Source: a bacterium (lineage in GTDB: Bacteria; Sysuimicrobiota; Sysuimicrobiia; Sysuimicrobiales; Humicultoraceae). From it: 59,460 nt of DNA. A program made the position numbers and the translations under genes. The notes under the pieces were generated by a model that was given only the letters and a program-made list of their open reading frames with translations, made no database searches and had not been told where the DNA came from. How positions within the stretch are numbered: position 1 is the stretch's first letter; the number at the start of each line of letters is the position of its first letter. The stretch covers positions 1 through 59,460 of the forward strand of contig JBOGSD010000013.1 in NCBI GenBank assembly GCA_050695215.1, read 5' to 3'. Shown here one piece after another: positions 1-59,460 of the stretch.

Positions 1-688
1 CGTGGCGCTCGATGTGTGCGCCCGGCACAACGCGCGCCACGATCCGCCCATGGTCGACGATCGCGACCCGATCGGCCAGCAACTCCGCCTCCTCGATGTA
101 GTGCGTGGTCATCACGATGGTCTTGCCCTCCTTGCGGTTGAGGTGCCGGAGCAGGTCCCATAGGCTGTGGCGCATCTGGGGGTCGAGCCCGGTGGTCGGC
201 TCGTCGAGGAACAGCACGTCTGGGTCGTTCACCAGGGCGGCCGCCACTGAGAAGCGGCGCTGCTGGCCGCCCGAGAGCTGGCGCACGTACGCCTTGCGCT
301 GTTCGAATAGGCCGAGCGTGGCGAGAAGCTCGGTCGGCGAGCGGCGCTTGGCGTAGAACGATCCGAATAGGTCGAGCAGCTCCTGGAGCGTCAGCAGGCT
401 GAAGTACGAGGTGGCCTGGAGCTGCACGCCGATCATCCGCTTGACCCGGTCCAGCTCGCGTCGAGGGTCGACGCCGAGCACGCGCACCTCGCCTGACGTC
501 GGCTGGCGGATGCCCTCGATGATCTCGAGCGTGGTGGTTTTGCCCGCGCCGTTTGGCCCGAGGACCCCGAAGAACTCGCCCGCCCCCACTGCGAACGAAA
601 CGCCGTCGACCGCCCGCAGCGAGCCCCCGCCGGGTCGGGGGTAGGCCTTGACGAGGTCGCGGACCTCGACGGCCAAGTGTTCAGCCAT
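1..688 (-). CDS. ABC transporter ATP-binding protein (3' end outside window)
   Basis: Absent from the ORF track because it runs off the edge. The minus frame from ATG 686-688 reads MAEHLAVEVRDL...GPNGAGKTT (Walker A)...LSGGQQRR (signature)...VLFLDEPTTGLD (Walker B)...TTHY, with no stop. Confidence 0.9.
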   Translation of the reverse strand, partial: MAEHLAVEVRDLVKAYPRPGGGSLRAVDGVSFAVGAGEFFGVLGPNGAGKTTTLEIIEGIRQPTSGEVRVLGVDPRRELDRVKRMIGVQLQATSYFSLLTLQELLDLFGSFYAKRRSPTELLATLGLFEQRKAYVRQLSGGQQRRFSVAAALVNDPDVLFLDEPTTGLDPQMRHSLWDLLRHLNRKEGKTIVMTTHYIEEAELLADRVAIVDHGRIVARVVPGAHIERH

Positions 689-747
689 GGCATCGAACCC
701 TCCACGCATTTGTCTTCTGAACCTCGGAGACGCTTGAGCCGATTGGG

Positions 748-794
748 CTTACGCTGTAAGGCTCACGTTGTCAGGCTAGCCCTTACGGTGTAAA
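748..794. promoter_or_regulatory. Candidate TetR operator pair in the divergent ABC/TetR intergenic region
   Basis: Two similar small palindromes: CTTAC-GCT-GTAAG (748-760) and CTTAC-GGT-GTAAa (782-794). Confidence 0.3.
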
Positions 795-834
795 CTGTCA
801 AGGGGGGTTGGCAATTAGAGAGGAGCGAGGCCAG

Positions 835-1590
835 GTGACAGCTCAAGGAAGAGCCGGGCGCCACGGAGCGCCGAAAACAGTGCTAGCCCGAGAGAGAAGG
901 CCACGCGCAGCGCTGACCCGAGCCAGGCTCGTGGCTGCGGCATTGAAATTCATCGACCGAGAGGGCCTGGACGCCCTGAGCATGCGCCGCCTGGGCACCG
1001 AGCTGGGGATCGAGGCGATGTCGCTCTATCACCATGTGCCGAGCAAGGACACGCTCCTAGACGGCGTGGGCGAGCGCCTGTGGGCTGACATCCCCAAGCC
1101 TTCCGGTGACTCTCACTGGAGCGCTCAGTTGCGGAACTTCGCCCGGTCTCTCCGCGGGCTCTTCCATACGCACCCTCACGCCGCTTTGCTGCTGTATCGC
1201 CGCAATCTCCTATCACGGTCAGCCCTCGCCGTCACCCATGTATACCTCGGTGTCCTGCGCGGGGCAGGATTTGACGATGGGTTAGCTGCCGAGATTCTAA
1301 GAGCTGTAATGTCCTATAGTCTTGGATACGGACTCGCCGAGCTCACCTGCCTCGGGGTGCCGGGGATTCAAGAGAGGCGTAGGGCGCGGTCCCAGCGCGA
1401 GCGTCTCGCATGCCTTGCGCAAGCCTTGCCGCTTGACACTCCGCCCGACCTCGCGGAGACTGCCGTCGCCGTGCTGGCTGACTGCGATCCAGACGCGTGC
1501 TTCGAATCCGGTCTCAATTTCATGCTTCAGGGCGTGCGGCGGCCCCGGCACGGAGGGAGACGAACTCCACTTGGAGGGATCGCGAAATGA
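835..1590 (+). CDS. TetR/AcrR family transcriptional regulator
   Basis: ORF 808..1590. HTH region LVAAALKFIDREGLDALSMRRLGTELGIEAMSLYHHVPSKDTLL. GTG 835 is preferred as start because it follows GAGAGGAGCGAGG. Confidence 0.85.
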   Translation: MTAQGRAGRHGAPKTVLARERRPRAALTRARLVAAALKFIDREGLDALSMRRLGTELGIEAMSLYHHVPSKDTLLDGVGERLWADIPKPSGDSHWSAQLRNFARSLRGLFHTHPHAALLLYRRNLLSRSALAVTHVYLGVLRGAGFDDGLAAEILRAVMSYSLGYGLAELTCLGVPGIQERRRARSQRERLACLAQALPLDTPPDLAETAVAVLADCDPDACFESGLNFMLQGVRRPRHGGRRTPLGGIAK

Positions 1591-1600
1591 CCACACGCAG

Positions 1601-1741
1601 ATCCGACGCGTATCGGTCGCCTCGCGCGGCGTACCGGTCTGTCTGTCAAAGCACTTTGTTCTGATGACTGACCGGGGCTTCTGTTTCGCGCCGGCCGCGA
1701 TGCTCCTGGTGCACCTGCGCATGACCGGGGACCTGGAGATC
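1601..1741 (+). pseudogene. Fpg/Nei-like internal fragment
   Basis: The plus frame reads IRRVSVASRG..KHFVLMTDRG..AMLLVHLRMTGDLEI. This resembles the GK(Y/H)LLL...HLRMTG segment of Fpg/Nei. It has no start and no continuation. Confidence 0.3.
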
Positions 1742-1744
1742 ACC

Positions 1745-1975
1745 TCAGCCAGAGAGTGGATCGATCCCCAGGCCGCCTTCCAGGGTGATCAGCAGGTACT
1801 TGCCGCGCCGGCCGACCGCCACGACCCGTCGTCCGCGCAGGCGGCGCACGAACCGGGCGGGCGACGGTGAGCGGACCGTCCCGGGGTTCAGCACCCGGGC
1901 CCTCCGGATCCGCCGCCCCACCAGGCTCCGGCGCAGGCGGCGCGCCAGCGTCTCGACGTCAGGGAGTTCTGGCAC
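1745..1975 (-). pseudogene. Formamidopyrimidine-DNA glycosylase (Fpg/MutM) N-terminal fragment, 76 codons
   Basis: From GTG 1973-1975: (M)PELPDVETLARRLRRSLVGRRI...GRRGKYLLITLEGG, then a stop. The PELPEVE catalytic N-terminus is present, but the H2TH and zinc-finger parts are absent. Confidence 0.6.
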
Positions 1976-2741
1976 TGTAGACGGCCACGATCCCCCCCGC
2001 CAGGTTGCGGTAGGTGACGTTGGTGAATCCGCGGTCTTCCAGCAGTCGCACAACGCCGCGCTGATCCAGCCAGTGACGAACGGAAACCGGCAGGTAGGTA
2101 TAGGCGTCGGGGTGGCCGGAGACGAGGCGGCCCAGCGCCGCCAGCCCGGTGAAGGAGTAGAGGTCGTACAGGACCCGGACCACCGGGTTGGCCACGCGGG
2201 CGAACTCCAGCAGGGCCAGACGGCAGCCCGGGCGCAGCACCCGCCGGATCTCGGCGACGGCCTGCCCCGGGTCGGCGACGTTCCGCAGCCCGAAGCCCAC
2301 CGCGGCGGCGTCGAAGGTGGAGGCGGAAAAAGGCAGCGCCAGCGCATCAGCGACGAGAAACGCCACGCGGCCCCCGATGGTCCGCCGCCGCGCCTGAGCG
2401 ATCATCGGCTCGGCGAAGTCCACCCCGGCGACCCGGCCGCCCGGGGCGACGGCCCCCACCATGAGATAGGCCAGGTCCCCGGTGCCGCAGCAAAGGTCGA
2501 GCGCCCGTTCCCCCGGCCGCAATCCGAGGGCGCCCACGGTCTCGCGCTTCCAGACCCGGTGCAGACCCGCGCTGATGACGGTATTGGTGAGGTCGTACCG
2601 CGGCGCGACGGCGCTAAACATCCGCCGGACGTACCCCGCCCGTTCCTCCAGCGAGAGGTCGCGCCGGCCCGCCCGGATGCCCTCGGATGCCGGACGCCCT
2701 CGCCGCCTGGGGATGCCCGGTGACATGTTCTTTCGCCTCAT
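1959..2741 (-). CDS. ubiE: Demethylmenaquinone/ubiquinone methyltransferase (UbiE/MenG family)
   Basis: ORF 260 aa: FSAVAPRYDLTNTVISAGLHRVWKR...LDLCCGTGDL...FGLRNV. SAM-binding motif present. Confidence 0.85.
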   Translation of the reverse strand: MRRKNMSPGIPRRRGRPASEGIRAGRRDLSLEERAGYVRRMFSAVAPRYDLTNTVISAGLHRVWKRETVGALGLRPGERALDLCCGTGDLAYLMVGAVAPGGRVAGVDFAEPMIAQARRRTIGGRVAFLVADALALPFSASTFDAAAVGFGLRNVADPGQAVAEIRRVLRPGCRLALLEFARVANPVVRVLYDLYSFTGLAALGRLVSGHPDAYTYLPVSVRHWLDQRGVVRLLEDRGFTNVTYRNLAGGIVAVYSARTP

Positions 2742-2870
2742 CAGAGCTGTACGGGCTACCGGGTAGGCTTGTCGCTGAGTATGTCTAATACCTTCCTACG
2801 TTTGACGAGGAGTTGCCCTGTGCAGAACCGCCCTTCCTGGAATCGCATTCGTCTTTGCGTTCAAGGAGGC

Positions 2871-3857
2871 ATGACCATCGCCCTCGCAGGAGCGGTGCTC
2901 ATCAGTCCGCCGCGTCTCGGGGCCGGGGAAATGATACGGGGCCGCGTCATCAATGGCACCCTCAACAACAGCCCGGTCGCCGGGCAGACGGTACAGCTCT
3001 TGCGGATGAGCGAGGACAGTGCAACCCCGCTCGCTTCAACGAAGACGGACCATCGCGGGAGATTCGTATTCAACGTTCCGGGCACGGAGAGCGTGTCCCT
3101 GGTGGTCGCCCGGTACCGCGGAATCCAGTACGCCAGCAAGACATTGCAACCGACGTCCAATACCGGAGCCTCCGAGGACATAAGCGTTTACGAGCCGACG
3201 ACCGACAGACCCGAGATCTCCTATAGCTATCGCATCGTTCTGATAGACCGGTTGGGCATCGGTGTCATTTCGGTGAGGGAGGTGGTGGGCGTCGTTAACC
3301 CTTCGTTACGCACATACATCGGACGCGAGGACGTTCCTGGCCGGAGAGTAGCATTGAGCGTCGATCTGCCGCGGGGAGCAGAGGGCGTGACCGTGCTCGC
3401 TGGCATCCCGGCGCCGATCGTCGAGCCGGGGCGTCTTTTGGATGCATCGCCGCTGGTGCCCGGCGTGCGCGACGTCGCATTCAAGTACCAGGTCCGGTAC
3501 TGGGGAAGCAAGGCTGCGCTTCGCTGGTCACTCGCCGAGAGCACAGGAAGTATGGATGTCTTCGCCCCCGATCTCGGAGAGCGGCTCCGCAGCGCGACCT
3601 TGGAAACGAAGCCGTCGGGCGCGGTGCGGGGGCAGCGGTTCCTGCGACTGGCTCAGGACAATCTTGCCGAGGGAGATGAGATTGAGGTCGAGTTGACGGG
3701 GCTGCCCGGGAATTATGCGCCTGTCGCCCGCTGGCTGGCCGGTCTGTTGGCCTTGATGCTGGCGGCGGTGCTGGTGGTGTCCGTGCGGGGATCGAAGGCG
3801 CGCGGCAATCAGCTCCCAGGCGATCGGCTGACGATCCGCACTATCTCCAAAATTTGA
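2871..3857 (+). CDS. Membrane-anchored exported protein with N-terminal carboxypeptidase-regulatory-like domain, paralog 1
   Basis: ORF 2769..3857. ATG 2871 follows AAGGAGG. IRGRVINGTL..GQTVQLL...TDHRGRFVF matches a CarboxypepD_reg-like fold. C-terminal TM helix. Clear paralog of 11143..12108. Confidence 0.6.
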   Translation: MTIALAGAVLISPPRLGAGEMIRGRVINGTLNNSPVAGQTVQLLRMSEDSATPLASTKTDHRGRFVFNVPGTESVSLVVARYRGIQYASKTLQPTSNTGASEDISVYEPTTDRPEISYSYRIVLIDRLGIGVISVREVVGVVNPSLRTYIGREDVPGRRVALSVDLPRGAEGVTVLAGIPAPIVEPGRLLDASPLVPGVRDVAFKYQVRYWGSKAALRWSLAESTGSMDVFAPDLGERLRSATLETKPSGAVRGQRFLRLAQDNLAEGDEIEVELTGLPGNYAPVARWLAGLLALMLAAVLVVSVRGSKARGNQLPGDRLTIRTISKI

Positions 3858-4505
3858 GAGGCATGGTCACCGAACAGGAGATCCACGCGCTGGACCCGGA
3901 TGACGTCCTGCGGATCGACCACGACGAAGCCCATCTGGGCGACACCCCGCATTCCGCCCATGGGTTGCCCCGCCTTTGGGAGCATGTCGTATTGTCTGGC
4001 CACGGACAGACCGCCATCGAGGAGCACCGGAAAGGTGACCCCTGTGATCTGCAGGAGCCTGCGTGACTCGTCGGGCGTGTCTTCTGTTGATCACGTAGAC
4101 GTCCGCGCTTTGCCTGAGGGATTCTGCCGACCGCTGCAGCTTCACGAGCTGCTCAAGGCAGAGCTGTCAGCCGACTCCCATATGGAAAATGAGAACCGTC
4201 GGCCTGCCCCGGCCGGGGGTGACCATATGCGACTGGCCATCGGCTGTGGAGAGGCTGAAAGAGGGCGCCCGCTGCCCCACCAGGGTTTTCACATCCTGGG
4301 AGACGTCGCGCCCCCCTACCGGGCCAGGCAAGCGCGATTCTGATCCTGGCGGTGACTGATCACGGGACAGCAGCCAGACGCCGGCCACAACAATGACCGC
4401 GATCCCGGCCGCGATCCACCACCGCCGCGCGCCGCTGAAGCCGCGCCGTGACCGTTGCTGCCTCTGCCGGAGGCGGGCTTCCGACCGTCGATTCTTCCGG
4501 CTCAT
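3809..4505 (-). pseudogene. Prx/redoxin-like selenoprotein paralog 1 (in-frame TGA 4167-4169; +1 frameshift near 4081-4085)
   Basis: ORFs 4167..4505, 3867..4145 and 3809..4027 join as ...TVLIFHMGVG-TGA-QLCLEQLVKLQRS...VINR(+1 nt)DTPDESRRLLQITGVTFPVLLDGG... by comparison with paralog 2. Confidence 0.6.
4136..4152 (-). promoter_or_regulatory. SECIS-like hairpin 14 nt downstream of TGA 4167-4169
   Basis: mRNA sense GCAGCU-CGUGA-AGCUGC: 6-bp stem with a GU-containing loop. Confidence 0.35.
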
Positions 4506-5047
4506 GGACTCCTCCGATCGGGCGAGGGCTCTGTCTCCCGCCGGGATTCCTCGTACTGCCAGCGCCGGTGCTCATCAGACCAGAGACTCTTGAAGTAGGT
4601 GATGAGGGCGCGGATGTCGGCCTCAGTCAGTTTGTCCTTGAACGGCGGCATCGTCAGATCCGGGGTCTTGTTGAACGGATCACGCCATCCGTTGCTGATG
4701 ATTGCAGCCAGCTCCCGATCGCTGTGCCGCCACGTGTGCCCTGCGTCATCGTGGGGCGGGGGTGGCAGGTTTCCCCGGGCGTCGGGCCGCGTCCAGTTCG
4801 GTGCCCCCTCGGCCCGCGGCCCGTGGCAGCTCGCGCAGTAGCGGACATACAACTCGCGGCCGCGTGCGACCTCGGGCGGTTCGAGAGGAGGCAGGCCGGG
4901 TCCTGCCGTGTCGGCTGCGGGGCGGGCGCAGCCGGCCAGGAAGAGCGCGCAGGCGGCTGCGAAAGCCAGACGCGGCCGCCAGGCTTGCGCGGCAATGCTC
5001 CCCCCGAAAGACGACCCGCGCACATGCGCTACCGCACAGGACGCCAT
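4502..5047 (-). CDS. Monoheme c-type cytochrome, probable lipoprotein, paralog 1
   Basis: CASCH heme motif. LFLAGC lipobox-like sequence. Its stop overlaps the next start (ATGA). Confidence 0.8.
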   Translation of the reverse strand: MASCAVAHVRGSSFGGSIAAQAWRPRLAFAAACALFLAGCARPAADTAGPGLPPLEPPEVARGRELYVRYCASCHGPRAEGAPNWTRPDARGNLPPPPHDDAGHTWRHSDRELAAIISNGWRDPFNKTPDLTMPPFKDKLTEADIRALITYFKSLWSDEHRRWQYEESRRETEPSPDRRSP

Positions 5048-5148
5048 GTGCTCCCGCCGTCGGCGCTGTGAAACAGCCCGCCATCGGCCACCGCGGCTTG
5101 CACCTGGCGCTCGACTTCGTCTACCCGACCGTCCCCCACCAGGCCTGC

Positions 5149-5409
5149 TCTCCCGAGGCCGTCGCCTGCGTGCTGCGCGACTGGGAGGCCCTCCTCGCCT
5201 TCTACGTCGTCCCCGAATGCGACTGGCGGCGCGTCCGCACCACCAACGCCATCGAGCGTGCCTTCCGCGAGGTGCGGCGGCGCACCCGACCGATGACCTG
5301 CTTCACCAACCCAGCGAGCTGTGACCGCATCATCTATGCGGTCATGCACTACCTGAACAGCCAGTGGCAGGGACCTCTCTGGCGGCCCGAAATTACACAG
5401 AACTCTTGA
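5149..5409 (+). mobile_element. IS256-family (mutator-type) transposase C-terminal remnant
   Basis: The tail of ORF 4702..5409 reads WEALLAFYVVPECDWRRVRTTNAIERAFREVRRRTRPMTCFTNPASCDRIIYAV. This resembles the conserved TTNAIE...RRRT C-terminus, but the N-terminal catalytic part is missing. Confidence 0.65.
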
Positions 5410-5536
5410 CGCTACCGGAGCCGCCGCACGCCCAAGGGCAGGGGCGGGCCGACGGTGCGCCGAAGGGACTCTTCCTCTAAATACCCCAACCATTGTGGTG
5501 AGCGCGGTGCGCTAGTGCCCGGTCTGCGCGGACGAC

Positions 5537-6280
5537 ATGATTCCGGAGTTCGGGTCTACGTGTGAGGACCCGATTGCCTGGTCCTGCCGCGCCTGCGGCT
5601 TCATCCAACTGGAGACGGGCGGCCGTTCGCTCAGCAGCGAGCAGATGACCGCGGTGCGGGAACTGACCGCGGCGTATGCGCCACGGCCCGCCCGCGGGGT
5701 TGCAGTAGGAGACACGCGCGGCCCGGGCGCGCGAGGCGCCGCACCCGAAGCGATCCGAGCGGCCCGCGACATCCTGGCGGCCTTCTCCCTGACCCCTCCC
5801 GTAGACGTCGAAGCGGCCGCCCGGCTGCTGGGCTATCCGGTGGAGTGGGTCTCCCGCCCCCGCCGGGAGCGCGGCGGCATCGCCCGGAGGAATCGCGAGG
5901 TAACCCTCCTGGTCAATCGGGAGTACGCCTTCCGCTCCGAAGCGGAGCGACGGTGGGTGCTGGCGGAGGAACTTGGCCACGCGGTGCTCGGGCACCTCGC
6001 GCTCGTCGCGAGCGATGCGCCCGGGGATCCGTCCCCGCTGCGGGAACCGGACCGCCGACGCGCCGAAGACGCCGCGCGCGCGTTCGCGGCCGAGCTGCTG
6101 ATGCCCGCCGCCGAGGTGCGCACCCGCTTCATCAGCCTCCAGCAGGGCACCGACCGTCCTGCCGGCGCGTGGGAGCGGGACAAGACGGTGCGCCGGATGG
6201 TCGCCGATCTGGCCGGGGACTTCGAGGTCTCTCAGGCCGCCATGCGCATCCGGCTGGAAGAGTTAGGGCTACTGCACTGA
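5537..6280 (+). CDS. ImmA/IrrE (DUF955)-like metallopeptidase-family protein
   Basis: RWVLAEELGHAVLGH...ERRAEDAARAFAAELLMP resembles the ImmA/IrrE core. The first His of HEXXH is replaced by Glu (EELGH). Confidence 0.55.
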   Translation: MIPEFGSTCEDPIAWSCRACGFIQLETGGRSLSSEQMTAVRELTAAYAPRPARGVAVGDTRGPGARGAAPEAIRAARDILAAFSLTPPVDVEAAARLLGYPVEWVSRPRRERGGIARRNREVTLLVNREYAFRSEAERRWVLAEELGHAVLGHLALVASDAPGDPSPLREPDRRRAEDAARAFAAELLMPAAEVRTRFISLQQGTDRPAGAWERDKTVRRMVADLAGDFEVSQAAMRIRLEELGLLH

Positions 6281-6311
6281 GCGGGCAGGGGCTAAGGTCG
6301 GCGCGACTGCC

Positions 6312-8081
6312 TCAGGTTGCGCTACGGTGAACCTTCCCATTACGCACACCTCCGTCCTGTTGCCTTCTCCCCCCATCGCTCACAGCGTAGGCGTTGTGTA
6401 TGTACTGTTCGAGCATGCGTTGGGCGTTGAAGAAGGAACCGTTTAGGGCAATTGCCGACCGCATGACCCGCCCATACTCCTCCGGTCGATCGTAGAACAT
6501 GGGAACGATCACATGCTCGAGCTTGTCGAGAAGAGAGGCCACCTCGCTGGAGGGATCGCCTTCCGATTGCGGGCCGTCCCCGATTGACCATCCGGTCACT
6601 CCCTCGATATGCCCCTCGATCCACCAGCCGTCCAGGATGCTCAGGCTGGGGACTCCGTTGAGCGCGGCTTTCATGCCGCTGGTGCCTGAGGCCTCCTGCG
6701 GTTTTTGCGGGGTATTCAGCCAGAGATCGACGCCGGCGCATAACTGACGGGCCAGCGCCAGGTCGTACTCCTCCAGGTAGACTACAGCCAAAGTCTCCCG
6801 CAGCTCGTTGGCGGCCTGGAAAATCCTCCGGATAATGGCCTTCCCACCCTCATCCCGGGGATGTGCCTTCCCTGCAAAGATGACCTGAAGCGGCCCCGCG
6901 CGCCAGACAATCCGCCGCAGCCGGTTAATGTCAGAGAGGAAGAGATCCGCCCGTTTGTATGCGGTGGCGCGACGGGCGAACCCGATGGTCAGCACCTCCG
7001 GGTCGAGGCGTAGGCGCGTCCGCTCCTCCACGGCTTCGAACAACTCCGCTTTGGCCTGCGCATGGGCCTGCTTTATCTCATCCCTGGGAATGCCGGTCGC
7101 ATAGCGCAGGTAGAGGTTGTCCCGGCGCCATTCCGGAAGGTGACGGTCGAAGATCCGCTGGAACGGCGGCGCCGTCCAGGTGGCGGCGTGCACGCCGTTC
7201 GTGATGGAGCTGATCGGATAGCCCGGAAACATCGTTCGCGAGATTTCCCCGTGCCGCATGGCCACACCGTTGATGTACCGCGAGAAGTACAGGGCCAGAT
7301 AGGTCATATTCAGGACACCCTGCGGAAAACACCCATGTGCCTCCAAGAACCCGATCCGGTCCTCGCCGAGCACCTCACGGGCCAGAGCGAGTGGAAATTG
7401 ATCGTGACCGGCCGGCATCGGAGTGTGCGTGGTGAAGACGCATTGACCCCGGACGGCCTCTTTGTCCGCTTCGGTGGCGATAAGAAGCCCTCGCTCCCCG
7501 ATCCGCTCCTCCAGCAGTGCCAGAGCGAGCAGGGCAGCATGACCTTCGTTCATGTGGTAGGAGTCCACGCCCAGCGGCGGGTCGCCCAGGGCACGCAGGA
7601 GTGCCACGCCGCCAAACCCCAAGATGGCCTCCTGCCGGAGACGATAGCGCTCGTCGCCCCCGTAGAGGTGGTCCGTCAGACCCCGATCCTCGGGCACGTT
7701 CTCTGACAGGTCGGTGTCAAGGAAGTAGACGGTCACGTCTCCAGAGAGGCCGCGGAGACGGCAACGCCACGCGCCGACCTGCACGGAGCGCCCTTCAATC
7801 TGCACCGAGACGCGGGCCGCCACGGGGTCCAGGAACTCCTCCGGCGACCATACCACCGGGCTCTCGGACTGGTTCCCATGTTCATCGAGACGCTGGCGGA
7901 AATACCCTTGCCGGTGCAACAACGTGATTCCCACCATGGGGCACCCGAGATCGGCCGCGGCCCGCAGCGTATCGGCGGCCAGCACACCCAGGCCGCCAGC
8001 GTACGTGGGCATGGCAGCGAGGAGGCCAACCTCCATTGAGAAGTAGGCGACCGTTGGATGGTGCTGCGGCGTCCCAGGCAC
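6312..8081 (-). CDS. glgP: Alpha-glucan (glycogen) phosphorylase, GT35 short type
   Basis: 589 aa: [10 protein letters not shown]...[18 protein letters not shown]...[16 protein letters not shown] (PLP-Lys region). Confidence 0.85.
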
Positions 8082-8109
8082 GGGGCGGTTCTCTCCTGCG
8101 AAAACCGCG

Positions 8110-9822
8110 TCAGACGATGAAGGGGTCCCAGCCGCCGTAACGGTTCCGGATGGGACCGCGCGGAATGCTCAGCACGATCAGGAGGGCGCCGGCGACGAGG
8201 GCGTTCACGCGGGCGGCGAGAGAGGCGCCTGGCAGGACCCAGAGCGCGACGGGAATCGCCAGGGCCAGCAAGATGTTGAGGAATCTGGTCACGCGCCCCA
8301 CCTCGGCGAAGGCGATGAAGACGACGGTGACGATCAGCGCCCCGAGGATGCTCTCTGCGTCCGCGGCGGCGCCGGTCGTCCCGAAGACCGCCCGTGAGGC
8401 GAAGAGCCAGGCACCCAGGGCCGCGCCGGCCAGCAGCGGCCACGGGACGTTGGCCCCCCAGAACATCTCCGCCCAAGGGTTCCGGCGTCGTCGTTCCACC
8501 CCGATCTCCTCCACCGGGCGAGGGAGGCTCCCGCCGATCCAGAACAGCCGCCAGGCGGACAGTCCCGCACGCCGCCCGATAACCAGGAACTGCACCATCG
8601 CGACAATCTCGTCGAGCGACAGCGTCACCATGATCAGCATCAAGAGCGCCGACGTCAGGCAGAGCGTGCACCAGGCCCCCACGGCCACCGGCTGGAGCAT
8701 GATCAGGATGACGCTGGTGATCCCCAGCGGGATCACGGCGAAGCCGAACATGGCCACCATCCACGGCATCGTCCGCCACCGCCGCGAGTCGCCCATCAGC
8801 CCCGAGAGGATCTCGATCAGGTAGGTGTAGGCGCCGAGCCCGGCATCGGAGATCGGGAAGGCGCGCGACACGTCGGAGGTCAGGACCAGCTCGGTCCCCT
8901 TACCGAAGATCGGGTCCCAGGCCGTCGGGATGTGCCCTAGCTGAAAGGCCGCCATGTAGCGCGACATGAAGAAGCTGAGAAAGGCCAGTGCGATGATCGG
9001 GCCGCGCTGCGGCCAGGTGGAGGGGCTGTAGGTCCAGCCCGGCGGGATGTCGGGCCCCGGCATCTCTGTGCGCATGGGGATGATCACGGCGAAGGCGATG
9101 ACCAGCATGCCGACCAGGGTGTCGTTGGCGTAGGCCACCGCGTCGGGCGACCAAAAGGCCAGGGGCGCGAACATCAGCCACAGCCCAACGACCGCGTTCG
9201 CCCAGGGCGCCCAGGGGCGGCGTCCCACGCTCAGCGCGCCGAAGGAGATGACCAGTAGCCCACTGATGATGTCGCTCCAGACCAGTGCGCCGGCACGGTA
9301 GCCGAAAGCCAAGGGACTGGCGACGAGCCAGGCGCCCAGCGGCAAGACCGCGATTTGGGCCCAGCGTTCCATCAACAGGTGCCGGGCCATCAGCACGCCC
9401 ATGTCGAGTTCCTTCGCCTTCGCGTCCGCTTGCGCGCTGGACGCCGGCTCGATCTCCTGGAGGAGGGCCGCCTCGTGCGCCAGCAGCGCCTCAGGCAGCT
9501 CGCGCACCAGCGCCTGCCGTTCCTGCATGGACTTCATCATTTCGATGTGCCCACGGGGATCGGTGTCCATGAAGCCCTGGGCCTCGGCATCGTGGCGGCG
9601 TTGCTCCGCGAACTCGCGCCGGCGCTCCCGTTCCAGGAGCGCCTGAAGCGCGCGCATCTCCTGAAGGTGTTCTAGCTTCGGCTGCACAGAGCCGGTGGGC
9701 GCTTCATGGGCCATCTCGTGCCCGGCGTCGCCGCCGGCCTCCGAGGACGGCTGCGGCGCCGCGCCGTGGGCGCCATGGTGGTCTGAAGAAACCCTATGGG
9801 AGTCTTTGTGATCTCCCTTCAT
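8110..9822 (-). CDS. Polytopic membrane protein: His-rich N-terminus, SPW-repeat-like segments, VKOR-like domain with a TM CxxC
   Basis: 570 aa: N-terminal HKDSHRVSSDHHGAHG; LVASPLAFGY / LMFAPLAFWSP segments; AWCTLCLTSALL in a TM helix. Confidence 0.45.
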   Translation of the reverse strand: MKGDHKDSHRVSSDHHGAHGAAPQPSSEAGGDAGHEMAHEAPTGSVQPKLEHLQEMRALQALLERERRREFAEQRRHDAEAQGFMDTDPRGHIEMMKSMQERQALVRELPEALLAHEAALLQEIEPASSAQADAKAKELDMGVLMARHLLMERWAQIAVLPLGAWLVASPLAFGYRAGALVWSDIISGLLVISFGALSVGRRPWAPWANAVVGLWLMFAPLAFWSPDAVAYANDTLVGMLVIAFAVIIPMRTEMPGPDIPPGWTYSPSTWPQRGPIIALAFLSFFMSRYMAAFQLGHIPTAWDPIFGKGTELVLTSDVSRAFPISDAGLGAYTYLIEILSGLMGDSRRWRTMPWMVAMFGFAVIPLGITSVILIMLQPVAVGAWCTLCLTSALLMLIMVTLSLDEIVAMVQFLVIGRRAGLSAWRLFWIGGSLPRPVEEIGVERRRRNPWAEMFWGANVPWPLLAGAALGAWLFASRAVFGTTGAAADAESILGALIVTVVFIAFAEVGRVTRFLNILLALAIPVALWVLPGASLAARVNALVAGALLIVLSIPRGPIRNRYGGWDPFIV

Positions 9823-10994
9823 GGCCTCATCATCGTCTCATCATGGACGGGCATGCCGCCGCGCAGCATGTCGTTCACCTCATCCAACCGGCGGGCGTCC
9901 AGCTCCACATCCGGAGGCGCCGGCTCGACCTCCGCCAGCCACGCCGGCGTCTCCAGTCCGTTCTCCCGGTACCAGGCCCAGGGGTCGGCCTTCAGCGCGG
10001 CGACGATCATCGGCAGTGTCTCGCGCAGGCGCCGCTTCGGCGCCCATGAAAGAAGCGCCCGGGCCCGCGCAATATCCAGTTCGAAGTGGTCGTCTGCCAG
10101 CTCAATCATCCAGGGCTTGATGAACGGCTTCCGCCCCAGCGGAAGCGTATCCTGAAGCCACGCGCCCAGTTTCGCCGGAGACTTGGGGATCTGCCGGGTT
10201 TTCCACTCCTCGCCGTGGATGAGACCTCCCAGGAGGACCTGCATCTCTCCGTACCCCACCGTCTCGGGCTCGCCGGCCAGGAGAACCAGCTCGGACGGCA
10301 GGTCCCCACGGCGTTCCACGAGCCGGACGTAGAGGTCGACCACATCCTGCAGATGGATCAGCGCTTGTCCGTGGGAGAGATTCCCCGGGAAGGCGTAGGC
10401 GGTGAGGTCCCGCTCGAAGATTCGCTGAATCTGGCGGGGCAGCGGCGCGGTGTGACCCAGGTCATCGTACACTCCGGCGAGTCGCAGGATCACCGCGGGA
10501 ATGTCGCCACGCTCCGTCCGGATCACCTGCTCCGTGCGCACCTTCGACTCCGGGTAGGGCCAAGCCGGGCGCAGCGGCCAGTCTTCAGTGATCGGGCGCC
10601 CCGGGCTGGTGGGCGCGTGCACCAGCATCGTGCTGGCGAAGATGAACTGCTCCACGCGGAACATCTCGCGCAGTAGACGGAGCAGCCGCTGCGTGCCACG
10701 GACGGTGACCTTGTCGTAGAGCGGGCTGGGGGCGCCGGAGAAATCGTAGTACGCCGCCAGGTGGACGACCGAGGCGAGACGGTCGCCGTGGATGTCGCGG
10801 ACCGCCTGTAGGGCCCGCCGCAGGCTGGGTTCAGAGGTCAGATCCGTATACAGACACTCCGCCGTGGGCGGCGGATGGGACGGGGCCCGCCGGTCGAATC
10901 CCACGACGGAGAACGTCTCGCTGAACCGCTTGGCTACCGCGTAGCCGAGGTAGCCGCTGCTCCCCGTGACGAGAATCGTTCCGGCTTCTTTCAT
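9819..10994 (-). CDS. NAD(P)-dependent epimerase/dehydratase (extended SDR)
   Basis: ILVTGSSGYLGYAV Rossmann motif. 391 aa. Confidence 0.8.
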   Translation of the reverse strand: MKEAGTILVTGSSGYLGYAVAKRFSETFSVVGFDRRAPSHPPPTAECLYTDLTSEPSLRRALQAVRDIHGDRLASVVHLAAYYDFSGAPSPLYDKVTVRGTQRLLRLLREMFRVEQFIFASTMLVHAPTSPGRPITEDWPLRPAWPYPESKVRTEQVIRTERGDIPAVILRLAGVYDDLGHTAPLPRQIQRIFERDLTAYAFPGNLSHGQALIHLQDVVDLYVRLVERRGDLPSELVLLAGEPETVGYGEMQVLLGGLIHGEEWKTRQIPKSPAKLGAWLQDTLPLGRKPFIKPWMIELADDHFELDIARARALLSWAPKRRLRETLPMIVAALKADPWAWYRENGLETPAWLAEVEPAPPDVELDARRLDEVNDMLRGGMPVHDETMMRP

Positions 10995-11013
10995 CGCTTT
11001 CGCAGCCAGCGCA

Positions 11014-11030
11014 CACTACGACAAGAAGTG
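11014..11030. promoter_or_regulatory. Operator site 7: CACTAC-GACAA-GAAGTG
   Basis: Lies in the divergent intergenic region, 20 bp from the epimerase start (10994) and upstream of 11143. A TATATT -10-like hexamer is at 11036-11041. Confidence 0.5.
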
Positions 11031-11142
11031 TGTCATATATTTCCCCGGAGGCGAGGGGGACTCCCGCCCGCCGGCGCTGCATCTTCTGTTGAGGTGGAGG
11101 ACTGAGAATCGTACCCTGAACATTGGTGGAAGGGATGGCGAA

Positions 11143-12108
11143 GTGCTCAGGAAGCTGACGCTCATTGGGCTGTTAATCTTTCTGACCAGTCCGGCTCGGG
11201 CCGAGCCGATTGTGACGATCCGTGGCCATGTCCTCAACGGCACATTTGACCGGCGGCCGCTTCCCGGACGGTTCGTTCAAGTCGTCCGGATGAGCAGGGA
11301 AGGCGTCGTGATCGCGTCAGTCCGGACAAACGCCAACGGGGAATTCACCGCGAGGATACCCGAAAGCGACGGCACCTACGTCGTGGTCGCTCGCCATGGC
11401 GAGGTGGAGTACGCCAGTGAGCCGTTCCGGCTGAAACCCGGTCCCCCGGCGCGGATCAACGTCGTCGTGTACGAACCCACAACCCTCCGGCCGCCGCTCG
11501 TCTTTCCCTTTCGCATTGTCTTGATCGATCGTTTCGGGGCCGGCGTCATTTCCGTGCGAGAGGTCGTGGCCATTGCAAACCCATGGCCTCGCACATACAT
11601 CGGTCAACGTTCGCCGCAAGAGGGGTTCACGTTGACCCTGGCGTTGCCCCAAGGCGCCGAAGCGGTCGAAGTGCTGCGCGGTCTCGGGTCGGCGTCCCTC
11701 GAGAAAGGACGCCTCATCGACCGAGCCCCCTTGCAGCCCGGAGAGCACGAGATCGCGTATGCATACCAAGTCCGTTATTGGGGCACGAAAGCGCGGTTGA
11801 GGTGGGCGTTGGACGAGGACACCGGAAGCATGGATGTCTTCGCGCCCGACCAGGGTGAACGGCTCGCCAGCAATGTCCTAGAGGCCAAGCCTTCCGGCAT
11901 GGTCAAAGGGCAGCGATTCCTTCGCCTGGCCCGAGACGAGCTGCGCAGTGGTGAGGTCGTCGAAGTGATAGTGACGGGATTGCCGGGGAACTACTCGCCG
12001 GTCGTGCCCTTCCTGGCGATCGTGCTGGCGGTGGTCCTTTCAAGCAGCACGCTCATGGCGATCCGGAAGGCCAAGAAGGACCAGATCAGCTCGATGGCGT
12101 CCGACTGA
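11143..12108 (+). CDS. Membrane-anchored exported protein with carboxypeptidase-regulatory-like domain, paralog 2
   Basis: ORF 10966..12108. GTG 11143 gives signal peptide VLRKLTLIGLLIFLTSPARA. IRGHVLNGTF...NANGEFT. C-terminal TM helix. Confidence 0.6.
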   Translation: MLRKLTLIGLLIFLTSPARAEPIVTIRGHVLNGTFDRRPLPGRFVQVVRMSREGVVIASVRTNANGEFTARIPESDGTYVVVARHGEVEYASEPFRLKPGPPARINVVVYEPTTLRPPLVFPFRIVLIDRFGAGVISVREVVAIANPWPRTYIGQRSPQEGFTLTLALPQGAEAVEVLRGLGSASLEKGRLIDRAPLQPGEHEIAYAYQVRYWGTKARLRWALDEDTGSMDVFAPDQGERLASNVLEAKPSGMVKGQRFLRLARDELRSGEVVEVIVTGLPGNYSPVVPFLAIVLAVVLSSSTLMAIRKAKKDQISSMASD

Positions 12109-12784
12109 GCATCCTGACGATTTGCAAGAGCTGAGCGGCATGCTGGCCGAACAAGATATCGACCCGCTGGACACGGATCGCGCCCTGAGGGTCCACCACG
12201 ACAAAACCCATTTGGGCAACTCCCCTCATGCCCCCCATGGGTTGCCCCCGTTTCGGCAGCATATCGTAGCGCTCCGCCACCGCGAGATCACCGTCTAACA
12301 GTACCGGAAACGAGATCCCGGTGATCCGGAGGAGTCTGCGGGATTCCTCCGGCGTGTCCCTGTTCACCACATAAACGTCTGCGCGCTCACTGAGGACTTC
12401 CCTTTCCCTTGACCGCTGCAGCTCCACGAGCTGCTCGAGACAGAGCTGTCAGCCGACCCCCATGTGGAAAATGATCACGGTGGGGCGGCCCTTCCCCCGA
12501 GGGACGGTATGTTTCTCACCGTCGGCGGTGGAAAGTGCGAATGAGGGTGCCTGCCTCCCGACCAGGGTATTGACCTCCTGCGAGACCTCCCGTCCGCCGG
12601 CCGGACCCGGCAACCGTGTGTCCGTCGATTGCTGCTCGCCGCGCGATGCCAGCCAGATGCCTGCGACGAGGAGAGCGAGCACGATCGCCCCGCCCGCCCA
12701 CCAGGCGATCGAGGTCCTGGACCTGCGGCGTCCGCGCCGATGCTGCGGGGGCGAGCGCTTCACCCTGGCCTTTTGCGGGGTCAT
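12086..12784 (-). CDS. Membrane-anchored Prx/redoxin-like selenoprotein candidate (UxxC; Sec codon 12449-12451)
   Basis: ORFs 12449..12841 and 12086..12427 share one frame. Joined, they read VIIFHMGVG-U-QLCLEQLVELQRS...FPVLLDGDLAVAERYD. The TGA aligns to the first Cys of CQPC in paralog 26160..26780. ATG 12784 overlaps the cytochrome stop (ATGA). Confidence 0.7.
12418..12434 (-). promoter_or_regulatory. SECIS-like hairpin 14 nt downstream of TGA 12449-12451
   Basis: mRNA sense GCAGCUC-GUG-GAGCUGC: 7-bp stem with a GU-containing apical loop. Confidence 0.4.
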
Positions 12785-13284
12785 GGCTGTTTCTCCCCCG
12801 GGGAGCCGGTCTGCTCGCGCCTGCTCTCTCCCAGTTGCCATCGGCGGTGCTCTTGCGACCAGAGGCTCTTGAAGTAGGCGATCACGGCGCCGATCTCTTC
12901 ATCGCTAAGTTTGTCTTTGAAGGGCGGCATCGTAAGCTCCGGCGTCTTGTTGAACGGATCCCGCCAGCCATTCCGGATGATTTGGGACAACTCCTTGTCG
13001 CCGTGCCGCCACGTATGCCCGGTGTCATCGTGCGGCGGCGGCGGGAGATTGCCGCGAGCGTCCGGTTTGGTCCAGTCCGTGGCCCCTTCCGCGCGCGGTC
13101 CGTGACAGCTCGCGCAGGACTTCAGATATACCGCTCGCCCCTCAGCGACCTCCGCAGGATCGAGCGGAGGAAGTCTTCCCGATGTCGTCTCTGGACCGAG
13201 ACGCGTACAGGAGGTCAGGGCGAGGATCACCAGTATTAGCAAGAACAGCGAACCGAAGCCGAGCCCGTGTGGTCCGATTCTCAC
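12781..13284 (-). CDS. Monoheme c-type cytochrome lipoprotein, paralog 2
   Basis: LALTSC lipobox and CASCH heme motif. GTG start at 13284. Confidence 0.8.
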   Translation of the reverse strand: MRIGPHGLGFGSLFLLILVILALTSCTRLGPETTSGRLPPLDPAEVAEGRAVYLKSCASCHGPRAEGATDWTKPDARGNLPPPPHDDTGHTWRHGDKELSQIIRNGWRDPFNKTPELTMPPFKDKLSDEEIGAVIAYFKSLWSQEHRRWQLGESRREQTGSPGEKQP

Positions 13285-13307
13285 AGAACCCGCTGCGCCA
13301 AGGTTCT

Positions 13308-14216
13308 CTACTGCGTCACCTTCCGCCAGCTTATGCCGCCGCCCCGACTCGCCAGGAGCGTTCCGTCGGCGGCAATGGCGAAGAGGCGCTGCGGAAGGCG
13401 GGGGTGTTGTGCGAGCGCCGCCAGGCTTCCCGCCCCTGAGGGAAGAGTCACTGGGCGCCAGGTCCGTCCTGCGTCCGGGGAACGAAAGAGCCCGGCAGGG
13501 CCTGCGGCAAAGACCAGGCGCGGGTTGCGGAGATCGACAAGTACGGCGGCAGCCTCACTGGGGGTGGGCCACCGGCCCACCTGGCGCCACCCTCAGAAAC
13601 AATCCATGCTGATGTAGGGGCCCTCTTTGGTCCCGGCATAGAGCCAGCCGGTATTCATGCTGCCCTCGAGGGGCGAGTGCGCGAGCGCCAGGACCGGCTG
13701 TGCGGCGGGGCCGCCATCCATGCGCTGCCATCGCTGGCCGCTATCCTCCGTCCGGTACATCCCCTTTCCGCGCAGGGAGACAAAAAGGGTTGCGCGCCGG
13801 GAGGCGTGGATGGCCAAGGCCTCGACGTCCGTGGAGGAGAGCCCGGTGTTGATCTGCTGCCACGTGGCGCCGCTGTCCCGGCTCATGAGGACCCCTGCAC
13901 CGGGGCCGGCCGCGTATATTACGTCAGGCTTCTCTGGATTGACCACGACCTGGCTGACGCCGGTGGACGCAAAGCGGGCGGGAAGGGGAAGCGGCACCCA
14001 GCGACGCCCGCCGTCTTTACTGCGGAACAGCTGGGCCGAGGCGGCCTTGAGCAGATCGCCATTGCGCGGATCGACTGCAAGGCCGATTTGCGGGCGCCCC
14101 GGCGAAACAGACACGGGCGCCGCCACCCCGGAGGAACTCGATTCGCGCCTGTAGACGACGACAGCCCCCAGCAAGAGGAAGACCGCCAGGGACGCGATCA
14201 GGATGCGTGCCCTCAA
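13308..14216 (-). CDS. TM-anchored six-bladed BNR/Asp-box beta-propeller (Ycf48/sialidase-like) with in-frame TGA 13593-13595
   Basis: ORFs 13593..14369 and 13308..13580 share one frame. Asp-boxes: SKDGGRRW, SRDSGATW, TEDSGQRW, SMDCF-TGA-GW, SPDAGRTW, SRGGGISW. Start tentatively TTG 14216, overlapping the Rieske stop. Confidence 0.5.
13563..13581 (-). promoter_or_regulatory. SECIS-like hairpin 11 nt downstream of TGA 13593-13595
   Basis: mRNA sense GGUGGGCC-GGU-GGCCCACC: perfect 8-bp stem. Confidence 0.4.
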
Positions 14217-14884
14217 GCGATGCCCCCCGACTCGACGTCGGTGACCACGATCTGCTCGCCGCGGATCTCGTACAGGAACGTCCGCGGCGGGCGCGGCGCA
14301 GGGCCGGAAAGAACGCGGCCCGGCTGCTCGGGGTCTGCTGGATCGAAGATGGAGAGGTGGCAGGGGCACGCCATCAGGGCGTGCTGGCGCTCCTTGGGCG
14401 GCCTGTAGCCGCCATAGCCAGCCGTAACCTCTGCGTGGTTCGAGACATAGTTATAGATGCACCCCAAGTGGGGGCAGATGCGGGAGAAGACAATGAGATT
14501 GCTCTCTCGTCCAACAAACTCGGGTTTGTTAATGGCGCGGGCCCAGTCCCAAGGGAGCCTGACTTTCCCGGGCAGGCGGACCACCACTGCAGGCACGTTC
14601 GCCGAGCGCAGCCCTTCCGGCGTGTACTGCGGGTACTTCTGAGTGAATACGAAATACTTGAAGTCCCACGACCTCTGGACCTCGGACAGCGCCGCGGCGA
14701 CGGTCGTCTCCCCTCGAGGGATGTCGCGCACGGTAGGACGATACAGCACCTCAAATGGCTTCATGTTGGGTTTGAGCATCCTCAGGAGAGGCGATAAGAA
14801 GGCAGCGGCGGCGGCGACAAGCGGCAGGGACGTGACGAGTTTCAGGAAGCCGCGACGATCCAGGCCCTTTAGCTCCGTGGCCAT
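14213..14884 (-). CDS. Rieske [2Fe-2S] protein with Tat signal
   Basis: DRRGFLK twin-arginine signal. CPHLGC ... CPCH cluster motifs. Confidence 0.85.
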   Translation of the reverse strand: MATELKGLDRRGFLKLVTSLPLVAAAAAFLSPLLRMLKPNMKPFEVLYRPTVRDIPRGETTVAAALSEVQRSWDFKYFVFTQKYPQYTPEGLRSANVPAVVVRLPGKVRLPWDWARAINKPEFVGRESNLIVFSRICPHLGCIYNYVSNHAEVTAGYGGYRPPKERQHALMACPCHLSIFDPADPEQPGRVLSGPAPRPPRTFLYEIRGEQIVVTDVESGGIA

Positions 14885-14909
14885 CCTTCCTCACCCCGCG
14901 CGTGCTTTT

Positions 14910-14926
14910 CCTTACAGATTGTAGTG
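14910..14926. promoter_or_regulatory. Operator site 1: CCTTAC-AGATT-GTAGTG, overlapping the Rieske-operon promoter
   Basis: Minus sense TTGTCC(14942-14947)-N18-TACAAT(14918-14923). The operator overlaps the -10. RBS GGTGAGGAAGG precedes ATG 14884. Confidence 0.55.
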
Positions 14927-14967
14927 TAAACCTGCCCTGTAGGACAACCTGTGGAAAGCCCGGGCTT

Positions 14968-15873
14968 CTAAACCGGACAAACCGTCAAAATGGGGAAGAC
15001 ATTCAACGCCCAGACGAGCCCGTAGAGCCCGGCCGCCGGTCCCAGGACAACCGCCACTGCCACCCAGCTCTCGAGGAGCGCCCGAGGGGACGCTCCGGGC
15101 AGGTCCACGCCTCGCCCCAGCAGCAGTGAGAGCCGGACATCTGTCACGCTCGTGAAAGCGCTGGCCGGCGTGACAGCGGGCGCCGGGTTGAGGAGCTTGA
15201 GCATGGCAGAGGAGAGGCTGACCGAATCGCCAAGTCGCGCCAGGGCGTACTGGTCGGCGGCAAGCTCCAGGGCGGCCTGCTGTCGCACGGCCAGAGCCTT
15301 CGCAACGGGAAGATAGAAGAACCCGGCGGCCAGCGCCCTGGACACAAGCAGAGCCAGGGGGTCCCTGTGCACAGCATGGCTCGCCTCATGGAGGAGGACG
15401 GCTTCGAGCTCGCCTTCATCGAGGCGCTCGATCAGCCCGGTGGAAATGATGATCTTTGGCGCAAAGAGGCCCGCGGTGAGCGCGTATGGCCGGACGTCGC
15501 CGACGGCGACGACGTGATCCATCAACCCCAGCGTGTGGAGGACAGGGAGGAGCTCTAAGGGCAAGCCCACAGCGTGACGCCTGAGGGACCGGACATACCG
15601 CCACGTCTCCCACCATTTGCTCAGCGCGGCGGCGAGCCAGAAGACGGCGGCGGCCAGACCCGCCAGCATTACAACGACCGCCAAGCCCTGAACCACATCC
15701 GGCAGGACGCGCCACACACGGAGGCACATGTGGCCCAGCGCCGTCAAGGCTCCCCGGAAGGCCTTTGCGCCAAGCACGGCGGCCACGCCAAGGGCAAGAG
15801 AGGCCACGACGGACACGACCACGACGCCCCACAGCGCACGGACTGCCTCTTTACGGTAATCGGCTTGGTCCAC
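14968..15873 (-). CDS. M56-family (BlaR1-like) membrane metalloprotease without extracellular sensor domain
   Basis: 301 aa, multiple TM helices, LLHEASHAVHRDPLALL (HEXXH). Confidence 0.8.
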   Translation of the reverse strand: MDQADYRKEAVRALWGVVVVSVVASLALGVAAVLGAKAFRGALTALGHMCLRVWRVLPDVVQGLAVVVMLAGLAAAVFWLAAALSKWWETWRYVRSLRRHAVGLPLELLPVLHTLGLMDHVVAVGDVRPYALTAGLFAPKIIISTGLIERLDEGELEAVLLHEASHAVHRDPLALLVSRALAAGFFYLPVAKALAVRQQAALELAADQYALARLGDSVSLSSAMLKLLNPAPAVTPASAFTSVTDVRLSLLLGRGVDLPGASPRALLESWVAVAVVLGPAAGLYGLVWALNVFPILTVCPV

Positions 15874-15918
15874 TTGCGCCTGCCTCCTGACCTAGGCCCG
15901 CTGCCGATGGGCCGTCTT

Positions 15919-15935
15919 CGCTACAAAGTCTAGTG
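15919..15935. promoter_or_regulatory. Operator site 2: CGCTAC-AAAGT-CTAGTG, upstream of the M56 gene
   Basis: Minus sense TTGACC-N18-TAGACT, with the operator over the -10. Confidence 0.5.
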
Positions 15936-15952
15936 TTTTCCGGGCGGATGGG

Positions 15953-16201
15953 TCAACGACGCGACTTCTTCGGCCTCCCCCAGGCGGCGGTCAGCACGAT
16001 GGCCGCGCCGGCCAACAGCATGCCCTGGGCCACGACGTTCCAGAGATGCTCGGTCAGGGCGATGCCCGTACCGTGAGCAGCAAGCACCGCGAACCCGCCG
16101 AGGATCGAGGTCCATCCGAGCGCCAGGACCAGCAGATGCCGCATGGCGTGAGGGCGGCGAGGGCTGAGCGCCATGCGAGAGCCTGATTTTGACCGAGGCA
16201 T
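15953..16201 (-). CDS. Small two-TM membrane protein
   Basis: 82-aa ORF with two hydrophobic helices, positioned inside the operon. Confidence 0.4.
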   Translation of the reverse strand: MPRSKSGSRMALSPRRPHAMRHLLVLALGWTSILGGFAVLAAHGTGIALTEHLWNVVAQGMLLAGAAIVLTAAWGRPKKSRR

Positions 16202-16210
16202 AAAGAGCGT

Positions 16211-16639
16211 TCAGATGTTAGGGCGCACGTCGACCGGGAAGGTCAGCCGGCCCGTTGAAGTCCCGCGACGGATGATCACTTCAAGCCAGGCAGGGCCAAC
16301 GTTCAGGAACTTGATTTCGGTCCGATAGACTCCAGGTGCGACGGGACTCGTCCTTGCCAGGTCCGGCCTCTGCCTCTCTGCCCCATACCGGAGGGTCACC
16401 CCGTCAACGGGGACAGAGCGCTGCCGGTTGTCGGTAAGCACTACCTCGACCGGAATTGGGCCGGTCCTTGGCGGGTCGGGGGCCATGCGGATCGTGACTT
16501 GCACCTGCGTGCCGGCCAGATCGACCGCCCCCGACCGGGGAGGGGTTTGGAGGACCGTGTTGAGCAGCGCCAGGCCCGCAAAGAGGATGACGCCGAAGCC
16601 CGCGAGGTAGACGACCTGTTTCCTCCGGCGCCCCTTCAA
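16211..16639 (-). CDS. TM-anchored FixH/YtkA-like domain protein
   Basis: 142 aa. N-terminal anchor, then a beta-rich domain (VQVTIRMAPDPPRTGPIPVEVVLTD...YRTEIKF). Confidence 0.45.
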   Translation of the reverse strand: MKGRRRKQVVYLAGFGVILFAGLALLNTVLQTPPRSGAVDLAGTQVQVTIRMAPDPPRTGPIPVEVVLTDNRQRSVPVDGVTLRYGAERQRPDLARTSPVAPGVYRTEIKFLNVGPAWLEVIIRRGTSTGRLTFPVDVRPNI

Positions 16640-16677
16640 CTCTCGATGCGAAGGGACGATGAGCTTTCTCCTCTAGG

Positions 16678-18630
16678 TTATGCCCGGCCGGGAGCCAGCC
16701 GCCGCCGCCCCGGAAGCACTGCGACAAGGGTGCCCGCGGTGATCACGCCAGCCCCCACCCAGATCCAGAACACGAGGGGATTCAGCAGGATCCGCAGGCG
16801 TGCCTCCCCTTCGATCACACCGCTGAAGATGACATACAGGTCGTCCCGAGGCGTCGATCTGAGACCTATCAAAGTCACGGGCTGCTGGGAGGCCAGGTGC
16901 ATGACTTGGGCCGGGCTGAGCTCGCCTAAGTCGCGGCCGGCGTTCGACACGGAGATCCGGGCAGCCATCCCGGCCCGGGTGCTGTCGCGATAGGGGATCA
17001 CCCCGTTGAGGGTCAGGCGGTACCGCCCGATCTGCACCTGGCCCCCCGGAGCGAGGCCCGTTTCGACCTGACGCGAAAACGCGGAGGAGGCCGTGATCCC
17101 CACGACCATCAACAGCACGCCGACGTGGACGATGTAGCCTCCGTATCGCTGCGGGTTCACGCGAAGCAGGGAGAAAACGCCTCCAGCCATCCCCTCGCCA
17201 AGGCGCCGCCGAGCCGCGAGTCCGCGGCCGAACTCACTGAGCGTGATGGCGACAACGAAGACCGATAGTACGAAACCGCTCAGGGCCGCAGGCTTGCGGA
17301 TGCCGAAGACGATCAGGACCACGCCTGCGGCCGCGGCCAGCATCCCCGCCGCGTAGAGCCTCCGGCCGAGGCGGGCGGGGGACTCCTGCACCCATGGGAT
17401 ATGCGTGCCGATGCCCATCAGCAGGAGCGTCAACAGGGCAATGGGCACGAAGACCTGGTTGAAGTACGGCGGCCCGATGAAGATCTTGATGCCCTTGACG
17501 GCCTCGTAGAGCATAGGGAAGGTCGTGCCCAGGAATACGGTCGCAGCGGCGGCGGTGAGCACGACGTTGTTGAACAGGAACGAGGCCTCCCTGGAAAGGA
17601 GGGACTCCAGGTAGTTGTGCTCGCGCAGCCGGTCCATGCGCGCCAACAGCAGGCCAAGAGTCGCCGTCATGGCGACGGCGAGGAAGATCACGAAAACCGG
17701 GCCGATCGAGGACCGGGCAAAAGAGTGGACGGAGGACACCACCCCGCTGCGCGTCAAGAATGTTCCGAAGATCGAGAGGCCGAACGCCACGATGATCAGC
17801 CCAAGGTTCCAGACGCTCAGCATGCCGCGGCGCTCCTGCACCATCACCGAATGCAGGTAGGCGGTCATCACGAGCCAGGGCATAAACGCGGAGTTCTCAA
17901 CAGGGTCCCACCCCCAGTATCCGCCCCACCCCAGGACGTGATAGGCCCACCACCCCCCGATCGTCAGGCCCATGCCCAGGAAGTACCAGCTCATGATGGC
18001 CCACCGGCGCATGCTTCTGAGCCACTCCTCGCCCAGCTCCCCCGTGATGAGCGCGGCCACGGCGAAGGCGAAGGGGACGGTGATCCCCACGTAGCCCAGG
18101 TACAGCGTGGGGGGATGGATGAACATCCCCGGATCCTCGAGGAGCGGGTTCAGGTACCGCCCGTCCGCCGGGGGAAAGGGGAGTCTGTCAAACGGGTTCG
18201 ACACGCTTGAGAGAAGAAGGAGAAAGAAGGCCAGCACGCCCATGAGGACCGCGATCACGTAGGGCATCAGGCGCTTGTGCCGGTCACGATTGATCAGCAC
18301 GACCGCCGCGCCATAGAGGCTGAGGATCCAGGCCCACAGGAGGAGTGAGCCGTCCATACTCCCCCAGAAACCGGAGATCCGGTACGCCAGAGGGGTGGAG
18401 AGGTTGGTGTTCTCGGCGACATAGCTGACCGAGAAGTCGCGCCCGATGAAGCTCCCCACCAGGATCGCCGACGCCACCGTCAGAAGGAACGCGATCGCAA
18501 TCACTCCCCGCCGGGCTCCGATGAGGAGGGGCTCGTGGGCGCGCCGGGCCCCGGCCACCGCGGCCGTGATCGCGTACGCGCTCGTGACGAGGCTGGCGAG
18601 GACCGCGAAGTATCCGAGATCCGCCATCAT
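16678..18630 (-). CDS. ccmF: Cytochrome c-type biogenesis heme lyase CcmF/NrfE family
   Basis: 650 aa, polytopic. W-rich motif WGGYWGWDPVENSAFMPWL. Confidence 0.85.
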   Translation of the reverse strand: MMADLGYFAVLASLVTSAYAITAAVAGARRAHEPLLIGARRGVIAIAFLLTVASAILVGSFIGRDFSVSYVAENTNLSTPLAYRISGFWGSMDGSLLLWAWILSLYGAAVVLINRDRHKRLMPYVIAVLMGVLAFFLLLLSSVSNPFDRLPFPPADGRYLNPLLEDPGMFIHPPTLYLGYVGITVPFAFAVAALITGELGEEWLRSMRRWAIMSWYFLGMGLTIGGWWAYHVLGWGGYWGWDPVENSAFMPWLVMTAYLHSVMVQERRGMLSVWNLGLIIVAFGLSIFGTFLTRSGVVSSVHSFARSSIGPVFVIFLAVAMTATLGLLLARMDRLREHNYLESLLSREASFLFNNVVLTAAAATVFLGTTFPMLYEAVKGIKIFIGPPYFNQVFVPIALLTLLLMGIGTHIPWVQESPARLGRRLYAAGMLAAAAGVVLIVFGIRKPAALSGFVLSVFVVAITLSEFGRGLAARRRLGEGMAGGVFSLLRVNPQRYGGYIVHVGVLLMVVGITASSAFSRQVETGLAPGGQVQIGRYRLTLNGVIPYRDSTRAGMAARISVSNAGRDLGELSPAQVMHLASQQPVTLIGLRSTPRDDLYVIFSGVIEGEARLRILLNPLVFWIWVGAGVITAGTLVAVLPGRRRLAPGRA

Positions 18631-19052
18631 GGTCGGAATGCGTCGGCTGGGCCGCTCGGAGCCGTGCGCGTCCAGCGGCGGAGGGTGGAGATGGCGATGG
18701 CCGCCGCCAGGACAAGGACGGCGAACGGCCCGATCCAGACGATGAGGCTCAACCCTCGTTTGGGCGGCGCCGCCAGGATGGACTCACCGTACCGGCTCAC
18801 GAAATAGGTGATGATTTCTTCTGGGCTCTTGCCCTGCTTGAGTTTGTCCCTGATAAGAGCCCGCATCTGCTCGGCCAGTTCTGCGTTCGATTCCGCGACG
18901 GTTTGGCCTTCGCAGACCGGGCACATCAGCCGACCGGAGATCTCCCAGACGCGCTCATCCAGCGTCTGGGCACCAGAGCGTTCAGCAGAGAGCAGCCAGG
19001 CGAGAGCGGTCACCAAGACCACAAGCGACAGCACGCGTTGGAGACTCCTCAT
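18627..19052 (-). CDS. ccmH: Cytochrome c-type biogenesis protein CcmH
   Basis: LMCPVCEGQTVAESNAELA...SPEEIITYFVSRYGESIL followed by a TM helix. Confidence 0.8.
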   Translation of the reverse strand: MRSLQRVLSLVVLVTALAWLLSAERSGAQTLDERVWEISGRLMCPVCEGQTVAESNAELAEQMRALIRDKLKQGKSPEEIITYFVSRYGESILAAPPKRGLSLIVWIGPFAVLVLAAAIAISTLRRWTRTAPSGPADAFRP

Positions 19053-19579
19053 CGGGACGCGCTGCCGGACAAGAGCGGCTCCACGTTGCTGATGATGAGC
19101 TCCCGCGTGACAGGCCCCAAGTGCTTCAGGGCAATCCGTCCCGAGCGGTCGATGAAGAAGGTCTCGGGGATCCCGGTCACTCCGTAATCCTGCAGGATCT
19201 TCCCGCTGAGGTCAGGTCCGTTGGGATAGGTTTTGCCGAACTCCCGAATCATGGCCAGCGCGTCCTGTTGCCGGTCCCAGATATTCACCCCGACCAACAC
19301 CAGCCCGCGGGGGCGATAGGTCACCCACGTCCATTGCAGGACAGGTGACTCCTGCTTGCAGGCGGTGCACCAGGATGCCCAAAAGTTGATGAGAACAACT
19401 CTGCCGCGAAGGTCCGCCAGACGGAGGCGGTCGCCTTCGAACAGGTCGAGCGTGAAGTCGGGCGCCGGCGCGCCGACCAGCGGCGTGCTCCACGGCGGCT
19501 TCTCGCGGGCCACGCCCAGCGCCAGAACCGCCAGAACGGCGGCCAGGGCCCCCAGGACGGCCGCCCTTTGCCAGCGCAT
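19049..19579 (-). CDS. Thiol:disulfide oxidoreductase, DsbE/CcmG/ResA-like
   Basis: INFWASWCTACKQESP thioredoxin motif with an N-terminal anchor. Confidence 0.8.
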   Translation of the reverse strand: MRWQRAAVLGALAAVLAVLALGVAREKPPWSTPLVGAPAPDFTLDLFEGDRLRLADLRGRVVLINFWASWCTACKQESPVLQWTWVTYRPRGLVLVGVNIWDRQQDALAMIREFGKTYPNGPDLSGKILQDYGVTGIPETFFIDRSGRIALKHLGPVTRELIISNVEPLLSGSASR

Positions 19580-19596
19580 GCGCTGCGCGCCTAAGT

Positions 19597-19878
19597 TTAA
19601 TTCCTCCCGACGGACTCGACGGGCGCCGGTTCCTCGGACGAGTGGTGCTCACTGATAGTCCTTGCGGCCTCCTTCTTGCCGTCGGTCGACTCCATACCGT
19701 GGTGGCTCATACTCCCGGTTCCGTGCTGCATGCCCCCCATGCCCCGCATCATCATCACGGGGCAAGCCAGCAGGGCGGCAACGATCAGCAGGGTCCCCAG
19801 TGGAACGCCTAGAGCCAAACCCAAACCTCCTGCGCCGAGTACTCCGGCCACCCACAGCCACCTGCGATCGACCTTCAT
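19597..19878 (-). CDS. DUF2933-like small membrane protein with Met/His-rich tail
   Basis: LLACPVMMMRGMGGMQHGTGSMSHHGMES. Confidence 0.45.
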   Translation of the reverse strand: MKVDRRWLWVAGVLGAGGLGLALGVPLGTLLIVAALLACPVMMMRGMGGMQHGTGSMSHHGMESTDGKKEAARTISEHHSSEEPAPVESVGRN

Positions 19879-19895
19879 CTCATCCCCTCCCGTCC

Positions 19896-20648
19896 TCAGA
19901 AGAACCGCCAGAGATCCAGGCCGAACCGGGCAAACGCCCTTTGCGCCCAGATGCTGACGTAGAACATCTTGTTCGTGATGAGAAGAGTCCCAACGGCGGC
20001 CAGCGTCAGCCCGCTCACGGCCTCGAGGGGGCGGGACAGTCGCTGCAACCAGCGGAGCGCGCCCACCGCCCGGGTGAAGGCCAATCCCGTCAAGATGAAC
20101 GGCAGTCCGAGCCCGAGCGCATACACCAGCAGCAGCAGGGCACCGGTCTTCACCGTGCCCACAGCCCCCGCGTAGAGGAGAATCGACGCGAGGATCGGTC
20201 CGATACAGGGGGTCCAGGCAAAGGCGAATGCCGCGCCCAGGAGGGCTGGGCCCAGAAACCCGCCCTTCATGCCCTCCAGGCGAAAGCGGCGCTCCCTGGC
20301 GACGAGCCCGATGCGGAGTACCCCAAGCAGGTACAGCCCCATGACGATGATAAACGCACCGGAGATCCGGTTCAGGATGAAGCGGTAACCGCCGAGCAAT
20401 GCCCCGACAGCCGAAGCGGACGCTCCCAGCGCGACAAACACGACGGTGAATCCGAGCACGAACAGCAGAGACTGCCAGAATACCCGGCTCGTCCGGACGG
20501 CTCCACCCGCCTGCAGTCCTTCTGAGGTGATCCCGGTGACGTACGAGAGGTAGCCGGGGACGAGCGGGATCACGCAGGGAGAGAGGAAGGAGACCGTGCC
20601 GGCCAGGAAGGGGATGACCCAGCCGATGGACGCTGGATCAGCGGGCAT
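19896..20648 (-). CDS. ccdA: Cytochrome c biogenesis thiol-disulfide transporter CcdA
   Basis: FLSPCVIPLVPGYLSYVTG ... AWTPCIGPIL motifs. Confidence 0.85.
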   Translation of the reverse strand: MPADPASIGWVIPFLAGTVSFLSPCVIPLVPGYLSYVTGITSEGLQAGGAVRTSRVFWQSLLFVLGFTVVFVALGASASAVGALLGGYRFILNRISGAFIIVMGLYLLGVLRIGLVARERRFRLEGMKGGFLGPALLGAAFAFAWTPCIGPILASILLYAGAVGTVKTGALLLLVYALGLGLPFILTGLAFTRAVGALRWLQRLSRPLEAVSGLTLAAVGTLLITNKMFYVSIWAQRAFARFGLDLWRFF

Positions 20649-21309
20649 TCAACAGGACCTCGATGCGCTGCGTGAGGGTCTGCTTCCCCAGATCTCCCAG
20701 GAACCCGCCGAGGTAGCGGCCGCGGATGATCCCCTCGCGGTCGATAAAGTAGGTGGTCGGAAGGTTCGCGATCCGATAGATCTCAGTGATCTTGCCCGTC
20801 GTATCGCGCACCATAGGATACGTGATGCCGAACTCCTTCACGAAGGCCATGGCATCGTCCCAAGTGTCCTGTACGATGTCCACGCCGAGGAACACAAGGC
20901 CCCGTTCTTTGTAGCGTTGATACGTGGCCTCCAGGTCTCTGGCCTCCAAGCGACATGGCCCGCACCATGATGCCCAGAAGTTCATGACCACGGCCTTGCC
21001 TCGCAAGTCGCTGAGCTTAAGCTCGCCACTGGTTTCTCTCAAAAGGGAAGCGCTGAAATCGGGAGCGCGATCGCCAACGTTTAGGCCAACCTTCGCCGGC
21101 GGAGCAGCGGTGAGGCCGGACGGCGCCTGGGTAGTGGGGCGACGTTCCAGTGGGGTTTCCGCTCGAGTGGAAGGCGAACGTTCCGAGACGACTGTCGGCG
21201 TGCCAGAGAAGTAGACGAAGAAGCCAGTGATGGCCACCGCGGCAACCCCGAGAACCAACCCGACCTTGAGGAGGCCGCGCTTGGAAGTTTCCCGAGGATC
21301 GACCGACAT
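20638..21309 (-). CDS. TlpA-family thiol-disulfide oxidoreductase
   Basis: NFWASWCGPCRLEA with an N-terminal TM anchor. Confidence 0.8.
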   Translation of the reverse strand: MSVDPRETSKRGLLKVGLVLGVAAVAITGFFVYFSGTPTVVSERSPSTRAETPLERRPTTQAPSGLTAAPPAKVGLNVGDRAPDFSASLLRETSGELKLSDLRGKAVVMNFWASWCGPCRLEARDLEATYQRYKERGLVFLGVDIVQDTWDDAMAFVKEFGITYPMVRDTTGKITEIYRIANLPTTYFIDREGIIRGRYLGGFLGDLGKQTLTQRIEVLLNAR

Positions 21310-21333
21310 GGCAGCCGCCTGTCCCCGCGAGGT

Positions 21334-21762
21334 TCACGACCTCTTGCTGCGCCGTTCCTGGATGAGTCGCTCGAGCGCGGCGAGCTTCTCCGGATCGACC
21401 TCCTGCAGGACCTCGACGAACTGGGCCACAGCGACATCGCCAAACTCGTGGACCAGGGCCGCCGCGACGTCGTGAGATACACTGGCCAGAAACGCCTGGC
21501 GGTCAACGCGGGGAGAGTAGCGGTAATTGCCTCGGCGGTCATTGCGGCGCAGCAGGCGCTTGTCGACCAGACGGTTCATCACGGTCATCACGGTGTTGAA
21601 GGCCACGGGGTGCCTGACCTTGACCTCGTCCCACACCTCGCGGATTGAGGCAGTCCCTCGCCGCCACAGCACCTCCATGACCTCGGCCTCCAGGCCTCCA
21701 AGCACCCGCCCCAGCCGACGGCCTTTCAAGCGGAAGGTCGTCACGATCTTGCCCTTCTTCAT
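21334..21762 (-). CDS. BlaI/MecI/CopY-family winged-helix repressor
   Basis: ORF 21334..21777: LGGLEAEVMEVLWRRGTASIREVWDEV...AFNTVMTVMNRLVDKRLLRR. ATG 21762 follows GGTGGGGAG. Confidence 0.8.
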   Translation of the reverse strand: MKKGKIVTTFRLKGRRLGRVLGGLEAEVMEVLWRRGTASIREVWDEVKVRHPVAFNTVMTVMNRLVDKRLLRRNDRRGNYRYSPRVDRQAFLASVSHDVAAALVHEFGDVAVAQFVEVLQEVDPEKLAALERLIQERRSKRS

Positions 21763-21796
21763 CCGGCTGCTCCCCACCTTGACCGATGCGGATTTT

Positions 21797-21813
21797 CACT
21801 ACAGACTTTAGTG
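21797..21813. promoter_or_regulatory. Operator site 3: CACTAC-AGACT-TTAGTG, in the divergent blaI-like/copCD region
   Basis: Minus sense TTGACA(21829-21834)-N18-TAAAGT(21805-21810). Plus sense TTGACC(21779-21784)-N17-CAGACT. The operator overlaps both -10 elements. Confidence 0.6.
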
Positions 21814-21883
21814 TTATAGGGAGAAATGTGTCAATGGCAATGGACAGGAATTGCCGCGTTTGACCCGTCCGAAAGGAGACATC

Positions 21884-24160
21884 GTGTCCCTAACCTCTCG
21901 CCGGCCGCTGCTTCTCCTGCTGGTCACAACCCTGTTCATCGCCGGCGGCGCCGGCGGCGCCCAAGGTCACGCGCTCCTGGAGAGCTCTGACCCGCCTGCG
22001 AACCGCCTTCTCCTCAAGTCACCGAAGGAGATCGTGCTGCGGTTCTCCGAGCCCGTCGACCCTACGCGGACGCAGATCCGCATCCTTGATCAGGAGGGCC
22101 GGCGGATCGACCGCCAGGCATTCCGGTTCACTCCGGACCGCCGTCAGGCGCGCCAGCCCCTGCGCCTACCGGGCCCAGGGATCTACACCGTTACCTGGCG
22201 CACAGTCTCAACCGTCGACCAGCACACGTACGAGGGCTTCTTCACTTTCACCCTGGGACCGCTGCGGGTCGGGGGATTCACCCTGAAGGGGGGTGTGCCG
22301 ACACTCCCCTCCCCCTGGGAGATCGCCGCGCGCTGGGGCATGTTCCTCGGCGCCGCCGTGCTCGTTGGCGGCCTGATGGTCCACCGGGTCCTCCTCCCTC
22401 ACGCCCTCGGCGTGTCGGGGATCGTTGAGCCACCCCTGGCGGGACTGCACCATCGCTGGAGGGTGGTCTCAGCGCTGGGGGTGGCCCTCTTCATTCTCGG
22501 TGCGTCAGGTGAGCTTGCGGCCCTGGCGACCCGCACCGCCCAGGCCGCAGGCGAGAACGTCATTCCGGCATTATCTCAACTCGCCGCGGGAGAGCCGACC
22601 CGCACTGCGCTCGCGATCAAGATCGCAGCTCCTCTGGCCCTGCTCGCGCTACTCCGACGCCGGCTGCCCCCCGCGCCCCCAACGTCGCGGCTGGGAGTGG
22701 TTGCTCCCGGTGCAGCCCTTCGCTTCACTGAACTGACGCTCGCGGCGGTGCTGCTGCTGGGTATCACCATCACCAGCCATGCCGCCGCCACGGGACGCCT
22801 CCTCCCCCTCCTCGCCGACTGGCTGCACCTGATCAGTGCCGCCGTCTGGGTGGGAGGCCTGATCCACCTGGCACTCGTGCTGCCTCCCAGCCTTCGGGAT
22901 CTGGGCGCCGGAGCAGGGCATCGTCTCCTCGGTCCCCTTGTCGAGCGATTCTCAAACGTCGCCCTGGTCAGCGTCTCCGTGCTCGTGGCGACCGGCGTCT
23001 ACGCCTCTCTGACGAACATCCCCACTCTGGAAGGTGTCACCGATACGACCTACGGCAGGACGCTGGCGGTTAAGATCGCCCTCGTTCTGCCCCTTCTGGT
23101 CATCGCGACGGTGAACCTCCTGTCCTTCCGCCCCGCCCTTGTGGACGCGGCAGGACGCGCCGCAGAGGTTAGGATCCACGCTCTCCACCGTCTCTTCTTC
23201 CGGCTGGTCCGCGCCGAGGTCGTCCTGGCCTCGGCCGCCTTGCTGGCGGCGGCGCTTCTGGCGCTGCTTCCGACCGCTCGCCAGGCCCTCGCTCTGGCGC
23301 CCGAACGTGCGGTGGCCCTCACCCGGCGGGCGGAGGGACTCGAGGGCACCCTCAGGATCGCGCCCTATCAGGTGGGCGAAAATACCTTCGAGCTGCGGGT
23401 CCGCAACGTGGAGTCCGGGATCTTGCTGCCGGACGCCCGCGTCCGCTTCACCTTCCAACCCCTCATGGCTGACATCGGGACCTCCTCGGTCGACGCTCAA
23501 TCCCTGGGCGACGGCCGCTTTGTCCTCGAGGGAGCATACATCGGCACGGCTGGGGCATGGCTTATCAGCGTGACCGTGAGGCTGCGGGGACGGGAGGACG
23601 TCCACCTGCTGTACCCCGTGGAGCCGGACTGGCAGAGGAAGGACGCTCTCATGCCCCGCTCCGACCCACGGGCGGAGGGCCTCCTCGCCGCGACCGATGA
23701 GGCCATGAACCGGCTCAGGGCGCTCCGCCAGCGCCAGGAGATCGCCGACGGCTCCGGCAACGACGTGGTGACGTTCTACGCGTTCACGGCGCCCGACGCG
23801 ATGCACTACAAAGTGGTCGGAGGAAGCGAGGCAATCTTCGTCGGCGAGAAGCGGTTCGACACCGACGGGAGCGGTTGGCAAGAGTCGCGGGCGCCCGACC
23901 GCTTCCGTTTTCCCAACTTCACCTATGCGGAAAACGCGACCAACGTGGTGCTGGGCCCGCGCCAGGTCGTGAATGGAGCCAGGACCCAGGCGGTCGTCTT
24001 TGTCCTCAACCTCGGCTCAGCGAGGGCGCGCTATGCCGTCTGGGTCGACGAGCGCACCCGCCGCATCATCCGCGAGGCCATGGTCGCGCGATCGCACTAC
24101 ATGACGAACGACTACTTCGACTTCAACGCGCCAATCCGGATCAGGGCTCCCGTGCCATGA
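21884..24160 (+). CDS. Copper resistance CopC-CopD fusion (YcnJ-like) with C-terminal FixH/YtkA-like and additional domains
   Basis: ORF 21851..24160. GTG 21884 follows AAAGGAGA. HALLESSDPPANRLL...LRFSEPVDP is the CopC part, followed by a polytopic CopD part. Confidence 0.8.
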   Translation: MSLTSRRPLLLLLVTTLFIAGGAGGAQGHALLESSDPPANRLLLKSPKEIVLRFSEPVDPTRTQIRILDQEGRRIDRQAFRFTPDRRQARQPLRLPGPGIYTVTWRTVSTVDQHTYEGFFTFTLGPLRVGGFTLKGGVPTLPSPWEIAARWGMFLGAAVLVGGLMVHRVLLPHALGVSGIVEPPLAGLHHRWRVVSALGVALFILGASGELAALATRTAQAAGENVIPALSQLAAGEPTRTALAIKIAAPLALLALLRRRLPPAPPTSRLGVVAPGAALRFTELTLAAVLLLGITITSHAAATGRLLPLLADWLHLISAAVWVGGLIHLALVLPPSLRDLGAGAGHRLLGPLVERFSNVALVSVSVLVATGVYASLTNIPTLEGVTDTTYGRTLAVKIALVLPLLVIATVNLLSFRPALVDAAGRAAEVRIHALHRLFFRLVRAEVVLASAALLAAALLALLPTARQALALAPERAVALTRRAEGLEGTLRIAPYQVGENTFELRVRNVESGILLPDARVRFTFQPLMADIGTSSVDAQSLGDGRFVLEGAYIGTAGAWLISVTVRLRGREDVHLLYPVEPDWQRKDALMPRSDPRAEGLLAATDEAMNRLRALRQRQEIADGSGNDVVTFYAFTAPDAMHYKVVGGSEAIFVGEKRFDTDGSGWQESRAPDRFRFPNFTYAENATNVVLGPRQVVNGARTQAVVFVLNLGSARARYAVWVDERTRRIIREAMVARSHYMTNDYFDFNAPIRIRAPVP

Positions 24161-24882
24161 ACCGATGGAGCAAGGGCACTATCGCTGCCGCAGCCGTTCT
24201 GCTGGGATTGGCGCTCGGCAACCAGGCCCGCACCGGTCTGATGATCCGCGCGCACCTCAGCGTGCTCCCCCAGGACGTCCTCGAGTTCGGCCACCGGCTG
24301 GCTCGGGCGGAACAACGGAAGGAAGCCCTGGAGAAGCAAGTCTATCAGCTGCGCCTTGAGATTGCCGCCCTCGAGCAGGCGGCCGCAGCCCGGCATCCAA
24401 GGTTAGTAGCCCTGGGCAAGCAGCTGAATGATCTGAAGAACCTGGCTGGGGTCGTGCGGTTAGAAGGCCCGGGACTCATCCTTGAACTCCGCGACAGCAA
24501 CGCCCCTCTCCTCCCGGGGCAGGACCCCAACGAGTTCATCCTCCACAACTACCAGATTGCGATCCTCATCAACGACCTCTGGGCAGCAGGAGCAGAGGCG
24601 CTCGCCGTGAACGGCGAGCGCATTGTGGCCACGACACCGATCAGGAGTATCGCGACGACGTTCATGATCAACACGAAGCGGGTGACGCCCCCTTTAGAGA
24701 TCGTCGCCATCGGCGATCCGGACCGCCTGGCGCGACACATCTCGCGGCCGGGGGGCGCCCTCGAGTTCCTTCAGGCGATGGACTTCCCCGCCCGGGTTCG
24801 CCGCGCCGACCGAGTCACCGTCCCCGCCTACAAGGGGGCATTCTTGTTCAGATACGCCAGGGCGTCTGAGGCCCGCCCCTGA
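24157..24882 (+). CDS. DUF881-family protein, paralog 1
   Basis: ATG 24157 overlaps the copCD stop (ATGA). TM helix, coiled coil, then GPGLILELRD...NDLWAAGAEALAVNGERIV. Confidence 0.75.
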   Translation: MNRWSKGTIAAAAVLLGLALGNQARTGLMIRAHLSVLPQDVLEFGHRLARAEQRKEALEKQVYQLRLEIAALEQAAAARHPRLVALGKQLNDLKNLAGVVRLEGPGLILELRDSNAPLLPGQDPNEFILHNYQIAILINDLWAAGAEALAVNGERIVATTPIRSIATTFMINTKRVTPPLEIVAIGDPDRLARHISRPGGALEFLQAMDFPARVRRADRVTVPAYKGAFLFRYARASEARP

Positions 24883-24926
24883 AGACCTGCCATCGGACCG
24901 TGACGTGGCTGCATCAGTGGATCTGA

Positions 24927-24954
24927 TTGACACTACTTTATGTAGTGATAGACT
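24927..24954 (+). promoter_or_regulatory. Sigma70-like promoter TTGACA-N16-TAGACT with operator site 4 (CACTAC-TTTAT-GTAGTG, 24931-24947) in the spacer
   Basis: Perfect 6+6 palindrome. The predicted transcription start coincides with GTG 24962, so the mRNA may be leaderless. Confidence 0.6.
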
Positions 24955-24961
24955 CGAGCCT

Positions 24962-25228
24962 GTGAACCGCGTCCAATTGCTCACCACGCCCGAGTGCACC
25001 CACTGTGGCGAGGTCCGAGGCCTGCTGAGGCGTTTCCAGGCGGAAAGGACGGATGTGGAGGTCGAGGAGATCGACGCCCGGTCGCCGCTCGGCCTGCGCT
25101 TGAGCATCGAGCACGGGGTCCTGGTGATGCCCGGGATTATCGTCAACGGGCGGTTCCTGGCCATGGGGTCACTGAATGAGACTCTGCTCTGCCGGGAACT
25201 GGCGCGGTCCGTCGGCGAGGTTCGGTGA
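24962..25228 (+). CDS. Small thioredoxin/glutaredoxin-fold protein (CxxC)
   Basis: ORF 24905..25228, trimmed to GTG 24962 because the promoter lies upstream. VQLLTTPECTHCGEV...VMPGIIVNG. Confidence 0.6.
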   Translation: MNRVQLLTTPECTHCGEVRGLLRRFQAERTDVEVEEIDARSPLGLRLSIEHGVLVMPGIIVNGRFLAMGSLNETLLCRELARSVGEVR

Positions 25229-26163
25229 CCTCCCTTCTCTTCGGTGGTTCGGTGCTGGCGGCGTTTCTGGCCGGGGGACTGGCGCTGCTGGCCCCCTGCT
25301 GCATCACCTTTTTGCTGCCGGCATACTTTGCCTCTGCCTTCCGGGAGCGCCGGTCCTTGCTCATGATGACCTTCGTCTTCGCCTCGGGGATCGCGCTCGT
25401 CCTGGTCCCTATCGCGCTGGGTCTGGCCGCCCTCTCTCAAGTTTTCTCCCGCTTCCACCGTGAACTCAGCATGGCCGGCGGCGCCTTCCTGATGCTTGTG
25501 GGGATCCTGGCACTGAGCGGCAAAGGGATGACGCCCGCCGTCATGCGGGCCCCCGATCTCAAACGGCGGGACCCGCTGGCCGTAATGGGGCTGGGGGTCT
25601 TCTCGGGCGTCGCCAGCTCGTGCTGTACGCCCGTCCTCGCCGGCGTGCTGGCCCTCACTGCCCTCTCGGCCTCCCTGGTACATGCCGTGACCGTGAGTCT
25701 TGCCTACGTCGCCGGGATGGTCTTCCCGATGCTCGCCCTGGCCTACTTCTGGGACGAGCGGCAGTGGGCCGACAGCCCGCTGCTGCGCGGGAAACGCATC
25801 AGGATCAGGCTGCCCGGCGGACCGGTCACCGTTCACTCGACCAACCTGACCGCCGGAGCACTGTTCACCATCATGGGCGCGGTCGTCTTCCTGTTTGGCC
25901 TGTTGGGCGGCAGCGTCTACGCGCCGCGCTGGCAGACCGAACTCGGGAGCAGGCTGGGCGAAACGGTGAGGGATCTGCTCGCCCGACTCACCGCTGCTGA
26001 GCAGGGAGCCGCCGGCGCCGTCTTCCTCCTGATCGTCTTCGCCCTTGCGGTCAAGGCGTTCCGGTCTAGCAAAGCCGGGCGCAAAGTCTCCCGGCGGCTC
26101 CCTCAACTCGACGAGACGCTCGAGCACCCCGGGGGCCAAGGCAGGGCCGGGGCGGCACGGTGA
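25225..26163 (+). CDS. CcdA/DsbD-type (DsbD_2) transmembrane thiol-disulfide electron transporter
   Basis: 312 aa, polytopic. LLAPCCITFLLPAYF and SSCCTPVLAGVL motifs. Confidence 0.65.
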   Translation: MTSLLFGGSVLAAFLAGGLALLAPCCITFLLPAYFASAFRERRSLLMMTFVFASGIALVLVPIALGLAALSQVFSRFHRELSMAGGAFLMLVGILALSGKGMTPAVMRAPDLKRRDPLAVMGLGVFSGVASSCCTPVLAGVLALTALSASLVHAVTVSLAYVAGMVFPMLALAYFWDERQWADSPLLRGKRIRIRLPGGPVTVHSTNLTAGALFTIMGAVVFLFGLLGGSVYAPRWQTELGSRLGETVRDLLARLTAAEQGAAGAVFLLIVFALAVKAFRSSKAGRKVSRRLPQLDETLEHPGGQGRAGAAR

Positions 26164-26780
26164 GCCGGCGAGACCGCGCTCAGCGCCGGGAGGCCCGGCG
26201 GCAGGCGAAGCACCGGCGTGGGGGGTTCGTGGGGATCAGCATCGCGCTCGTAGTCGTGCTGCTGGGGGCGGGACTCATCTATGCGCGGATCACAGGGCGG
26301 CGGTCCGAGAGGTTTGTGGTGGACGTCGGTGACCACGCGCCGGATTTTTCCCTGGTGGACGCCAACCGGGGCGAGACCCTTTCCCTGGAGCAGCTCCGCG
26401 GTCGGAGCCGCGTCCTCCTCTTCTTCTTTGAAGGAATCATGTGCCAGCCCTGCTGGGACCAGCTGCGGGACTTTGAGCGGGTGGACGAAGAGTTCCGAAA
26501 GCTCGGGATCGAGGTCGTCGGCGTGACCGTCGATCCACTTCGCCCTCTCGCGGCGAAGACGCGTCAGGAGGGCCTGGGGCTCCCGGTCCTCTTCGACGGT
26601 GGTGCCCGCGTCTCCCGACAATACGACACGCTGGCCTTCGGCAGTATGCACCCCGGGCAGCGTCCTGGACATACGTTCATCCTCGTCGGGCGGGAGGGCA
26701 CCGTGCTCTGGCGGCAAGACTTCCGCGAGATGTACGTCCCCGTGCACGTTGTTTTGCAAGACCTCCGCTCGGTGAATTGA
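26160..26780 (+). CDS. Membrane-anchored Prx/redoxin-like protein, Cys (CQPC) paralog of the selenoprotein candidates
   Basis: Basic N-terminus plus a TM helix. GDHAPDFSL...RVLLFFFEGIMCQPCWDQLRDFERV...LPVLFDGGARVSRQYD. Confidence 0.75.
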   Translation: MSRRDRAQRREARRQAKHRRGGFVGISIALVVVLLGAGLIYARITGRRSERFVVDVGDHAPDFSLVDANRGETLSLEQLRGRSRVLLFFFEGIMCQPCWDQLRDFERVDEEFRKLGIEVVGVTVDPLRPLAAKTRQEGLGLPVLFDGGARVSRQYDTLAFGSMHPGQRPGHTFILVGREGTVLWRQDFREMYVPVHVVLQDLRSVN

Positions 26781-26863
26781 CCCGCCCGGCATCGCTGCGC
26801 AATTTGCCGGGGAACGCAGCGGAGCAGCTGCCCCCGCGGTGACGCTGAAGAGTAAAGTCTTGA

Positions 26864-26938
26864 TCAGAGAATGTACGGATTCCAGCCGCCGTAGCGATCC
26901 CGCAGCGGACCCCGAGGAACGCTCAGCGCGCTCAAACG
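26864..26938 (-). pseudogene. C-terminal remnant of a paralog of the SPW/VKOR-like gene
   Basis: The minus frame reads ..LSALSVPRGPLRDRYGGWNPYIL*. Compare the C-terminus of 8110..9822: ..LSIPRGPIRNRYGGWDPFIV*. Confidence 0.4.
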
Positions 26939-26978
26939 AGATGCCCGGCGCAACGAGGCAGCTGTGCGCTGGGCCGGC

Positions 26979-27010
26979 TTGACATTCCAGTGCGCTGGAA
27001 GGTCTATACT
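26979..27010 (+). promoter_or_regulatory. MerR-type promoter: TTGACA-N20-TATACT with a dyad in the over-long spacer
   Basis: ACATTCCAG-TGCG-CTGGAAGGT dyad (26982-27003). It is 30 bp upstream of the merR-family ATG 27040. Confidence 0.6.
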
Positions 27011-27039
27011 GGGGGCCAACTCCAGGAGGGCGAGGCGCG

Positions 27040-27540
27040 ATGAGGATCGGCGAACTGGCGAAGAACGCGGGCCTTAACCCAAAGACCATCCGGTACTACG
27101 AAGAGATCGGGTTGCTTCCGCCGGCCAGGCGCACCGGGTCCGGGTACCGGCAGTACGCATCCGAGGATGTAGAACGACTAGAGTTCATCCGCACCGCCCA
27201 GGGCCTCAGCCTGGCCCTCGACGAGATCAGGGAGATCCTGAGCTTTCGTGACCGCGGCGAATCTCCCTGCCCTCACGTCCTTCTCCTCATCGACAAGAAG
27301 ACGCAGGAGATAGAAGCGCGCATCCGGGGGCTGCGGGGCCTGGCGGAGGATCTGAAGCGCCTCCGCCGGGCTGCCACTCACCTACCGCCTGAGGAAGTCC
27401 GCGCCAAGGCCCGCTTCTGTCACATCATCGAGAACCGGGAGCTGCTTGCTGCCCGGAGGGTGAGGGGCTCGCGGAAGGGCGTCTTGACGAAATACACTAC
27501 ATTCCGTAATGTTTCACTGGGCCCGAGAAAGAGGCGTTAA
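27040..27540 (+). CDS. MerR-family heavy-metal-responsive regulator (CueR/HmrR-like)
   Basis: MRIGELAKNAGLNPKTIRYYEEIGLLPPARRTGSGYRQY...LEFIRTAQGLSLALDEIREIL. Confidence 0.85.
   Translation: MRIGELAKNAGLNPKTIRYYEEIGLLPPARRTGSGYRQYASEDVERLEFIRTAQGLSLALDEIREILSFRDRGESPCPHVLLLIDKKTQEIEARIRGLRGLAEDLKRLRRAATHLPPEEVRAKARFCHIIENRELLAARRVRGSRKGVLTKYTTFRNVSLGPRKRR
27484..27512 (+). promoter_or_regulatory. copA-proximal promoter TTGACG-N17-TAATGT with operator site 5 (CACTAC-ATTCC-GTAATG, 27495-27511)
   Basis: It lies inside the 3' tail of the merR-family ORF, 65 nt upstream of copA ATG 27577. Confidence 0.5.
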
Positions 27541-27576
27541 TCGGTGTCTGCTGCCAGAAACACGGAGGAGCGACCC

Positions 27577-30168
27577 ATGGACACCGCCACGGCCGGAGCG
27601 CCAAAAAGTGCGACCCTGCCGGTGGAGGGGATGTCGTGCGCGTCGTGCGTGCACACGATCGAGACGGCGCTCTCGAACCTTCCGGGCGTGGCGAAGGCCA
27701 CCGCGAGCCTCGGCGCGGAGAAGGCCTTCGTCGAATACCTTCCCGGCGTTACCAGCCTCCGCCAGATGGAAGAGGCGATCACGGCGGTCGGGTACCGGGT
27801 GGCCAGAGAGACCGTCACGTTCACGCTCCGGAGGATCTCGTGGCCTGGTGACGTGAGCAAGATCGAAAGCCGGATCGGCGCCCTTGGGGGAGTCGCGCAG
27901 GTGGCCGTCGACCACGGCACCGGCGCCGTCAAGGTCGAGTACTACCCGGGGGCGATTACCCCCGCCGAGGTCGGGCGGGCACTCCGGGACCTCGGCTACG
28001 AGCCCGAGGAGCGGCGGGAGGGCATCGCGGCAGCAGACCGCGAGCGCGAGGCGCGCCAGCGTGAGATCCGGCGCCAGGCCCGGAACATGCTCGTCGCCTG
28101 GCCGCTCAGTCTGCTGGTGATGTTCGGCACCTTCCGCGACTACTTTCCCTGGGGCCTCGGTGCTCTGCTGCCCGAGGGCCTCGGCAACCGCTTCCTCCTG
28201 TGGGCCCTGACGACGCCGGTCGTGTTCGGGCCGGGCTGGCAGTTTTTCGTACGCAGTTACCGTGGCCTCCGCCACGGCGTCACGGACATGAACCTCCTCT
28301 ACGCAGTCGGGATCGGCACCGCGTACCTCATCGCCGTCCTGAACACGGTCTTCCCTCGCGCCGGCTTCGGCGGCCCGCAGGCCACGTTCTTCGAGGCCGC
28401 CGCGTTGCTCACCGCGTTTATCGTCCTGGGCCGCTACCTGGAGGCCCTGACGCGGGGGCGGACCTCCGAGGCCATCCGCAGGCTGATGGGCCTCCAGCCC
28501 AAGATGGCGCGCGTCCTCCGCGAGGGCGGGGAGGTTGAGATCTCGGCAGATGAGGTCGAGGTCGGCGACACCGTGGTCGTCCGCCCCGGGGAGCGCATTC
28601 CGGTGGACGGCATCGTGCTCGAGGGTTACTCCGCCGTCGACCAATCCATGCTCACCGGCGAATCCCTGCCCGTAGAGAAACAGGCAGGTGACGAAGTCAT
28701 CGGCGGCACCATCAACAAGACCGGGGCATTCAAGTTCCGGGCCACAAAGGTGGGGAGGGATACGGCCCTCGCCCAGATCATCAGGCTCGTCGAGGACGCG
28801 CAGGCCAGCAAGGCGCCGCTGCAGCAGATGGCCGACACGGTGGCAGGCTACTTCATCCAGGGGGTCCTGGTCCTGGCGCTGGCCGCCTTCCTCTTCTGGT
28901 TCTTCGTCGGCTACCAGGCCTACTTCGACCCGGCGACGCGTTTCGTCCTGACGCCGTACACCCTGGGCCAGGTGGGGGTCTTCGGGTTCGCCCTCCTGCT
29001 CAGCGCGACCGTCCTGATCATCTCCTGCCCTTGCGCCGTGGGGATCGCGACCCCCAGCGCCATGATGGCCGGGATCGGCAAGGGCGCGGAGCACGGCATC
29101 CTGTTCAAGGGCGCCCGCGCGATCGAGGCGACAAGCCGGCTGCAGATGGTGGTTTTCGACAAGACGGGGACGCTGACCCGGGGGGAACCGTCCGTGACGG
29201 ACGTGCTGCCGGCCGAGGGCATCCGCGAGGCGGAACTGCTGGGCTTCGCGGCGGCCGTCGAGGTGAACTCGGAACACCCGCTGGGTGAGGCCATCGTCCG
29301 CGGCGTCCGGCAGCGCGGGCTGCCGGTCGAGGAGGCCGAACGGTTCAACGCCATCCCCGGGCACGGTGTGGAGGGCCGGCACGGCGGCCGGGAAGTCCTG
29401 CTGGGCAACCGGAAGTTGATGACGACCCGCGGGGTACAGATCGGCCATCTCGAAGCCCACGCCGTCCGGCTGGAGGAGGAGGGCAAGACGGTCATGTTCG
29501 TGGCGGTCGATGGCCGCGCGGCCGGGCTCGTCGCCGTGGCGGACACGCTAAAGGAGTATTCGGTGGACGCCGTCCGCCGGCTGCAGCGGCTTGGACTCAA
29601 GGTGGCCATGATCACCGGGGACAACCAGCGCACGGCGGCGGCGATCGCCCGGCAGGTCGAGATCGACCGGGTGCTGGCCGAGGTGCTGCCGCAGGACAAG
29701 GCGGAGGAGGTCAAGAGGCTGCAGGCGCAGGGCCTCCGCGTTGCCATGGTCGGCGACGGCGTGAACGACGCCCCGGCACTGGCCCAGGCGGACGCGGGCA
29801 TCGCCATCGGCAGCGGTACGGACGTCGCCAAGGAGACGGGCGAGGTGATCCTGATCAAGGACGACCTGCGCGACGTCGTCGTGGCCATCGAGATCGCCCG
29901 CCGCACGATGGGCAAGGTGAAGCAGAACCTCTTCTGGGCGTTCATCTACAACCTGACGGGCATCCCCATCGCCGCCGGCGTGCTCTACCCCGCGCTCAAG
30001 CTCATCGTCAGCCCCGAACTGGCAGCCTTCTTCATGGCCACGAGCTCCGTCTCCGTGACCCTGAACACGCTGCTGCTGAAACGGTACGTCCCCTCAATCA
30101 AGCGGGTTGGACCGACGCCCAGGCGGGGGCAGCCGGCGCCCGTGCCCGCCACGGCAGGGAGCGAGTAG
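27577..30168 (+). CDS. copA: Cu(I)-translocating P1B-type ATPase CopA
   Basis: ORF 27544..30168. ATG 27577 follows GGAGGA. HMA domain GMSCASC, plus a second HMA-like domain without CxxC. SCPCAVG, DKTGTLT and GDGVNDAP motifs. Confidence 0.9.
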
Positions 30169-30417
30169 ATGGCTCCGGCGGCGGCGCGCGATCCGGTGCG
30201 GTTCGGCATCCGGCTGGGGACGCTCATTTCGCTGGCGCTCGCGGTGGTATTCTTCGTGACTGCCCGGGTTTCCGGAGCGCCGGGCGCGGCACAGTACGGC
30301 GGTGCGGTCTGGGTCTTCATCCTATCGCTCCTCGTCTCGCTTCCGCTCCTCACCCCCCTAATGCGGAAGAAGTCCGGACAGAGGCGAGTGCCGGAGACTC
30401 CGGAGGATGTGCGGTGA
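30169..30417 (+). CDS. Small two-TM membrane protein
   Basis: 82-aa ORF immediately after copA, overlapping the next gene. Confidence 0.35.
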   Translation: MAPAAARDPVRFGIRLGTLISLALAVVFFVTARVSGAPGAAQYGGAVWVFILSLLVSLPLLTPLMRKKSGQRRVPETPEDVR

Positions 30418-31085
30418 CCTTCGCCGAGTGGTACGGCAACTGGAAGGTCGTCCTGGTCTACGTCCTCCTGTTCGGCGGGTTCACGCTGGGTCTCGCCCGC
30501 CCGCGCCGCCCCCGCGAGTGGCGCGGGATGGGCGTCTTCCAGGCGTTCCTGGTCGCGCTCTTCACCGAGATGTTCGGGGTCCCGCTGACCATCTATCTGC
30601 TCGCCCCGGCGCTGGGACTGCCCCCCGCGGCGTTCGGATTCTACGAGAGCCACCTGTGGGGGTACTTGCTCGCCCGAGCAGGCCTGATGCCCGTGGGCGC
30701 GGCGGCTCACCTGATGATGTTCCTCAGCACCCTCATCATCCTGCCCGGCATCCTCTTGACCATCGCCGGATGGCGGCGGATCTACCGGGCGGGCGAGGGG
30801 CTGGTCACCACAGGCGTCTATGCGTTGATGCGCCACCCTCAGTACCTGGGAATCGTCCTGGTGGCCACCGGATTCCTGGTGATGTGGCCCACCCTGCCGA
30901 CGCTCGTCATGTACCCCATCCTGCTCGTGATGTATGGGCGCCTCGCGGGCGAGGAGGAGTTCCGTCTGGCGCAGGAGTACGGCGAGGCGTACGAAGACTA
31001 CCGGCAGCGTGTCCCGGCCGTCTTCCCCGTCTTCCACCCCAGTTCCGGCTTCCGGGAACGCAGGAGACAGGAGAAGACAGCTTGA
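30414..31085 (+). CDS. Isoprenylcysteine carboxyl methyltransferase / PEMT-family membrane methyltransferase
   Basis: TTGVYALMRHPQYLG ... EEEFRLAQEYGEAYEDYRQRV. Confidence 0.65.
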   Translation: MTFAEWYGNWKVVLVYVLLFGGFTLGLARPRRPREWRGMGVFQAFLVALFTEMFGVPLTIYLLAPALGLPPAAFGFYESHLWGYLLARAGLMPVGAAAHLMMFLSTLIILPGILLTIAGWRRIYRAGEGLVTTGVYALMRHPQYLGIVLVATGFLVMWPTLPTLVMYPILLVMYGRLAGEEEFRLAQEYGEAYEDYRQRVPAVFPVFHPSSGFRERRRQEKTA

Positions 31086-31492
31086 GCCATCGCGGGCGCG
31101 CGAGACACGTCAGTCTGGTGATTCTTCAAGGGGTCCTCTTCCTGATGGCAGGGTGTGCGCGAAAGCCGGCCGGACAGGCTCCCGGCCAGCCCGCTGCGGG
31201 CCCGGGCAGGGTGGTCGAGGTCAGGCTTGTAGGCACTGAGTTCAAGTGGAACCCGCGCACCGTGACCGTCACGCAGGGACAGCGGGTCCGGTTCAGGGTC
31301 GTGAACGCCGGCGCGATCGAGCACACATTTGTTAGCGACCAGGCGAAGATTCCAGAGACGAAGTCGATCGCGCCCGGCGAGGAATTCGTCGTCGAGTGGA
31401 CGGCCCCGCAGAAGCCGGGGTCCCTGCCATTCTGGTGCGGAGTTCCGGGGCACCGTGAGGCCGGGATGGAAGGGACCATCATCGTGAAGTGA
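31082..31492 (+). CDS. Cupredoxin (plastocyanin/amicyanin-like) lipoprotein
   Basis: TTG 31082 overlaps the upstream stop (TTGA). LFLMAGC lipobox. Type-1 Cu ligands: IEHTF...FWCGVPGHREAGM. Confidence 0.7.
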   Translation: MSHRGRARHVSLVILQGVLFLMAGCARKPAGQAPGQPAAGPGRVVEVRLVGTEFKWNPRTVTVTQGQRVRFRVVNAGAIEHTFVSDQAKIPETKSIAPGEEFVVEWTAPQKPGSLPFWCGVPGHREAGMEGTIIVK

Positions 31493-31499
31493 CACGGAG

Positions 31500-32270
31500 A
31501 TGATCGAGTCCAATCCCGACAGGAAAGGAGCGAGGCGGTTGAGACCAGCATACGCCGTCGAGCGGCGGCACACGCTACAGTCGTGGGTGGCGGATCTCGA
31601 GAGCCCTCTGCTGCTGGCGCTGGTCCTCTGGCTCTGCACGCTCGTTCTGGTGGCGCTGCTGGTCCTCCCCCTCTTCGGAAGCACGGCAGCCATGCTCGTC
31701 GCCGCCTTGCTCCTCGTCGTCATCTTCGTCATCTGTCTGAGCCTCTGTGCTCCTAGAGCGCGCGAGCATTTCGAAGATATCGCTCAGATGACAAAAGGGC
31801 AACCTGGAGAGGTGAGGAGGGAACCTGTGAAACCACGTGTGATCAGTCTGATCGTCGTCGCAACGGTCGTGGGCGGCCTGCTGCTGGCGCTCATTGCGGG
31901 GGCCTTCGCCCGGCAGATGGGCCAGATGCCCATGCCCATGAGCCAGCCGATGCCCATGGGCCAGATGAACCAGCAGCAGATGACCCAGCAGATGAACCAG
32001 ATGATGGCCCAGATGCAACGTCAGATGGCCCAGATGAACGCCATGATCAAGCAACTCCGCGCCCAGCTCGACAAGGTCAACCCGGACCTTCTGACGCTGC
32101 AGGAACGCCCGATGTACGAGTACCTGAAGCTCCTGCAGGCGCACCTGGAAACCATGCCGCCGATGATGAACGCGATGCAGGGGATGATGTCGATGATGCC
32201 GATGATGTCCATGATGATGGGCGGCATGACGGGATCGATGCCCATGCCCACTGCGACCCCGCGTCGCTAA
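31500..32270 (+). CDS. Membrane protein with Met/Gln-rich low-complexity extracytoplasmic region
   Basis: MGQMPMPMSQPMPMGQMNQQQMTQQMNQMMAQMQRQM...MQGMMSMMPMMSMMMGGMTGSMPMP. Confidence 0.5.
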   Translation: MIESNPDRKGARRLRPAYAVERRHTLQSWVADLESPLLLALVLWLCTLVLVALLVLPLFGSTAAMLVAALLLVVIFVICLSLCAPRAREHFEDIAQMTKGQPGEVRREPVKPRVISLIVVATVVGGLLLALIAGAFARQMGQMPMPMSQPMPMGQMNQQQMTQQMNQMMAQMQRQMAQMNAMIKQLRAQLDKVNPDLLTLQERPMYEYLKLLQAHLETMPPMMNAMQGMMSMMPMMSMMMGGMTGSMPMPTATPRR

Positions 32271-32280
32271 GGGAGGACCC

Positions 32281-33075
32281 GTGATCCATCTCGGCCCGTT
32301 CATGATCAACTGGCACGGGATCCTGACCGCGGTAGGCATCCTTGCCGGATGGTATGCCGCCGGGAGGTTGGCGCGGCGCTTCGGCATCAACCCGGAGGAG
32401 ATCTCCCGCCTGGCCCCTTACCTGATCGTGTCGGCGATCATCGGTGGACGCGTCGCCTACGTCCTGTCGCACCTCGACGACTTCACCGGCAACCTCTGGG
32501 CTGTCGTGCGCATCGACCAGGGAGGCCTCGCTTCCCACGGGGCGCTGCTTTTCGGTTTCCTGACGGTGTACGCTTATGCCCGCCGCCGCGGGCAGAATCT
32601 GGGGCACCTCCTGGATGCGCTGGCCCCGGCGATCCCCATCAACTACCTGGCGATGCGCATCGGGAACTTTCTGATCGGCGAGCTGTACGGCGACCCCACC
32701 TCGCTCCCGTGGGGGGTCGTCTTCCCGGGTGCCGGCGCCAGCCCGCGGCATCCCGCGCAGTTGTACGACGGTGTCGGCCAGACCATCGTTCTTATCCTGC
32801 TGCTTGTGCTTGCCAGACGGCCGCGCCCCGCCGGGGAGTTCTTCTGGCTGACGCTGGCCGGCACGTCCGTCGTCAGACTTTTCTCCGATCTTGTCCGGAC
32901 CCAGCTCCGGGTGATCGGCCCCCTCACCCTGGGACAAGTTGGGGCCGTCGTCGCCCTTCTCATTGCGCTGGGAGCGCTATGGTCCGGGCGCCGGCGATGG
33001 CGGCGCACGGGAGAGGCCGAAGGCAGCTCCCTGCCACCGCCCGCAACGGCGCAGGCGGGTCAGGTATCAGGCTAG
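32281..33075 (+). CDS. lgt: Prolipoprotein diacylglyceryl transferase
   Basis: INWHGILTAVGILAG...GGRVAYVL...GGLASHGALLFG...NFLIGELYG...HPAQLYD. Confidence 0.85.
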   Translation: MIHLGPFMINWHGILTAVGILAGWYAAGRLARRFGINPEEISRLAPYLIVSAIIGGRVAYVLSHLDDFTGNLWAVVRIDQGGLASHGALLFGFLTVYAYARRRGQNLGHLLDALAPAIPINYLAMRIGNFLIGELYGDPTSLPWGVVFPGAGASPRHPAQLYDGVGQTIVLILLLVLARRPRPAGEFFWLTLAGTSVVRLFSDLVRTQLRVIGPLTLGQVGAVVALLIALGALWSGRRRWRRTGEAEGSSLPPPATAQAGQVSG

Positions 33076-33117
33076 GCTCTGGGCTGCCGAAAGATCAAAA
33101 CGAAGGAGGGGATCTCG

Positions 33118-33267
33118 ATGGCCAGGGATCCGGTTTGCGGGATGGACGTCAACGAGGAGCACACCGCGGGGAAGTCTGAGTACAAAGGCAAGACCTACTA
33201 TTTCTGTTCGGAGCACGACAAGGCGACGTTTGACCGGAACCCAGAGCGTTACGCGGAGAAAGAGTAG
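33118..33267 (+). CDS. YHS/TRASH-domain small metal-binding protein (49 aa; below the ORF-track cutoff)
   Basis: GAAGGAGGGG RBS, then MARDPVCGMDVNEEHTAGKSEYKGKTYYFCSEHDKATFDRNPERYAEKE*. Confidence 0.7.
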   Translation: MARDPVCGMDVNEEHTAGKSEYKGKTYYFCSEHDKATFDRNPERYAEKE

Positions 33268-33365
33268 CCCCCGGCGGGGGCATCATCTCCCCTCGGTGTA
33301 TCGAGGCGGATAGATAGAGAGGGCGCCTCTCCTGGTTGGGCTCTGATCCCTCCGGAAGGACCCCC

Positions 33366-34199
33366 ATGGCTTCGACTCCTCCCCGACCCCGGCGAGACCC
33401 GACGGCCCTCGCTCTCTCTCTCGGCTTCGCTTTCCTGATCGTGCTTGCCGTCGCCGCAACTCTTTTCGCCCGCGGCCGCTGGTGGCTTCCTCCCGTGGCG
33501 TCCGCGCAGGGGGTGGAGATCGACCGCCTCTTCCGCGTGACCTTTGTCATCCTCAGTATCGCGTTCGTCCTTGTCCACGGGCTGCTGGCGCTGTTCGTCT
33601 GGCGGTTCCGGGCGCGAGGAGAGGAGCGGGCGAGCTACTGGCACGAAAACCGGACTCTGGAGGCAGCGTACACTATCATCCCCGCCATAGTCATGATAAC
33701 GTTGACCGTCATCGCCGCGGGTCTCTGGGGCCGGATCCACAGCCCTCCGCCGCCGGATGCGCTGGTGGTGGAGGTCCGCGCCGAGCAGTTCACCTGGCTC
33801 GCCCGATACCCGGGCAGGGACGGGGTGTTCGGCCGCATCGACTCAAAGCAGTACGACCGTGAGCGGAATCCCATGGCGCTGGAGCGCGGCGACCCGGCGG
33901 GAAGAGACGACATCGTCGCGAACGAGCTGCACCTCGTAGTGAACCGTCCTGTCCGGCTCCGCCTGCGGTCCAAGGACGTCATCCACTCCTTCTACGTTCC
34001 GGCCTTACGCGTGAAGCAGGACGCCGTGCCCGGCATCACGGTCGAGACATGGTTCACGCCGACCCGCCTCGGGCGTTTCCAGGTCGTCTGCGCCGAGCTG
34101 TGCGGGGTCGGCCACTACGTGATGGTGCGCCCCCTCGTCGTGGAGTCCGAGCAGGCCTTCAACGTCTGGCTGGCCGCTCAGCGACCGAAGCAACCCTGA
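33366..34199 (+). CDS. coxB: Heme-copper oxidase subunit II (CuA cupredoxin domain)
   Basis: Two N-terminal TM helices. DVIHSFYVPALRVKQDAVPG...CAELCGVGHYVM is the CuA site. No subunit I gene is adjacent. Confidence 0.8.
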   Translation: MASTPPRPRRDPTALALSLGFAFLIVLAVAATLFARGRWWLPPVASAQGVEIDRLFRVTFVILSIAFVLVHGLLALFVWRFRARGEERASYWHENRTLEAAYTIIPAIVMITLTVIAAGLWGRIHSPPPPDALVVEVRAEQFTWLARYPGRDGVFGRIDSKQYDRERNPMALERGDPAGRDDIVANELHLVVNRPVRLRLRSKDVIHSFYVPALRVKQDAVPGITVETWFTPTRLGRFQVVCAELCGVGHYVMVRPLVVESEQAFNVWLAAQRPKQP

Positions 34200-34570
34200 T
34201 GAACGCCGTCATCCCCCGAACTCAGCGGACCCCAACTCGTGCCAGGACGAGAGGGCCCCTTCTAACGATGCCCGTAACCATCAAAGAGGGCACGACGTTC
34301 ATGGTCTCTGACGAGCGGGGACTCCCCGAAGGACCGAGCTCGGCTTCTACCATGAGGACACCCGCTTCCTCAGCCCCTACGAACTCAGGCCGACGGGCAC
34401 CCCCCCGTACTCGCTACGCGGCGACGGATTACTTCGCTGCCGGACACATTCTGACCAATCCCGCCCTCCCAGCCGTGGACCGTGGGCTGCTTGGCGTCGT
34501 CCGGCAGCGGCTGGTTGGACGAGGCATGCACGAGGACCTAGAGGTGACCAAAAAGTATCCCCGCAGGTAA
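34199..34570 (+). pseudogene. Glycogen debranching enzyme (amylo-alpha-1,6-glucosidase) N-terminal remnant with frameshifts
   Basis: VTIKEGTTFMVSDERG, then in other frames GFYHEDTRFLSPYELRPTGTPP and ATDYFAAGHILTNPAL... The reading is truncated at about 125 codons. Confidence 0.5.
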
Positions 34571-34601
34571 CCGCAGGACGTTGACCGCGCTCGTCTCTGG
34601 A

Positions 34602-34618
34602 CACTACACTCCGTAGTA
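34602..34618. promoter_or_regulatory. Operator site 6: CACTAC-ACTCC-GTAGTA
   Basis: TTGACC(34581-34586)-N18-TACACT(34605-34610). It is 228 nt upstream of PBP2 ATG 34846. Confidence 0.45.
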
Positions 34619-34845
34619 AAAGCGGCGGTAATCTCTGTCGACGGCCGGATGGCCTCGACGTGCGGAAAACGCCTGCCCTGGATAGCTAGGAATTTCTGGA
34701 ACCAGATCCACAGTTCGCCCGCGACCCGCACCAGCAGACATGAGATCGCGTGCATGGAGCGAGGCATTCGATGCCTGGTCGAGGCTCAAGCAGAAGCGCA
34801 TGGCGTCCTCGCGAAGGAGTCCCCGGTACGTCAGGTGGCCCGTCG

Positions 34846-36624
34846 ATGAGATCTCCGGAACATAAAGGAGCGGGGGCCCGCCTTTCGGCGTTTGGCGTCG
34901 TCATCCTGCTACTGTTCGGCCTTCTGGCCGGCCGGCTCTGGCAGCTGCAGGTGCTGCAGGGCTCGAATTACCAGAGACTCTCCGAGGAGAACCGGCTCCG
35001 GGACCTCCGGTTGCGGGCCCCCCGCGGCATTATCTATGACCGCAAGAGACGGCCGCTGGCTTCCAACCGGCCGGCGTTCACCATCTCCGTGCTGCCAATG
35101 GAGCTTCGCGACCAGAAGAACGTCCTTCCCCGCCTTGCTGGCATTCTACAAATCCCGGAAGGAGAGATCCGCGATCGGCTGAGTGAGGCCCGCGGCCGCC
35201 CATTCGAGCCCGTCCGCATCCGTCGTGATGCGCCGAAAGCCATCGTCGCGATGATTGAGGAGAACCGGCTTGACCTGCGGGGCGTGATCGTCGAGGTTGA
35301 ACCCGTGCGGTTCTATCCGGAGGGCACGCTCGCGGCCCATACCCTTGGCTACGTCAGCGAGATTAGCCGCTCAGAGCTGGGGCTTCGCGTGTGGAAGGGC
35401 TACCGGATAGGAGACGTGATCGGCAAGGTCGGGATTGAACGCTTCTATGATCGGACGCTGCGCGGTCGGGACGGTCGGGTGCGAGTCGAGGTGGACGCCC
35501 GCGGACGCCCCCTCCGGATCCTCGCGCGCGACCCCTCAGATCCGGGCCGGTCAGCGGTGTTAACGATTGACCGTGACATCCAGCGGGCCGCGGAGGAGGC
35601 CCTTGGCGATCGAGTAGGAGCTCTGGTGGCCCTCGATCCAAGGAACGGCGAGATTCTGGCCATCGCCAGCCATCCCGCCTTCGACCCCAATCTGTTCGCG
35701 GCGGGGATCTCCGCACGAAAGTGGGCAGGACTGATGGGCGACCCTGCCCGCCCGCTTCTGAACAGGGCTGTCGACAGCGCCTACGAACCGGGTTCGGTCT
35801 TCAAGGTCGTCACAGCAGCCGCGGCGTTGACGCAGCGCACCGCAACCCGGGAGACTCGGGTTCACTGCCCGGGCTTCTTCAGGCTGGGCAGATCCATCTT
35901 CCGGGACCTGAAGGCCTATGGGACTGTCGACTTCGTGACAGGGGTGGCCGTATCGTGCAACGCCTTCTTTTGGACGCTGGGGCTGCGTACCGGCCCCGAG
36001 GCCCTTTCTCAGATGGCGCGAGCACTCGGGCTAGGAGAGCCGACAGGGATCGACCTCCCGTCTGAAAGCCCCGGCTTCATCCCCTCGATGAATTGGAAGC
36101 GACGGACGTTGGGCGAGGCGTGGTATCCGGGGGACACCTTGAACATGGCGATCGGCCAGGGATGGGTGCAAACAACGACTCTCCAAATCGCACGCATGGT
36201 GGCGGCTGTTGGTAATGGGGGAACGCTCGTACACCCGCATCTGGTCCGGGAAGTCCTGGACACGGACGGCCGCGTGGTCGAGCAGGTGACGGCTCCTCCG
36301 AATGGAAGGGTGGACTTTCCTCCCGATGCATTGGCGACGCTGCGCGATGCGCTGGAAGCAGTGGTGCTCCGAGGGACGGGCCGGCGGGCCGCCATCCCGG
36401 GGCTGACGATTGCCGGCAAGACGGGCAGCGCCGAGAACCCGCACGGTCAGCCTCACGCGTGGTTTGCTGCCTACGCCCCCGCCGAGCAACCCCGTATCGC
36501 TGTCGCTGTGCTCGTCGAGCATGGCCGGCGCGGAGGGCTCGTAGCGGCACCTATCGCCAGGGCTGTGCTGCAGGTGGCTCTCCAGATTCCGCCATCCCCC
36601 GAGGCGGGCGCGCCGCCCAGGTGA
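34846..36624 (+). CDS. mrdA: Penicillin-binding protein 2 (class B transpeptidase)
   Basis: ORF 34750..36624. TM anchor, then RLWQLQVLQGSNYQRLSEENRLR; SVFKVVT (SxxK); KTGSAE (KTG). Confidence 0.85.
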   Translation: MRSPEHKGAGARLSAFGVVILLLFGLLAGRLWQLQVLQGSNYQRLSEENRLRDLRLRAPRGIIYDRKRRPLASNRPAFTISVLPMELRDQKNVLPRLAGILQIPEGEIRDRLSEARGRPFEPVRIRRDAPKAIVAMIEENRLDLRGVIVEVEPVRFYPEGTLAAHTLGYVSEISRSELGLRVWKGYRIGDVIGKVGIERFYDRTLRGRDGRVRVEVDARGRPLRILARDPSDPGRSAVLTIDRDIQRAAEEALGDRVGALVALDPRNGEILAIASHPAFDPNLFAAGISARKWAGLMGDPARPLLNRAVDSAYEPGSVFKVVTAAAALTQRTATRETRVHCPGFFRLGRSIFRDLKAYGTVDFVTGVAVSCNAFFWTLGLRTGPEALSQMARALGLGEPTGIDLPSESPGFIPSMNWKRRTLGEAWYPGDTLNMAIGQGWVQTTTLQIARMVAAVGNGGTLVHPHLVREVLDTDGRVVEQVTAPPNGRVDFPPDALATLRDALEAVVLRGTGRRAAIPGLTIAGKTGSAENPHGQPHAWFAAYAPAEQPRIAVAVLVEHGRRGGLVAAPIARAVLQVALQIPPSPEAGAPPR

Positions 36625-36668
36625 CCGCGTTCCCGCCGAATCGCCTGCGCGAGCCTGGGATTGTTCCT

Positions 36669-37313
36669 CTAGCGGGCTGCTGAACCGCCCGGAGGGACAA
36701 CCAACGAAAGTCGTGCAGGGCCGGAGACAGCATTCGCCTGCCCGGCGCGCCACGCTCCCCAGACGGCCCCGCCGGCCAGCAGCGCGATGCTGACCGGGAT
36801 GAGGTAGACGCGGAGCGCGATCAGCGCCAGGACCGAGTTGGCGCCCAGGACGATCGCCACCGTGGGGACGCAGCAGGTGAATCCCGTCAAGAGGCTGGGG
36901 AGGGATCCAAGGAACCCCGAGACCGTACTCCGCCGGCAGGCGTACTGCGCTCTGAACTGATGAACCGCCAGCGAAAGGTTGACGCCAACGAGGATGGCGA
37001 GCAGGAGCCCCAACAGCAGGTTTGGCACAGCCAGCAGGATCACAAGCCGCGGTGTCAGGTACAGCGCGGCGACGGGTTCGTACGCATAAGGCGCGATCGC
37101 CCGCCAGAGCTTGAGCGGCCAGTCCGGCGCCACCTGGAACGCGGGAAAGCCCGGTAGAGGGACGGTAGCCGCGCGCAAATACACAATGTGTTGGATGCTG
37201 TACAGGTACATCAGCAGGTAGAGGAGCGCGGTAATCAGGACGATCCGGCGGTACGTCGGGAGCCTGAAGACGTGCGCGAACTGGCGACCGGCGATCGAGA
37301 GCACGCCGGTCAT
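36669..37313 (-). CDS. Polytopic membrane protein with an intramembrane vicinal Cys pair (TCCVP)
   Basis: 214 aa. LPSLLTGFTCCVPTVAIVLG. Its start overlaps the DUF3179 stop. Confidence 0.45.
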   Translation of the reverse strand: MTGVLSIAGRQFAHVFRLPTYRRIVLITALLYLLMYLYSIQHIVYLRAATVPLPGFPAFQVAPDWPLKLWRAIAPYAYEPVAALYLTPRLVILLAVPNLLLGLLLAILVGVNLSLAVHQFRAQYACRRSTVSGFLGSLPSLLTGFTCCVPTVAIVLGANSVLALIALRVYLIPVSIALLAGGAVWGAWRAGQANAVSGPARLSLVVPPGGSAAR

Positions 37314-38476
37314 CGCCCCTCCACCTGAGGGACGAAGAGCCTAGTCGCCGGGAAGAAAGCGTACCAGGCGAACCACATCACGTCGAACGTGTTGATCCCC
37401 ATCAATTGAGCCCCCCGGAGCTTCCCTTTGAGAGCTTGCCCGCGAGGCGACCAAGTGGTGCCCGTCTGGCGATCAGCGACGACGTCACCGCGGCGCTCGA
37501 ACTGCAAGACCTTCCCCTCAAGCCGGCGCGAGTAGACTCGCACCGTGTCGAGGGCGCTGTCGTACAGCACCACGATGGGCTCTTCCCCTATGTCTGTGTT
37601 GGACACCTCGACCTTTCGCATGGCGTCCTTCGGGATGGCCAGTTGCTCCCCGTTGTGCTTGATCCCCATGACGACGTGCTTCATCGGCAGGCGGTCGCTG
37701 CGGTGCATGATCGGGAAGAACGGCCCGCCCGTGAAGTAGTAGTTATTCCCGGGCCGACGGTACGAGCCGTACGGATCCTGCCCGTACGCCCGGATATGGC
37801 CGGTCTCCCTAGAGAGAACCAGCGTGTTCGGATAGAGGCGCTTCCACCGTTCCCACGTCGTCCACACGACCGGAAACTCCTCCAGCGTGGCACCTTTGAG
37901 ACGGCCCTGAATAGCGACCCCGAGGACCTGCGGCCAGTTGCTGTCCGTCGGCCGATCATACATGAGCAGGTTGCTGTTGACCAACATGCCGGAGGTGCCC
38001 AAGGTCAGGGGCTTGCCGTCGACGATCGGCGACCGGCCCCGGAAGCCGACAGCGGATCCTGTCAGCGGGCAGTAGGTGAGGGACGCCTGCTCGCCGCCGA
38101 AGGTATCGTTGACGATCTCGTGCCAGACCAGGATGATCTGCGGGAAGGCTTTGACCTCGCCCTTGTAGTCCACCCCGAAGACCACGTCCTCCGGGACGAG
38201 GAACTTATCCGCCTCGGCCGCGGAGGTATACTTGGGTCGGTCGATCGGAGGAATCCCGTCCTTCGGCGGGCCGCCCCGGATGACGTTGCTGGCGAAATCG
38301 TCAAGCGTCGGCAGCTTGCCGGCCGCAAGCGCCTGGGCTCGACGCCAGCGGTCGGGGCCGAGGATCGAGAAGAACGTCCCTCTGGTGAGCGCAAGAGCGA
38401 CCAGACCGGCAGCGCTGAGCCCGCCAAGGAGAAAGGCCCTGCGGGTGATTTCGGCGCCGTCCTTCACCGGCATCAC
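37310..38476 (-). CDS. DUF3179-domain protein with Tat-like signal
   Basis: RRAFLLGGLSAAG signal. GGPPKDGIPPIDRPKY...AFPQIILVWHEIVND...TYCPLTGS. Confidence 0.75.
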   Translation of the reverse strand: MMPVKDGAEITRRAFLLGGLSAAGLVALALTRGTFFSILGPDRWRRAQALAAGKLPTLDDFASNVIRGGPPKDGIPPIDRPKYTSAAEADKFLVPEDVVFGVDYKGEVKAFPQIILVWHEIVNDTFGGEQASLTYCPLTGSAVGFRGRSPIVDGKPLTLGTSGMLVNSNLLMYDRPTDSNWPQVLGVAIQGRLKGATLEEFPVVWTTWERWKRLYPNTLVLSRETGHIRAYGQDPYGSYRRPGNNYYFTGGPFFPIMHRSDRLPMKHVVMGIKHNGEQLAIPKDAMRKVEVSNTDIGEEPIVVLYDSALDTVRVYSRRLEGKVLQFERRGDVVADRQTGTTWSPRGQALKGKLRGAQLMGINTFDVMWFAWYAFFPATRLFVPQVEGR

Positions 38477-38521
38477 CTCTTACCATCATAAACCACAGGG
38501 AGGGCCCCGAAATTCCCGGAC

Positions 38522-38538
38522 CGCTACGCTATGTCGTG
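38522..38538. promoter_or_regulatory. Operator site 8: CGCTAC-GCTAT-GTCGTG, in the divergent DUF3179/DUF881 region
   Basis: 10/12 match to the consensus half-sites. Core promoter elements are not clear here. Confidence 0.4.
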
Positions 38539-38621
38539 GCAGGGTCCAGCCGGTGTCGCAGTCTGCCAGCGTGCTTGCCGCGCGAAGGGGTATCCTGGGG
38601 AAAGGAACCCTGGACGGTCCT

Positions 38622-39368
38622 ATGCTGAGCCCGGCGCGAGCGCGCCTCCCAGCGAAGCTCCTGACGCAGATGGCATTCCTCGCCGTCGGCCTGACGCTGG
38701 GCGTCGCCATCGGTAACCAGGTCCGTACCGCTCTGACGGTACGGGTGCATCTGGACGTCCTCCCCACGAGGCTGACCGAGCTGGCCTATCACCTGCACCA
38801 GCAGGAGCGTGCGCTAGAGGCTCTTCAGCAACAGGTTCAGGAGCTTCGCGCCCAGGCGTCGTCCCATGAGCAGGCGGTCACTGCGCAGCAACCGCGGCTC
38901 GCCGCCCTCGCCGGAGAGCTCCGGCGGCTGAAGTCCTTCGCCGGGCTCACGGCCCTGGAGGGCCCAGGCGTGGTGGTGGAGCTAGACGACAGCCGCCACC
39001 CGCGGCGTCCCGGCGAAAACCCGAACCTGTGGATCCTCCACAACTACGACGTGGCCGCCGTGGTCGGCGACCTGTGGGCGGCGGGCGCCGAGGCGGTCGC
39101 CGTCAACGGCGAGCGGATCGTGCCCACCACCGCCATCAGAAGCGTCTACACGACGCTCATGATCAATGACCGGCGCCTAGTCCCGCCGCTGCGCATCCTG
39201 GCGATCGGCGACCCGCGCGGTCTCGGTGAGTATCTCTTGCGTCCAGGGGGTCCGGTCGAGCGCCTCCAGGCCTTCGAATTCCCTGCCAGGGTCAGCCCAG
39301 CCGACCGGGTGATCATCCCCGCCTACAGAGGGGCCTTCTCCTTCAAACAGGCGCGGCCAAGCCGGTAG
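38622..39368 (+). CDS. DUF881-family protein, paralog 2
   Basis: ORF 38232..39368 trimmed to ATG 38622. GPGVVVELDD...GDLWAAGAEAVAVNGERIV. Confidence 0.75.
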   Translation: MLSPARARLPAKLLTQMAFLAVGLTLGVAIGNQVRTALTVRVHLDVLPTRLTELAYHLHQQERALEALQQQVQELRAQASSHEQAVTAQQPRLAALAGELRRLKSFAGLTALEGPGVVVELDDSRHPRRPGENPNLWILHNYDVAAVVGDLWAAGAEAVAVNGERIVPTTAIRSVYTTLMINDRRLVPPLRILAIGDPRGLGEYLLRPGGPVERLQAFEFPARVSPADRVIIPAYRGAFSFKQARPSR

Positions 39369-39746
39369 AGAGAACGCGCCTCTCTTTTCGTCTTCCGCCA
39401 GCCCACCGGCGATTGATCATCGGACTGGTTCAGATAGATCCGAGACACCCTCACCCCGAGGGTGGCGCACCGGAAACGTTGGTTTGAGCCGATTCGGCGG
39501 GGCTACACTGGCCCCATGAACGTCCAAGAAAGCATCCTGCCGGAAGGGCGGCGCGTCCGGGTCTCCCCCACGCTCTCTCGAGAGACCCTCCGCCGGCTGA
39601 AATGGATGGACTATGACCGAAACCAGGACGGCTGTAGCTGAACATCTGTACGCGTTTCAAGTTTCCTGCCGCCCGGACGGGACACTCCAACAGCGCCAAC
39701 GGGAGGGATAACAAAGGGGTCGACGGCCTAAGAAGGCCAGAATTGC

Positions 39747-39821
39747 TGGTGGGCCCGCCTGGGTTCGAACCAGGAACCGGCGCCTTATGAGGGCGCTGCT
39801 CTGCCCTTGAGCTACGGGCCC
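39747..39821 (-). tRNA. tRNA-Met (anticodon CAU; elongator Met or Ile2-type), CCA encoded
   Basis: GGGCCCGTAGCTCAAGGGCAGAGCAGCGCCCTCATAAGGCGCCGGTTCCTGGTTCGAACCCAGGCGGGCCCACCA folds as a cloverleaf: 7-bp acceptor stem, CTCATAA anticodon loop, GTTCGAA T-loop. The paired 1:72 position argues against an initiator. Confidence 0.9.
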
Positions 39822-39965
39822 GCAACGATTATAGCATCGGGCATTCCATCGACCGGACGAGGCCCCTAGGTCTTCCCACCGCGGTCGATCATCTCCAAGT
39901 GAGGGCATAGATCGCGAGATCGCTCGTCTACGCCCCGCCGTTTCGGCTAGAGTGTGGGGGGAATC

Positions 39966-40226
39966 ATGGCCGTCAATCCCATTGAAGTCAGGCTGGCGCA
40001 TCTCGAAGGCGCCTTCGAGCAGATCAATCATCGCCTCGGAGCGATCGAGGGGCGTCTCGATTCAATTGACTCTCGGATGGAGTCGCGATTTGCAGCGGTC
40101 GACGCCCGGTTAGAACGGTTGGAAGACAGACTGGTCTCTCGAATGGATCGTCAGTTCTACTGGATACTCACGCTCGTGGTTCTGTCGATCCTTGTCCCGA
40201 TCTCGCTCCGCGTCTTGAATCTCTGA
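39966..40226 (+). CDS. Small coiled-coil protein with C-terminal TM helix
   Basis: RLAHLEGAFEQINHRLGAIEGRLDSIDSRMESRFAAVDARLERLEDRL, then a TM helix. The architecture is XhlA-like, which is an inference only. Confidence 0.35.
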   Translation: MAVNPIEVRLAHLEGAFEQINHRLGAIEGRLDSIDSRMESRFAAVDARLERLEDRLVSRMDRQFYWILTLVVLSILVPISLRVLNL

Positions 40227-40260
40227 GCCTACACTCCCTAAGGACATCCGCCGCCGCGGC

Positions 40261-40998
40261 TCAATAGGCGACATGGAGCAGATATAGCCCGTGGGCGGGG
40301 GCGCTGGGACCTGCGGCGCCATCCGATCCAGAGGTCAGGAATGCCTCGATCGCTCCGGCATCGAGCGTGCCTCTTCCGACCCGGAGGACCGTTCCCACCA
40401 TCATCCGTACCATGTGGCGCAGGAAGCGGTCGGCGCCGAAGGTCAGCACCAACAGGTCGTCCCGCGCCTCGTCTAGCCCGGCGTGGGCCAACGTGCACCG
40501 CGTCGTCCGCGTGGGTGTCCCCAGGGCCCGGAACGCCCGGAAGTCATGTTCGCCTTCCAGCCGTCCCAGGGCCGTTCGCATCCCGTCAAGATCGAGCGCA
40601 TCACGAACGTGAAGGGCATTGGGCCGGAGCAACGCGGAGGGTTCGGGCCGCCGGAGGATGAGATAGCGATAGACGCGGAAGCGCGCGTCGCGGCGAGCGT
40701 GGAAATCGCGTGGAGCGTCGGCCGCCTCGCGGATGGAGACGTCGCGGGGCAGGAGGGCGTTCAGCCCACCGGCGATCCGTTCCGGCGGCAGGCGGCTCTC
40801 CGTGTGGAAGTGGGCCACCTGTCCCAGGGCGTGCACGCCGGCGTCAGTGCGGCCGGCCCCCACCACGCGGGCGGGGGTCTGCGTCAGCGCCTCGATGGCG
40901 CGTTCGAGTTCTCTCTGCACCGACCGATCGTTCCTCTGGCGCTGCCAGCCGGCGAAGTGCGTCCCATCGTACTCCACGGTCAGACGGATGGTGCGCAT
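40261..40998 (-). CDS. truA: tRNA pseudouridine(38-40) synthase
   Basis: MRTIRLTVEYDGTHFAGWQRQ...GRTDAGVHA. Confidence 0.9.
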   Translation of the reverse strand: MRTIRLTVEYDGTHFAGWQRQRNDRSVQRELERAIEALTQTPARVVGAGRTDAGVHALGQVAHFHTESRLPPERIAGGLNALLPRDVSIREAADAPRDFHARRDARFRVYRYLILRRPEPSALLRPNALHVRDALDLDGMRTALGRLEGEHDFRAFRALGTPTRTTRCTLAHAGLDEARDDLLVLTFGADRFLRHMVRMMVGTVLRVGRGTLDAGAIEAFLTSGSDGAAGPSAPAHGLYLLHVAY

Positions 40999-41008
40999 GC
41001 CGCCCGCG

Positions 41009-41830
41009 TCAGGGCAGGCCGAGCCAGCGGGGGAGCAGGACCACGGCGGACAGCGCCAGGGTGAGCACCCCGGCGGCCAGGTCGCGCGGGGAGAAGCGCA
41101 GCTCTTTCATCCGCGTCCGGCCCTCCCCGCCCCGGTAGGCGCGCGCCTCCATGGCCAGGGCCAGTTCGTCCGCCCGGCGGAAGGCGCTGAGAAAGAGCGG
41201 CACCAGCACCGGCAGCAGCGCGCGGGCGCGGCGCAGCACGTTCCCTTCCTGGAAAGAGGCCCCGCGGGCCATCTGCGCCTTCATGATCCGCTCCGTCTCC
41301 TCCAGCAGCGTGGGGATGAAGCGCAGCGCGATCGACATCATCATCGCCAGCTCGTGCCCGGGCACGCCGATGCGGCGGAAGGGGCGGAGCAACCGCTCCA
41401 TGCCGTCGGTCAGCGCCATCGGCGACGTGGTGAAGGTGAAGAGCGAGGTCGTCGCAATCAGCAGGATCAGCCGCAGGGCGATGAACACCGCCCGGGAGAG
41501 CGCCTCGGCCGTGATGACCACGGGGCCGAGGCTGATCAGCGGGGTCCCTCCGCGGATCCCGCTGAAAAGGAGGTTCAGAATAAACGTCAGCGCGATCAGG
41601 AAGGCCACCGGGCGCAGTCCCCGGAGCACGAATCCCAGCGGGATCTGGGCGGCGAGGAACAGGGCCACCAGCAGGGCGGCAAAGAGGGCGGTGCCGGCGA
41701 AGTCGCCGATGAGAAAGACGACCACGGTTAGGACGAAGGTGGCCGCGATCTTCGTGCGCGGATCCAGCCGGTGAATCGGAGAGTCCCGGGGGATGTACTG
41801 GCCGACGGGGGCGGAGCGCAGCAGTTCCAT
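41009..41830 (-). CDS. ecfT: ECF transporter transmembrane component EcfT
   Basis: CbiQ/EcfT-like polytopic ORF located after two ecfA genes. Confidence 0.85.
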   Translation of the reverse strand: MELLRSAPVGQYIPRDSPIHRLDPRTKIAATFVLTVVVFLIGDFAGTALFAALLVALFLAAQIPLGFVLRGLRPVAFLIALTFILNLLFSGIRGGTPLISLGPVVITAEALSRAVFIALRLILLIATTSLFTFTTSPMALTDGMERLLRPFRRIGVPGHELAMMMSIALRFIPTLLEETERIMKAQMARGASFQEGNVLRRARALLPVLVPLFLSAFRRADELALAMEARAYRGGEGRTRMKELRFSPRDLAAGVLTLALSAVVLLPRWLGLP

Positions 41831-42681
41831 CAGCGCGGGGCCAGGGCGCGCAGGATCTCGGCCCGCGCCTCCTCGAGCGTCAGCAGATCGGTGCGCACCG
41901 GCACCCCGCGGGCGCGCAGCCGGTGCAGCACCTGGGTGGGCTGCGGCACGGCCAGGTGCAGCGCTTCCAGCTCGGCGGCGCGGGCGAAGATCTCGCGCAC
42001 CGGCCCGTCCATGACCACGCGCCCCTCCGCCAGCACGATGACGCGCTCGGCGACGCGGGCCACCTCCTCCATCGTGTGGCTGATCACAATCAGCGTGATC
42101 CCCCCGCGGGCGTGGAGATCGAGGATCAGGCGCTGCAGGTCGGCCTTGCCCTGCGGATCGAGGCCGGCCGTCGGTTCGTCCAGGATGAGGACCCGCGGCC
42201 GCATCGCCAGCACGCCGGCGAGCGCGACGCGCCGCATCTCCCCGCCGGAGAGCGTAAAAGGCGAGCGCGGACCGAAGGCGGCCGGCTCCAGGCCGACCAG
42301 GCCCAGCGCTTCCTCGACGCGCGCCGTGACCTCCTCGGGGTCGAGGCCGAGGTTGCGGGGACCGAACCCTACGTCGCGGGTGACGGTCTCTTCAAAGAGC
42401 TGCTGCTCCGCGTACTGAAAGAGGAGCGCGACCTGCTGGCGGATCTGCCGGCGGTCGGTCTTCGGGGCGAAGACATCCTGCCCGCCCACGAGCACCGCCC
42501 CCCCCGTCGGCCGGATCAGGCCGTTGAAGGTCTGCACGAGCGTGGACTTTCCCGACCCGGTGGGCCCGATGACCGCCACCCGGTCACCATCAGGGATGGT
42601 CAGGGTGACGCCCCGCAGGGCCTCCGCCTCCAGCGGCGTGCCCTGGAGATAGGTATGGTGCAGGGCGCGGATCTCGATCAT
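41830..42681 (-). CDS. ecfA2: ECF transporter ATPase EcfA2
   Basis: ATG 42681: MIEIRALHHTYLQGTPLEAEALRGVTLTI..GPTGSGKST...LSGGEMRR. Confidence 0.85.
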   Translation of the reverse strand: MIEIRALHHTYLQGTPLEAEALRGVTLTIPDGDRVAVIGPTGSGKSTLVQTFNGLIRPTGGAVLVGGQDVFAPKTDRRQIRQQVALLFQYAEQQLFEETVTRDVGFGPRNLGLDPEEVTARVEEALGLVGLEPAAFGPRSPFTLSGGEMRRVALAGVLAMRPRVLILDEPTAGLDPQGKADLQRLILDLHARGGITLIVISHTMEEVARVAERVIVLAEGRVVMDGPVREIFARAAELEALHLAVPQPTQVLHRLRARGVPVRTDLLTLEEARAEILRALAPR

Positions 42682-42685
42682 CCGT

Positions 42686-43549
42686 CTACCGCGCCGCGAC
42701 GCCGGCGAGGGCCTCGACCAGGTCGTCCGGGGTGAGGGGCCGGCCCGGCAGCGGCAACCCGCCGGCCCGCAGGCTCTGCGCCAGGGCGACCATGGGAGGG
42801 AGCTCCAGCCGCAGGTCGCGCAGCGTCGCCGCCTCCTCGAAGACCTCCCCGGCGGGCCCGTCCAGCGCCACACGGCCAGAGGCCATCGCCACGACCCGCG
42901 GGGCCAGCGCCGCCTCTTCCATGGCATGGGTGATGTGCAGGATCGTGATGCCTTCGTCGCGGTTGAGCCGCTCGATCGTGCGCAGCACCTCGGCGCGGCC
43001 CTGCGGGTCCAGCATGGCGGTCGCTTCGTCCAGGATCAGGCAGGCCGGGCGCATCGCCAGCATCCCCGCGATGGCCACCCGCTGCTTCTGCCCTCCGGAG
43101 AGCCGGTGCGGCTCGTGCGAGCGGTACTCCCACATCTCCGCGATCCGCAGCGCCTCCTCGACGCGCCGGCGGATGTCGGCGGAGGGGAGCCCGAGGTTCT
43201 CGGGACCGAAGGCGACGTCCTCTTCGACGACGGTGGCGACGAGCTGATTGTCGGGATTCTGGAAGACCATGCCGACACGCTGGCGCACCGCCCAGACCGC
43301 GTCTCTGTCGCGCGTATCCAGGCCGTCCACCAGCACCCGGCCGCCGGTGGGCTGGTGCAGCGCGTTGAGGCACTTGGCCAGCGTGGACTTGCCGGAGCCG
43401 TTGGCGCCGATGAGGGCGAGATACTCGCCGCGGCGCACCGTCAGCGTGATGCCGTCGACAGCGGTCACCGCCTGCGGCGTGCCGGCGTTGTAGGTGTACC
43501 GGAGGTCTTCGACCTGGATCAGTGGGACGGAGCCCGTCCCCCCGGGCAT
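42686..43549 (-). CDS. ecfA1: ECF transporter ATPase EcfA1
   Basis: IQVEDLRYTY...GANGSGKSTL...LSGGQKQRVAIAG. Confidence 0.85.
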   Translation of the reverse strand: MPGGTGSVPLIQVEDLRYTYNAGTPQAVTAVDGITLTVRRGEYLALIGANGSGKSTLAKCLNALHQPTGGRVLVDGLDTRDRDAVWAVRQRVGMVFQNPDNQLVATVVEEDVAFGPENLGLPSADIRRRVEEALRIAEMWEYRSHEPHRLSGGQKQRVAIAGMLAMRPACLILDEATAMLDPQGRAEVLRTIERLNRDEGITILHITHAMEEAALAPRVVAMASGRVALDGPAGEVFEEAATLRDLRLELPPMVALAQSLRAGGLPLPGRPLTPDDLVEALAGVAAR

Positions 43550-43557
43550 GCGGAAGT

Positions 43558-43917
43558 CTACGAGGAGGAGACCAGTTCGACCAGCGCCATCGGCGCACTG
43601 TCGCCGCGGCGGCGCCTCGTCTTGATCACCCGAGTGTATCCGCCCTGCCCCACCTTGTACCGCGGCGCGATTTCAGCAAACAGACGCTTGCGCGCGGCGC
43701 GGTCCAGGACCAGGCGGCCCACCTGGCGCCGCGCGTGCAGGTCACCCCGCAGGGCGAGGGAGATGAGGCCGTCGGCGATCTTCTTGGTCTCTTTGGCCTT
43801 GGCCTCGGTGGTTTCGATCCGCTCGTGTAAGATCAGCGCGCTGAGCAATTGCCGGAACAGGGCGGTCCGCGCGCCCGTGTCCCGTCCCAGTTTGCGCCCC
43901 TTCGCTCCCAGTCCCAT
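43558..43917 (-). CDS. rplQ: 50S ribosomal protein L17
   Basis: ORF sequence and position after rpoA. Confidence 0.9.
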
Positions 43918-44888
43918 CAGCCCGCCGTCACTCCTGACTCTTTCTGGCGCAGCGTCAGTCCCAGGACGGCCAGCTTCTCCTTCACCTCGTCCAGCGACTT
44001 GCGCCCGAAGTTCTTCACGTTCACGATCTCCTCTTCCGTGCGCTGCACCAGGTCGCCGACGGTGTGGATGGAGGCGCGCTTGAGGCAGTTGTAGGGGCGG
44101 ACGGAGAGGTCCAGCTCCTCGATCGGCATCGCGTACAACCGGGAGAGTTCCCCGTCGGGGCCGCCTTCCAAGGCGCTGGGGGCCCCCTCCTCCCCGACGC
44201 CGAAGAGTTTGAAGTAGTCGATCAGGATCGTGGAGGCTTCGCGCAGCGCCTCTTCTGGCCGGATGGAACCATCCGTCCAGACCTCCAGCACCAGGCGATC
44301 GTAATCGGTCATCTGCCCCACCCGCGTGTCCTCGATCAGGAAGTTGACCTTCTGGACGGGTGAGAAGATCGAGTCTATGGGGATGACGCCGATGACGTGC
44401 TCGCTCTTGCGGTGCCGCTCCGCCGGCACGTAGCCGGTGCCGCGCTCCACGATCAGTTCCATCGCCAGGCGGGAGTCCCGGCGGTCCAGGGTGGCGATGT
44501 GCAGGTCGGGGTTGAGGATCTCCACTTCCGCGTCCGGCTGCACGTCGCCCGCGGTGGCGTCTTTCTTGCCGGAGGCCTCCAGCCGCAGCAGTTTCGGTTT
44601 GTCGCTGTGCAGTTTGAGCGTCAGTTCCTTCAGGTTGAGGATGATCTGCGTGACGTCCTCCACCACCCCGGGGACGGAACTGAACTCATGCAGCACCCCC
44701 TCGATCTTCACCGAGGTAACGGCGGCGCCAGGGATGGCGGCCAGCAGCACCCGGCGCAGGGCGTTGCCCAGCGTCACGCCGAAGCCGCGGTCAAGCGGCT
44801 CGATGACGAACTTCCCGTAGGTCTCGGACAGTTCCGCGTAGTCGACCTTGGGCTGGGACGAGGCGTCCCAAATTGCGGCAATGCTCAT
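43917..44888 (-). CDS. rpoA: DNA-directed RNA polymerase subunit alpha
   Basis: 323 aa. [23 protein letters not shown]. Confidence 0.95.
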
Positions 44889-44905
44889 GCGTCTCCTCCT
44901 TCTAC

Positions 44906-44996
44906 TTCACCGCCGGTTCGCCATCGCGAACGCAGCGCCGACCCCCACGCATTCACCGCCGGTCCGCTATCGCGAACATGGCGGTCGCCCCCCTGA
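44906..44996 (-). repeat. Tandem pair of structured intergenic repeat units (rpsD-rpoA spacer)
   Basis: The 26-mers at 44906-44931 and 44952-44977 match 24/26 (TTCACCGCCGGTyCGCyATCGCGAAC). Same family as 51944-51989. Confidence 0.6.
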
Positions 44997-45623
44997 TTAG
45001 CGCGAGTAGTACTCGACGATCAACTGTTCTTGCACCGGCACATCGATCTCGTCCCGCCCGGGCAGGGCCAGAACGCGCCCGGTCCGGTCTGCGCCCACCT
45101 CCAGCCACGACGGCGCCGAGCGCCCGCCCGCCTCGGTCAGTTCCTTGATCCGGGCGTTGCCGCGGCCGCGTTCGGTCAGCCCGACGCTCTGGCCGGGCTT
45201 GACCTGATAGGCGGGAATGGTCAGCGCCTTCCCTTCCACGGCGATGTGGCCGTGCACGACCATCAGCCGCGCTTCCTTTCGTGAAGCGGCCACCCCCAGC
45301 CGGTAGACGACGTTGTCCAACCGCAGTTCGAGCAGCTGCAGCAGCCGCGTGCCCGTGACGCCCTTGGCGTGGGCGGCCTGCTGGAAGTAGTTCTTGAACT
45401 GGGTCTCGTAGACCCCGTAGATGCGGCGCAGCTTCTGCTTCTCGCGCAGGCGCATGCCGAACTCCGACATCTTGCGCCGCGACGGCCGGGGGCCGTGCAT
45501 CCCCGGCGGCGTCGGCCGCTTGTGCACCGGGCATTTTTCGGTGTAGCACTTCTCGCCCTTGAGGTAGAGCTTCATCCCCTCCCGGCGGCACAGCCGACAG
45601 ACCGATGCGGTGTAACGTCCCAT
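44997..45623 (-). CDS. rpsD: 30S ribosomal protein S4
   Basis: MGRYTASVCRLCRREGMKLYLKGEKC. Confidence 0.95.
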   Translation of the reverse strand: MGRYTASVCRLCRREGMKLYLKGEKCYTEKCPVHKRPTPPGMHGPRPSRRKMSEFGMRLREKQKLRRIYGVYETQFKNYFQQAAHAKGVTGTRLLQLLELRLDNVVYRLGVAASRKEARLMVVHGHIAVEGKALTIPAYQVKPGQSVGLTERGRGNARIKELTEAGGRSAPSWLEVGADRTGRVLALPGRDEIDVPVQEQLIVEYYSR

Positions 45624-45659
45624 GACGCCTCCTCTAGCCCTGCTGACGACTGGCCGTCA

Positions 45660-46046
45660 TTACACCCGGCGCCGCTTGGGCGGCCGGCATCCGTTATGCG
45701 GAATGGGCGTGACGTCCTTGATCAGGCTGACCTCCAGGCCCGCCGCCTGGAGGGAGCGGATGGCCGCTTCCCGACCGGCGCCCGGGCCCTTCACGTACAC
45801 TTCCACCGAGCGCAGCCCATGTTCCATCGCCTTGCGCGCGGCGGTCTCGGCAGCCAGGCCGGCGGCGAAGGGCGTGCCCTTCCGCGATCCCTTGAACCCG
45901 GAGGTGCCGGCCGACGACCAGGCCAGCACGTTCCCCTGCGGGTCGGCGATCGTGACGATGGTGTTGCTGAAGGTGGATTGGATGTGCGCCACCCCCGTGG
46001 GAACGTTCTTGCGTTCTTTGCGCCGTCCGCGCGGTCGCTGCGCCAC
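45660..46046 (-). CDS. rpsK: 30S ribosomal protein S11
   Basis: [30 protein letters not shown]. Confidence 0.95.
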
Positions 46047-46049
46047 AGC

Positions 46050-46481
46050 TTAGGCTCCCGCCGGCCTGGGCGCGGCCGCCGCGGCGGCGGCGGCGGGGCC
46101 ACCCGTGGTCTTGGCCGCCCGGCGCACGCCGACCGTCTTCTTCGGCCCCTTGCGCGTCCGCGCGTTGGTGCGCGTGCGCTGCCCCCGCGCGGGCAGCCCC
46201 TTGCGGTGGCGCTGCCCGCGGTAACTCCCGATCTCCATCAGGCGGCGAATGTCCATCGTCACCTCGCGGCGGAGGTCGCCTTCGACCTTGTAGGATCGAT
46301 CGATGAACTCGCGCAGCCGGGTGACCTCCTCTTCGCTGAGGTTGCGCACCCGGGTCTCCGGGCTCACGCTGGTCGCCGACAGGATCTGGCGCGCCCGCCC
46401 GATGCCTACGCCGAAGATGTAGGTCAGCGCGACCTCCACCCGCTTGTCCCGCGGCAGGTCCACGCCCGCAATTCGTGCCAT
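46050..46481 (-). CDS. rpsM: 30S ribosomal protein S13 (Ala-rich C-terminal extension)
   Basis: [26 protein letters not shown]. Confidence 0.95.
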
Positions 46482-46492
46482 CGCTCCGCCTC

Positions 46493-46606
46493 CTACCCCT
46501 GCTTCTGCTTATGCTTGGGGTTCTCGCAGATCACCAGCAGGCGCCGACCGCGCTTGACGATCTTGCACTTCTCGCACATCCGTCGTACCGAGGCTCGTAC
46601 TTTCAT
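46493..46606 (-). CDS. rpmJ: 50S ribosomal protein L36 (37 aa; below the ORF-track cutoff)
   Basis: [37 protein letters not shown]. Confidence 0.9.
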
Positions 46607-46626
46607 CGTGTGCTCCTACGCTCCCG

Positions 46627-46845
46627 CTACCGATAACGGTACGTGATGCGTCCCCGGGTGGGGTCGTACGGCGAGAGTTCCACCTTCACCCGGTCGCCCG
46701 GGAGGATGCGGATGAAATGGATCCGCATCTTGCCGGAGATATGCGCCAGCACTTTGTGGCCGCTGCTCAGTTCCACCCGGAACATGGCGTTGGGCAGCAC
46801 CTCGGACACGGTGCCCTCCACCTCGATCAGATCCTTCTTCGCCAT
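46627..46845 (-). CDS. infA: Translation initiation factor IF-1
   Basis: [26 protein letters not shown]. Confidence 0.95.
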
Positions 46846-47204
46846 TACCCCTCCGGCGCGCCGCCGGGCGCCTCTGCATCCGGCTTGGGCCCGGCCGCGG
46901 CGCCGCCGGCCGTCCCCTCCGTCTCCGCCGCCCCGGCCGCGTCGGCCAGGGCACCCCGGATCTCCTCGTCCCGCGGCCGTTCTCCCTGGGCCAGTTTGCC
47001 GGCCAGCTGAGGGGCCGCCTCGTGCAGAATGAGGTGCTTCACGTTCTTCTTCTTGGGGCGGTCCATGCCGCGCCGCTGCCCATCGGCGACCAGCACCGTA
47101 TCTTCACCGAGGGCGGCCACGACCACGTAGCGGTCGCCCCGGTCGCGCCCGGCCTTCGAGGTGACCACCCGTCCCAACAGCGCGGCAACTGTGTCTGAGA
47201 CCAC
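46845..47204 (-). CDS. KOW-domain RNA-binding protein (L14E/L6E-like) with acidic/Ala-rich tail
   Basis: [19 protein letters not shown]. Located between map and infA. Confidence 0.6.
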
Positions 47205-47216
47205 AACAATCCTTAA

Positions 47217-47987
47217 TTATATGTGCGCGGGCACGGGCAGTCCAGTCAGAACCTCCGCCCCCTCCGCACCGACGGCCACCGTGTGCTCCGCGTGCGCCGA
47301 GCGGCTCCGGTCGCGCGTGCGCACCGTCCAGCCGTCGTCGTCGAGCGTGACCTCGAAGCCACCGGCGTTCACCATCGGCTCGATGGCCAGCGTCATCCCC
47401 ATCCGCAGCGGCACGCCCTCCCCCGGCGCCCCGAAGTTGGGCAGTTCCGGCCCCTCGTGCAGCGCGCGACCGACACCATGCCCGGCGAGATCGCGCACCA
47501 CGGAGAACCCCGCGCGTTCGACGACCTCCTGCACGGCGTGGCCGATATCGCCGCTGGCGCGGCCGGGGCGCGCCTGGGCGATGCCCGCGGTCAAGGCGTC
47601 TTCCGCCGCGGCCAGCAGCCGGCGTGTCGCCGCGTCCACCTCGCCTACCGGCACCGTGCGCGCGACGTCGACGTGGAAGCCCTCCAGGTAGACGCCCAGG
47701 TCGAGCGACACGATGGACCCCGCCCGCAGCCGCCGCGGCCCGGGGATGCCGTGCACCACCTCGTCATCCACCGAGACGCAGATGGAGGCGGGGAAGCCGC
47801 GATACCCCTGGAACGACGGCGCCGCCCCGTGATCGCGGATGAAGGTGTCCGCGCGCCGGTCCAGAGCCGCCGTCGTCACGCCGGGCGCTACGGCCTCGAG
47901 CACCGCCGCCAGCGCCCGGGCGGCCAGCGTGCCGGCGCGGCGCATCCGCGCGATCTCCTCCGGGGTCTTGATCACGATCGGGCTCAT
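47217..47987 (-). CDS. map: Type I methionine aminopeptidase
   Basis: IKTPEEIARMRRAG...metal ligands D..D..H..E..E. Confidence 0.9.
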   Translation of the reverse strand: MSPIVIKTPEEIARMRRAGTLAARALAAVLEAVAPGVTTAALDRRADTFIRDHGAAPSFQGYRGFPASICVSVDDEVVHGIPGPRRLRAGSIVSLDLGVYLEGFHVDVARTVPVGEVDAATRRLLAAAEDALTAGIAQARPGRASGDIGHAVQEVVERAGFSVVRDLAGHGVGRALHEGPELPNFGAPGEGVPLRMGMTLAIEPMVNAGGFEVTLDDDGWTVRTRDRSRSAHAEHTVAVGAEGAEVLTGLPVPAHI

Positions 47988-48631
47988 GCCGCCGCCAGCG
48001 CCTCCGCCAGCCTGGCGTAGACCGTCTCCTCATCGCCCGCCGCGTCGAGCGGGGTCAAGACCCCCCGCGCGCGATAGAAGGCCAGCACCGCAGGGATCTC
48101 CCGGCGGTAGACTTCCAGCCGCCGGCGGATCACGTCGGGCTGATCGTCGTCCCGCTGGCGCAACGGGGTGCCGTCGCGATCGCAGATCCCCTCCTGCCGG
48201 GGCGGCGCGAACTCCACGTGATAGATGTGGCCCGCCGCCGTGCACACCCGCCGGCCGGTCAAACGCCGGATGACCGTGTCCTCGTCGATCCGGAATTCCA
48301 CGGCTCGGTCGATGGCCCGCGCCATGGTCTCGAGCAGGCGCTCCAGCGCCTGAGCCTGGTGCAGCGTGCGCGGAAACCCGTCGAGGGTGAACCCCTGGCG
48401 GGCGTCGGCCCGGTCCAGCCGCTCCTGGATCAACCCGATCATGACGGCATCGGGCACCAGGTCGCCGGCGTCCATGTAGCGGCGCGCCTCACGCCCCAAG
48501 GCCGTCCCCGCGGCCACCGCCTCGCGCAGGATGTCGCCCGTGGAGATCTGCGGGAAGCCGCGCCGGGCGGCCAGCAGCCGCGCCTGGGTGCCCTTTCCTC
48601 CCCCCGGTGGACCGAAGAAGATCAGGTTCAT
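47984..48631 (-). CDS. adk: Adenylate kinase
   Basis: MNLIFFGPPGGGKGTQA. Confidence 0.95.
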   Translation of the reverse strand: MNLIFFGPPGGGKGTQARLLAARRGFPQISTGDILREAVAAGTALGREARRYMDAGDLVPDAVMIGLIQERLDRADARQGFTLDGFPRTLHQAQALERLLETMARAIDRAVEFRIDEDTVIRRLTGRRVCTAAGHIYHVEFAPPRQEGICDRDGTPLRQRDDDQPDVIRRRLEVYRREIPAVLAFYRARGVLTPLDAAGDEETVYARLAEALAAA

Positions 48632-49906
48632 TCACCGCATGAAGCCTTCGTAATGGCGCATCAAGACGTAGGCCTCGATCTGCTTCATCGTCTCGAGGGC
48701 CACGCCCACGACGATCAGCAGGGAGGTGCCCGCCAGGTAGAAGGTGAGGGCTCCCCCGCCGCGGGAGAGATAGACCGGCAGCACCGCGATCGCCGCCAGG
48801 ATGAGGGCGCCGACGAAGGTCAGCCGCTCCGTCACCCGCATCAGGTACTCGGTGGTCGGGCGGCCTGGCCGGATCCCGGGGATGAAGCCGCCGTACTTCT
48901 TGATGTTGTTGGCCACGTCGTTGGGGTCGAAGGAGACCGCGGTGTAGAAATACGTGAACATGATGATCAGGATGAAGTAGAGCGCGTCGCCGAAGGGCTG
49001 GCCGGGTTGGACCCTCCCCGCGTAGCGGCGCAGCCATTCCGCCGTCGTGAACTGGGCGATGGTCTGCGGAAACTGCAGCACGGAGATGGCGAAGATGATC
49101 GGGATGACCCCGGCCTGGATCAGCCGCATCGGCAGGTGCGTGGACTGCCCGCCGTAGACCCGGCGCCCCACCACCCGTTTGGCGTACTGCACCGGAATCT
49201 TCCGCACGGCCTGGGTGATGGCCACCACCCCGACGATGCTGCCGACGACGATGACGACGTCCAGCAGGAAGGCCCACCAGGCCAACTCACCCACGCGCAC
49301 CAGCGTGATCGTGCGGTAGATCTGGTCGGGGAGGCGGGCGACGATGCCGCCGAAGATGATCAGCGAGACCCCGTTGCCCACCCCGTATTCGGTCATGATC
49401 TCGCCCATCCAGGTCAGCAGCATCGTCCCGGCCACCAGCGTGATGACGATGATCCCCAGGGTGATCGGCCGCCCATCGGGGATGGCGCCCTGGCTGCGGA
49501 TGAGGTACATCTGGCCGACCCCCTGCAGGATCGCCAGGACGACGGTGAGATAGCGCGTGTATTGACCGATCCGGCGCCGCCCCGCCTCGCCTTCCTCCGT
49601 GGCCATCTCTTTCAGGCGGGGGAAGACCACCTGCAGCAGGCTGAAGATGATCGACGCCGTGATGTAGGGGAAGACGCCGAGGGCGAAGAGCGCGAAGTTG
49701 GAGAGCGCGCCCCCGACGAACAGGTCGAAGAAGGAGAACAGGCTGCCGGGCTGGCGGAACAACTGCTCCAGCACGCTCACGTCCACTCCGGGGACCGGCA
49801 GGTGGGCGCCCAGCCGGTAGAGGACCAGCATCCCCGCGGTAAAGAGCACCCGGCGCCGCAGGTCGGGGATGCGCAGGGGGTTGGACAGGGAACGCACCTG
49901 CATCAT
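48632..49906 (-). CDS. secY: Preprotein translocase subunit SecY
   Basis: 424 aa, polytopic, at the canonical position. Confidence 0.95.
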
Positions 49907-50394
49907 GGCAGCACGTCCGCCTTTCCGCCTGCGGCCTCGATGGCGGCCTTCGCGCCTTTCGTGAAGCCGTGCGCCTTCACCGTCAGCGCCACGCCGAGTG
50001 CGCCCCCGCCCAGGACTTTCACCCGTCCCCGGCCAACCAGGCCGGCGCCGCGGAGCGTGGCCGGGGTCACCTCCGTCCCCGCGGGGAAGCGGGCCAGCCG
50101 CCGGATCGTGACCTCTTCCGGGCGGCGGCGCGGCGGGCCACCGGTCATGACGCTGCCGGCCCCACGCACGCCCCGGCGGTAGGGCAACCGCTTCTCCAAC
50201 CGGGTCTGCCCGCCCTCAAAGCCCGGACGGGGCGCACCCCCCGCCCGCGCTTTCTGGCCCTTGCGCCCCCGCCCGGCGTAGACGCCGGAGCCGGAGCCCA
50301 GGCCCCGCCCCACGCGGCGGCCGGGACGGCGCGCGCCGCGGGCGGCGCGCACGGAAGTCGTCGTCATCAATCTTCGTCCGTCGGTCGCTGCCAT
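49903..50394 (-). CDS. rplO: 50S ribosomal protein L15 (start may be ATG 50367)
   Basis: [27 protein letters not shown]. Confidence 0.9.
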
Positions 50395-50405
50395 CCGCTC
50401 CCTCG

Positions 50406-50966
50406 TTATCTGGCGCCGCGCGCCCGGCGCCGCCCGATCAGTTCCTCCACCGACTTGCCGCGGATCGCCGCGACCTCTTCCGGCCGCCGCAGTTCCTGCA
50501 GGCCGGTGGCGGTGGCCCGCGCCTGGTTGATCGGATTGTTGCTGCCCAGCGATTTGGTGAGGATGTCCTTGATGCCGGCCGCTTCCAGCACGGCGCGCAC
50601 CGGCCCGCCGGCGATGACCCCGGTGCCCTCAGAGGCGGGGCGCAGCAGCACCCGCGCCGCCCCGAACCGCCCGATGATCTCATGGGGGATGGTCCCGCCC
50701 GCGCGCGGCACCCAGAAGACCTGCTTCTTGGCGTCCTCGACGCCTTTGCGGATGGCGTCGGGGACCTCCGATGCCTTGCCCAGCCCCACGCCCGCGTAGC
50801 CGGCCTGGTCGCCGATGACGACCAGCGCGCTGAATTTGAAGCGCTTCGCGCCCTTGGTCACCTTGGCGACGCGGTTGATCCAGATCGCCTTTTCCACGGT
50901 CAGATTCAGCGCGTCCGCGTCGATCCGTCCGCTGCCCCTGCCTCCGTTCCTCGCCATCGCCACCAC
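50406..50966 (-). CDS. rpsE: 30S ribosomal protein S5
   Basis: [21 protein letters not shown]. Confidence 0.95.
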
Positions 50967-50977
50967 TGCGAACCTCC

Positions 50978-51346
50978 TTAGAATTCCAGCCCGCCTTCGC
51001 GGGCGCCGTCGGCCAGGGCCTTCACCCGGCCGTGATACGCATACCCCCCGCGGTCGAAGACCACACGCGTGATCCCCTTGGCCGCCGCCCGCTGCGCCAG
51101 CAGCCCACCGACGATCTTGCTGGCTTCGCTCTTGCGCTTGCCCTTGAGGCTGTCACGCACTTCCGCGTCCAGCGTCGAGGCCGCCGCCAGCGTCTGGCCC
51201 CTGCCGTCGTCGACGATCTGCGCGTAGATGTGCGTGAGGCTGCGAAAAACCGCCAGCCGCGGCCGGTCCGCGCCGCCGATCATCCGCCGCCGCAGCCGCA
51301 GATGGCGCCGCTGGCGCAGGGTGTTTCGATCCGCTCGCTTCAACAT
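50978..51346 (-). CDS. rplR: 50S ribosomal protein L18
   Basis: [20 protein letters not shown]. Confidence 0.95.
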
Positions 51347-51373
51347 CGCCGCTCCCTCACCCGCCCGCCGATC

Positions 51374-51931
51374 TCAGGCCTTGCCGGTGACGGTGGCCCG
51401 GCCGGCCTTGCCCGGCTTTAACTTGATCCGCTCGCCGGCGTAGCGGATCCCCTTGCCCTTGTAGGGATCGGGCCCGCGCACCGCCCGGATCCGCGCCGCC
51501 ACCTGGCCCACCAGCTCCCGGTCGATCCCGGTGACGGCGATCCGGTTGGGCGCCGGCACCTCGAAGGCGATCCCCTCGGGGGCGGCGATCTCCACCGGAT
51601 GAGAGTAGCCCACCGTCAGCACCAGGGCGGTACCCGCTTTGGCGGCGCGGTACCCCACGCCCTGGATCTCCAGTTCCGTGCGGTAGCCGGCGGTGACGCC
51701 GCGCACCATGTTCGCCAGGAGGGCCCGGCTCAGCCCGTGCAGGGCGCGGTGCTGCCGCTGATCGGTGGCCCGTTCCACGAGGACGGTCCCATCGGCGACG
51801 CGGATGGCCATCTCCGGATGAAAGGTGCGCTCCAGCCGCCCCTTCGGCCCCTGCACCGAAACGCGGGACCCGTCCACCTTCACCTCCACGCCCGCCGGGA
51901 TGGCGACGGGCGCCTTGCCGATGCGTGACAT
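51374..51931 (-). CDS. rplF: 50S ribosomal protein L6
   Basis: [21 protein letters not shown]. Confidence 0.95.
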
Positions 51932-51943
51932 GCTCTCCTCCTG

Positions 51944-51989
51944 TTTACCGCCAGTTCGCTACCGCGAACCTGGCGGTCACCCCCACTGA
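51944..51989 (-). repeat. Structured intergenic repeat unit (rpsH-rplF spacer)
   Basis: Plus strand ACCGCCAGTTCGC-TACC-GCGAACCTGGCGGT: a 13-bp stem with one bulge, followed by CACCCCCACTGA. Confidence 0.6.
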
Positions 51990-51999
51990 CAACCCCCTC

Positions 52000-52404
52000 C
52001 TACCAGATGTAGGCGAGGATCTCGCCCCCGACGCCCTGGCGGCGGGCCTGGCGGTCGGTCATCACCCCGCGCGACGTGGAGACGATGACCACGCCCAGGC
52101 CGCCCCGCACCCGCGGGATCTCCGTCCGCCGGCTGTAGATGCGCAGCCCCGGCCGGCTCACCCGCCGGATGCCCGTGAGGATCGGCTCGCGCCGGGCGCC
52201 GTAGCGCAGCGTAATCAGCAGGGCTCCCTGCGGACGTTCATCCAGCCGCTTGAACTCGGTGATGAACCCTTCCTCTTTGAGAATGCGCGCGATCTCCGCC
52301 TTCAGGCGGCTCCCCGGGATCTTCACCGTATCGTGCCGTGCCGCGCTGGCGTTGCGGATGCGCGTGAGCATGTCCGCCACGCTGTCTGTGATCACTCCGC
52401 CCAT
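52000..52404 (-). CDS. rpsH: 30S ribosomal protein S8
   Basis: TDSVADMLTRIRNA. Confidence 0.95.
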   Translation of the reverse strand: MGGVITDSVADMLTRIRNASAARHDTVKIPGSRLKAEIARILKEEGFITEFKRLDERPQGALLITLRYGARREPILTGIRRVSRPGLRIYSRRTEIPRVRGGLGVVIVSTSRGVMTDRQARRQGVGGEILAYIW

Positions 52405-52416
52405 GATGCCCTCCTC

Positions 52417-52466
52417 AGCCTCACCCCACGCGGTCGTACCGCGTGGGAACCCCGAACCCCCACTGA
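52417..52466 (-). repeat. Structured intergenic element (rpsN-rpsH spacer)
   Basis: AGCCTCACC, then CCCACGCGG-TCGTA-CCGCGTGGG (9-bp stem), then AACCCCGAACCCCCACTGA. Confidence 0.55.
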
Positions 52467-52471
52467 TGCAC

Positions 52472-52657
52472 TCACCAGCTGGCCTTAACGACGCCGGGGA
52501 TCTCGCCCCGGTGGGCCAGTTCGCGCAGGCAAATGCGGCAGAGCCCGAACCGGCGGAAGACCGCCCGCGGCCGGCCGCAGCGCAGGCAGCGCGTGTAGGC
52601 CCGCACCTTGAACTTGGGCTTGCGTTCCCACTTTTCCAGCAGCGCCTTCTTCGCCAT
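52472..52657 (-). CDS. rpsN: 30S ribosomal protein S14, type Z (zinc ribbon, 61 aa)
   Basis: [49 protein letters not shown] 52657 follows AAAGGAGGA. Confidence 0.9.
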
Positions 52658-52670
52658 GCGTCCTCCTTTA

Positions 52671-52728
52671 AGCCTCACCCCACGAGGCGCCGCTCCGCGC
52701 GCTCGTGGGGACCCCGCACCCCAACTGA
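52671..52728 (-). repeat. Structured intergenic element (rplE-rpsN spacer)
   Basis: AGCCTCACC, then CCCCACGAG-(15 nt)-CTCGTGGGG (9-bp stem), then ACCCCGCACCCCAACTGA. The flanks match 52417-52466. Confidence 0.55.
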
Positions 52729-52729
52729 C

Positions 52730-53287
52730 TTACGACACGGCGACCGGCTCGCGCAGCGGCAGCCCGAGGAGCCGCAGTAGTTCGCGCGCCTCCTCGTCCG
52801 TGCGCGCCGTCGTCACGATCGTGATGTCCATCCCCCGAATCCTGTCCACCTTGTCGTAGTCGATCTCCGGAAAGATCAACTGCTCCTTGATCCCGACGTT
52901 CAAGTTGCCGCGCGCGTCGAAGGCGCGTTCGCTGACGCCTTTGAAGTCCTTGATCCGCGGCAGGGCGACGCTGAAGAGCTTGTCCAGGAACTCGTACATG
53001 CGATCCCCCCGCAGCGTCACCTTGGCCCCAATGGGGACGCCCGCCCGCAGCTTGAACGCGGCGATGGACTTCCGCGCCCGGGTGACCAGCGGCCGCTGCC
53101 CAGTGATCTGGGTCAGCTCTTCCACCGCTTTGTCGATCTGCCGTGGCTCGGAAACCGCTTCCCCCACGCGTACATTGAGCACGATTTTCTCAACGCGGGG
53201 CACCTCCATGACGTTCCGGTACTGGAAGCGCTCGCGGAGTTTCTGCACGACTTCCTTCCTGTACCGCTCTCGTAGCCGAGTCGCCAT
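52730..53287 (-). CDS. rplE: 50S ribosomal protein L5
   Basis: [34 protein letters not shown]. Confidence 0.95.
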
Positions 53288-53300
53288 CGTCCTGCTCCCC

Positions 53301-53618
53301 TTAACTAATCTGCTCCCCGCAGTTGCGGCAGACCCGTACCTTGCTCCCGTCCGGCAGGTGGTCGTGCCCGAAGCGCACCGCCTCGCCGCATTTGCCGCAG
53401 ACCAGCATCACCTTGCTGGCCGCGATGCGCGCCTCTTTCTCCACGATGCCGCCCTGAGGCAGCTTCTGCGTGGGCTTGGCGTGGCGCTTCACCACGTTCA
53501 CGCCCTCGACGATGAGGCGGCCGCGATCGGGGAAGACCCGCAGCACCCGTCCCCGCTTCCCGCGGTTGCGCCCCCCGATCACCTCAACGGTGTCGCCCTT
53601 GCGCACGTGCACGGCCAT
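53301..53618 (-). CDS. rplX: 50S ribosomal protein L24
   Basis: [24 protein letters not shown] motif. Confidence 0.95.
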
Positions 53619-53621
53619 CGT

Positions 53622-53993
53622 CTACAGCACCTCCGGCGCCAGCGAGATGATCTTCATGAACTGGCGCTCCCGCAGTTCGCGCGCCACGGGGCCGAAGATC
53701 CGCGTCCCGCGCGGGTTCTGGCCGTCCGGGGTGAGGAGGACCGCGGCGTTGTCGTCGAAGCGGATGTAGCTGCCGTCGCCGCGGCGGACCTCCTTGTGCG
53801 TACGCACCACCACCGCCTTGACGATCTCCCCCTTCTTGACCGCGCTGTTGGGGATGGCCTGTTTGACCGTGCCCACGACAATGTCCCCCACCGTGGCATA
53901 GCGGCGCTGCCCGCCGCCCAATACCCGGATCACCAGCAGCTCCCGGGCACCAGTGTTGTCGGCCACCTTCACGCGCGATTGCTGCTGGATCAT
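53622..53993 (-). CDS. rplN: 50S ribosomal protein L14
   Basis: [18 protein letters not shown]. Confidence 0.95.
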
Positions 53994-54322
53994 CGCTGCT
54001 CGTCGCCCGTCCCGTCCGCGCCGTCCGGGGCGGCCATCGCGGCCACCGACGCCATCGCCCGCGGGGTCACGACGCGCACCACCCGCCAGCGCTTGTCCTT
54101 ACTCAGCGGCCTGGTCTCGGCGATCAGCACCGTGTCCCCGGTGTGGCTGGCGTTGGACTCGTCGTGCGCCTTGTAGGTCTTGATGTAGCGCATCGTCTTC
54201 CGATAAAAAGGGTGGCGGCGGCGGGTCTCCACGCGGACGACCACCGTCTTGCTCATCCGGTCGCTGACGACGACGCCGACCTTCTCCTTGCGTGCTTTGC
54301 GCGCTGTCTTCTCCTGCGTCAC
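53990..54322 (-). CDS. rpsQ: 30S ribosomal protein S17 (C-terminal extension)
   Basis: [19 protein letters not shown]...YKAHDE. Confidence 0.9.
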
Positions 54323-54507
54323 GCCCGTGTCCCTTTCTCGGCCAGCACCGTCTTCATCCGCGCGACCTGCTGGCGCAGGAGGCGGATGCGGCCGCCGTTT
54401 CGCTGCGGTCCCACGCGCAGGCGCAGCGTGAAGAGTTCCTGCTGCGCGTCCTCCAACCGCTTGTGCAGTTCCTCGGGGGTGAGGTCCCGGTACTCTCCCG
54501 CGGCCAT
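54319..54507 (-). CDS. rpmC: 50S ribosomal protein L29
   Basis: ATG 54507 overlaps the rplP stop (ATGA). [22 protein letters not shown]. Confidence 0.9.
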
Positions 54508-54926
54508 CAGACCGTCACCTCCGGCCGGGCCACGAACTTCGTGCGGATCGGCAGTTTGTGGCCGGCCAGGCGCATCGCCTCGCGCGCCACCTCTTCGGGC
54601 ACCCCCGCGAGCTCGAAGAGCGTGCGCCCGGGCTTGATCACCACCACCCAGCCTTCCGGGTTTCCTTTGCCGCTGCCCATTCGCGTCTCCGCCGGCTTCT
54701 TGGTGATCGGCTTGTCCGGGAAGACGCGGATCCACAATTTGCCGCCGCGCTTGATGAAGCGGGTGATCGCCACGCGCGCCGCCTCGAGCTGCTGCGCGGA
54801 CACCCAGGCCGGCTCCAGCGCCTGGAGGGCGAACTCGCCGAAGGCCACGCCCGAACCGGCGAAGGCCTTCCCCCGCCGGCTGCCGCGGTGGGCCTTGCGA
54901 AACTTGGTGCGCTTAGGCGCCTGCAT
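54507..54926 (-). CDS. rplP: 50S ribosomal protein L16
   Basis: [15 protein letters not shown]. Confidence 0.95.
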
Positions 54927-55680
54927 CGTCCTCTCTCCGTTTCACGGCCACCGCCGGCGCCCGTGAGGGAATCACCACCGTCTCGGGCTCTCCGCTCGAT
55001 GGCTCCGGCGGCGCGGGGCGCGGCGGGCGGCGGAACTCGTGTTCGACGCGGCGCGGCTCGGGCAGGATGTCCCCGCGGTAGATCCACGCCTTCACGCCGA
55101 TCCGCCCGTAGGTAGTGAGCGCCTCGGCGACGCCGAAGTCGATGTCCGCGCGCAGCGTGTGCAGCGGCACACGCCCCTCCCGGTACCACTCATAGCGGGC
55201 GATCTCCGCCCCGCCCAGCCGGCCGGCGGCGGCGAGGCGAATGCCCTTGGCCCCCGCCCGCAGGCTGCGCTGCACCGCCTGCTTCATGGCGCGGCGGTAG
55301 GCCACCCGCCGCTCCAGCTGCTGGGCGACGTTCTCGGCCACCAGCTGCGCTTCCAGCTCGGGCCGCCGGATCTCCTGGACGTTCAACTGGATCTGCTTGC
55401 CGGTGAGGGCGTCCAGCTCTTTCTTCAGCGCGTCGATGCCCGTGCCGCCCCGGCCGATGATGATCCCCGGGCGGGCGGCGTGGATGGTCACGCGCACGCG
55501 CGCGGCGGCGCGCTCGATCTCAATGCGCGAGATGCCGGCGCGATACATCTTCTTCTTGATGTGGCGGCGCAGTTGCACGTCCTCCTTGATCAACGGGGCC
55601 ATCCGCCGCGCGTACCAGCGGGACTCCCAGTCCCGGATGATCCCGACGCGCAACCCGACTGGATGAATCTTCTGTCCCAC
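54913..55680 (-). CDS. rpsC: 30S ribosomal protein S3 (C-terminal extension)
   Basis: [24 protein letters not shown]. Confidence 0.95.
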
Positions 55681-55706
55681 GCCTCACCTCCGCCCGGAGC
55701 CGGCCG

Positions 55707-56042
55707 TCACGACCGCTCTCCCACGACTACGGTCACATGGCTGCTGCGCTTCTTCAGCACGTCCAGCCGCCCGCGCGCCCGCGGGCTCAACCGGCGCTGC
55801 GACGGCCCCGCGTCCACGAAGGCCCGGGTGACGACCAGGTCTCCCCGGGCGAGTTCCAGGTTGTTCTCGGCGTTGGCCACCGCGGACTTCAGCGTCTTGG
55901 CCACGACCCGCGCCGCCTCGTGGGGGAGGAACTGCAGGATCGCCCGCGCCTCCTCCACCGGCCGGCCGCGGATCTGCGCCGTGATCCGCCGCACTTTTCT
56001 CGGGGCGATACGCACGTAGCGGGTAACCGCCTTCGTTTCCAT
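55707..56042 (-). CDS. rplV: 50S ribosomal protein L22
   Basis: AVTRYVRIAPRKVRRITAQIRG. Confidence 0.95.
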   Translation of the reverse strand: METKAVTRYVRIAPRKVRRITAQIRGRPVEEARAILQFLPHEAARVVAKTLKSAVANAENNLELARGDLVVTRAFVDAGPSQRRLSPRARGRLDVLKKRSSHVTVVVGERS

Positions 56043-56047
56043 TACGT

Positions 56048-56112
56048 CCCGCCCTCCCGCCCCCGCCGGCCACTAGGTCGCTGCGCTCCCACCGCCCCGC
56101 CCTCCCGCCCCC
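56048..56112 (-). repeat. Two G-quadruplex-type motifs in an 18-nt direct repeat (rpsS-rplV spacer, sense strand)
   Basis: Plus-strand C-tracts at 56048-56064 and 56095-56112. CCGCCCTCCCGCCCCCGC is repeated at 56049-56066 and 56097-56114. Confidence 0.6.
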
Positions 56113-56113
56113 G

Positions 56114-56398
56114 CTACCGGGGTGTCGTGGCGCGCTCGGTGTGCGCGCCGTGCCCTTTGAAGGTCCGCGTGGGCGCGAACTCCCCCAACTTGTGCCCGAC
56201 CATCTGCTCGGTGATGTAGAGGGGGACGTGCTTGCGCCCGTCGTAGACGGCGATCGTGTGCCCCACGAACTCCGGCAGGATGGTGGAGCGGCGCGACCAC
56301 GTGCGCACGACGCGGCGCTCGCGCGTGCGGTTGAGGTCGCGCATCTTCTCCAGCAGGTGCCCATCCACGAACGGACCCTTTTTCTTCGAGCGGGTCAT
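56114..56398 (-). CDS. rpsS: 30S ribosomal protein S19
   Basis: ORF 56114..56422. Likely start ATG 56398 ([16 protein letters not shown]). Confidence 0.95.
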
Positions 56399-56434
56399 GT
56401 GCGCTGTCTCCTCTTCACTCAACTCACCTGATGG

Positions 56435-57259
56435 TTACTTGCGCCGCTTCACGATCATCCGGTCGCTGGCCTGGCGCCGGCGGGTCTTCGCGCCGAGCGT
56501 GGGTTTGCCCCAGGGACTGACCGGTCCGGGCATGCCGATGGGGGAGCGTCCCTCCCCGCCGCCGTGCGGGTGGCTGCTGGGGTCCATGGCCACGCCGCGC
56601 ACCGACGGCCGCCAGCCCATCCAGCGGTTGCGCCCCGCCTTGCCGATCTTGATCGCTTCGTGCTCGACGTTGCCCACCTGGCCGACGGTGGCCCGGCAGT
56701 CCAGCGGCACCAGCCGCACCTCGCCCGAGGGCAGCCGCAGGTGGACGACCGGACCCTCTTTGGCCATGATCTGCGCCCCGCCGCCCGCCGAGCGCACCAG
56801 TTGTCCGCCGCGGCCCGGTCGCAGCTCGACGTTGTGCACGATCGTGCCGACCGGGATGTGGCGCATCGGCAGGGCGTTCCCCGGCTGGATCTCCGCGGTC
56901 GCCCCCGAGGTCACCCGCTCGCCGACGCGCAGCCCCACTGGGGCCAGGATGTAGCGCTTCTCGCCGTCGGCATAGTGCAGCAGGGCGATGCGCGCCGAGC
57001 GGTTCGGGTCGTACTCGATCGCCGCCACCTTGGCGCTGACCCCGTCCTTGTCGCGCTTGAAATCGATGACGCGATACAGCCGCCGGTGCCCGCCGCCGCG
57101 GTGCCGCACCGTCACCTTCCCCTGCGCGTTCCGGCCCGCGGCGCGGGACAGGCGCTCCGTGAGGGAAGGCTCAGGGCGGTGCTTCGTGATCTCGTCGAAG
57201 GTGTGGACGGTCATGAAGCGCCGTCCCGGTGTCGTTGGTTTGAACTTCTTGACGCCCAT
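56435..57259 (-). CDS. rplB: 50S ribosomal protein L2
   Basis: [14 protein letters not shown]...[12 protein letters not shown]. Confidence 0.95.
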
Positions 57260-57315
57260 CGGTCCTGATCACCTACCTTGGCCGCCTCTCGGCGGCGCAC
57301 AAACCTCCGGCGATC

Positions 57316-57606
57316 TTAGGTCAGGCTCTCCAGATCGATCTTGTCTCCCGCCCGCAACGTGACGATGGCCTTGCGCCGCCCGGTCGTGCGGTAGTAGTGG
57401 GGCCCACGGCGCTTCTGCCGGCCGGACAGCGTGATCACGTTGACCTTGGCCACCCTGACGTTGAACAGCCGCTCGACGGCCTCCCGGATGGCCAGCTTGT
57501 TGTAGCCCGGCGCCACTTCGAAGGTGTACTTGCCGCCCTCGGTGCCGCGCATGCTCTTCTCGGTCAGGATCGGCCGCCGGATCACCAGGCGCGCTTCCAC
57601 GTTCAT
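57316..57606 (-). CDS. rplW: 50S ribosomal protein L23
   Basis: ORF sequence (VIRRPILTEKS) and position. Confidence 0.9.
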   Translation of the reverse strand: MNVEARLVIRRPILTEKSMRGTEGGKYTFEVAPGYNKLAIREAVERLFNVRVAKVNVITLSGRQKRRGPHYYRTTGRRKAIVTLRAGDKIDLESLT

Positions 57607-58265
57607 CGCCGGCTCCTCCGGACGTCGCCGTCACCCCCGCCCTCACCCCAGACCTCCGCCAGCACGTCCAGGGCGTCTTTCGTGACGACCAGAGCCTGAT
57701 GCCTCAGCAGGTCGTGGACGTTCAGGGTGCGCGCGGTCAGCACGGTCACACCCGGCAGATTGGCCGCCGCCTTGATCACCATCTGATCGTGGGCGGCGGT
57801 CACGAGCACGGTGTGGCGCCCTTCCAGGCCCATCTTCGCCAGCGCTGCCCGAAGGTCGCGCGTGCGCGGCGTCTCCGGCCGCAGCGTCTCCACCACGGTC
57901 AGCCCGCCGCCCTGCGCCCGGTCGGCCAGGAGCGAGCGGATGGCCAGCCGCCGTACTCGCTTGGGAAGCGCGTAGCCGTGCGTCCGAGGCAGCGGACCGA
58001 ACGTGATCCCCCCGCCGACCCAGATGGGCGAACGCCGGCTGCCGGCGCGCGCGCGGCCGGTGCCCTTCTGCCGCCAGGGTTTCCGCCCCCCCCCGCGCAC
58101 GTCGCCGCGCGTCTTGGTGGCGTGGGTCCCGGTACGCCGTCCCGCCAGCTGCGAGAGCAGCGCTTCGTGGACGACCTCCGGGTGGGGCTTCGCGTCAAAG
58201 AGGGCCGGCAGGTCCACCTCGCCTTGCGCGCTCCCCGTGGCGTCCACCAGAGTCGCCTTCACCAT
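57603..58265 (-). CDS. rplD: 50S ribosomal protein L4
   Basis: GGGRKPWRQKGTGRARAGSRRSPIWVGGG. Confidence 0.95.
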   Translation of the reverse strand: MVKATLVDATGSAQGEVDLPALFDAKPHPEVVHEALLSQLAGRRTGTHATKTRGDVRGGGRKPWRQKGTGRARAGSRRSPIWVGGGITFGPLPRTHGYALPKRVRRLAIRSLLADRAQGGGLTVVETLRPETPRTRDLRAALAKMGLEGRHTVLVTAAHDQMVIKAAANLPGVTVLTARTLNVHDLLRHQALVVTKDALDVLAEVWGEGGGDGDVRRSRR

Positions 58266-58930
58266 TAGCCTCGCTCCTTCTCCTTGCCCCGCCGCTTCCG
58301 CCCGGGTTTCGCCGCGGCCCCCCGCAGCACCAGCAGGCTGCCCCGGATTCCCGGGACCGCCCCGCGCAGGTAGAGCAGGTTCCGCTCGGCTTCTACCTTG
58401 ATGACCCGCAGTCCGCGCACGGTAACGCGCGCGCTGCCGCTCCGCCCGGGCATGCGCTTGCCGGGGAGGACGCGGGCGATGTTGGACGAGCCGATCGAGC
58501 CGACCGCCCGATGCATCAGCGACACGCCGTGCGTGTCACGCTGCCCACTGAACCCGTGGCGCTTCATCGCCCCGGTGAATCCCTTGCCCCGGCTGGTCCC
58601 GATGACGTCCACGATGTCCCCCGGCGAGAAGGCGTCAACCTTGAGCGTCTGTCCGGGCTCCAGCCCCGCCGCCGCGGCCCCCCGGACCTCCCGGAGGTAG
58701 CGCTGCGGAGTCACGCCGGCCTTGCCGTAGACCCCCCGGGCCGCCTTGCTGAGCCGCCGCAGATTCGCCTGACCAAACCCCAGACGGGCCGCCTCGTAGC
58801 CGTCCCGGTCCGCCGACCGCCGATCCACCACCACGACGGGACCGGCCTCCACCAGCGTCACGGGCACGCGGTGGCCGGCATCATCGAACACCTCGGTCAT
58901 CCCCAGTTTGCGTCCCAGCAGCGTGGCCAT
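58265..58930 (-). CDS. rplC: 50S ribosomal protein L3
   Basis: [16 protein letters not shown]...[11 protein letters not shown]. Confidence 0.95.
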
Positions 58931-58943
58931 CAGCGTCGCTCCG

Positions 58944-59258
58944 TTACAGTTTGATCTCGATGTCCACGCCGGCCGGCAGGTCGAGATGCATCAGGGCGTC
59001 CACGGTCTTTTGGGTCGGCTCCAGGATGTCGATCAGGCGCTTGTGGGTGCGCAGCTCGAAATGCTCCATCGACTCCTTATCGATGTGCGGGGAGCGGATC
59101 ACCGTGAAGACGTTGCGCGCGGTCGGCAGCGGCACCGGACCGCTGATCCGGGCGCCGGTGCGCTTGACGGTGTCGACGATCTTCTCGGCCGATTGATCTA
59201 GGACTTTGTGGTCAAAGGCGCGGAGTTTGATGCGGATCTTCTGCTTCACGGTGTTCAC
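58944..59258 (-). CDS. rpsJ: 30S ribosomal protein S10
   Basis: [17 protein letters not shown]. The GTG start overlaps the tuf stop (GTGA). Confidence 0.95.
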
Positions 59259-59460
59259 TCGACGACCGCGGTGACGACGCCGGCGCCCACCGTCCGCCCG
59301 CCCTCGCGCACCGCGAACCGCAGCCCCTCTTCCAGCGCCACCGGCGTGATCAGGATCACGTCCAGGTTCACGTTGTCCCCCGGCATCACCATCTCCACCC
59401 CCGCCGGCAGCGCGATGTCCCCCGTCACGTCCGTCGTCCGAAAGTAGAACTGCGGCCGGT
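59255..59460 (-). CDS. tuf: Elongation factor Tu, C-terminal part (5' end outside window)
   Basis: The minus frame reads ..[67 protein letters not shown]. Confidence 0.9.

Follow-up and report, generated by a model that had tools for sequence, protein, structure and literature searches.

The TGA codon that interrupts a propeller gene in the window (the whole stretch of 59,460 nucleotides analyzed here) very probably encodes selenocysteine (Sec), as indicated by comparison with related genes. The coding sequence was located on the reverse strand (14216..13308), from a TTG start at position 14216 to a TAG stop at 13310..13308, with one in-frame TGA at 13595..13593. The initial annotation had joined two open reading frames into one propeller protein, and the translation agreed with it: a continuous frame of 302 residues was obtained, with an N-terminal membrane anchor or signal and six blades, and all six quoted Asp-box-like motifs were present (SKDGGRRW, SRDSGATW, TEDSGQRW, SMDCF*GW, SPDAGRTW and SRGGGISW), the TGA codon being position 6 of the fourth. 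Public annotation of this protein (P0001) ends at residue 207. The candidate Sec is residue 208 (13593..13595, reverse strand), in a C-F-U motif whose partner, Cys206, is encoded by TGT at 13599..13601 on the same strand.

Propeller family and the residue at the TGA codon

The window protein was assigned to the BNR/Asp-box propellers on the basis of its S-x-D-x-G-x-T-W repeats and of the Pfam models for BNR, Sortilin-Vps10 and PSII_BNR, whose curated cut-offs were exceeded (60.1 bits against 33 for PF15902, 31.5 against 27 for PF02012 and 30.0 against 27 for PF14870). It was not a member of the Ycf48 family NF010237 (32.1 bits for an equivalog cut-off of 326), and no photosynthesis gene context was seen around it in the window. 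The best NCBIfam match was NF045728 (F510_1955 family glycosylhydrolase), below threshold with 113.7 bits for an equivalog cut-off of 175.

The AlphaFold model of a homologue with Cys in place of Sec (P0007, which shares 46 to 50% identity with the window protein according to the alignment used) displayed six four-stranded blades (pLDDT 89.1, pTM 0.84). Closure of the propeller, one of the points raised by the initial annotation, was judged on this model of the Cys form rather than on the window protein: the six blades were closed, and the CFC motif was located in blade 4, in a turn between strands 206-211 and 217-219. Structures of GH74 and Ycf48 were the closest Foldseek matches to the model (probability 1.0, E = 1e-13 to 1e-9), with TM-scores of only 0.5-0.6 and 15-22% identity. 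The family shares BNR/Asp-box repeats and the beta-propeller fold with Ycf48/HCF136, GH74 xyloglucanases and sialidases, but has six blades where Ycf48/HCF136 and other BNR propellers have seven. BNR propellers of the Ycf48, GH74 or sialidase type are not known to have an Asp-box that contains a C-x-C or C-x-U pair.

The TGA codon aligned with an invariant cysteine. Among the best 120 protein clusters, all 32 full-length homologues carried MDCF-C-GW, the column being always Cys and never Arg. Most of the other clusters (83 of the 120) ended exactly at the TGA codon, 82 of them at ..DCF and one at ..DCY, and four more ended at the first Cys (..MD). The 83 TGA-ending clusters were only 43-72% identical to the window protein. 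At the DNA level, the codon was TGA in 21 species genomes besides the window and TGC or TGT in 48, so that MDCF-U/C-GW and its conserved flanks were shared by 22 genes with TGA and 48 with TGC/TGT. Orthologues at this column therefore carried Sec (TGA) or Cys, and Arg in none. Genomes with the TGA form belonged to Armatimonadota and Chloroflexota; the family is common across metagenomes, and all TGA-form sequences came from metagenome-assembled genomes or metagenomes. The C-x-C form was distributed in Proteobacteria, Gemmatimonadota and some Chloroflexota, C-x-U in Armatimonadota and Chloroflexota, and a few members were U-x-U. In two of the 21 TGA genomes (L017 and L018) TGA occupied both Cys positions, including that of Cys206, giving U-F-U.

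The region after the TGA appears to be translated, as shown by its conservation. Of 13 TGA genes examined, 12 kept the frame open over 92-101 codons and the other (L017, which has an insertion) over 149, and in these 13 genes the Asp-boxes of the tail were conserved in frame. Relaxed constraint, which the initial annotation had considered, was not observed: dN/dS was 0.05-0.32 after the TGA and 0.09-0.26 before it, indicating the same purifying selection on both parts. The Gly codon right after the TGA used all four third bases and the TGG (Trp) codon that follows was invariant, in agreement with the earlier claim that the frame continued through the TGA.

Hairpin downstream of the TGA codon

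An 8-bp hairpin with a GGU loop had been described 11 nt after the TGA, and was recovered at 13581..13563 (13563..13581, reverse strand) as GGUGGGCC-GGU-GGCCCACC, preceded by the 11-nt spacer GGGTGGCGCCA. The distance from UGA to loop was 19 nt, and the hairpin alone had a free energy of -15.5 kcal/mol. An in-frame UGA followed by a stem-loop is likewise the arrangement of E. coli fdhF and of the bacterial SECIS model, the window loop having 3 nt, G first then G or U, 19 nt from the UGA. The window stem differs from the fdhF SECIS in being a short perfect G+C helix with no bulged U. In the two U-F-U genomes, unlike in the known systems, one hairpin would have to serve two UGAs 6 nt apart. The 11-nt spacing between UGA and hairpin is reportedly that of the minimal fdhF element, in work of Liu et al. 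from 1998.

Folding energies were uninformative in this G+C-rich DNA (the local fold of a 61-nt stretch reached a z-score of only -1.4 in sequence of more than 70% G+C, and whole-segment folding energy did not separate TGA from Cys genes, p = 0.08), and positional and covariation tests were therefore preferred. None of the 22 orthologues with TGA lacked the hairpin, and its position did not vary among them. Paired cells accounted for 89% at the true register and for 36-52% when the 3' partner was slid by 1-3 columns, and two stem pairs covaried (25-41, GC/AU; 31-35, AU/CG).

The bacterial SECIS model allows a loop of 3-9 nt, a stem of 4-16 bp, a G in the first two loop positions, a distance of 16-37 nt from the UGA and an energy of at most -7.5 kcal/mol (PMC13188914). 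These constraints were satisfied by 20 of the 22 TGA genes, including that of the window, versus 6 of 35 Cys genes; the hairpins of the two other TGA genes (L008 and L021) just missed the energy limit of -7.5 kcal/mol. The initial annotation had listed, as a refutation of selenocysteine, orthologues with an ordinary residue at this column and no hairpin. The hairpin was instead kept, with covariation, in TGA forms and lost in Cys forms. These observations strongly support a hairpin that behaves as a SECIS element, the stem being conserved with compensatory changes where the TGA is present. The only Rfam match at the gathering threshold in the whole window was tRNA-Met, and a permissive search of 12000-14400 returned only two chance matches (mir-1976 and flavi_FSE, E > 3).

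As a bacterial SECIS element starting 11 nt past the UGA, the hairpin would recruit SelB with Sec-tRNA(Sec), and the ribosome would insert Sec at the UGA rather than terminate, the predicted product carrying a Cys206-Phe-Sec208 motif in a modified Asp-box turn of blade 4.

Decoding of the TGA codon

TGA is not reassigned in this organism, because it ends most window genes: it was the stop of 14 of the 18 Pfam-supported genes of the window. Of the 13 TGA genes examined, 7 also used it to end the propeller reading frame itself. ARAGORN detected no tRNA-Sec in the window and the 21 Sec loci. E. coli SelA, SelB and SelD gave no tblastn match to selA, selB or selD in the 59-kb window and the roughly 85 fetched loci, and Pfam scans of the 28 large window ORFs, about ten of them spurious opposite-strand frames, contained no Sec machinery. 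Its presence in the genome is favored indirectly by the other conserved Sec gene of this operon.

Read-through of the UGA as a residue other than Sec was considered very unlikely. Either Cys would be delivered, by a tRNA(Cys) resembling tRNA-Sec or, when selenium is limiting, by mischarged tRNA(Sec), or the codon would accept a near-cognate amino acid, with the hairpin no more than a read-through stimulator. Insertion of Cys would yield a functional protein, because the homologous residue is Cys, and the part of PMC5389517 on selC* describes tRNA-Sec-like tRNA(Cys) with UCA anticodons, together with SelB paralogues, in some bacteria. The lineages named for selC* tRNAs in that part of PMC5389517 are however other ones, e.g., Deltaproteobacteria and Nitrospirae, and the position of the signal, the loop size and the G-first loop are those of an ordinary bacterial SECIS. 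Maintenance of so costly a signal in at least 87 lineages would be hard to explain when one TGA-to-TGY change gives Cys; switches from Sec to Cys do happen, and the hairpin then decays.

Termination at the TGA with restart on the same messenger was judged very unlikely. The ribosome would resume at a GTG, ATG or TTG located 12 nt on (13580 in the window), with GAGG as ribosome-binding site, and two chains would assemble into one propeller. The sequence feature pointed out by the initial annotation, GAGG with GTG 13580, was real and not confined to the window: GAGG (the TGA plus GG), 10 nt and a possible start codon were found in 21 of 22 loci, and Cys forms carried Thr, Ala or Ser codons at the start-codon position. 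It is very improbable as the mechanism: a restart would not explain why the stop coincides with a conserved Cys, or, in L017 and L018, with both Cys codons. One locus (L013) has GTC and no start codon, and the putative start lies hidden within the 5' side of the conserved stem. Residues G-W-R between stop and restart were conserved with codon-like third positions, and form the last strand of blade 4 in the P0007 model. Finally, the export signal or anchor is on the N-terminal part only; a restarted C-terminal fragment would therefore remain in the cytoplasm while the rest is exported.

Alternatively, the hairpin might arise from the coding of the peptide V/M-G-R/S-L/W-P, or be a site of generic translational pausing, and have no part in how the TGA is decoded. 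High G+C content yields many hairpins, as the modest z-score illustrates, and six of the 35 Cys-form genes satisfied the SECIS constraints as well. Two loci (L013 and L016) nevertheless encode another peptide at the site (G-T/A-R-D-V/A-P) and still fold at the same place, into a different hairpin with a CGUGA loop. Synonymous sites of the stem were frozen, the Gly codon inside it having an invariant C at its third position, whereas the Gly codon outside was free, and compensatory pairs were observed. Presence of the hairpin followed the TGA even between proteins 76% identical, the Cys form P0007 having a degraded hairpin at this identity to a Sec form, and the unrelated redoxin gene of the same operon has the same hairpin architecture after its own TGA. 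With this evidence, a hairpin unconnected with decoding was held to be scarcely probable.

Pseudogenization, in which a nonsense mutation (e.g., CGA to TGA) would have cut the propeller after blade 4 and left the downstream frame decaying, was rejected as exceedingly improbable: public annotation does stop at residue 207 and Arg is the equivalent Asp-box residue in two other blades of the same protein, but full-length relatives invariably have Cys at the homologous position (orthologues having Sec or Cys and never Arg, the CGA-to-TGA route is ruled out), the same TGA is shared by the 21 species genomes and by the 83 clusters of such low identity, and the tail is open, with a dN/dS matching that of the head and downstream frames that are homologous and not riddled with frameshifts.

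Selenocysteine being the preferred reading, at least 87 clusters (entries from NCBI, JGI, ENA and Logan among them) deposited as truncated proteins of about 200 residues, under the names "YCF48-related" or "photosystem II stability/assembly factor-like", should probably be selenoproteins of about 300 residues. No BNR propeller is among the 119 selenoprotein families catalogued in 2026, and the family is missing from the catalogues checked. The tables of PMC9312934 (87 entries) and PMC13188914 (119 entries, 2026) held no BNR, Asp-box, propeller, Ycf48 or sortilin entry. Propeller terms were absent from the main texts of BSepDB, which lists 111 families, and deep-Sep and from the deep-Sep supplements, and the motifs DCFUGW, MDCFU, NTGWLY, DCFCGW and GSMNTGW were absent from the deep-Sep sequence table. 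The window propeller is also unlike the catalogued families in being no oxidoreductase of these families. Bacterial selenoproteins are mostly thioredoxin-fold or molybdopterin enzymes. Here, Sec would occupy a turn at the surface of an exported beta-propeller protein, and the host bacteria are Armatimonadota and Chloroflexota of soil and the subsurface, whose use of selenium has received little attention.

Gene neighborhood and possible function

The redoxin gene, two genes downstream of the propeller gene, is predicted to be a second, independent selenoprotein gene of the operon. It encodes a TlpA/AhpC-like redoxin with a membrane anchor and the active site GVG-U-QL-C (12086..12841, reverse strand; TGA at 12449..12451). 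The initial annotation had named this next gene but one as a UxxC selenoprotein candidate, and its TGA (12451..12449, in GVG*QLC) was indeed conserved: each of the 18 loci in which the gene occurs retained it. It was followed by its own SECIS-type hairpin, GCAGCUC-GUG-GAGCUGC (12418..12434, reverse strand), with 21 nt from UGA to loop; the hairpin was conserved with covarying stems (GCAACUC/GAGUUGC and CCAACUC/GAGUUGG) and a 3-nt loop whose first base was G. One locus (L015) combined a redoxin with Sec and a propeller with Cys. The redoxin gene is misannotated too, being split into two genes.

Between propeller and redoxin, a co-transcribed gene (12781..13284, reverse strand) encodes a membrane-anchored c-type cytochrome with the lipobox LTSC and the heme motif CASCH (Pfam Cytochrome_CBB3 and Cytochrom_C). 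A cytochrome c homologue was present in all 21 Sec loci and in 56 of 59 Cys loci, mostly starting no more than a few hundred bases past the propeller gene. The TlpA-like redoxin was found in 14 of 21 Sec loci and 48 of 59 Cys loci, CcdA in 9 and 40, and a copper-type P-type ATPase in 4 and 33, respectively. Upstream of the propeller gene, a Rieske-like protein with a twin-arginine signal is encoded at 14213..14884 (reverse strand), its TGA stop overlapping the TTG start of the propeller gene; it was regarded as an accessory part because it adjoins the propeller only in L001 among the fetched species genomes. Copper-related genes of the window were those for CopC/CopD, a BlaI-like repressor, a P1B ATPase with two HMA domains and a cupredoxin.

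On annotated plasmids, the Cys form was located amid genes for DUF411/CopG, SCO, PCu(A)C, multicopper oxidase, MerR and P-type ATPase. These copper-island proteins (e.g., WP_008958473.1 from plasmid pHAL1 of Halomonas sp. HAL1) belong to the same family, the best plasmid matches being 36-40% identical across more than 80% of the length, and the Cys-form homologues whose sequences were inspected carried MDCF-C-GW at the Sec position. A c-type cytochrome gene was found directly downstream in three of four plasmid contexts, with TlpA, CcdA, DsbE and copper genes nearby. Cys-form proteins differ from the window protein in having Cys for Sec without the conserved hairpin, and those of the protein search were lipoproteins, whereas the Sec form is signal-anchored. 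Propeller and cytochrome c thus form a conserved gene pair, widespread on proteobacterial metal-resistance plasmids, for which no study was found; the copper literature searched contained nothing relevant on the Cys-form family, and a search for "F510_1955" was equally fruitless.

Gene context and residue chemistry tentatively point to an extracytoplasmic Cu(I)-binding or redox site, a function considered possible rather than probable. The site would be formed by the C-x-U pair together with four nearly invariant His and Met residues of the propeller (H137, H180, M187 and M204), may exchange electrons with the co-transcribed membrane-anchored cytochrome c, and could be held reduced through the CcdA-to-TlpA-like redoxin pathway encoded alongside. 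In Bradyrhizobium, TlpA is said to reduce ScoI and CoxB before metallation, in work attributed to Abicht et al. in 2014. The loci studied here resemble that pathway in that a membrane-anchored TlpA-like redoxin, CcdA-fed, adjoins an extracytoplasmic protein with a Cys pair, and SCO and PCu(A)C occur in the same islands. They differ in that the redoxin itself is a predicted UxxC selenoprotein (in the window and the 18 related loci holding it), and in that the presumed client, whose interaction is deduced, is a propeller and not a thioredoxin-fold Sco.

Catalogued CxU selenoproteins include rhodanese form 3, UshA-like, ferredoxin-thioredoxin reductase and Trx-like Sec.1 proteins, and those with metal roles include the SO_0444 Cu/Zn efflux transporter (UxC), the E1-E2 cation ATPase (UxxC), MerT-like proteins and MbdU (PMC9312934, PMC13188914). 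As in the window protein, Sec is one or two residues from Cys, and several of them are metal-binding or transport proteins, which provides precedents, among predictions, for Sec as a soft-metal ligand. In contrast to the window protein, their folds are unrelated and include no beta-propeller, and a dedicated cytochrome c partner is reported for none of them.

The broader proposal, that the family is an unrecognized bacterial copper-handling component in which a Cys-x-Sec or Sec-x-Sec turn binds or redox-cycles Cu(I) with its own cytochrome c and a Sec-containing TlpA-like reductase, was held to be somewhat more doubtful still. If true, copper tolerance or cuproenzyme maturation would be selenium-dependent in Armatimonadota and Chloroflexota, and the U-x-U variants would represent two adjacent Sec codons under a single SECIS. 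Cys forms are known from cultured Halomonas, Burkholderia, Bradyrhizobium and Nitrobacter, and function is therefore directly testable in these genera. Annotation names of the Cys forms were "YCF48-related protein", "sialidase family protein" and "hypothetical protein".

The in-frame TGA and its homologues

The propeller gene, encoding a BNR/Asp-box protein of 302 residues, occupied positions 14216..13308 of the reverse strand in a single frame. The TTG start, at 14216, overlaps the stop codon (TGA) of an upstream Rieske-like gene, and the frame ends in TAG at 13310..13308. Its sole internal stop was a TGA at 13595..13593 (reverse strand). The translation contained all six Asp-box-like motifs listed in the initial annotation, with the TGA at the sixth position of the fourth (S-M-D-C-F-*-G-W), as described there. 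The joined protein displayed BNR, Sortilin-Vps10 and PSII_BNR matches above the curated Pfam cut-offs, and was under the cut-offs of the NCBIfam models for Ycf48 and for the F510_1955 glycosylhydrolase. TGA is not reassigned in this organism: it was the stop of 14 of the 18 Pfam-supported genes of the window, and 7 of the 13 examined TGA genes also used it to end the propeller frame itself.

The joined protein, used as query, retrieved 328 relatives, and the best 120 clusters of these were compared. Clusters ended at ..MDCF (82), ..MDCY (1) or ..MD (4), and full-length ones all read MDCF-C-GW (32/32). Ending at ..MD, clusters P0095, P0098, P0099 and P0100 thus stop at the first Cys codon. DNA-level comparison covered 80 fetched loci from species-representative genomes among the matches listed; among these, the codon at the predicted selenocysteine (Sec) position was TGA in 21 (Armatimonadota, Thermomicrobiales, Anaerolineae, other Chloroflexota and one genome labelled Proteobacteria) and TGC or TGT in 48 (Proteobacteria such as Halomonas, Vreelandella, Burkholderiales and Rhodocyclaceae, along with Gemmatimonadota, Longimicrobiaceae and one Chloroflexota genome). 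Two divergent Chloroflexota genomes carried TGA at both Cys positions (U-F-U, within D-U-F-U-G-W; L017:4922-4972 and L018:10625-10675), each with a single downstream hairpin. If both are decoded as Sec, these codons, which lie 6 nt from each other, would depend on a single Sec insertion element (SECIS).

Of the 13 TGA genes examined, 12 kept the frame open beyond the TGA for 92-101 codons; in L017, where an insertion was present, it ran on for 149 codons. The last two Asp-boxes were located in this tail. Pairwise dN/dS ranged from 0.05 to 0.32 in the tail vs 0.09 to 0.26 in the 150 codons preceding the TGA, values that are rough because dS was near saturation but clear in direction; the relaxed constraint past the TGA envisaged in the initial annotation was not observed, both segments falling in the same range. 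Across the 22 TGA genes (the window gene and 21 Sec loci), the Gly codon right after the TGA used all four third bases, the next codon was invariably TGG, and the following Arg codon varied at its third base. This G-W-R stretch displays the pattern expected of coding DNA where a split gene would leave it untranslated, and the section past the TGA is predicted to be translated.

The downstream hairpin and rival readings

The 8-bp, GGU-loop hairpin reported earlier was recovered at 13581..13563 (reverse strand) as a perfect stem, GGUGGGCC-GGU-GGCCCACC, starting 11 nt past the TGA. Alone it was statistically unremarkable (local fold z-score of only -1.4 in very G+C-rich DNA). A hairpin was nonetheless found at the identical place in all 22 TGA genes. 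With the eight window pairs applied to all aligned sequences, 89% of cells were paired, falling to 36-52% when the 3' partner was slid by 1-3 columns. Two pairs changed in a compensatory manner, one from GC to AU (five sequences) and the other from AU to CG (three sequences). As given in a 2026 review, the bacterial SECIS consensus comprises a loop of 3-9 nt, a stem of 4-16 bp, a G within the first two loop positions, a UGA-to-loop distance of 16-37 nt and a free energy of at most -7.5 kcal/mol (PMC13188914); in the window, the hairpin combined an 8-bp stem with a GGU loop located 19 nt from the UGA, at -15.5 kcal/mol. All four constraints held in 20 of the 22 TGA genes vs 6 of 35 distinct Cys genes. 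No Rfam model matched the hairpin. By these comparisons, it behaves as a SECIS would.

A split gene, in which translation would stop at the TGA and restart downstream, is very unlikely. The restart site proposed in the initial annotation is a real feature, since GAGG (TGA plus GG) followed after 10 nt by GTG, ATG or TTG was present in 21/22 loci; however, L013 has GTC there and the restart codon is buried within the hairpin stem. Moreover, G-W-R between stop and restart shows protein-level conservation, the stop is at a Cys codon in every case (twice at both), and the restarted C-terminal piece would be devoid of any export signal. Read-through of the UGA as Cys or another residue is very unlikely, and would be an unparsimonious route to a Cys. 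A hairpin arising as a by-product of coding is contradicted by several observations. L013 and L016 encode another peptide at this site and form other hairpins (GGCACG-CGUGA-CGUGCC and GGGCGCG-CGUGA-CGCGCCC, respectively), and synonymous sites are frozen in the stem, where the Gly codon ended in C in 22/22 genes, unlike the freely varying Gly codon outside. In addition, the hairpin is degraded in the Cys form P0007 (ATGGGCAAGCTACCGGGC vs ATGGGCAGTTTGCCCGTC in its Sec relatives), which shares 76% identity with a Sec form and no more than 44% with other Cys forms, so the hairpin tracks the TGA rather than the clade. A pseudogene arising by a CGA-to-TGA change is excluded, since the homologous residue is an invariant Cys and not Arg, and the coding signal extends into the tail.

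A second TGA gene and the Sec machinery

Two genes downstream of the propeller gene, the suspected UxxC selenoprotein was found as a membrane-anchored TlpA/AhpC-like redoxin gene (12086-12841, reverse strand) with a TGA at 12449-12451 (GVG-TGA-QL-C), kept in 18/18 loci holding the gene; L015 had TGA in the redoxin and Cys in the propeller. A hairpin at 12418-12434 (reverse strand; 7 bp, 3-nt loop starting with G, 21 nt past the TGA) had covarying stems (GCAGCUC/GAGCUGC, GCAACUC/GAGUUGC and CCAACUC/GAGUUGG). One operon thus holds two unrelated genes in which a TGA replaces a redox Cys codon and precedes a hairpin of common architecture, the picture expected where a SelB system operates in the genome. 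Public annotation splits the redoxin into genes of 111 and 113 aa.

At 3800-4960 (reverse strand), near a transposase fragment, the cytochrome c (69% identical) and redoxin genes occurred again, with no second propeller gene. The redoxin copy kept the GVG-TGA-QLC site and was frameshifted after ..VYVIN into two frames; this copy is either a duplicate in decay or a product of misassembly.

No tRNA-Sec, SelA, SelB or SelD gene was found in the window or in the loci fetched by that stage; the E. coli protein queries used had been compared with a published table. Absence from the window says little, because it covers a copper/cytochrome-maturation cluster beside the rpoA/secY ribosomal region. According to PMC5389517, a tRNA-Sec of unusual 8/4 fold is known from Chloroflexi. 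The RpoA of this organism was closest to those of Armatimonadota-type genomes (75-76% identity to HRbin32 and CR_Sed_300A_bin.49).

Fold, copper neighbourhood and annotation

The Cys homologue P0007, modelled with a 120-sequence alignment as a stand-in for the window protein, closed into six blades (pLDDT 89.1, pTM 0.84), matching the blade count of the initial annotation. In this model, D-C-F-C-G formed the turn between strands 206-211 and 217-219, i.e., the Asp-box turn of blade 4, which is reportedly a solvent-exposed hairpin at the propeller rim. The nearest solved folds (GH74 xyloglucanases, a Ralstonia BNR protein and Ycf48; TM 0.5-0.6, 15-22% identity) were related in fold only. Beyond repeat residues, His137, His180, Met187, Met204, Asp205, Cys206 and position 208 were nearly invariant, and may together form the kind of ligand set that Cu(I) sites typically have. 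The window protein had an N-terminal hydrophobic anchor and many Cys forms had lipoprotein signals (LAAC, VACG etc.). Among its neighbours, a lipobox was present in the partner cytochrome c, a membrane anchor in the redoxin and a twin-arginine motif in the Rieske-like protein; the whole module would thus lie outside the cytoplasm.

A window-type cytochrome c homologue was present in 21/21 Sec loci and 56/59 Cys loci, mostly starting within a few hundred bases past the propeller gene. Within 10 kb, TlpA-like redoxins were found in 14/21 Sec and 48/59 Cys loci, CcdA in 9/21 and 40/59, and a copper-type P-type ATPase in 4/21 and 33/59. A BlaI-like repressor with an M56 (BlaR1-like) membrane peptidase occurred in 12/21 Sec loci and 0/59 Cys loci, and may be the copper sensor of this lineage. 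The window propeller sat in a copper/cytochrome c maturation island of ~25 kb (including 14968-15873 (-) with L081:2455-2883, 21851-24160 (+), 27544-30168 (+) and 30407-31492 (+)), encoding this repressor and peptidase, a CopC-CopD fusion, a cupredoxin, CcdA, a P1B ATPase with two HMA domains, CcmH, CcmF, VKOR and several redoxins. Neighbourhood and residue chemistry raise the possibility, a somewhat doubtful one though the favoured reading, that the propeller binds copper or takes part in copper redox chemistry outside the cytoplasm. A CcdA-to-TlpA-like pathway would maintain its Cys-x-Sec pair in the reduced state, and the pair would exchange electrons with the partner cytochrome c.

The Cys form sits on annotated plasmids of Halomonas, Rhodopseudomonas, Burkholderia and Sinorhizobium, labelled 'YCF48-related protein' or 'hypothetical protein', next to DUF411/CopG, SCO, PCu(A)C, multicopper oxidase, DsbE, DsbD, MerR and P-type ATPase genes. 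The island is plasmid-borne in Proteobacteria. In the window it is chromosomal, because the rest of the window (40000-59460) is ordinary core chromosome (CbiQ and ABC ATPase of an ECF/ABC transporter, rpoA, secY, ribosomal-protein genes), with a tRNA-Met at 39747-39821. Plasmid pSinB of Sinorhizobium sp. M14 (L089:6881-10859) carried a pair of propeller paralogues. Downstream of the first, the place of cytochrome c is taken by a DUF1573 protein, a family with Sec forms elsewhere; a nearby petA-like Rieske gene echoes the Rieske-like one upstream of the window propeller. A full-length DUF3179 protein at 37310-38476 (reverse strand; Pfam E = 3e-102) belongs to a family catalogued as selenoproteins (UxxC/T) in other bacteria, and is presumably a non-Sec form here since its ORF is uninterrupted.

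Neither the table of prokaryotic selenoproteins from 2022 (87 families) nor that from 2026 (119 families and subfamilies) held a BNR, Asp-box, propeller, Ycf48 or sortilin entry, and neither these words nor the motif occurred in the BSepDB and deep-Sep main texts or deep-Sep supplements (the BSepDB family list lay outside this comparison). A literature search on the propeller family found no paper. The predicted recoding mechanism is the ordinary one; the unusual traits are the exported, non-thioredoxin propeller fold with Sec inside an Asp-box turn, the C-x-U motif with U-x-U variants, and the tie to copper islands and a Sec-containing redoxin partner.

NCBI-sourced propeller members were deposited truncated. 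In public gene calls, the C-terminal 95 codons of the propeller were uncalled, and the cytochrome c (12781-13284, reverse strand; L081:10933-11436; 167 residues) was represented by a gene of just 49 residues. Failure to recognise the Sec codon seems to have upset gene prediction across the whole propeller-cytochrome c stretch. Clusters P0013 (265 aa) and P0005 (247 aa), in which a Rieske-like part or other upstream sequence is fused to a truncated propeller, are annotation artefacts around this gene.
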